From an uncultured archaeon (lineage in GTDB: Archaea; Iainarchaeota; Iainarchaeia; Iainarchaeales; DATDZZ01), in contig CAYJVY010000014.1 in the NCBI GenBank assembly GCA_964373795.1, forward strand, positions 1-25,245: 25,245 nt of DNA, in the 5' to 3' direction. Position 1 is the stretch's first letter, and each line of letters opens with the position of its first letter. A program made the position numbers and the translations under genes. The notes under the pieces are model-generated. The model was not told where the DNA came from. It worked only from the letters and a program-made list of their open reading frames with translations, and did no database searches. Below are positions 1 through 25,245 of this stretch, one piece after another.

Positions 1-13
1 GATTGGAAAGTAC

Positions 14-3000
14 ATGGTTGGAGAAGTAGAGGAATCTGAGAGAGCTGGAAAAAAGCATTTAATTTTTAAATGTCAGAACTGTCCTTATGGAAAATCAATT
101 GCTGATGACAAGGCTTGCAGGTTTCATGTACTAGCGTTTGCTTTACAGCAAACCACTCCTGACATAATTATTTTGTATGACTTGTATGAAAGAGTTTACG
201 ATGAAAATCAAACAAAGCTTTTAGTTGAATTAGCTGACCTTCTTCAAAGATTTAAAACTTATGGATTTGATTCACTTAAATATTTAGTTGATCAAGAAAA
301 AGAATTAACTGATTTAAAGGGAGCTAGATGGGGAGTAATAGAGTCAATTACTGCTGATGTTCCTAGATACGATCCAATTACTGCTTTTTTAATGCTTTCA
401 CAAGAATTAAAAAAAGAAACAACCAGAGTTGGAGACTTAAAAAATGCAGGCAGTTCTTATGGAGTGGCTTATCTTAATACTTTGCGCACAATTTACGGTT
501 TTTACAAAGAAACTGATTTAATTAAAGATTTATCTGAATACTTAAAGCAATTAAGTAGGGTTCCTCCAGTAAATGAATTGTATAAAAAGTATTTTGAAGC
601 TCAGTTAAAGCCTTCTTTTATTGCTTCAACTTTAATGTTTCCTGAAGACGAGCAACTTGAAATAAAAGATTCTTATTATGTGAAAGGAGCTAATATTCAA
701 ATTTTTAAGCATCCAAATCTTGCAGAGCATTTGTATTACGTTAATGCTCCTGAATATTCTTTTAATGCTGAAAAATTTTTGTTGTGGAGTCAAGCAAGAG
801 AAATTGTTGGAGCTTATACTCCTGGAAAGGATTCAGTTTCTTTAGAGGGAAGGTCAAGAAAATATTATGAAAGAAGATATGAATCAGTTATTGCAAAGCT
901 TGCTCAAGAACAAGGAATTAGTTTAGATCCTTTAGAGTTAAGAGAATTAGCAATTGTTGTTGCTCGTTATACAGTGGGTTATGGAATTTTGGAAATCTTG
1001 TTAAGTGATAGGGAAACGATTAGGGAAGAATTGCCTGAAGAAGAAAAAACAAAGCTTGGAAAAATTTTTGAAGCAAAAGAAAAACAGTTAAAGAAAAAAT
1101 CTAAAGGAGATGAAGACATTGAATTAAGTTCAGAAGACCTTGGCCCTAAAGGAATTATTCAAGACATTTATTTAGATGCTCCTGTGGGAAAAAAACCTAT
1201 TTACCTTAATCACAGTGAATTTGGAATTTGTAAAACAAATATTTTGTATTCAGAAAACGATGCAAAAAAACTTGCAACAAAAATTCGAACAATTTCTGGA
1301 AGGCCTTTAGATGAAACTCATCCTGTATTGGATTATGATTTGAAAGACTTTGATTCCAGAGTTGCAATAATTCAAGAACCTTTATCTCCTGATGGACTGG
1401 CTTTTGCTTTTAGATTGCATGCATTAAATCCTTGGACTATTTCAAAGTTTTTAGATCCAGCTAATGCAATGCTTAATCCTCTTGCAGCAGGTTTTCTGTC
1501 TTTTTTTGTTTCAGTTAATTCAACTATTTTGGTTTGTGGTTCAAGAGGAAGTGGTAAAACTTCTTTGCTTGGAGCATTAATGCTTGAATTAGATCAAGAT
1601 ACTCGAATTCTTGTGCAAGAAGATAGTGTTACAGGAGATTCTTTTATTGTTGTAGAACGCAATGGACAAATAGAGAAAGCAACTGTTGGAGAATTAATTG
1701 ATGAATTAATTGAAAAATACGGAGCTGAAAAAATTAATGAAAGAGAAATTTTGCATGCAAACCCTGAAGGCGTGAGAGTTTTCTCTTTAAACAAGGCCAA
1801 TAAAACTGAATTAAAACCTGTTTCACAATTCATGAGGCACAAGGTTTCAAAAGAATTATTTGAAGTGAAAACAAGAAGTGGAAAAAAAATTAAGGTTACA
1901 GGAGATCATTCCTTATTTACTTTGAGAGATAATTCAGTTCAAGCAATTAAAACAAAAGACATTGTTCCTGGAAGCTTTATTGCTACTCCGAGAAATTTAC
2001 CTTTAAACAATTCTGAAATTAACTCAATTAATTTGTTTGAAAAATTGATTGAATTAGAGAATGGTTTCATTGCAGGAAAAGAATTGCCAAAATTCATTGA
2101 AATGAATTGGAGTGAAATTAAAAAAACTGCTTTTGAATTAGGGTATAAAAAAGTCGCTTTTAGTGCTTGGAAAAGAAAAGGGTTTTTGCCAATAAAAGTT
2201 TTAAGGAAATTGAATTTCTCTCCTCTTGATTTGAGAAAACTTGTATTTAAATTAGACAGAAAATCAAAGCAAATTCCTGTTGAAATAATTTTGTCAAAAG
2301 AGTTTTTGAATTTTATTGGTTTGTGGTTAGCTAATGGTTCTTTTGATTCAAAGTATGCAGTAATTATTTCAACTCCTGGGTGCGAGAATTTAATTCAAAG
2401 AGTTGCACAGCAGTTTGGTTTAAAGGCCAGAAAGCATTCTGATTCTTTTTCAACAATTATTTCGAATACTGGTTTGAATTGGTTTTTGAAAACTGTTTTA
2501 GATTTGAATGGAAATGCTTATACTAAAAAAATTCCTAAATGGATTTTTAATTTATCTAAAAATCAAATTGCAGAAGTATTGAAAGGAATTTTTACAGGAG
2601 ATGGATTTACATCGAAATACGAAGTTGGAATTAGTTTAGTTTCAAAAAAATTAATTCAAGAAATTGAATTCTTTTTACTTGTGTTTGGAGTTCTTTCAAG
2701 GAAAAGATTTGTGGAAAGAGATAAAACATTTAATTTAAGAATTAGCGGAATTAAAAACATTCAAAAATTTAGGCAAGAAATAGGTTTTTTACTTGAATAC
2801 AAATCAAGACAACTTGACTTAATTTGTTCCAGGATTTCAACTCACGATGTAACTGATGTAATTCCTTTCAGTGTTGAAGAAAAAACTTTAATGCAAGGCG
2901 TTTTAACAGAGTTTAATAAGCATGACTATGTTTCAAGAAATTATTCCATTGGAAGAGAAAAATTCAAGAGCATGATTCAAACAATTTCAAATGAAGAAAC

Positions 3001-4087
3001 TCTTTTTCAGGACTTCAAAAGTCTTGCTTTTTCAGATATTTTTTGGGATGAAGTTTCAAGTATTAAATCGCTTGGAACGACTCAAGAATTTGTTTACGAC
3101 TTCTCTGTTCCAGGAAGTGAAAACTTTATTTGTGAAAACATTGTTGCGCATAACACTTTAGAATTGCCTGTTGAATTTATGAAGGATTTGAATTATAATG
3201 TTCAAAGCTTGAAAACTAGAAGTCCTTTAGCTGTAAGTGTTAGTGAAACAGAGGTTGCTCCTGAAGAAGCTTTGAGAACTTCTCTGCGTTTAGGTGATTC
3301 AGCAATTATTTTAGGAGAAGTTAGATCTAAAGAAGCAAAAGTATTGTATGAAGCAATGAGGGTTGGAGCAGCTGGTTCAACTGTAATGGGAACAATTCAT
3401 GCTGACTCAGCTTATGCTGTTTGGGATAGAGTTGTTCACGATTTAGGAGTTCCAACAACTTCTTTTAAGGCAACTGATTTAGTTATTGTTGCAAAACCTT
3501 TCAGGCATAAGCTTTCAAAGAAAAGAGTTAGAAGAATTTCTGAACTAACTGAAGTAAAAAAGCATTGGAATGAAGATCCAGATAAAGAAGGAGGTTTGCT
3601 TCGTTTAATGGAATACAATGCGAAAGAAGATGAACTTGAATTGCTTGAAGACAATGTAAAGGATTCGGATTTGTTTAAAAAAGTCAGCAAAGAAACAGGC
3701 ATGTCTTATGATGAAATTTGGGATGAAATTAATTCTAGAGGAGAGTTTAAGAAATTCTTGCCTGAATTAAATGTTTTATACAATTCTTCTGGTGGAGGAA
3801 AAGAATTAGGTTTAACTAAAGATCAAAAAAAATTTATTTTAGATTTAAAGTCAAGGTTTGCTTCAATTAATCCAGTGCCTAAATCTGATTTCTTGTTGGA
3901 AGCAAAATTCACTATTGCAGCTCACAACAAGTATTTGGTTTTAAGAGAAGAACAATTAAATGTTACTAGAGGAAAAATTGATTACAATCAATTGATTGTT
4001 GATTGGAAGGACTGGGTTATAAAAAATTTATTAGAGCAAGCAATTAAGGAAAGAATTATTGTTGAAAGAGAGAAACACAAAATGTGA
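14..4087 (+). CDS. FlaI/PilB/VirB11-GspE superfamily secretion (type IV pilus-like) ATPase, interrupted by an in-frame intein; true start may lie upstream of the window
   Basis: 1357-codon ORF. The extein carries Walker A (GSRGSGKTS), an Asp box restored across the intein (RILVQED|TLELPVE), a Walker B-like motif (DSAIILGEVRSKEA) and a His box (STVMGTIHADSA), in the order typical of these hexameric ATPases. A FlaJ/TadC-like membrane gene follows directly. The frame is open from nt 2 to the ATG at 14, so the N-terminus may be truncated by the window edge. Confidence 0.9.
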   Translation: MVGEVEESERAGKKHLIFKCQNCPYGKSIADDKACRFHVLAFALQQTTPDIIILYDLYERVYDENQTKLLVELADLLQRFKTYGFDSLKYLVDQEKELTDLKGARWGVIESITADVPRYDPITAFLMLSQELKKETTRVGDLKNAGSSYGVAYLNTLRTIYGFYKETDLIKDLSEYLKQLSRVPPVNELYKKYFEAQLKPSFIASTLMFPEDEQLEIKDSYYVKGANIQIFKHPNLAEHLYYVNAPEYSFNAEKFLLWSQAREIVGAYTPGKDSVSLEGRSRKYYERRYESVIAKLAQEQGISLDPLELRELAIVVARYTVGYGILEILLSDRETIREELPEEEKTKLGKIFEAKEKQLKKKSKGDEDIELSSEDLGPKGIIQDIYLDAPVGKKPIYLNHSEFGICKTNILYSENDAKKLATKIRTISGRPLDETHPVLDYDLKDFDSRVAIIQEPLSPDGLAFAFRLHALNPWTISKFLDPANAMLNPLAAGFLSFFVSVNSTILVCGSRGSGKTSLLGALMLELDQDTRILVQEDSVTGDSFIVVERNGQIEKATVGELIDELIEKYGAEKINEREILHANPEGVRVFSLNKANKTELKPVSQFMRHKVSKELFEVKTRSGKKIKVTGDHSLFTLRDNSVQAIKTKDIVPGSFIATPRNLPLNNSEINSINLFEKLIELENGFIAGKELPKFIEMNWSEIKKTAFELGYKKVAFSAWKRKGFLPIKVLRKLNFSPLDLRKLVFKLDRKSKQIPVEIILSKEFLNFIGLWLANGSFDSKYAVIISTPGCENLIQRVAQQFGLKARKHSDSFSTIISNTGLNWFLKTVLDLNGNAYTKKIPKWIFNLSKNQIAEVLKGIFTGDGFTSKYEVGISLVSKKLIQEIEFFLLVFGVLSRKRFVERDKTFNLRISGIKNIQKFRQEIGFLLEYKSRQLDLICSRISTHDVTDVIPFSVEEKTLMQGVLTEFNKHDYVSRNYSIGREKFKSMIQTISNEETLFQDFKSLAFSDIFWDEVSSIKSLGTTQEFVYDFSVPGSENFICENIVAHNTLELPVEFMKDLNYNVQSLKTRSPLAVSVSETEVAPEEALRTSLRLGDSAIILGEVRSKEAKVLYEAMRVGAAGSTVMGTIHADSAYAVWDRVVHDLGVPTTSFKATDLVIVAKPFRHKLSKKRVRRISELTEVKKHWNEDPDKEGGLLRLMEYNAKEDELELLEDNVKDSDLFKKVSKETGMSYDEIWDEINSRGEFKKFLPELNVLYNSSGGGKELGLTKDQKKFILDLKSRFASINPVPKSDFLLEAKFTIAAHNKYLVLREEQLNVTRGKIDYNQLIVDWKDWVIKNLLEQAIKERIIVEREKHKM
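1625..3154 (+). mobile_element. Intein (510 codons) with LAGLIDADG homing-endonuclease domain, inserted in the ATPase Asp box
   Basis: Block A is SVTGDSFIVV (Ser1) and block B is KVTGDHSLF (TxxH). The LAGLIDADG motifs are FIGLWLANGSFD (2312-2347) and LKGIFTGDGF (2579-2608). Block F is VYDFSVPGSENFI and block G is ENIVAHN, followed by Thr+1 (3155-3157). Conceptual excision restores ..ILVQEDTLELPVE.., the canonical Asp box. Confidence 0.85.
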
Positions 4088-4099
4088 CAAGGTTTTTTT

Positions 4100-6526
4100 A
4101 TGCGTAAAAAAGAATTTGACTTTGATTTTTCTGAAGGAAAAATTCCTTCAAAAAATTTTTATGGAAAAATTTCTCTTCCAGGAGAAGAGGAAGAAGTTGA
4201 ATTTACTCCTCAAGAAAAAATTGGAAACCATCCCTTTGTTGTTTACTGTAAAAGTGTTTTCAAAATTTTTGGAAGCCTGGGAAAAGGAGCAAAGTTTTCC
4301 GATGAATACACTGAAGCAGTTGAATTTCTTAGATGGGATTTAAAAGCAGAAGAATTGACTTCAACAATTAGTGCTACAATGATTGTTTCACTAATTGTTT
4401 TTGGCTTGCTTGGAGTAATTTTGTATTTGTTTTCTCCTGTAATGCCTTTTTTGCTTGGCTTTACTAAAAACTTTTATTTATCTGTTGCTTACTTGTTTGG
4501 CCCTTTAATTGGAATTAGTTTGGGGTTAACATTTATTGTGCAAACATTTCCTTTAAGGGAAGCAAAAAAAGAACAAATTCAAGCATTGACTTATATTCCT
4601 GAAATAGTTGGATACATGATAATGCAAATGAAGTTAGTTCCAAATTTAGAGAAAGCCACAAGGTTTGCAGCAGAACATGGAAGAGGAAAAATTGCTCGCG
4701 ATTTAGGGGAAATTGTTTGGAAAGTAAATCATGGAGCTTATTCAACTGTTGTAGAAGGATTAGAGGATTTACGAAAAAGATGGGGAAGTTATTCAAGTGA
4801 ATTAAAAGAAGCTTTAATGAATATTCGTGCAAGTGTTTTAGAAGGAAATGAAGAAAAAAGATTTGCTTTACTGGATAAAACCATGGATTCGATTTTGAAT
4901 TCCATTAGAGACAAAATGGAGAACTATGCTCGCGGCTTGTCTCAGCCTTCAACTATTTTGTTTTACGTTGGAATTTTATTGCCTTTAATTTTAATCATTA
5001 TTTTACCTGTTGGAAGCTCTTTCACTGGCCAGGCTTTAGCTAGGCCTGAAATTTTAATTTTAATTTACAATATTGCTTTGCCTGCTTTTGCTTTTATTTT
5101 TTCTTTATATGTTATTTCTCAAAAACCTCCAACCTATGAATCTCCTAAAGTAGAGGATTCCCATCCAGAAATTTTAAGCGAATATAATTTGCGTAACAAG
5201 AAATATAAAATGGTTTTAGGAGAAGCAAGAGATAAAGGAAAACTTGTAAGAAAAGGAATTGTTTTAGATGTTAGATTAATTGCAGTTCTCATTTTAATTG
5301 CAGGATTTGGATTGTCGTATTTTGTTTCAACGCAAGGAATTCCTCCAAAGTTTTTATTAAGTGGAGATAAAGGGGAAGACATTGCGCAAATTATTCCGGC
5401 AGATAAACAGGTTTCAGATGTATTGCTGAGAAGCAGTTTACCTTTGGATTATTTTGAAGTAAACGGAACTCTTTTCAAAAAACTTACTGATAAAGGTGCA
5501 ACAGTTGAAAAAGCTCAAGAATTAATGCTGATTGAGAAAAACAATTTTTTCTTTAAACCTGAAAACGATGTTTCGCCTTTTTTATTAATTTTTGGAATTC
5601 TAATTACTCTTAGTTTAACTGTTTCTTTTTTTCTATACTTTTCAAATATTTATAAAAGAAAGGTTCAACAAGATTACATGCAAATTGAATCAGAATTCAA
5701 AGAATCTCTTTACGTTTTAGCTTCGCGTTTAGGAGAAAACAAGCCAATTGAAGAAGCTTTAAGGCATACAAAAGAATTTCTTCCAAATTTGAAAATAAGT
5801 GAAGCATTGTTTGGAAAAATTTTATACAATGTTTCAGTAAACAATTTAACTCTGCGAGGAGCATTATTTGATCCACAAGTCGGAGCATTAAAAGGAAATC
5901 CTTCAAGCATGATTAGAACTTCAATGAAGTTATTAGTTGACTCAGTTGAATTAAGTGTTGAACAAGCTTCTAGTACTTTAATTAATTTGTCAATGCAGTT
6001 AAGAAACTCTGAAAAGGTTTCAAAGCTTTTAACTGTTTTAGTTAGCGAGATTTCTTCCACAATGTATACAATGACTATATTCATTGCACCAATTGTTTTA
6101 GGAATTACTACTAGTTTGCAAAAAGTTGTAATGGTTACTCTTGCACAAATTTCTTCTGCTCCTGGAGGAGGAACAGGAATAACTGATGCTTTAACTGATT
6201 TAGATACTTCAGCTCTTTCAAGTGTTGGAGCAGGAGGCGTTGGATCTGCAATTAGTTCAATTAAGTCTCTAGGATCAAGTGTTTCAGGAGTAGGAGTTGA
6301 TCCAACTGTTTTAAGGTCTTTAGCTGATCCAACTCAATTTTTAGTAATAGTAGCTATTTACGTAATTGAATTAGTAATCATTATGAGTTTTTTCACTTCA
6401 ATGATGGAAGAAGACAATAAATTAAAATTCAGAATAGGGTTGGCAAAGGCCTTGCCTGTTGCAGTAATTATTTTCATTGCAAGCCTATATTTTGCAAACA
6501 CAGTTGTAGGCGGATTCTTCGGATAG
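4100..6526 (+). CDS. FlaJ/TadC/PilC-like polytopic membrane platform protein (enlarged, 808 aa)
   Basis: Starts 12 nt after the ATPase stop. Clusters of hydrophobic helices alternate with two soluble helical segments (approx aa 150-285 and 515-650), as in the duplicated T2SS-F/FlaJ architecture. The assignment rests on architecture and synteny, not on a named motif. Confidence 0.7.
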   Translation: MRKKEFDFDFSEGKIPSKNFYGKISLPGEEEEVEFTPQEKIGNHPFVVYCKSVFKIFGSLGKGAKFSDEYTEAVEFLRWDLKAEELTSTISATMIVSLIVFGLLGVILYLFSPVMPFLLGFTKNFYLSVAYLFGPLIGISLGLTFIVQTFPLREAKKEQIQALTYIPEIVGYMIMQMKLVPNLEKATRFAAEHGRGKIARDLGEIVWKVNHGAYSTVVEGLEDLRKRWGSYSSELKEALMNIRASVLEGNEEKRFALLDKTMDSILNSIRDKMENYARGLSQPSTILFYVGILLPLILIIILPVGSSFTGQALARPEILILIYNIALPAFAFIFSLYVISQKPPTYESPKVEDSHPEILSEYNLRNKKYKMVLGEARDKGKLVRKGIVLDVRLIAVLILIAGFGLSYFVSTQGIPPKFLLSGDKGEDIAQIIPADKQVSDVLLRSSLPLDYFEVNGTLFKKLTDKGATVEKAQELMLIEKNNFFFKPENDVSPFLLIFGILITLSLTVSFFLYFSNIYKRKVQQDYMQIESEFKESLYVLASRLGENKPIEEALRHTKEFLPNLKISEALFGKILYNVSVNNLTLRGALFDPQVGALKGNPSSMIRTSMKLLVDSVELSVEQASSTLINLSMQLRNSEKVSKLLTVLVSEISSTMYTMTIFIAPIVLGITTSLQKVVMVTLAQISSAPGGGTGITDALTDLDTSALSSVGAGGVGSAISSIKSLGSSVSGVGVDPTVLRSLADPTQFLVIVAIYVIELVIIMSFFTSMMEEDNKLKFRIGLAKALPVAVIIFIASLYFANTVVGGFFG

Positions 6527-6534
6527 GGAAAGAA

Positions 6535-6999
6535 ATGTTTAACGAGAAAGGAATTGAAACAATTGGGTTTGAAATAATTGTTGGAGTAACAATTGCTTTT
6601 TTTATTTTATTAATTGTCTTAGGTGCAATAAATTATTTTGAAGGTTTGAGGTATCAAGTTAGCTCGCAATTATTTGTTGACGGATTAAAAGCAGCAATTA
6701 ATTCTCCTAATGGAAAAATTGTTGAAAAATCAAACATTGGGTTAAAAGCAGGAAAATATTCAACTAGGTTTCTTTCACTTCAAACTGGTTTGCAAGAAAA
6801 ATGTTTAAGATTCAAGCCTGCGAGTTCTAAAAATGTCGAAGTCTCAAGTGATTCAAGTTTAGTTGAATTAAAACAAGACTTTACTTCAAAGGTTTATTAT
6901 AGGTGTTTTACAAAAGGATTTGAAGATTCTTTTGAACCCTTTGATTGTGAAATAAGTTGCTATATTTCCATTGGCAATGCATTTGAAGAATCTTCCTAA
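6535..6999 (+). CDS. Pilin-like exported protein (class III-type signal peptide), distant member of a Cys-containing family
   Basis: N-terminus MFNEKG|IETIGFEIIVGVTIAFFILLIVLG: a short charged leader, Gly, then ~25 hydrophobic residues. The ATG lies 8 nt after the platform-gene stop. It has 4 Cys (EKCLRF, YRC, FDCEISC), positioned like those of the two downstream paralogues. Confidence 0.6.
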   Translation: MFNEKGIETIGFEIIVGVTIAFFILLIVLGAINYFEGLRYQVSSQLFVDGLKAAINSPNGKIVEKSNIGLKAGKYSTRFLSLQTGLQEKCLRFKPASSKNVEVSSDSSLVELKQDFTSKVYYRCFTKGFEDSFEPFDCEISCYISIGNAFEESS

Positions 7000-7098
7000 A
7001 ACCTGAAAATTCGTGTAAAATGTTCAGACAATGCTTTCCAAAAATTATTTATATATGTTTGAAGTTGTTTGTTACAGTGAATTTAAGGAGCTTTGAAA

Positions 7099-7641
7099 AT
7101 GATTTTTAAAATGGATTCAAAAGGTCAAAACCAAGTATTCCAATTATTAATTGGAGCAATTATTGCTTTTGCTGTTTTAGCTATTTTGCTTGGATTACTT
7201 CCAAACATTAATATTGGGAAAAATCCTTTAGATGAAGCAAAAAGATTAGTTAAAGATGCAGCTAATAATCCTTCTTCGGCTTTTTCAAGTGAAAGAGTTA
7301 CATTTGATAATGCTAAATCATTAGTTCCAAGAACTATTGCAGTTGGAAGCGGAGGAGTAATAACTGAAGATCAATTATGTCTTTTCACTGGTTCAAGATT
7401 TGATGAAGGAAGTGGATTTGAATTTCGAGGAGACAAACCTTCAGGAATATATTATACTGGTTCGCCTAGAGAAGTTAAATTAAGAATTATTTGTGACAGG
7501 CCAAGCGCTTTAGAAAAAGGATTAAAAGATAATTTCCCAGGAGAAACATTTACTTTAGGTGGAGCTTCTTGCGGAAATGATTGTGAATCAAGTGGAAGAG
7601 ATACTTGTTGTGTAATAGTAGTAGTTGGAAGAGACGAATAA
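7099..7641 (+). CDS. Pilin-like exported protein with KGQ class III signal peptide; 6-Cys family
   Basis: AAGGAG at 7085-7090 precedes the ATG at 7099 (the track start 7093 is a TTG two codons earlier). MIFKMDSKG|QNQVFQLLIGAIIAFAVLAILLGLL is a textbook archaeal prepilin N-terminus. It has 6 Cys, including the C-terminal CGNDCESSGRDTCCVIVV. A T-rich tract follows the stop. Confidence 0.65.
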   Translation: MIFKMDSKGQNQVFQLLIGAIIAFAVLAILLGLLPNINIGKNPLDEAKRLVKDAANNPSSAFSSERVTFDNAKSLVPRTIAVGSGGVITEDQLCLFTGSRFDEGSGFEFRGDKPSGIYYTGSPREVKLRIICDRPSALEKGLKDNFPGETFTLGGASCGNDCESSGRDTCCVIVVVGRDE

Positions 7642-7643
7642 AT

Positions 7644-7671
7644 CTCTTTCTTTTTTTAATTTTTTATTTTC
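7644..7671 (+). terminator. T-rich terminator tract after the 7099-7641 pilin-like gene
   Basis: CTCTTTCTTTTTTTAATTTTTTATTTTC follows the stop directly, and the next gene has its own promoter box. Confidence 0.4.
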
Positions 7672-7684
7672 ACTTGAAACTTAA

Positions 7685-7693
7685 ATTTAAATA
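7685..7693 (+). promoter_or_regulatory. TATA-like box ATTTAAATA upstream of the 7720 gene
   Basis: Ends 27 nt before the ATG at 7720, and there is no Shine-Dalgarno sequence. This is consistent with a leaderless mRNA. Confidence 0.4.
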
Positions 7694-7719
7694 GTTGTTT
7701 TCTCTATAAAGTATTTTGA

Positions 7720-8313
7720 ATGAAGTCAAATCAATTAATTGTATTTGTTGCAGTGTTTGTTTCAACCTTGCTAGTAATTCTTTTCTTTACAGGTTTTTTT
7801 AATCCTTCAAAGCCTTTAGAAGAAGACATTGAAGTAAAATCTTTTGAAGAAGCAAGAGAAGTGTTTGATTCCTCTCCAAATATAGTTGCAAGAAAGCAGT
7901 TAAATGCAGTTTTAAGTTCTCCAGAATATCATGTAAATAATTTTTTAGTGTATTCTGAAAAAATTCTTTTTTTTCCAGGAGACGAAATTGATTCAAAAAA
8001 ATTAGCTGAGGATTTGCCTTTGAATTCAAACCAGTTTTGTTTAATGAAAGGCGAATTACAAGATTCTTCTTTTGAATTCAAGGAAAACAAATTAGTTTTA
8101 AATCAAAAAACAGGCACTTTAATTGCAAGAGTTTCAGTTGATTGTTCTCCTGCAAATAAATTAGAGGAAAGGCTTTCCTCTTATGGATTAAATTTTTCCA
8201 CTTCCTTGAATGCAAGAAGCTCTAATACTGTTTGCGGAGAAAAATGCTTGCAAGGAGAAGAACTTTGTTGTGTAGTGATTTTAAGAAAAGAAAATCAATC
8301 TCCTATGCCTTAA
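7720..8313 (+). CDS. Exported/membrane-anchored paralogue of the 7099-7641 protein; 6-Cys family
   Basis: N-terminal hydrophobic helix MKSNQLIVFVAVFVSTLLVILFFTGFF, with no Gly before it, so it is a signal anchor or an atypical prepilin. The globular part aligns by eye with 7099-7641: QxCL, FEF, CxxPxxLE, CGxxCx7CCV[IV]. It has its own A/T box at 7685-7693. Confidence 0.55.
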   Translation: MKSNQLIVFVAVFVSTLLVILFFTGFFNPSKPLEEDIEVKSFEEAREVFDSSPNIVARKQLNAVLSSPEYHVNNFLVYSEKILFFPGDEIDSKKLAEDLPLNSNQFCLMKGELQDSSFEFKENKLVLNQKTGTLIARVSVDCSPANKLEERLSSYGLNFSTSLNARSSNTVCGEKCLQGEELCCVVILRKENQSPMP

Positions 8314-8333
8314 AGCAATAATTAAATACTTCT
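8312..8333 (+). promoter_or_regulatory. A/T-rich promoter box (BRE/TATA-like), copy 1: AAAGCAATAATTAAATACTTCT
   Basis: The AATTAAATA core ends 24 nt before the ATG at 8352. The box is 21/22 identical to 9369-9390. Confidence 0.5.
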
Positions 8334-8351
8334 CTAGAATAATATTTACTT

Positions 8352-8519
8352 ATGCTTGCATTGCAAAAATTGTTGAAAGAAGAAATTGCTCAAGGCAGTT
8401 GGAATAATGTTTATTTACTTGTAGTGTTTGCAATTGCTGCTTTGCTTGTAATTGGATTAATTAAACCAATGTTTAGACAGTCTGCTTCAATTGTTAGAAC
8501 TTTTAATGTAACTAAGTAA
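8352..8519 (+). CDS. 55-aa single-helix mini-protein, candidate short (Flp/Epd-size) pilin; absent from the ORF track because it is under 60 aa
   Basis: ATG at 8352 to TAA at 8517-8519. The product is MLALQKLLKEEIAQG|SWNNVYLLVVFAIAALLVIGLIKPMFRQSASIVRTFNVTK: a charged leader, Gly, a hydrophobic helix and a short tail. It is preceded by the same 22-nt A/T-rich box as the pilin gene at 9408. Confidence 0.45.
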   Translation: MLALQKLLKEEIAQGSWNNVYLLVVFAIAALLVIGLIKPMFRQSASIVRTFNVTK

Positions 8520-8542
8520 ATTAGTGATTTACTATTTTTTTG

Positions 8543-8902
8543 CTACTTTATGTATGAAACGTTTTTTCTATTTTTGAATTCTTTGTCTCCAGTTACAAAG
8601 GCGTAATTTTTTTCTAATGCATAAGTGTATCCGACTGCATCGAAAAATGAAATATTTTCTTTTTTGCTGTCTTTCCAAAAATGTGTTGCTTTGATTAATA
8701 TATTCAATTCAACGTTTACACAATATTGCTTTAGTTTTTCAAGCCAGTGGTTTGCAATAGGCGTGTTATATTCTTTATACAATATGCCATAAAATTCTGC
8801 CATTGTGATGTTTGTTATAACAAAATCATACTTTAAAAGGTCTGCAAAATTAGTGTTTCCATTGTATATTTCCATTAGTGCATACGTATCTAGACAATTC
8901 AC
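8543..8902 (-). CDS. vapC: PIN-domain ribonuclease toxin (VapC-like)
   Basis: GTG start 4 nt after the antitoxin stop. Acidic residues fall in the PIN pattern: LDT (Asp5), MAEF, FFDAV, TGDKEF. About 119 aa, paired with an AbrB-type antitoxin. Confidence 0.8.
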   Translation of the reverse strand: MNCLDTYALMEIYNGNTNFADLLKYDFVITNITMAEFYGILYKEYNTPIANHWLEKLKQYCVNVELNILIKATHFWKDSKKENISFFDAVGYTYALEKNYAFVTGDKEFKNRKNVSYIK

Positions 8903-8906
8903 ATAA

Positions 8907-9128
8907 TCACTTTAGGTATTTACTTGTATTTTTTCTATTTTCTTTTAATATCTCTATTGTTGGTTTGCTGAATTTTCCTGCGCCAAACATTTCAGTTAGA
9001 GGATTTTCCTTCTTTTTTACTTCAATTAAAACCTTTTGATTTTCATGTAATCCTTTATCTTCCATTTCTATTTTTGAAATTATTATCCCAAATGAGTTTC
9101 CCCATTTACGTATTTTTGCTTCAAACAA
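8907..9128 (-). CDS. vapB: AbrB/SpoVT/MazE-fold antitoxin (VapB-like)
   Basis: N-terminal KIRKWGNSFGIIISK matches the swapped-hairpin signature (kWGNSxgvrIPk). 73 aa, TTG start, immediately upstream of the PIN gene. Confidence 0.8.
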   Translation of the reverse strand: MFEAKIRKWGNSFGIIISKIEMEDKGLHENQKVLIEVKKKENPLTEMFGAGKFSKPTIEILKENRKNTSKYLK

Positions 9129-9140
9129 GTTAAACCACTT

Positions 9141-9155
9141 GTATAATTATTATAC
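9141..9155. promoter_or_regulatory. Perfect 7-1-7 palindrome GTATAAT-T-ATTATAC, candidate VapB operator
   Basis: Lies between the vapB start (9128) and a TATA-like TTTTATATAC on the minus strand (9161-9170). AbrB-type antitoxins typically autoregulate through such sites. Confidence 0.4.
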
Positions 9156-9368
9156 TTACAGTATATAAAATGTTCTCTCAATGTAAATCCATATTAAGAG
9201 TATTTTTTAAGGCTTTTTCTGAATTCGTTAAATGTCTGAAAGACTATTTATAAACTGGACAATAATATTTGTTTTTTTGATTTAGTTTGATTTTCTTGCG
9301 ATTATTATTGTGGCATATTTGTAACGCAGGTTTCTTTGAAATAAGCTGTTGTTTAGGAATCTTGGAAC

Positions 9369-9390
9369 AAAGCAATAATTAAATATTTCT
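9369..9390 (+). promoter_or_regulatory. A/T-rich promoter box, copy 2: AAAGCAATAATTAAATATTTCT
   Basis: The AATTAAATA core ends 22 nt before the ATG at 9408. The spacing fits a leaderless or near-leaderless archaeal transcript. Confidence 0.5.
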
Positions 9391-9407
9391 AATTCTTTTA
9401 GTATTAC

Positions 9408-9959
9408 ATGTTTTCTTCTAAAGGTCAAACCTCAATGCCTTTTGAGTTATTAATTGCAGTTATTTTAATGGGGTTTGTAATGTTTGTTGGATTAATTGCT
9501 TTGGATACTTTAAAGAAAGCTGAATTGCAGGGACAGATTCAAAAACAGTTAGAGGAAATAGTTCAAAAAGTTGAAGCAGTGAGTCAAACTCATGTTCAAC
9601 AAAACTTGTCTGTAACAGTTCATAAAGCTGGAAAAAATTCTCAAATAAAAATTTTTACTGATACTAGTCAAAGAAGGTGCAGTATTTTTTGTGGTTCACA
9701 GAAAAGAACGTGTACTTTAATTAGTTATACTGCTGAAGGATTTAATCCAATTACTTTGTGTTTAAATATTTCTGCTACAACTGTTTTTGGTTCACAGTCA
9801 AGTACTGGGGCATGTGTTAATAGAGACATTGCTGAAGAAGAATTAGTTTTAGTTGATTGGAGAACAGATGGAGTTTTAGAAGGAAAATATATTTTGGATT
9901 CTCCTCAAACTCTTTTGAAAAGTGAAGTGCCAACTATTTGTGCTTACAAGAAAAAGTGA
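9408..9959 (+). CDS. Pilin-like exported protein with KGQ class III signal peptide (first gene of a 4-gene pilin-like operon)
   Basis: MFSSKG|QTSMPFELLIAVILMGFVMFVGLIAL. 6 Cys in the globular part. A conserved 22-nt A/T-rich box ends 18 nt before the ATG. Confidence 0.65.
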   Translation: MFSSKGQTSMPFELLIAVILMGFVMFVGLIALDTLKKAELQGQIQKQLEEIVQKVEAVSQTHVQQNLSVTVHKAGKNSQIKIFTDTSQRRCSIFCGSQKRTCTLISYTAEGFNPITLCLNISATTVFGSQSSTGACVNRDIAEEELVLVDWRTDGVLEGKYILDSPQTLLKSEVPTICAYKKK

Positions 9960-9964
9960 AACAT

Positions 9965-10630
9965 ATGACTATGATTGGATTTGTTTTAAGTAAAATGAAT
10001 TTATTAATTCTTGTAATTGCTTTGTTTACAATTATTGCTTTTTTCACTTTTTCTTTAGGAGATGTTGTATTACAAAATCAAGCAAAACTAATTATTGAAA
10101 GGTATACTAAGACAATTAATACTTCTCTTTCTTCTTCAACTTATTGTGATAGAGTTGTATTAAATGTTCCAAGGTATTTAACTGGTTTTGGTGGAAACAG
10201 ATTATTTTACAAGTTAAAGATTTCAACTGTTGACACTGATAAAGATCCTTTTAATGGAAATTTTTTGGTTTTCTCTGTGGTGGATAGAGGTAAGGAAAAT
10301 ATAATAATTAATGCTGGGTCAATTAAAACTGATTCTCAAGTTCACTTGTATTCAGTTGAGGGAGGAACTAATTGGAGTAAAGCCAGAAACGAAGAAGGGG
10401 AAAGCATTGAATTAGATCCTCAGTCTTCTACTCCAGTAGAATCATTTGTTTTAGTGAAAAAAGTTGTGGAAGGCAAAAAAAATGTATTCATTGTGCCTTG
10501 TTCTTTCGGATCAACTGTTGCATTAATTTGTGAAGCAGAACTTGAATCTTTAATTGAATCCCCAATTGGAAGTGAATTGAAAACGCAGTTTGGAGATGCA
10601 TCAAATTTTGCTTGTGGATTTAATCCTTGA
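9965..10630 (+). CDS. Pilin-like/exported protein with N-terminal hydrophobic helix
   Basis: I prefer the ATG at 9965, 5 nt after the upstream stop. The track start 9938 is a TTG overlapping the upstream gene. N-terminus MTMIG|FVLSKMNLLILVIALFTIIAFFTF; 4 Cys. Confidence 0.5.
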   Translation: MTMIGFVLSKMNLLILVIALFTIIAFFTFSLGDVVLQNQAKLIIERYTKTINTSLSSSTYCDRVVLNVPRYLTGFGGNRLFYKLKISTVDTDKDPFNGNFLVFSVVDRGKENIIINAGSIKTDSQVHLYSVEGGTNWSKARNEEGESIELDPQSSTPVESFVLVKKVVEGKKNVFIVPCSFGSTVALICEAELESLIESPIGSELKTQFGDASNFACGFNP

Positions 10631-10640
10631 AGTGGGAAAA

Positions 10641-11171
10641 ATGTTTGAAAAAAAATTGAATTGGAAAGGGTTTATTGGCCCAATTGGAGATGATTTGCCT
10701 AGTTTGATTCCCTTAATTTTTGCTTTAATTATTTTTTTCTCTGCTTTTACTTCTTCATTGAATTCATTTAATTCCGAGAATTCTGCGATTAGCGTTAAAT
10801 TAGAGGCTTTAAAAATTTCTAGAACTTTAAGAGGAAATGGTTTTGTTGAAAATTTTGAACAATTTCAAAAAACTTGTGAAACAGTTAAAAATAGTGGAAT
10901 AAAATTTCAAGCAGGCTTAGTTGAATTCAAAGATGTAACTTCTTTTTCTTCTAAAAATGATATTAAATTTATTGAACCATTTGGTTCACCTCCAGTTGGA
11001 GTAAACTCTGAGGATTTCAAGTTTGTTTGTTTTTCAAATTCAGTTTCAGAAGAAGACAAGCAAGAAAACCTTCCTCCAAATGCTTTCAGCATTAACTTGG
11101 TTTACCCAATTGCTTTACAGTATAATACTGTTGTTCTTCCAGTTCATTTGGTGGTGACTGCATGGACTTAA
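10641..11171 (+). CDS. Pilin-like/exported protein with KG-hydrophobic N-terminus
   Basis: I prefer the ATG at 10641, 10 nt after the upstream stop. The track start 10590 overlaps the upstream gene. N-terminus MFEKKLNWKG|FIGPIGDDLPSLIPLIFALIIFFSAF; 2 Cys. Overlaps the next gene by 10 nt. Confidence 0.5.
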   Translation: MFEKKLNWKGFIGPIGDDLPSLIPLIFALIIFFSAFTSSLNSFNSENSAISVKLEALKISRTLRGNGFVENFEQFQKTCETVKNSGIKFQAGLVEFKDVTSFSSKNDIKFIEPFGSPPVGVNSEDFKFVCFSNSVSEEDKQENLPPNAFSINLVYPIALQYNTVVLPVHLVVTAWT

Positions 11172-11953
11172 ATTCTAGAGGGCAAGCAGCTGTATTTGAT
11201 TCATTGTTTATGTTAAGTGTTGTAACTTCTTTAGCAGTTTTATTATTTGTTTTTTCAAACAGTTATGGAAATTCAATTAACGATTCGTTGTTAAGAGAGT
11301 ATTCGACTGATTTTGTAACTGATGCATTGAAAACAATTCTTTATAGCAGTACTACTAGAACTTCCACTAATTCTCTTTCAATTGATTTAGCTAGAAATCC
11401 GGGAAAACAAGAAGTGGATTATTTATTGGCTGTAATTAAAGAAGATTTTTCTTCTTCGCAAGAATTAAGTAATGATTCAAAAATTGTTTTGAAAAACAAT
11501 GTTGAAAAAATTATGATTCCAATGCAAGACCAATTTGATTACATGTTTTTTATTGCAGTTGAAAAAAACTCTGTAATTGATTATTCTTATTTTTTGCTTT
11601 ACAAATCAGAGTTTTTATGTAGCAATCACCCTTGTCCTGATGAATTGCCTTACTCTGTTCCTGGAACAGCTGATATTAAAGCAGACGATCCTGCGCATAG
11701 ATTTTATTTATGTAATTTAGATCCAAGTAATAGGCTTACCTCTGCTCAATTAAAAGAATTCATTTTCAGATTAGGCGGCATAAATCAATCCAGTGTTTCA
11801 ATTCTTTTATACAAGCCTAGCACTGGGGTTGCAGAAACAACTAATGGAGTTATTTCTTTAGCTGTTTGGAATTCAACTTTTATTCCTGAAAATCAATTAA
11901 ATGTTTTAAAATGTAATGAATTTGATGAAGCTGTTTCTCTTTCTTCTCCTTAA
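11162..11953 (+). CDS. Pilin-like exported protein with RGQ class III signal peptide
   Basis: MDLNSRG|QAAVFDSLFMLSVVTSLAVLLFVF. 4 Cys. Its start overlaps the upstream gene, suggesting translational coupling. Confidence 0.65.
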   Translation: MDLNSRGQAAVFDSLFMLSVVTSLAVLLFVFSNSYGNSINDSLLREYSTDFVTDALKTILYSSTTRTSTNSLSIDLARNPGKQEVDYLLAVIKEDFSSSQELSNDSKIVLKNNVEKIMIPMQDQFDYMFFIAVEKNSVIDYSYFLLYKSEFLCSNHPCPDELPYSVPGTADIKADDPAHRFYLCNLDPSNRLTSAQLKEFIFRLGGINQSSVSILLYKPSTGVAETTNGVISLAVWNSTFIPENQLNVLKCNEFDEAVSLSSP

Positions 11954-12729
11954 ATTTTTTCTTTTTTCTTTACAGGTTTTTTTGTTTTATCTGTTTCAGT
12001 TTTAGGCATTTCAGGCAAGTCTTCTAATTCTTCTAAGTCTTCATCCATTTCTTCTTCTGCATCTAATTCTTTATCTAAATCAGTGTCAATGTCTTCAAAT
12101 TTTTCATTTAAAGAAATGTCTTCTAGATTAGTGTTCAATTCTTCTGTTTTTTTAATTGGTTTTTTTACTAAAACAGGTTTTACTGGTTCGGGTTTTACAG
12201 GAGGCCTTCTTTGATCAACTTTTTCGCTTGGCTTTTCTAATTGATTGAAAACGTTTTCAGCTATTTCTTGTAATTCGCTTTTCGATGGCTCTCTATTATG
12301 TTCTTCTCTGAATTGCCTTAAATGTCTTGAAGTTAGTTCTTGTTTTTTATTTTCTACTCCTTGTTTTTGTGAAGCTTCTATTTCTTGTTCTTTCAGCATT
12401 TGTTTAAATAATTCATCTGACATTGATTCTGCTTCTTTTTGATTAATTGTTTCCTCTAATTTTTTCATTAAGTCTTTGACTTCTTCTTCTTTTGATTTTG
12501 GTTTTGGTTGTCCAAAAATTGCTCCAAGTAATTGTTCAATAAAGGATGGCTTTCTTTCTTCAGGTTTCCATTTGGGCCTGGAAACTATTTCAGATTCTTT
12601 TAAAATGTCAATTGGTTTGGTTTCAGGTTTTGGTTGTTCAATTGGAGGTGAAACCTCTTTTGTTTTTTCTTCTAATTCTCTGTATTTTCGTAAAACCTTT
12701 AATCTTCTAGGTAGATCTTCTTCAGGCAA
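11950..12729 (-). CDS. Lys/Glu/Pro-rich low-complexity protein of unknown function
   Basis: 259-codon ORF with a TTG start preceded by AAGGG. Highly charged (KPEPVKPVLVKKPIKK, acidic DEDLEELEDLPE tail), with one short hydrophobic patch (FIEQLLGAIFG). The opposite-strand ORFs here look like shadow frames. Confidence 0.5.
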   Translation of the reverse strand: MPEEDLPRRLKVLRKYRELEEKTKEVSPPIEQPKPETKPIDILKESEIVSRPKWKPEERKPSFIEQLLGAIFGQPKPKSKEEEVKDLMKKLEETINQKEAESMSDELFKQMLKEQEIEASQKQGVENKKQELTSRHLRQFREEHNREPSKSELQEIAENVFNQLEKPSEKVDQRRPPVKPEPVKPVLVKKPIKKTEELNTNLEDISLNEKFEDIDTDLDKELDAEEEMDEDLEELEDLPEMPKTETDKTKKPVKKKEKI

Positions 12730-12805
12730 TTTTAATCCCTTTAATTATTTACAAGTATTTAATGATTGCAAAACTTTTTATAATAGTTTATGGATAGTGT
12801 TTTTC

Positions 12806-13384
12806 ATGGCATTAGATTTAATTCTTAATTTAGTTAACTCAATTATAAGGCTTTTATTGCTTTCACTTTTATTATTTGTTCCTGTAACTGTTTTTGCTTT
12901 AATTGTTTCTTTTCTGAAAAAAAAGCTTCAAGAAAAATATAGTTTTTCATGGATGTATGCAACCTCTATTTCGACTTTGATTTTAATGATTGTATTTACT
13001 GTAACTTTTTATTTTGGGTTTTATTTCTCAATTGTAAGTGAAGTAAACCTTGGACAAATTAGGCCTGAACTTGCAAGCCAAGAATATCCTTTGCTTCCAC
13101 AGTTTTTATTTACTGCAGAAAGCCCTGTAATTAGTTTCTTGTTTTTTTACTTGCTTCTTTTCTTGAAAAGAATTATAGTAGCACTTGTTTTAACTGGTTT
13201 AATTTTACCTCTTCAATTTATTGGTTCGCTTGTTTTAAATTACTTGAATCAAAGATTTGAGAAAACGAATTTTTTAATTAAATTTGGTTTAACTTGTTTT
13301 GCAGTTTCATTTTTAACTGTTTTAATTCTGTTGTTATTTGACTGGATTTTAGCTGGCATAATTTACTTTGTTTTATTGTATTAA
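12806..13384 (+). CDS. Polytopic membrane protein of unknown function (192 aa)
   Basis: ATG at 12806, about 20-30 nt downstream of the A/T box CTTTTATAATA. There are several long hydrophobic segments (LLLLSLLLFVPVTVFALIV, ISTLILMIVFTVTFYFGFYF, ISFLFFYLLLFL, FAVSFLTVLILLLF). The upstream part of track ORF 12476-13384 overlaps the minus-strand gene and is probably non-coding. Confidence 0.55.
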   Translation: MALDLILNLVNSIIRLLLLSLLLFVPVTVFALIVSFLKKKLQEKYSFSWMYATSISTLILMIVFTVTFYFGFYFSIVSEVNLGQIRPELASQEYPLLPQFLFTAESPVISFLFFYLLLFLKRIIVALVLTGLILPLQFIGSLVLNYLNQRFEKTNFLIKFGLTCFAVSFLTVLILLLFDWILAGIIYFVLLY

Positions 13385-13490
13385 TTTGCTCGCTGTTCCA
13401 TGACATCAAATTTCTTTAAGTATTTTTAAAGCCTTACTTCGTTGAACGTCTATTTCGTGCTCTTTATTAAAATGTTTTTGTTTTTAAAAT

Positions 13491-13515
13491 GGTTTACTTA
13501 GACACAAGGTTTACT
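13491..13515 (+). repeat. Direct repeat GGTTTACT (13491-13498 and 13508-13515) upstream of the second TA-like pair
   Basis: Two exact 8-mers 17 nt apart, 21 nt before the ATG at 13536. A possible operator. Confidence 0.3.
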
Positions 13516-13535
13516 AATATCTTTTGAGGATATTT

Positions 13536-13865
13536 ATGTTGGATATCTTTTATTTTCAAGGAATTCCTGTAAAGACTTTTACTTCAAAGGCTTTACTGGA
13601 ATTAGAGGAACATGGTTTTGACTTGTTTGATGTTGTGGAATTTTTAGAGAATGGATTTGATTGTGAAAGAAGTACTAGAAAATCAAATATTTTTGAGAAA
13701 TGTGTTGTTAGAGGAAAAAAGGTTGTTAAAATTGTTATAGAAAAACTGGAAAGCAAGAATTTGAATAATTATTGGAGTGTTAGACATATTGGAGTTTTTA
13801 TTTCAAGGAAAAATATTTTAGTGAAAGATTATGAATTTATTGAAAGAAGAAATTCAGTGCATTAA
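13536..13865 (+). CDS. Small protein, putative toxin partner of the downstream Zn-ribbon/AbrB protein (family uncertain)
   Basis: GAGGA lies 5 nt before the ATG at 13536. It overlaps the downstream gene by 35 nt in a two-gene TA-like layout. It shows only a weak by-eye resemblance to MqsR/DUF4258-type small toxins. Confidence 0.4.
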   Translation: MLDIFYFQGIPVKTFTSKALLELEEHGFDLFDVVEFLENGFDCERSTRKSNIFEKCVVRGKKVVKIVIEKLESKNLNNYWSVRHIGVFISRKNILVKDYEFIERRNSVH

Positions 13866-14160
13866 GGGGCATTTAGCTAAACCTAAAACCTTTAATGTTC
13901 AGGGTTTTGAGGTTAGAGGTTGGCAGTGCAATAAATGTGGTGAAATAGAGTATTCTGATGATATTCAAAAATATTTGATTTGGAATAAATTGAGAAAGAA
14001 TCCTTTAAGAGTTAAGGTTGGAGTTTTAGGTAGTTCTGCTATTATTCGTTTGCCTAAAGAATTTCTTAGACTTTTTAACTTGAAAAAAGGCAGATTTGTT
14101 GAATTAGTTCCTGAATCAATGAATAAAATTTCTTTAACAGTAAATGAAAAGCGTTTTTAG
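13831..14160 (+). CDS. Zinc-ribbon + AbrB/SpoVT-domain DNA-binding protein, putative antitoxin
   Basis: The N-terminus has CxxxH...CxxC (CIKGH .. CNKCGE), like YgiT/MqsA-type zinc ribbons. The C-terminus VGVLGSSAIIRLPKEFLRLFNLKKGRFVELV matches the AbrB/SpoVT swapped-hairpin pattern. Confidence 0.6.
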   Translation: MNLLKEEIQCIKGHLAKPKTFNVQGFEVRGWQCNKCGEIEYSDDIQKYLIWNKLRKNPLRVKVGVLGSSAIIRLPKEFLRLFNLKKGRFVELVPESMNKISLTVNEKRF

Positions 14161-14256
14161 AACTAGTTTTTCGAACTACTTTCTTGATTTAGTGCATTAA
14201 ACTTAAATAGTAAAATATATTATATTTAAGTTATTCAATGTATATATTAAAATATT

Positions 14257-14322
14257 AAAAGTGGCAAAAGTGGCTGAAAAGTGTGTTTAAGTTTGTTAAG
14301 TGAATTAAGGGGAATTAAAGTG
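14257..14322 (+). repeat. Phased AAGTG repeats in the promoter/5' leader of the giant surface-protein gene
   Basis: AAAAGTGGC occurs twice in tandem (14257-14274), then GAAAAGTGTG. AAGTG recurs at 14298 and 14318, the last overlapping the GTG start. A TATATATTA box lies at 14241-14249. Confidence 0.35.
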
Positions 14323-17300
14323 TTTAAAAAATTTTTTTCAATTTTTTTGGTTTACTTATTCTTGGCTCCGTCTTTTGCTTATAGCATTGAATTCAGTCAA
14401 TCAAATGAATTATCTTCAGTTCAAGAAAAAGGAGTTGAAGAAAATGATTTAGAGAATGGTTTTGTTTTATCTGATGAAGTGCCTAACACAGTTATTGTGA
14501 GTTTTCAGTCTTCTGCAGATGCAAATAAAGGTAGTGGAAAAAAACCTGTTTGTACTTTAACTTCTTTAACTGAGGAAGAAGTGCAGGCTTTAAAGGATAA
14601 AATTAGAAAGGAAGGAATTACTGTTGAAGAAATTGGTTCTGGAGTGAAGGTTGACAATCCTGAAAAACTTAGCAAGAATGAAGCAATTTTAACTCATAGG
14701 GATGAAAACTTTGGTTCAAAGGTTTCCTTGCCTGATGAAAAGATTTTGCCTGAACAAGCTTCTTGGATTTTGAATACTAAAACAAATGGAGCTTTTTCTT
14801 TTGGAGTAGTATTAGATGATACTTTGAGAGTTGGAAGATGTGTTGGAAATGTTAGAGATGTAAATGCTTGTGCAGTTGAAGGAGCCAAGCTTTTTTTAAG
14901 AAACAGTGGAACTGGAATTAAACCAATTATTGTTAACACTGTGAAGGCAACTTTTAATGAATTAGTTCAAGGCAAGACAAGGGATAATAGTATTTCTCCT
15001 GAACAATTAAAGTCTTTGCAGGAAACTTATAATACTTCTACTGCTGAAGGAGACTTAAATCTTCCAACAAAGCAAGCTAAAAGAATTTCTGGAGAGTTAA
15101 TTGCAAACACTATTGAAGTGCAAGATTTTACTGTTAAAATGGAATCTAATTCAAAGAAAGGAGCGATTTCAACTTATTCTTTGTTTGATAAATATTTTAA
15201 TTCAGTTTTTTCAACTGAAATGGTGGCTTCAATTGGATTGCCTACTCTTGCACATAGAGCTAGAAAATTGCTTGGATATGGAAAGCTTAGATTAGGAGAT
15301 TATTGGCCTTTTGAATTAAAGAAGAGAAGGTTTGCTAGAAAACTTGAAGCATTTATTGCAAATCCTGAAACATTTCTTGGAAACTCTAAAATTAATAGAT
15401 GGAGGGCTAGAATTAAAAAATTTCCTGAAGTAGGAGAAGTTCATTATGACATGGTTTTAGGAACTGGTGGAAGTTCGGGTTATCATGTAATTAAAGGAGG
15501 GAGTTTTCAGAACTGGATTAGAGAAGCTCTTCGTCCTGAAGGAGTAATTGGAAAAATTAAAGATCCTCAAGTAAAAGAAGAATTAGTTAGATATATTGGG
15601 GAATTCGAGTATTTTACTAGGACAGTTGAAACAATTGCTGATGCAGCAAAAGAAAAAGCAGCTAAAGAGATTGCAGAAGCAACTGTAAAAAAAACTGCTG
15701 GACAAATAACTGAAGAAGAACTTGGTTTAATTACTTCTAGAGCTAAACTGGATCAAGCAAGGGTTTTAGCTCAATTAATGCAACAAGTTGATGATATAGC
15801 TGAACTTGATTTACCTGAATATTATATGAGGAAACAAGAATTTGGTTGGCCTGGAAAAGGAGTGTTTAATAAAAAATTAGGAACCTATCAAGATGTTTAC
15901 GAGGATTCAACTAACTATGATATGGGTTTGTTTGATCCATTTATTAATGATGGAAAATGGACTAAAGATAACACGTTTTTTGAAACAGATGATTTTGGAA
16001 ACCTTGTATTATATGAAATGAAGCCACATGGAACAGCAATTGGAGAAATAGCTAAAGATCAACTAGACTTAGTTATTGCTGAAGGAAAATACGTTGAAAA
16101 AATGACTCAATTAAAAACAGGGGAATATGTTTTAATTAATTCAAACAATAAAGATGTAATTTTAAAGCATGCTGATTCTCCTATAAAGATTTACGATAAA
16201 GGTTGGCAGAAAATGGAGAAACCTTTAACACCTGTTGATTTATCTGATAAATTAACTGATGCATATGTTTACAAGAGAATGACTAAATATGCTTCTTTTA
16301 ATACTCAGGGTTTAAAGAATACTTTATTAGAGCATAATTTTTCTTCAAGAAAATATACTTCTATTTTAGATAAACAGTTTGCCCAAGAAGGAGAACTAAT
16401 TAGAGAATATTTTACTTTGAAAGGAGGATTAAAGTTTACTGCTGAACCAATTGCTTATTGGTGGGCTAGAAAAGGATTTGGAATTGAAGATATTTCTTTT
16501 TATAGATTGCCTGATGAATGGAAAAGAATTGATTTAGTTACAGGAGAAGAACCAATTTATGAAGATGCATTTGTTGACTTTTTTGCAAATGAAGGCTCGG
16601 ATCAAGGAGACTTGTTTATCCAAGTAATAGATAAATTACCTTGGAAAGTTGTTTACAATAAAGCAGTTGAAACCTTTGCTCCAGATGCAGTTCAAGACAC
16701 TTATGATTATATTACTGGAGTTGATAGAAGAGATGAAGTTGAAAACCTGATTTTTTATTTAAGAGGACCAAAAAATTGCAGTGATTGCAGTATTACTTTA
16801 AGTACTCAAGACTTGAAAGATTTTAGTCCAAGTTTTTATTCTTCTATTGAAATGGATGCATTCCTGTTAGAGGAAACACTTAAAGGAGCAAAACAAGGAC
16901 AATTACTTGTAGCTTATGCTCATCACACTGATTTACAAGGAAAAAGCTTTGACAAGGATGCAAATCCCGAACCAATTGATTTAGTTGAAGCAAGAAAAAA
17001 TGAAAATACTTGCAGAGATAAAGTGAAAAAACTTGCATTTGGATTGGATATTGGGACTAGTGTTGGAGGAATTGTTGCTTTAGGTGAAAGCATTTCTTAC
17101 ATGGTTTTTGGATGGCCAGCTCTTTTTGGAACAATTGCTTCTCAAATGCTTTACATTCCTGAATTAAATGGATGTGTAGACGATCAAGAAGGATATTATG
17201 TTCATTTCTTTGCTCCAAATGTTGAACAAAAAAAAGCAAAAGAAGATCCAACTGAATTAGCTTCAGAAAAGGCAGCAAATTTTGTGCAAAAAATTAAAGA

Positions 17301-18885
17301 TGATGGACTAGGCTTAATTAAAGGAGACACTAATTCTTTTGTTGACACTAAATTAAAACAAGTTGAAGAAAAACTTGGACAATTTGTTCAAAACACTGCA
17401 GCAAAAGACATTGTGGAAGCAGAGCTTCATTCAAATGGATTTACTTCTGGAGGATTGAAAGGAGTTGGATTGTTTTATTTCTGGCTTGAAGGAGGCTCTG
17501 AGTTAAGTAAATCAAAATACTTAGAGAAAGGAAAGACTTTTTTAACTGGGAAAACCGCTTTAGATGAAGAAGGAAAAAGAAGAGAGGTTTCAATTGAATT
17601 AGATAATGAAACAGGGACTTTAAAAGTTGATGGAAACGAAATTCTTTCATCTGAACACGCTAAAGACGCAGTTAGATTATCTGCTCCTAATTTAAAGATT
17701 CCAGCATATGAAATTGCTAATAGGTTAACTAAGGCTAGAATGCCTTCAAAGTTTGGAAATTTATTTGAAATTCAATTAAGTGGGCGAACAACTGTTTTAG
17801 ATGACGATGTATTAGACTGTATTCAAAAAGCAGTTGAATTTCAAAGTGGTTTGCCTTTAAAAAGTAAAAACATTGACGATGCATTTGGGCCTGCAAATTC
17901 TCTTACTACTAATAGTCATCCTTCAATTAATTTACTTCCTTTAGAGAAAAAAATTGTTGCAGAAGGAGCTCCTAGAAAAGTAATAATTGGCCAAGAATCA
18001 AAAGTAATTGTTGCAAACAATAGAGATGTAAACCTTGTTTCATCTAAGGAATCTTTTCCTACAGGAAAATTTGAGTCATTAAAATTAGAAAATGGTGAAA
18101 TTCTTTACAAGGCTTCAACTGATGAATTAGTTATTTGGATTAAAAGACATAAAGATGCAATAATGGAAAGCTCTGAAGTGCAAAACCTTAAAGCAGATTT
18201 AACTAAAACAATTAATCCTGAAACTGGTTGTGAAGAAACAGCAATTGATTTAAGTGTTCGAGGACTGCCAACTGATTTGGGTTTAAAAAAAGAAGCAAAC
18301 TTTAACAAGGCATTGCAAAGAATGGGGCCATTTCAAGTATTTGATACAGACAGATATACTTTTATTTTTTATTCAGAAAAAGTTAACGGAATCTGTCAAG
18401 AAAGATTTAGAAGAATTGATAAAATAACTGGAGAAGTATACGATCAAGAAATAGTTAGTCCGCCAAAGAAAACAGATAAAGGAATTGAATTCACTACAGC
18501 TGATGGAAAAAAACATGCATTGGATTTCTCTGCTCCAAACGGAGTTCCAACTCTAACTTATAACGGCGAGTCTGGCACTTTGAAAAACGCTCAAGGAAAA
18601 AACGGCAGTTTTTGGTACGATCCAGATAAGGGTTTAATGTATGCAGATAACTCTCAATTAATTCCTTTACTTGAAGCATTCAAACAAGCAGGCCTTGAAT
18701 TTAAAGGAAGAGGAGATGGAACAGCTACTGCAACAGCTGGAAATAATATTTTCATTGGCCCTCAAGAAGCCGGAGCAACAAATCCTTTAGCAAACCTTCC
18801 CTCGCTTCCAGAAAATTCATTGCTTGCAGTTTTAATGATTGCAGTAATTTTGTCTGCCATACTATTAATTCAAAATAAATCATAA
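14320..18885 (+). CDS. Giant secreted surface protein (~1521 aa) with N-terminal signal peptide and C-terminal membrane anchor
   Basis: I prefer the GTG at 14320, preceded by AAGGGG; the track start is 14281. The signal peptide is VFKKFFSIFLVYLFLAPSFA|YSIE. The C-terminus is ..NLPSLPENSLLAVLMIAVILSAILLIQNKS. There are 10 Cys in the mature part, and a T10 run follows the stop. I recognise no domain. Confidence 0.8.
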   Translation: MFKKFFSIFLVYLFLAPSFAYSIEFSQSNELSSVQEKGVEENDLENGFVLSDEVPNTVIVSFQSSADANKGSGKKPVCTLTSLTEEEVQALKDKIRKEGITVEEIGSGVKVDNPEKLSKNEAILTHRDENFGSKVSLPDEKILPEQASWILNTKTNGAFSFGVVLDDTLRVGRCVGNVRDVNACAVEGAKLFLRNSGTGIKPIIVNTVKATFNELVQGKTRDNSISPEQLKSLQETYNTSTAEGDLNLPTKQAKRISGELIANTIEVQDFTVKMESNSKKGAISTYSLFDKYFNSVFSTEMVASIGLPTLAHRARKLLGYGKLRLGDYWPFELKKRRFARKLEAFIANPETFLGNSKINRWRARIKKFPEVGEVHYDMVLGTGGSSGYHVIKGGSFQNWIREALRPEGVIGKIKDPQVKEELVRYIGEFEYFTRTVETIADAAKEKAAKEIAEATVKKTAGQITEEELGLITSRAKLDQARVLAQLMQQVDDIAELDLPEYYMRKQEFGWPGKGVFNKKLGTYQDVYEDSTNYDMGLFDPFINDGKWTKDNTFFETDDFGNLVLYEMKPHGTAIGEIAKDQLDLVIAEGKYVEKMTQLKTGEYVLINSNNKDVILKHADSPIKIYDKGWQKMEKPLTPVDLSDKLTDAYVYKRMTKYASFNTQGLKNTLLEHNFSSRKYTSILDKQFAQEGELIREYFTLKGGLKFTAEPIAYWWARKGFGIEDISFYRLPDEWKRIDLVTGEEPIYEDAFVDFFANEGSDQGDLFIQVIDKLPWKVVYNKAVETFAPDAVQDTYDYITGVDRRDEVENLIFYLRGPKNCSDCSITLSTQDLKDFSPSFYSSIEMDAFLLEETLKGAKQGQLLVAYAHHTDLQGKSFDKDANPEPIDLVEARKNENTCRDKVKKLAFGLDIGTSVGGIVALGESISYMVFGWPALFGTIASQMLYIPELNGCVDDQEGYYVHFFAPNVEQKKAKEDPTELASEKAANFVQKIKDDGLGLIKGDTNSFVDTKLKQVEEKLGQFVQNTAAKDIVEAELHSNGFTSGGLKGVGLFYFWLEGGSELSKSKYLEKGKTFLTGKTALDEEGKRREVSIELDNETGTLKVDGNEILSSEHAKDAVRLSAPNLKIPAYEIANRLTKARMPSKFGNLFEIQLSGRTTVLDDDVLDCIQKAVEFQSGLPLKSKNIDDAFGPANSLTTNSHPSINLLPLEKKIVAEGAPRKVIIGQESKVIVANNRDVNLVSSKESFPTGKFESLKLENGEILYKASTDELVIWIKRHKDAIMESSEVQNLKADLTKTINPETGCEETAIDLSVRGLPTDLGLKKEANFNKALQRMGPFQVFDTDRYTFIFYSEKVNGICQERFRRIDKITGEVYDQEIVSPPKKTDKGIEFTTADGKKHALDFSAPNGVPTLTYNGESGTLKNAQGKNGSFWYDPDKGLMYADNSQLIPLLEAFKQAGLEFKGRGDGTATATAGNNIFIGPQEAGATNPLANLPSLPENSLLAVLMIAVILSAILLIQNKS

Positions 18886-18895
18886 TTTTTTTTTT
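18886..18895 (+). terminator. Oligo-T (T10) terminator after the giant gene
   Basis: Ten consecutive T residues follow the TAA at 18883-18885. Oligo-T tracts are the usual archaeal termination signal. Confidence 0.5.
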
Positions 18896-18921
18896 GGGAA
18901 AATTATTTTAGGAGGCATAAA

Positions 18922-19224
18922 ATGCTTAAGCCAAGAATGGAAGGGATTAGAAAAAGAGTTGGAGCTGCATTAGATAATTGGAGTAAAGGAAGAATTAAAG
19001 CTGCCAAGGAACATGCAAGCAGAAAACATTCTATTGCTTTAACTGCGGGAAGAAGAGTTGCTCTTGCGGCTGCAGGTGCTCCTGGAAGTATTTTATTTGC
19101 TTCTTCTCAAGCTGAATCTGCGCGTAGAAGCGCAATCAGTGCCAAAAATAGAGCTAAAAGAATTGAAGAACGCCATTCAACTGGTTGGATTGGAGGATTA
19201 AAAAAAAGAATTAAAGGCACTTAA
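18922..19224 (+). CDS. Small basic Ala/Arg/Lys-rich protein of unknown function
   Basis: A strong AGGAGG (18910-18915) lies 6 nt before the ATG. 100 aa with a central Ala/Gly hydrophobic patch (RRVALAAAGAPGSILFA). Visibly more G+C-rich than its surroundings. Confidence 0.5.
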   Translation: MLKPRMEGIRKRVGAALDNWSKGRIKAAKEHASRKHSIALTAGRRVALAAAGAPGSILFASSQAESARRSAISAKNRAKRIEERHSTGWIGGLKKRIKGT

Positions 19225-19240
19225 ATTTTTCACTTGAATT

Positions 19241-20011
19241 TTAGGTTGTCATCATTGAATGAGTGTCTTCAAATTTAGTTAATTCTTGTTGTGTTTTCTT
19301 TAATTTTTCTAATTGAGAAAGCAAAGCTTTTTCTGTGTCTTGAGCTTCTTTTAATAATGGTTCAATCTTAATTGCTAATCCCAAGATATCGTTTAATTTT
19401 TTAATTAAGGATGCAGCTGCTTTATAGTCAGCGCCTAATTGAACTACTCCCATTAAAGAAAATCCTTCAATTTTGTAATCAGTTAATTTTAACAAAATTA
19501 ATGCAGTTATTCCAGTTGTAATTCCGTCTTCAATTACTTTTACTCCATATTTTTGTAAAACTTTTATTGACTCGCTATTACAACCAATTCCGTAAATGTC
19601 TTCTGTTTCTTCATTTAATTGAATTCCTGATAAAGAAATAATTCTTTTAAATTTTTTTTCTTTAATCCATTCAACTATTTTGTCTGCTACTTCAATAGTG
19701 TAATTTTTTGGAATAATTTGCTCAGAAATAAGTAAAGCAATTTTTAGTTTTTCGTCAACGTAAATTCTTGAAGGATGAACTGGTTGGCCTTCATGAATTC
19801 TAATTACTGGCATGAAAATATTTGCATCAAATACTCCTATTTCCTTCATTTTCAGTCTTTCAATTAAGTATTTTGCAGCAATTGTTCCAGCAAGACCTAA
19901 TCCTGGAAATCCTTCAATTAAAGTATATCCTTGCAAGTTTTTTTTAGTTTGTTCAATAAACCTTAATTCAATTGCACGCTTTAAAATCTTCTCACCTTTT
20001 AGTAACAGCAA
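19241..20011 (-). CDS. PAC2-family (proteasome assembly chaperone 2-like) protein
   Basis: The N-terminal LIEGFPGLGLAGTIAAKYLIE matches the PAC2 signature (GFPGxGxvG). ~256 aa with a coiled C-terminal tail. The only canonical start at the 5' end of the ORF is a TTG at 20011, so the start is uncertain. Confidence 0.8.
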   Translation of the reverse strand: MLLLKGEKILKRAIELRFIEQTKKNLQGYTLIEGFPGLGLAGTIAAKYLIERLKMKEIGVFDANIFMPVIRIHEGQPVHPSRIYVDEKLKIALLISEQIIPKNYTIEVADKIVEWIKEKKFKRIISLSGIQLNEETEDIYGIGCNSESIKVLQKYGVKVIEDGITTGITALILLKLTDYKIEGFSLMGVVQLGADYKAAASLIKKLNDILGLAIKIEPLLKEAQDTEKALLSQLEKLKKTQQELTKFEDTHSMMTT

Positions 20012-20043
20012 ACAACAAAAAATTTATAATTAGATCACTGTTA

Positions 20044-20112
20044 TTAAAGCCGTTTAATTAGTTTACTTGATTCTTTTGCTGAAAGTTTTTTATTCTTGCC
20101 AAAATTGGCTGT
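20044..20112 (-). pseudogene. Decayed duplicate of the 3' end of tyrA
   Basis: Reads TANFGKNKKLSAKESSKLIKRL* on the minus strand, against TANYFGKHKELSAKKSIKVIEALSK* at the real tyrA end (21584-21658). My hand alignment, with one codon gap, gives 15 of 22 aa and 43 of 66 nt identical. A stop codon lies just upstream of the fragment. Confidence 0.5.
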
Positions 20113-20158
20113 CCAATATTTTTATATTACTTAAGCACTAAATTTTATTGGAGAGTTT

Positions 20159-20317
20159 ATGGAAAAAAAGTTTTCAGCTGTTATTACAAAAGAGGGTAAA
20201 TGGTTTGTTTCTTATTGCCCTGAACTAGGCGTGGCATCTCAAGGCCAAACAAAAAAACTTCATTGCAGCCAAATTCACCTTAGCTGTTTCAACAAACCTA
20301 ACATAATGTTCATGTAA
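20159..20317 (+). pseudogene. HicB/UPF0150-like antitoxin N-terminal fragment (orphan, probably truncated)
   Basis: GGAGAG precedes the ATG at 20159. MEKKFSAVITKEGKWFVSYCPELGVASQGQT matches the HicB N-terminal pattern (..ytAvi.kegd.yvA.cPELgvasqG.T). The expected helical continuation is replaced by unrelated residues and an early stop. There is no hicA nearby. Confidence 0.5.
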
Positions 20318-20400
20318 ATTATCAGTCAAAAAAACACCAAAAATACTAGGAAATTGGAATTTTTAAACCTTGGCCTTTTAAAAAATTTGCCGGTATGTAA

Positions 20401-21507
20401 TTACTTTATCAAACCAAACAGGTGCAGAACAACATCAAACAAATTTAGAACAAAACCGATCGAAGTTATAATTCCTGCAAATAGACCAAAAATTATATCT
20501 CCAATTGCTCTTTGCGGAGTTTTTTTCACAATTCTATAATTTGTATCCATACTAAGTGAAGGGTCTCTGTTTCCAACACACCCTTTTTCAATATCAAATT
20601 CAATTTCAGTTTTTATTATTGTTCTGCCTTCAGATTTAAGCTCATTGGTAAAATATATTGGAGAGCCATCTTGAATTTTGCAACCTTCTCTCTCAATTGT
20701 TTCAACAAATTCTTTCATTTCTGGAAAATATCCAGAAAAACTTTTCGGCAAAGCATAATTTTCTATTGAATCATCATATGGAGAATAATTAAACCAGTAT
20801 TTTTCATCTTTTGTTTTCATCGTAAAACTATACGCCCCTGAAAATGGATCTGTTTGCTCAGTATCATGGAATGATGAAAGAAATTCCTGAACTATTTTGT
20901 TGTTTTCAAATTTTTGCACCAAGCTTTTCATTGCGGACAGACTGTTGTCTGTTCCAATATTTTCTTCACCCATTATATAATCATTATATTGTGTAATTTT
21001 GTCACTGGAAACCTTGTAAGTAATAAATGCAAGATATTTTTTGCCGAATTTTGAAAGCGTGTTAGACTCAAGCAATACTTGTATTAGGAGCTCTTTTGAA
21101 ACATTATTGTCAAAAGTGAAATCAGTATCGTATAACTCCTTTGTGTACACTTCAGGATCAGGTTCAAAATTTTTTCCAAGCTTGTATGTTTTCACTTCCA
21201 CAATTTGAAAATCGGGGGAGAACTCTTTAAGTGCGGTTTCTCTTGCAAGAGCTGTTTCATCTGTTGAAGCATTATACTCAATTAAATAATAAGGAAATAC
21301 TTGTTTGCTAATTTGTTTGTTGAATTCATCCACTTGTTTGTTATATTCGTCCTGTTCTTGAGGGCTTAGTTTGTTAAATTCGCTAACCTGTTTGTTGAAT
21401 TCGTCCTGTTCTGGATGAATTTCAGAAGATACAAAAAGTTCAGACGATACAAAATTTGAAAGCATTCCCAAAATTATTATGGCTAAAAAATATTTCCACA
21501 AACCCAT
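20401..21507 (-). CDS. Exported protein with N-terminal signal/anchor, C-terminal membrane helix and a short DEFNKQ repeat region
   Basis: N-terminus MGLWKYFLAIIILGMLSNFVSS. C-terminus AIGDIIFGLFAGIITSIGFVLNLFDVVLHLFGLIK. The repeat PEQDEFNKQVSEFNKLSPQEQDEYNKQVDEFNKQISKQ is mirrored in DNA repeats around 21300-21420. Confidence 0.6.
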   Translation of the reverse strand: MGLWKYFLAIIILGMLSNFVSSELFVSSEIHPEQDEFNKQVSEFNKLSPQEQDEYNKQVDEFNKQISKQVFPYYLIEYNASTDETALARETALKEFSPDFQIVEVKTYKLGKNFEPDPEVYTKELYDTDFTFDNNVSKELLIQVLLESNTLSKFGKKYLAFITYKVSSDKITQYNDYIMGEENIGTDNSLSAMKSLVQKFENNKIVQEFLSSFHDTEQTDPFSGAYSFTMKTKDEKYWFNYSPYDDSIENYALPKSFSGYFPEMKEFVETIEREGCKIQDGSPIYFTNELKSEGRTIIKTEIEFDIEKGCVGNRDPSLSMDTNYRIVKKTPQRAIGDIIFGLFAGIITSIGFVLNLFDVVLHLFGLIK

Positions 21508-21537
21508 GAATAATAACTGTTTTAGCGCTTATTAAGT

Positions 21538-21572
21538 AATTTGGTTCAGTATTGAATTTCGGAAACCAAATT
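21538..21572. repeat. 9-bp inverted repeat AATTTGGTT / AACCAAATT with a 17-nt loop, just downstream of tyrA
   Basis: Read directly from the sequence. It sits between the tyrA stop (21584) and the start of the 368-aa gene (21507). It could be a terminator hairpin, a regulatory site or a recombination-site remnant. Confidence 0.35.
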
Positions 21573-21583
21573 TGTACCAAAAA

Positions 21584-22420
21584 CTACTTGCTCAAAGCTT
21601 CTATGACTTTAATGCTTTTCTTTGCTGAAAGCTCCTTGTGTTTTCCAAAATAGTTGGCTGTTTTATCAAAAAAATCCAAAAAATCTTTTCTGTTTTCTTT
21701 TTTCACAATTTCAGCCAGTTCGTTTGTTGATTCCTCAATTGCCTTCACGACTTTCTTTACGTCCTTATTTTTGAGTTGTATATCCGCATACAGCTCTGCA
21801 TCTTGATTTAAGATTCTTCCAATCATGTCAAAACGCATTTTATAAATCGGGCTACGAAATTTCAAGGTTTTATTTAAATCGAACTTTAATTCCTTTAAAG
21901 CCTTAGCAGTTGCAAGCAAGGAAAAATGAATCAATCCTTGAATCACAGCCATTAATTCATCGTGTTCTTTTGCTGAAACAACAGGAGTTTCAGCTCCAGC
22001 TTTTGCAAACATTTTTTTGAAAAAATTCAGCCATTTATTTCCTCTGCCTTTAACGCAGACAATTACTTGTCCTTTAAAATTTTTCACATCAGACGCAAAC
22101 ATTGGATGCAAGCCAAAAACCTCTGCTCCGCGCGGAGAAAATTTTTTCAATGCATTAATTGAATTTTGTTTCACTGAAGTAAAATCTGCAATTGCTTTTG
22201 CTTTTTTCGCAAACCTCGCGTTTTCCCTGATTACGTGAACTGTCTTGTTGATCGGCACGCAGTAAAACAAAAAATTGCTTTGTTGGGCAATTTCTTGATT
22301 TGAAGGTTTTTGTTTTGAATCATTCACAATCACGCGAAAGCCTTTCACGCGGAAAAATTTTGCAAATTGTTGTCCTGTTTTTCCTTTTCCTCCAATAATT
22401 CCAACAACTTGGTTTTTCAC
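21584..22420 (-). CDS. tyrA: Prephenate dehydrogenase
   Basis: GTG start. N-terminal Rossmann motif VGIIGGKGKTGQQF, GLHPMFA (the HPMF motif of prephenate dehydrogenases) and SAKEHDELMAVIQGLIHF. ~278 aa. Confidence 0.85.
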   Translation of the reverse strand: MKNQVVGIIGGKGKTGQQFAKFFRVKGFRVIVNDSKQKPSNQEIAQQSNFLFYCVPINKTVHVIRENARFAKKAKAIADFTSVKQNSINALKKFSPRGAEVFGLHPMFASDVKNFKGQVIVCVKGRGNKWLNFFKKMFAKAGAETPVVSAKEHDELMAVIQGLIHFSLLATAKALKELKFDLNKTLKFRSPIYKMRFDMIGRILNQDAELYADIQLKNKDVKKVVKAIEESTNELAEIVKKENRKDFLDFFDKTANYFGKHKELSAKKSIKVIEALSK

Positions 22421-22467
22421 TAAAATCGACCCTTAATTTTTTTAATTAACTATGCACTATAAATAAT

Positions 22468-22800
22468 TTATGATATTAATGTTACAATTTTTTTGATGAC
22501 TTCTTTGTATTTGGTTTCTTTGAGTTTGCAAATTTTCTTTATGATTTGTACTTTTTCAGTTGTGAATAGCATGCTTGCCCTTACGTAGCTGTCGACTTGT
22601 AAACTGCCATTTAAGGTTTCAGCTTTTCCAACTTCTACTGTAAAATTATCTGCTTCTATGTTTTTTGAAGTTATTTGGCAAAGTAGGATGTCGTTGCGAA
22701 ATTCTTCAGAAAGAACTAAACATGGCCTAAGCTTTCTTGCACTAAGGTCAGTATATGGAAATGGGAAAAGTACTATGTCTCCTTTTGAAAATGTGCCCAT
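22468..22800 (-). CDS. mazF: MazF/PemK-family toxin
   Basis: The pattern KGDIVLFPFPYTDLSARKLRPCLVLS....LLCQITSK is typical of the PemK/MazF SH3-like fold (GDI..v.f.....e..k.RP.lVlS ... v.piTs). 110 aa. Confidence 0.8.
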   Translation of the reverse strand: MGTFSKGDIVLFPFPYTDLSARKLRPCLVLSEEFRNDILLCQITSKNIEADNFTVEVGKAETLNGSLQVDSYVRASMLFTTEKVQIIKKICKLKETKYKEVIKKIVTLIS

Positions 22801-23021
22801 GCTTCGTCCTCCTCTTTAGTAAGCCAATTATGTGCCAAGGATTTTTCACTAGCTAAATAAGTATATAATCCATTCAAATTTTGGGTTTCTGCCTCGAATA
22901 ATTTTTCCCTCAGTACTTCTCTTATAAGGTCTTGAAGGCTTTCATACCCGTGGAGTTTTGCATAATTTTGTGCAGTGGAAAACATTTTATCTGAAATTTT
23001 TAGACTTATTTGCGTACCCAT
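22773..23021 (-). CDS. Putative antitoxin of the MazF-like toxin (ribbon-helix-helix-like N-terminus)
   Basis: I prefer the ATG at 23021; the track ORF extends to 23096 and would overlap the upstream gene. MGTQISLKISDKMFSTAQNYAKLHGYESLQDLIREVLREKL reads as a beta-strand followed by helices. It overlaps the toxin start by 28 nt. Confidence 0.5.
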   Translation of the reverse strand: MGTQISLKISDKMFSTAQNYAKLHGYESLQDLIREVLREKLFEAETQNLNGLYTYLASEKSLAHNWLTKEEDEAWAHFQKET

Positions 23022-23040
23022 GTGTACTATTATGTACAAA

Positions 23041-23868
23041 TTAGTATTTAAATGTTGTTGTTTCGCAGAAGTTGATTGCAATTCCAGTAATATCATCGTG
23101 CTTTTTGTATCTTGGATAAGTCCAGCATTTTGGGTCTTTTGTCTGTACTGCTCTTACGTACTCTTTTACTTTTTTTAATCCGCCTTTCAAAAACAATTTC
23201 ACAAATTTTTTAAAATTATCTGATTTTGCAGGGTCTTTTTTTGGCAGGATCAAACCATCGCTGAAAATTAGTATGTGTTTTACATCTTCTAAATTTTCTA
23301 TGCCTGTTTTCAAAAAATTTATAGCTTTTTCTTCTCCATTAAGAACTCCCCACAATTCACTCATTTTATTTCTTGACTCAATTAATGGGCCTTTATTAAT
23401 TATTTCGCGAATGTTTTCTTTTTTCTGCTTTGCCAATTCTTTCCAAATCATTAAAGCTTCTCTATCATGATCATAATCATCAACTAAAAGCTTGAAAGAA
23501 TTATCTTTGTAAATAACAATTATTAGAGAGTCGCTTATTTGTGCCCATTCAAAAAATTTTTCTTTTAATCTCACAACAGAAACAGTCGTTACCCATAATC
23601 CAGTTTTCCTATTTATATCAACTTTGGACTCAATCATTTTTTCTTTAATTTTTTTGTTTGTCCGAATCGCTATCTCTTTCAATTCTGTGTCATTTTTGTA
23701 AAATTCGTCTCTTGCAATTTGTGCAGCAATCAATCCTCCTTTTTTGCCATGTATATCAACAAAATTGTCGAGGCTGTTTGCCCCGTCAAAAACCCCGAAA
23801 ATATTGTCTTTAATTAGAAATGAGTCTTCCTTGCTTGAACCTTCATCAAAAACTAGTTCTATTTGCAT
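23041..23868 (-). CDS. PP2C/PPM-type protein phosphatase-like protein
   Basis: PPM motifs occur in order: SKEDSF, FGVFDGANS, ILIFSDGLILP, HDDITGIAI. Its ATG directly abuts the aroC stop (TAGATG). Confidence 0.7.
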   Translation of the reverse strand: MQIELVFDEGSSKEDSFLIKDNIFGVFDGANSLDNFVDIHGKKGGLIAAQIARDEFYKNDTELKEIAIRTNKKIKEKMIESKVDINRKTGLWVTTVSVVRLKEKFFEWAQISDSLIIVIYKDNSFKLLVDDYDHDREALMIWKELAKQKKENIREIINKGPLIESRNKMSELWGVLNGEEKAINFLKTGIENLEDVKHILIFSDGLILPKKDPAKSDNFKKFVKLFLKGGLKKVKEYVRAVQTKDPKCWTYPRYKKHDDITGIAINFCETTTFKY

Positions 23869-24942
23869 CTAACCAAAACCTTGTCTTGAATTTTGAATAA
23901 GTAAGTTATCAACTAATGCAAGTGCAACCATTGCTTCTGCTACTGGAACAATTCTGGGACACAAGCAGGGATCGTGTCTTCCTTCAACTTTTAAATTCGT
24001 TTTTTCTCCTTTAACTGTAACAGTTTTTTGTTCAACTAAAATACTTGAAGGCGCATGGCTTGCGATTCGAACAACGATGTTTTCTCCGTTTGAAATTCCT
24101 CCTTGAATTCCTCCTGCATGATTTGTTTTGAAAATAAATCTTCCTTTCTCGAAAGACATTTCATCGTTTACTTCTTTTCCTGTAAGCTCTGCAGACTTAA
24201 ATCCTAAACCAATTTCAATTCCGCGGATTGTGCCAATACTCATTAAAGCAAAAGCCAAATCTGCTTGCAGTTTATGAAACACTGGTTCTCCTAATCCTGG
24301 AGGAACGTCTTGAGCAATTACTTCTACTACTCCCCCAATAGAGTTTCCTTCCGCTTTTCGCTGCAAAATTATTTCTTCCATTTTTTTTGCAACATTTTTA
24401 TCAGCACATCTTACAAGATTTTGTTCAATTTCTTTTTCATCAAATTTTTCTGCGCGAATTTTTCCAACTTGCACAGTGTGTCCAATTATTTTTACGCCTT
24501 TTAATGCAAGAATTTTTTTTGCAACAGCTCCTGCTGCAACTCTACTCCAAGTTTCTCTTCCACTTGCTCTTCCTCCTCCTTTGTAGTCTCGAATTCCGTA
24601 TTTAGTGAAATAAGTGAAATCTGCATGCCCTGGCCTGAAAACATCTTTAATTTTTTCATATTTAGATGAATCAATGTCTCGGTTGATTACAATCATTGCA
24701 ATTGGCGCTCCAGTTGTTTTTCCTTCAAATACTCCTGAAACAATTTCAACCTTGTCTTCTTCGCCTCGAGAAGTAGTAACAGAACTCTGTCCCGGCCTTC
24801 TTCTATCCAATTCTTTTTGTACATCTACTTCAGAAAGAGGAATTCCTGAAGGACAGCCATCAATAATTACTCCTAAACCAATTCCATGGCTTTCTCCAAA
24901 ACTTGTAACTTTAAACAGTCTTCCAAAAGTATTTCCAGTCAT
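23869..24942 (-). CDS. aroC: Chorismate synthase
   Basis: MTGNTFGRLFKVTSFGESHGIGLGVIIDGCPSG.., RRRPGQS, GGGRASGRET and the HDPC region all match across the full-length 357-aa protein. Confidence 0.97.
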   Translation of the reverse strand: MTGNTFGRLFKVTSFGESHGIGLGVIIDGCPSGIPLSEVDVQKELDRRRPGQSSVTTSRGEEDKVEIVSGVFEGKTTGAPIAMIVINRDIDSSKYEKIKDVFRPGHADFTYFTKYGIRDYKGGGRASGRETWSRVAAGAVAKKILALKGVKIIGHTVQVGKIRAEKFDEKEIEQNLVRCADKNVAKKMEEIILQRKAEGNSIGGVVEVIAQDVPPGLGEPVFHKLQADLAFALMSIGTIRGIEIGLGFKSAELTGKEVNDEMSFEKGRFIFKTNHAGGIQGGISNGENIVVRIASHAPSSILVEQKTVTVKGEKTNLKVEGRHDPCLCPRIVPVAEAMVALALVDNLLIQNSRQGFG

Positions 24943-24944
24943 TA

Positions 24945-25245
24945 TTATTCCTCAAAAATTTTTATAATATCTTTTTCCACTATGACTAATTTTCCATTTA
25001 TTGAATTTGTTTTGAGAAATTCGCTCAAATTTTTACATACTTTATAATGGCTTGTTGAATAACCAGTTTTTAACACAACTATTCCAATATGTTTTATTTT
25101 TCTGTGTCTTCCAAGTTCAATAAAGTCTTTATCAAAAGTTATAATGATTCTGTCATCACTTTTTGCTAACTCTATTAATTCTTTGTCTTTTATTTTTGGC
25201 TTTTCTTTTTTTATATCTCTTACATCAAATAATTTTTCTTGAAAA
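24945..25245 (-). CDS. PIN-like (DUF5615-type) protein, 5'-partial at window edge
   Basis: My own translation of the minus strand gives ..QEKLFDVRDIKKEKPKIKDKELIELAKSDDRIIITFDKDFIELGRHRKIKHIGIVVLKTGYSTSHYKVCKNLSEFLKTNSINGKLVIVEKDIIKIFEE*. The D..LI.LA....RIIIT.DKDF...... H.GIVVL pattern resembles DUF5615/Mut7-C PIN-like toxins. The TAA at 24945-24947 lies 2 nt before the aroC ATG. Confidence 0.55.
   Translation of the reverse strand, partial: FQEKLFDVRDIKKEKPKIKDKELIELAKSDDRIIITFDKDFIELGRHRKIKHIGIVVLKTGYSTSHYKVCKNLSEFLKTNSINGKLVIVEKDIIKIFEE

Follow-up and report, generated by a model that had tools for sequence, protein, structure and literature searches.

Strong conservation of a gene cluster encoding a probable type IV pilus-like filament on the surface of the tiny, little-known archaea Iainarchaeota

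Among the closest described type IV filament (TFF) systems is the Epd pilus (System 1) of Methanococcus maripaludis, which has also been reported from some DPANN archaea. It is encoded in a multi-gene cluster comprising a single secretion ATPase, two platform genes and many different pilins with class III signals and Gln at position +1. The Epd bulk pilin (EpdE) is short and devoid of a globular domain, and many minor pilins are found per Epd locus (preprint 10.64898/2026.04.22.720090). Bacterial Tad/Flp pili likewise combine a short pilin lacking a globular domain, with Glu-aromatic neighbours near the mature N-terminus, with several pseudopilin-like partners. In DPANN genomes, “dark-matter” T4P islands have been described in which a FlaI/TadC-like core is followed by unrecognisable signal-peptide proteins, taken for a variety of pilins, with surface proteins adjoining (Makarova, Wolf and Koonin 2019, PMC6393860, Fig. 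2A), and type IV pilus genes of Diapherotrites have already been mentioned superficially (PMC8561730; PMC6393860). The published island corresponds in concept to the locus described here. However, it serves as a general example; an Iainarchaeota-wide system, the eight families and their signals are not defined there, nor are the short pilin, the membrane-protein/giant-protein module and the intein reported below.

The window (the whole analysed stretch of DNA, 25,245 nt) stems from a MAG of Candidatus Iainarchaeota (Diapherotrites, DPANN), in agreement with the divergent clade postulated in the initial annotation. Positions 14-11953 encode a T2SSE-type ATPase with a 510-aa LAGLIDADG intein, a T2SSF-family platform protein and eight small ORFs whose products have a hydrophobic helix at the N-terminus (p1 to p8), all located where that annotation had placed them. 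The conserved unit runs past 11953 and extends to a membrane protein and a giant protein. The features are:

14-4087, plus strand: secretion-type (FlaI/GspE2/CpaF-like) ATPase gene, 1357 aa, 847 aa when spliced; Pfam T2SSE
1625-3154, plus strand: class 1 intein with LAGLIDADG homing-endonuclease domain, aa 538-1047 of the ATPase ORF, 510 aa
4100-6526, plus strand: platform protein of the T2SSF family, 808 aa, assigned through homologues
6535-6999, plus strand: p1, prepilin-like, 154 aa; always directly 3' of the platform gene, matches in 77 loci
7093-7641, plus strand: p2, prepilin-like, 182 aa; 58 loci
7720-8313, plus strand: p3, divergent p2 paralogue, 197 aa; aligned with p2-like ORFs of loci L021 and L053
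8352-8519, plus strand: p4, short pilin-like protein lacking a globular domain, 55 aa; 48 loci
8543-9128, minus strand: inserted toxin-antitoxin pair (PIN toxin, 8543-8902; small AbrB/SpoVT-like antitoxin, 8907-9128)
9408-9959, plus strand: p5, prepilin-like, 183 aa; 43 loci
9971-10630, plus strand: p6, about 219 aa; ORF listed from 9938, likely true start 9971; 41 loci
10641-11171, plus strand: p7, about 176 aa; ORF listed from 10590, likely true start 10641; 38 loci
11162-11953, plus strand: p8, largest pilin-like protein, 263 aa; 37 loci
11950-12729, minus strand: K/E-rich charged protein between p8 and the membrane protein, 259 aa; same position in 15 loci
12806-13384, plus strand: multi-TM membrane protein, 192 aa; ORF listed from 12476; 26 loci
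14281-18885, plus strand: giant surface protein, 1534 aa; 28 loci

Three components typical of the TFF superfamily are encoded: a T2SSE ATPase, a T2SSF platform and subunits in which a hydrophobic helix follows a class III-like signal with predicted cleavage. Together with the pilin-shaped predicted structures they bear out the earlier reading of a type IV filament-type locus, and the cluster probably represents a lineage-specific TFF machine conserved across Candidatus Iainarchaeota.

The ORF at 14-4087 matches the Pfam families T2SSE (1.9e-14, above cutoff), Intein_splicing and LAGLIDADG_3. After splicing, all nucleotide-binding motifs of the FlaI/GspE2/CpaF-type hexameric motors are present, namely Walker A (GSRGSGKT), Walker B (DSAIILGEVR), the His box (GTIHAD) and the intein-split Asp box, and they are conserved in 53 orthologues. 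The best match among solved structures is Archaeoglobus fulgidus GspE2 (PDB 2OAP, 3e-24), followed by CpaF (3e-19), while Sulfolobus FlaI (4IHQ/4II7, 7e-16) ranks fifth after three CpaF entries; an ATPase of the FlaI/PilB type, as initially annotated, is thereby substantiated. Query aa 381-741, corresponding to the NTD-CTD core, are aligned, and Walker A/B and the Asp and His boxes are conserved there. Compared to GspE2 and FlaI, however, the similarity is restricted to E values between 1e-24 and 1e-15, the Iainarchaeota ATPase carries about 190-270 extra N-terminal residues and a C-terminal extension, and its Asp box is occupied by an intein in part of the orthologues. The N-terminal region of about 330 residues is family-specific and conserved, contains a CxxC...CxxH motif and found no match in Pfam or the PDB.

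The platform protein of the window itself has no Pfam match at E<=0.1, but PF00482 (T2SSF) is matched by 12 of 16 homologues that are 44-53% identical over full-length alignments, and several database members of the family carry a T2SSF annotation, in keeping with the FlaJ/TadC-like assignment made initially. Hydropathy and conservation profiles indicate about nine hydrophobic segments and two conserved cytoplasmic T2SSF-like regions (around aa 155-280 and 520-650). An extra region around aa 345-495 is flanked by additional TM segments, and a G/S/T-rich loop (aa 681-745) is poorly conserved. Relatives occur in 190 GTDB species genomes, and each of 83 loci compared contains one platform gene only. 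The sizes given by the initial annotation for both core proteins, 847 aa (spliced) and 808 aa, are correct, but the enlargement is a trait of the family and not peculiar to this genome. The 277 platform homologues, labelled Diapherotrites/Iainarchaeum, mostly comprise 765-790 aa; ATPase homologues from 77 loci include 53 complete intein-free copies of 754-810 aa, besides 14 with inteins, and usually measure about 760 aa. Two insertions specific to the window copy (aa 336-382 and 750-780) account for the greater length, 847 aa, of its ATPase.

The small ORFs constitute seven conserved families, found in 37-77 loci each, plus one degenerate copy, p3; the eight pilin-like genes counted initially thus comprise seven with conserved sites and one decayed paralogue. 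Class III-type sites of the form [KR]G↓Q, [KR]A↓Q or G↓F (arrow, predicted cleavage) are conserved in all seven families, with Lys or Arg at -2 (from 58/76 to 36/37 of the members, depending on the family) and Gly or Ala at -1 (at least 42/48). Position +1 is Gln in p1, p2, p4, p5 and p8 (66/76 to 59/59) and Phe or Tyr in p6 (41/41) and p7 (37/38). The five [KR]G sites named in the initial annotation (KG↓I, KG↓Q, KG↓Q, KG↓F and RG↓Q) are present. The window deviates from the family consensus in p1 (Ile at +1), p4 (Ile at -2) and p3 (site lost). An A24/GxGD peptidase is encoded neither among the window ORFs, as already annotated, nor within flanks of about 10 kb around 80 related loci (motif and TM scan, Pfam), so leader cleavage is an assumption; archaeal genomes commonly encode the peptidase at an unlinked position (PMC4858521).

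The p1 family shares the signal N-x-[KR]G↓Q-x-F and four conserved cysteines. Its paralogue p2 (hhalign 99.1% over 123 columns), with a probable start at 7111 (MDSKG↓Q), begins with [KR]G↓QAFSVFKLLIAAVVA, has Gln at +1 in all 59 aligned sequences, the window copy included, and is often duplicated in relatives. The N-terminus of p3 (MKSNQLIVFV...) is devoid of the KGQ cleavage site, and the upstream DNA offers no alternative start; p3 and p2 have the Cys-rich C-terminus CCVVIL in common. The best conserved small ORF is p4 (median identity 53%, 48 loci), in which the motif EE[KR]A↓Q[SG]E[WF]xSVY, with Glu next to an aromatic residue close to the mature N-terminus, is followed by the hydrophobic helix and KPMFxQSQ; it matched no Pfam or NCBIfam family. 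In p6 the N-terminus M-L-G↓F-[IT]-L-S-K-x-N-LLILV leaves a very short leader ahead of the Phe at +1, and Ser occupies +4 in 41/41 sequences. The N-terminus of p7 is near-invariant ([KR]G↓F[IL]GPIGDDLPSLIPL, then the hydrophobic helix). The p8 family (N-terminus [KR]G↓QAA[VI]TDA[LM]YFL) is small: 1.84 billion proteins yielded no more than 152 representatives at E<=1e-3. AlphaFold models predict that p1 and p8 fold into the pilin “lollipop”, consisting of helix 4-56 and a beta domain in p1 (pLDDT 89.4, pTM 0.75) and of helix 5-60 and an alpha/beta domain in p8 (pLDDT 92.2, pTM 0.84). Neither model retrieved a Foldseek match in the PDB (for p1 at E<=1e-3), and p1 found no PDB sequence match. Among 140 pilin-family members not one matched a Pfam pilin or archaellin family, and for p4, p6 and p7 no relationship to known pilins was detectable; the globular domains, which the initial annotation had failed to recognise, are equally unrecognisable to Pfam, PDB sequences and Foldseek.

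The remaining family, p5, starts with [KR]G↓QE[SA]APFELL[IV]AV, has Gln at +1 in 45/45 aligned sequences including the window copy and is related to p1/p2 across the N-terminal 72 or so residues (hhalign 97%). Many bacteria take up DNA by means of type IV filaments, a competence role has been proposed for the T4P/Com systems of ultra-small bacteria of the CPR, and scavenging of nucleotides is assumed for ultra-small organisms. A competence-type pilus that takes up environmental DNA and supplies a reduced genome with nucleotides or genes would fit this background, and p5 shows weak N-terminal matches to ComGE/GspH (E ~0.04). These matches, however, lie far below cutoff and involve the hydrophobic helix alone, and neither the window nor the conserved locus encodes a ComEC/ComEA-like channel or a DNA-binding protein. 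Moreover, published metabolic reconstructions attribute de novo biosynthesis of nucleotides and aromatic amino acids to Diapherotrites reference genomes (PMC8561730), and the window also encodes chorismate synthase and prephenate dehydrogenase. We consider a competence function very unlikely.

For the favoured lineage-specific TFF machine the following scenario can be envisaged. An unlinked A24-type class III signal peptidase would remove the leaders, whereupon the ATPase-driven platform would raise the subunits from the membrane into the filament. Owing to its missing globular domain, its adjacent Glu-aromatic pair and its superior conservation, p4 might take the part of bulk subunit that EpdE plays in the Epd pilus of Methanococcus and Flp in Tad pili; with a 55-aa pilin of this kind among the eight ORFs, an Epd/Flp-like architecture appears likely. 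The paralogues p1, p2 and p5, single-copy and in fixed order, would serve, together with p6, p7 and p8, as minor pilins for priming assembly and building the tip. Alternatively, judged from sequence features, p2 (on account of its most canonical signal and frequent duplication) or p1 (always beside the platform) could provide the bulk pilin, and p4 would then be a membrane accessory.

The likeness to Epd/System 1 comprises the multi-gene cluster with a single secretion ATPase and platform and the variety of class III-signal pilins that have Gln at +1. The short p4 with its [KR]A↓Q site may correspond to the short Epd bulk pilin; it showed no detectable homology to known pilin families. In contrast to Epd, the platform is a single gene of 770-808 aa instead of two, no EpdA/EppA peptidase is encoded in or near the locus, the ATPase N-terminus is unique, no sequence similarity between p1-p8 and catalogued pilin families was found, and conservation of the locus takes in giant surface proteins and a multi-TM protein. 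Tad/Flp systems share the CpaF relationship of the ATPase core and the features of the short pilin and its partners outlined above, but Flp, TadE/F, a secretin and an RcpA-type component are absent from the Iainarchaeota locus, the cleavage motif of p4 ([KR]A↓Q) differs from that of Tad (G↓xxxxEY), and the locus belongs to a single-membraned archaeon.

Dedicated system models were scored for archaellum, bindosome and Tad/Flp, and the pilins were scanned against Pfam and NCBIfam, neither of which yielded a matching pilin family. A strong match to a characterised pilus type, which would have contradicted the initial annotation, was not among the results, all three models scoring below cutoff. 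For Tad/Flp, TIGR03819 reached 104 bits (cutoff 373), and neither Flp (PF04964) nor TadE was matched by the 140 members. For the bindosome, the BasE model NF053672 reached 62 bits (cutoff 1000), and no solute-binding domain was found in the locus proteins. For the archaellum, the FlaI model NF058587, although the top NCBIfam model of the ATPase core, reached 112 bits against an equivalog cutoff of 550, and no archaellin, FlaF, FlaG, FlaH, FlaC/D/E or FlaX match was obtained in any window ORF or among the 140 family members, so that the non-archaellar assignment and the absence of archaellins and FlaC-H from the window hold. These data also bear on the notion that an archaellum-type rotary filament or a characterised pilus (Aap, Ups, bindosome, Epd) has merely diverged by fast DPANN evolution. 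The FlaI model hit and the rank of A. fulgidus GspE2 and FlaI among the best PDB matches would be compatible with such an origin; however, the FlaI score amounts to one fifth of the cutoff, the archaellin, FlaF/G/H and FlaC-E genes are missing, all 140 pilin-family members escape the Pfam pilin and archaellin families, the platform is encoded by one gene and not by two as in System 1/Epd, and the conserved ATPase N-terminus is of a kind that, according to a 2026 census, marks separate subsystems. Divergence from a known system is therefore regarded as highly improbable. Overall, the initial interpretation as a non-archaellar type IV filament locus of a divergent clade stands, with the qualifications that one of the eight ORFs is a decayed paralogue and that the enlargement of the core proteins is shared by the family.

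The conservation of the gene cluster is strong and real. About 40 fully covered loci keep the order ATPase, platform, p1, p2, (p2 paralogue), p4, p5, p6, p7, p8, after which come a charged protein encoded on the opposite (minus) strand, a membrane protein of about 180-190 aa and a surface protein of about 1500 aa. The order ATPase-platform-p1-p2-p4-p5-p6-p7-p8-(charged)-membrane-giant recurs across 83 loci including inverted and split arrangements, which leave the modules [ATPase-platform-p1] and [p2..p8-charged-membrane-giant] intact. Genes p5-p8 overlap or are separated by short gaps, which suggests co-translation. The charged protein has no hydrophobic segment, its only Pfam match is a sub-threshold one to Mer2 (a coiled-coil-type family), and it is probably cytoplasmic and may be a regulator or scaffold. 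The membrane protein precedes the giant protein in most loci and matched no family; it was ruled out as an A24 peptidase, since neither an Asp pair nor a GxGD motif nor any Cys or His is conserved in its alignment. The giant protein matched nothing in Pfam, NCBIfam or the PDB and has no known domains. It carries an N-terminal Sec-type signal, not a class III signal, and its C-terminus consists of a conserved NLPS[LM]P[ES] motif, found in 6/6 complete giant copies and in no other C-termini, a TM helix and a basic tail. Owing to the Sec signal and its own TM anchor it is formally independent of the machine. In 23 loci a further protein of at least 2000 aa (2733-2878 aa at full length) is divergently encoded upstream.

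Synteny in 28 related loci, rearranged ones included, corroborates the connection between filament genes and neighbouring giant protein drawn in the initial annotation, and two functional interpretations include the giant protein. In the first, the machine would build a short pseudopilus of T2SS- or bindosome-like type and not a long pilus for adhesion; the seven pilin-like proteins would make up a stoichiometric, periplasm-spanning stalk that positions, pushes out or holds the giant surface proteins in or above the S-layer. The seven distinct, mostly single-copy families in fixed order indeed resemble GspG-K, ComGC-GG and minor-pilin sets more than a homopolymer, the membrane protein and the 1500-aa protein follow in tight synteny, the divergent upstream protein may be added to these, and the 2026 census proposed presentation of other proteins as a frequent function of archaeal TFF machines. 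On the other hand, the giant protein brings its own export signal and membrane anchor, the BasE score is far from its cutoff, and the short Flp-like p4 suits a true filament. A T2SS-like secretion system is not known from archaea, and altogether a display machine of this type seems rather unlikely. In the second interpretation, which follows from the preferred TFF machine, the filament and the co-conserved giant surface proteins would act together when cells adhere to surfaces or partner cells. As a pilus-like cluster adjoined by giant surface proteins, the locus is an obvious candidate for the attachment of Iainarchaeota cells to surfaces or partner cells, adhesion or cell-cell contact being the function we infer.

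The toxin-antitoxin pair (toxin: Pfam PIN, 1.2e-5) breaks up the pilin block at the p4/p5 junction and lies outside the filament machine. A PIN and antitoxin pair is likewise located at this junction in loci L002 and L003, and two-ORF pairs were noted by position at a similar place in L010 and L013. A second toxin-antitoxin-like pair separates the membrane protein of the window from the giant protein, leaving a gap of about 0.9 kb. The intein resides in the Asp box of the ATPase (ILVQED↓TLEL, arrow marking the insertion point), beginning with Ser538, containing block B (TGDH), ending with HN1047 and followed by Thr+1. Its matches to Intein_splicing (1.4e-26), LAGLIDADG_3 (1.9e-9) and NCBIfam intein_Nterm (TIGR01445), with the endonuclease domain placed between the splicing halves, identify a class 1 LAGLIDADG intein with splicing predicted from sequence. 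Excision in silico restores ILVQEDTLEL, which aligns with the intein-free orthologues, and only then is the Asp box whole. Inteins are present in 14 of the 67 complete ATPase orthologues recovered (21%); 12 of these 14 have the Asp-box site occupied, among them L067, which harbours a second intein, while the intein of L008 lies elsewhere in the ATPase and that of L083 was not placed. The GC minimum of the window is found at 2001-3000.

The window is AT-rich (~31% GC over 25,245 bases), and genes on the plus strand fill nearly all of its first 19 kb. The initial annotation had described here a secretion ATPase, a platform protein and eight small pilin-like ORFs (p1–p8). The presence of the core genes and of all eight ORFs confirms this observation, and the five quoted [KR]G sites were all found in the window ORFs.

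Genes of the ATPase, platform and p1–p8 block.
14–4087, plus strand: ATPase ORF, 1357 aa, matching Pfam T2SSE, Intein_splicing and LAGLIDADG_3
4100–6526, plus strand: platform ORF, 808 aa
6535–6999, plus strand: p1
7093–7641, plus strand: p2
7720–8313, plus strand: p3
8352–8519, plus strand: p4, 55 aa, seen with a 30-aa ORF threshold
8543–8902, minus strand: PIN toxin, interrupting the p1–p8 block
8907–9128, minus strand: small antitoxin, interrupting the same block
9408–9959, plus strand: p5
9938–10630, plus strand: p6 ORF
10590–11171, plus strand: p7 ORF
11162–11953, plus strand: p8

The ATPase ORF also matches many intein-containing NCBIfam models. The intein extends from Ser538 to Asn1047 (510 aa, nt 1625–3154), carries a block B TGDH and ends with His-Asn followed by Thr. 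Its computed excision restores the Asp box ILVQEDTLEL and leaves a protein of 847 aa, the size originally stated. Compared with solved structures, the spliced ATPase matches GspE2 of A. fulgidus (3e-24), CpaF (3e-19) and FlaI (7e-16), in each case limited to residues ~381–741. Its NCBIfam scores of 112 bits for FlaI (cutoff 550), 104 for the TadA type (cutoff 373) and 62 for BasE (cutoff 1000) illustrate that it reaches the cutoff of no curated NCBIfam family. Moreover, archaellins, Fla accessory proteins and A24 peptidases were detected nowhere across the window by Pfam and NCBIfam searches, in agreement with the initial annotation. As judged from sequence, the archaellum, the bindosome and the Tad system are thus excluded by their own curated criteria.

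The 53 intein-free orthologues of the ATPase comprise 754–810 aa; two insertions private to the window protein (aa 336–382 and 750–780) account for its greater length. The N-terminal ~330 residues show a mean column identity of 69% in 41 sequences, and matched neither Pfam (41 N-termini) nor the PDB (profile versus PDB sequences). This family-specific domain contains a C-x2-C-x11-C-x2-H motif (aa 20–38, window 71–127), of which C20 and H38 are nearly invariant (at least 90% of 41 orthologues) and C23 and C35 are conserved in at least 60% of 53 orthologues. The residue pattern suggests a possible zinc-binding site, placed elsewhere than the tetracysteine motif of bacterial GspE/PilB. According to a 2026 census, the N-terminal ATPase domains of archaeal type IV filament (TFF) systems are subsystem-specific (preprint 10.64898/2026.04.22.720090).

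Inteins are present in 14 orthologous ATPases, about a fifth of the genes, in related loci from other genomes (L008, L016, L017, L021, L028, L032, L034, L057, L061, L066, L067, L069, L071 and L083). Twelve of the 14 carry an intein at the Asp-box site of the window, including L067 with two inteins; that of L008 lies elsewhere, near spliced position 594, and the insertion point in L083 is unplaceable from the alignment. The shared position points to a homing site that recurs or is long-lived; it also documents the Asp box of a secretion ATPase as a place where intein insertion recurs.

By itself, the window's 808-aa platform protein matched neither Pfam nor NCBIfam; 12 of 16 aligned relatives match PF00482 (T2SSF), so that the assignment holds at the family level. 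Hydropathy analysis indicates about nine hydrophobic segments, and two well-conserved cytoplasmic blocks (~aa 155–280 and 520–650) correspond to the two T2SSF repeats. Extra parts are formed by the N-terminal ~85 aa, by a ~150-aa insertion (~345–495) between additional transmembrane segments and by a Gly/Ser/Thr-rich loop (681–745) of poor conservation. The 277 relatives found in databases share 44–53% identity along the entire protein, and almost all have 765–790 aa. The enlargement is therefore common to the whole family. Named relatives originate from Candidatus Diapherotrites/Iainarchaeum MAGs, and platform relatives were present in 190 genomes when GTDB was scanned with a single genome for each species. 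We retrieved 80 loci, including those of a complete 1.05-Mb Iainarchaeum chromosome and of Ca. Forterrea, both of the phylum Ca. Iainarchaeota.

When the window proteins were compared by BLASTP with all ORFs in 83 loci, the ATPase and p1 each matched in 77 loci, followed by p2 (58), p4 (48), p5 (43), p6 (41), p7 (38), p8 (37), a 1534-aa giant protein (14281–18885; 28), a membrane protein (12806–13384; 26) and a K/E-rich charged protein on the minus strand (11950–12729; 15). The lower counts are largely due to truncated contigs. The gene order is remarkably constant: ATPase, platform, p1, p2, sometimes a second p2, p4, p5, p6, p7, p8, sometimes the charged minus-strand protein, then membrane protein and giant protein. 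Rearranged loci preserve two modules, one reaching from the ATPase via the platform to p1, the other from p2 through p8 to the charged, membrane and giant proteins. In L029 and L077, the latter module lies upstream in inverted orientation, and the giant gene directly follows p1 in L012, L014 and L047, with the membrane-protein gene detected in between in L012 and L047. As a side observation, the p4–p5 junction harbours a two-gene minus-strand pair in at least four lineages (window 8543–9128; L002/L003 13582–14243; L010 ~7448–8067; L013 ~9894–10476). It is a PIN toxin with antitoxin according to Pfam in the window and L002/L003, and is matched by size alone in L010 and L013; the window toxin has no detectable similarity to the junction toxins of L002, L010 and L013.

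Each pilin-like family has a conserved N-terminal motif of its own (a slash marks the candidate cleavage position). The alignment of the p1 family gives N-x-[KR]G/Q-x-F..F.LLIGA with Gln at +1 in 66 of 76 members (Ile in the window copy), and that of p2 gives [KR]G/QAFSVFKLLIAAVVA with Gln at +1 in 59 of 59; p3 of the window is a p2 paralogue in which the site has been lost. The p4 family combines EE[KR]A/Q[SG]E[WF]xSVY, a helix and KPMFxQSQ, with Lys or Arg at −2 in 42 of 48 (Ile in the window copy). The corresponding motifs are [KR]G/QE[SA]APFELL in p5, M-L-G/F-[IT]-L-S-K in p6 (Phe or Tyr at +1 in 41 of 41) and [KR]G/QAA[VI]TDA in p8. In p7, a near-invariant [KR]G/F[IL]GPIGDDLPSLIPL precedes the hydrophobic helix (window copy region 10641–10720) and is unusual for a pilin, being rich in Gly, Pro and Asp. 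The tetrapeptide LPSL within this p7 motif also occurs in the C-terminal motif of the giant protein, possibly by coincidence.

Profile-profile comparison identified p1 and p2 as paralogues (99%, 123 columns) and related p5 to both across the first ~72 residues; p8 has the signal region alone in common with the other families, and p4, p6 and p7 showed no relation to them. AlphaFold2 models based on family alignments consist of helix 4–56 followed by a seven-strand domain in p1 (pLDDT 89.4, pTM 0.75) and of helix 5–60 followed by an alpha/beta domain in p8 (pLDDT 92.2, pTM 0.84). As modelled, both have the architecture of type IV pilins. Foldseek retrieved no PDB structure for either model at E ≤ 1e-3, and the profiles of p1 and p8 match no PDB sequences. 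Among 140 members of the pilin-like families, no match to Pfam pilins, archaellins or Flp was found, and p4 has no NCBIfam match. The p1 profile search returned 32 matches, and the p8 family is small, with 152 representatives in 1.84 billion proteins.

The membrane protein (~180–190 aa; 192 aa in the window) was considered as a minimal A24 peptidase or exosortase and rejected, since its alignment lacks a conserved Asp pair, GxGD, Cys or His. Across the 1.3 Mb of related loci, all ORFs were scanned for a G.[GH]D motif combined with transmembrane segments; of the two candidate ORFs retrieved, neither is an A24 peptidase and one is weakly exosortase-like. The prepilin peptidase, if any, is thus encoded outside the locus, and unlinked peptidases are usual in archaea (PMC4858521).

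The giant protein (1534 aa) carries a Sec-type signal and has no match in Pfam (also for six orthologues), NCBIfam or the PDB. In six of six complete copies (window 18790–18885 and orthologues in L005, L006, L014, L038 and L047), its C-terminus consists of [FWL]-x-NLPS[LM]P[ES], a transmembrane helix and a basic tail. This tripartite arrangement resembles sortase/exosortase-type sorting signals and matched no catalogued CTERM domain. NLPSLPE was rejected as a shared sorting signal: in the examined loci it is limited to the giant-protein family and hence provides no evidence of a sortase-type system. In 23 loci (L001 1–6391, L002 1–3434 and 21 others), a gene upstream of the ATPase and divergent from it encodes a member of a second giant family with faint CarboxypepD_reg matches (2733–2878 aa at full length); this gene is missing in the window because the contig begins at the ATPase. 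The charged protein (259 aa, no transmembrane segment), which keeps its position and orientation in the 15 loci, is reminiscent of the coiled-coil cytoplasmic proteins associated with certain haloarchaeal type IV pilus systems (PMC4858521). Neither it nor the membrane protein has an NCBIfam match.

The identity of the locus as a type IV filament machine is firmly supported. Among described architectures, the Epd/System 1 pilus comes closest; its class III pilins are numerous and have Gln at +1, and its major pilin is short and devoid of a globular domain (preprint 10.64898/2026.04.22.720090). Unlike Epd/System 1, the Iainarchaeota locus encodes its platform as one enlarged gene, has no linked peptidase, possesses an ATPase with its own N-terminal domain and includes giant surface proteins in its conserved neighbourhood. 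Based on the Epd-like features and these differences, we propose a model in which p4 would be the Flp/EpdE-like filament subunit, p1, p2, p5, p6, p7 and p8 would prime and tip the p4 filament, and filament and giant proteins would cooperate in adhesion. Here, we infer which subunit is the major one, how the leaders are processed and what the filament does. The main rival explanation is a pseudopilus or a machine displaying the giant proteins. Returning to the p4 filament, we tentatively envisage an unclassified archaeal TFF subsystem, apparently widespread in Iainarchaeota (relatives in 190 GTDB species genomes). Its ATPase, marked by a unique N-terminal domain resembling a zinc finger, and its enlarged platform encoded by a single gene might together assemble a Flp/EpdE-like 40-residue pilin and six or seven minor pilins with novel folds. 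Structurally coupled to giant surface proteins (1500 and ~2800 aa), this organelle might be the long-sought contact or attachment apparatus of this DPANN lineage, be it free-living or symbiotic, although we consider the complete picture somewhat less likely than not.

Groundwater and sediments harbour abundant DPANN archaea. To our knowledge, little is known of how they contact cells or surfaces beyond a few cultivated Nanoarchaeota and Nanohaloarchaeota. Diapherotrites genomes are said to "have type-IV pili" (PMC8561730), and DPANN type IV pilus islands hold unrecognisable pilins (PMC6393860). The archaeal TFF censuses of 2016 and 2026 neither mention Iainarchaeota nor describe this system, and our literature search found no paper dissecting an Iainarchaeota filament locus; the locus thus represents a subsystem beyond those censuses. 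The resulting parts list for Iainarchaeota, comprising motor, platform, seven conserved subunit families whose cleavage motifs are defined, a partner membrane protein and giant surface proteins, offers possible targets for cryo-ET, metaproteomics, antibody labelling and heterologous cleavage assays. As an independent archaeal example of a candidate short Flp/EpdE-like pilin, p4 is relevant to the proposal that bacterial Tad pili originated in archaea.

Toxin-antitoxin modules are generally dense in the window and related loci; the window also contains MazF (22468–22800) with its antitoxin (22773–23096) and a DUF4258-like/AbrB-like pair (13524–14160). A 368-aa protein (20401–21507, minus strand) with an N-terminal signal-like segment, QDEFNKQV/QDEYNKQV motifs repeated near the N-terminus and a C-terminal transmembrane anchor has no family match and is not conserved beside the pilus locus. 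It lies within the minus-strand stretch of housekeeping genes downstream of the locus (19241–24942), which encodes a PAC2-family proteasome assembly chaperone (19241–20011), prephenate dehydrogenase (21584–22420), a PP2C-like phosphatase (23041–23868) and chorismate synthase (23869–24942). The genes for aromatic amino-acid biosynthesis are consistent with reports of a comparatively complete metabolism in Diapherotrites.
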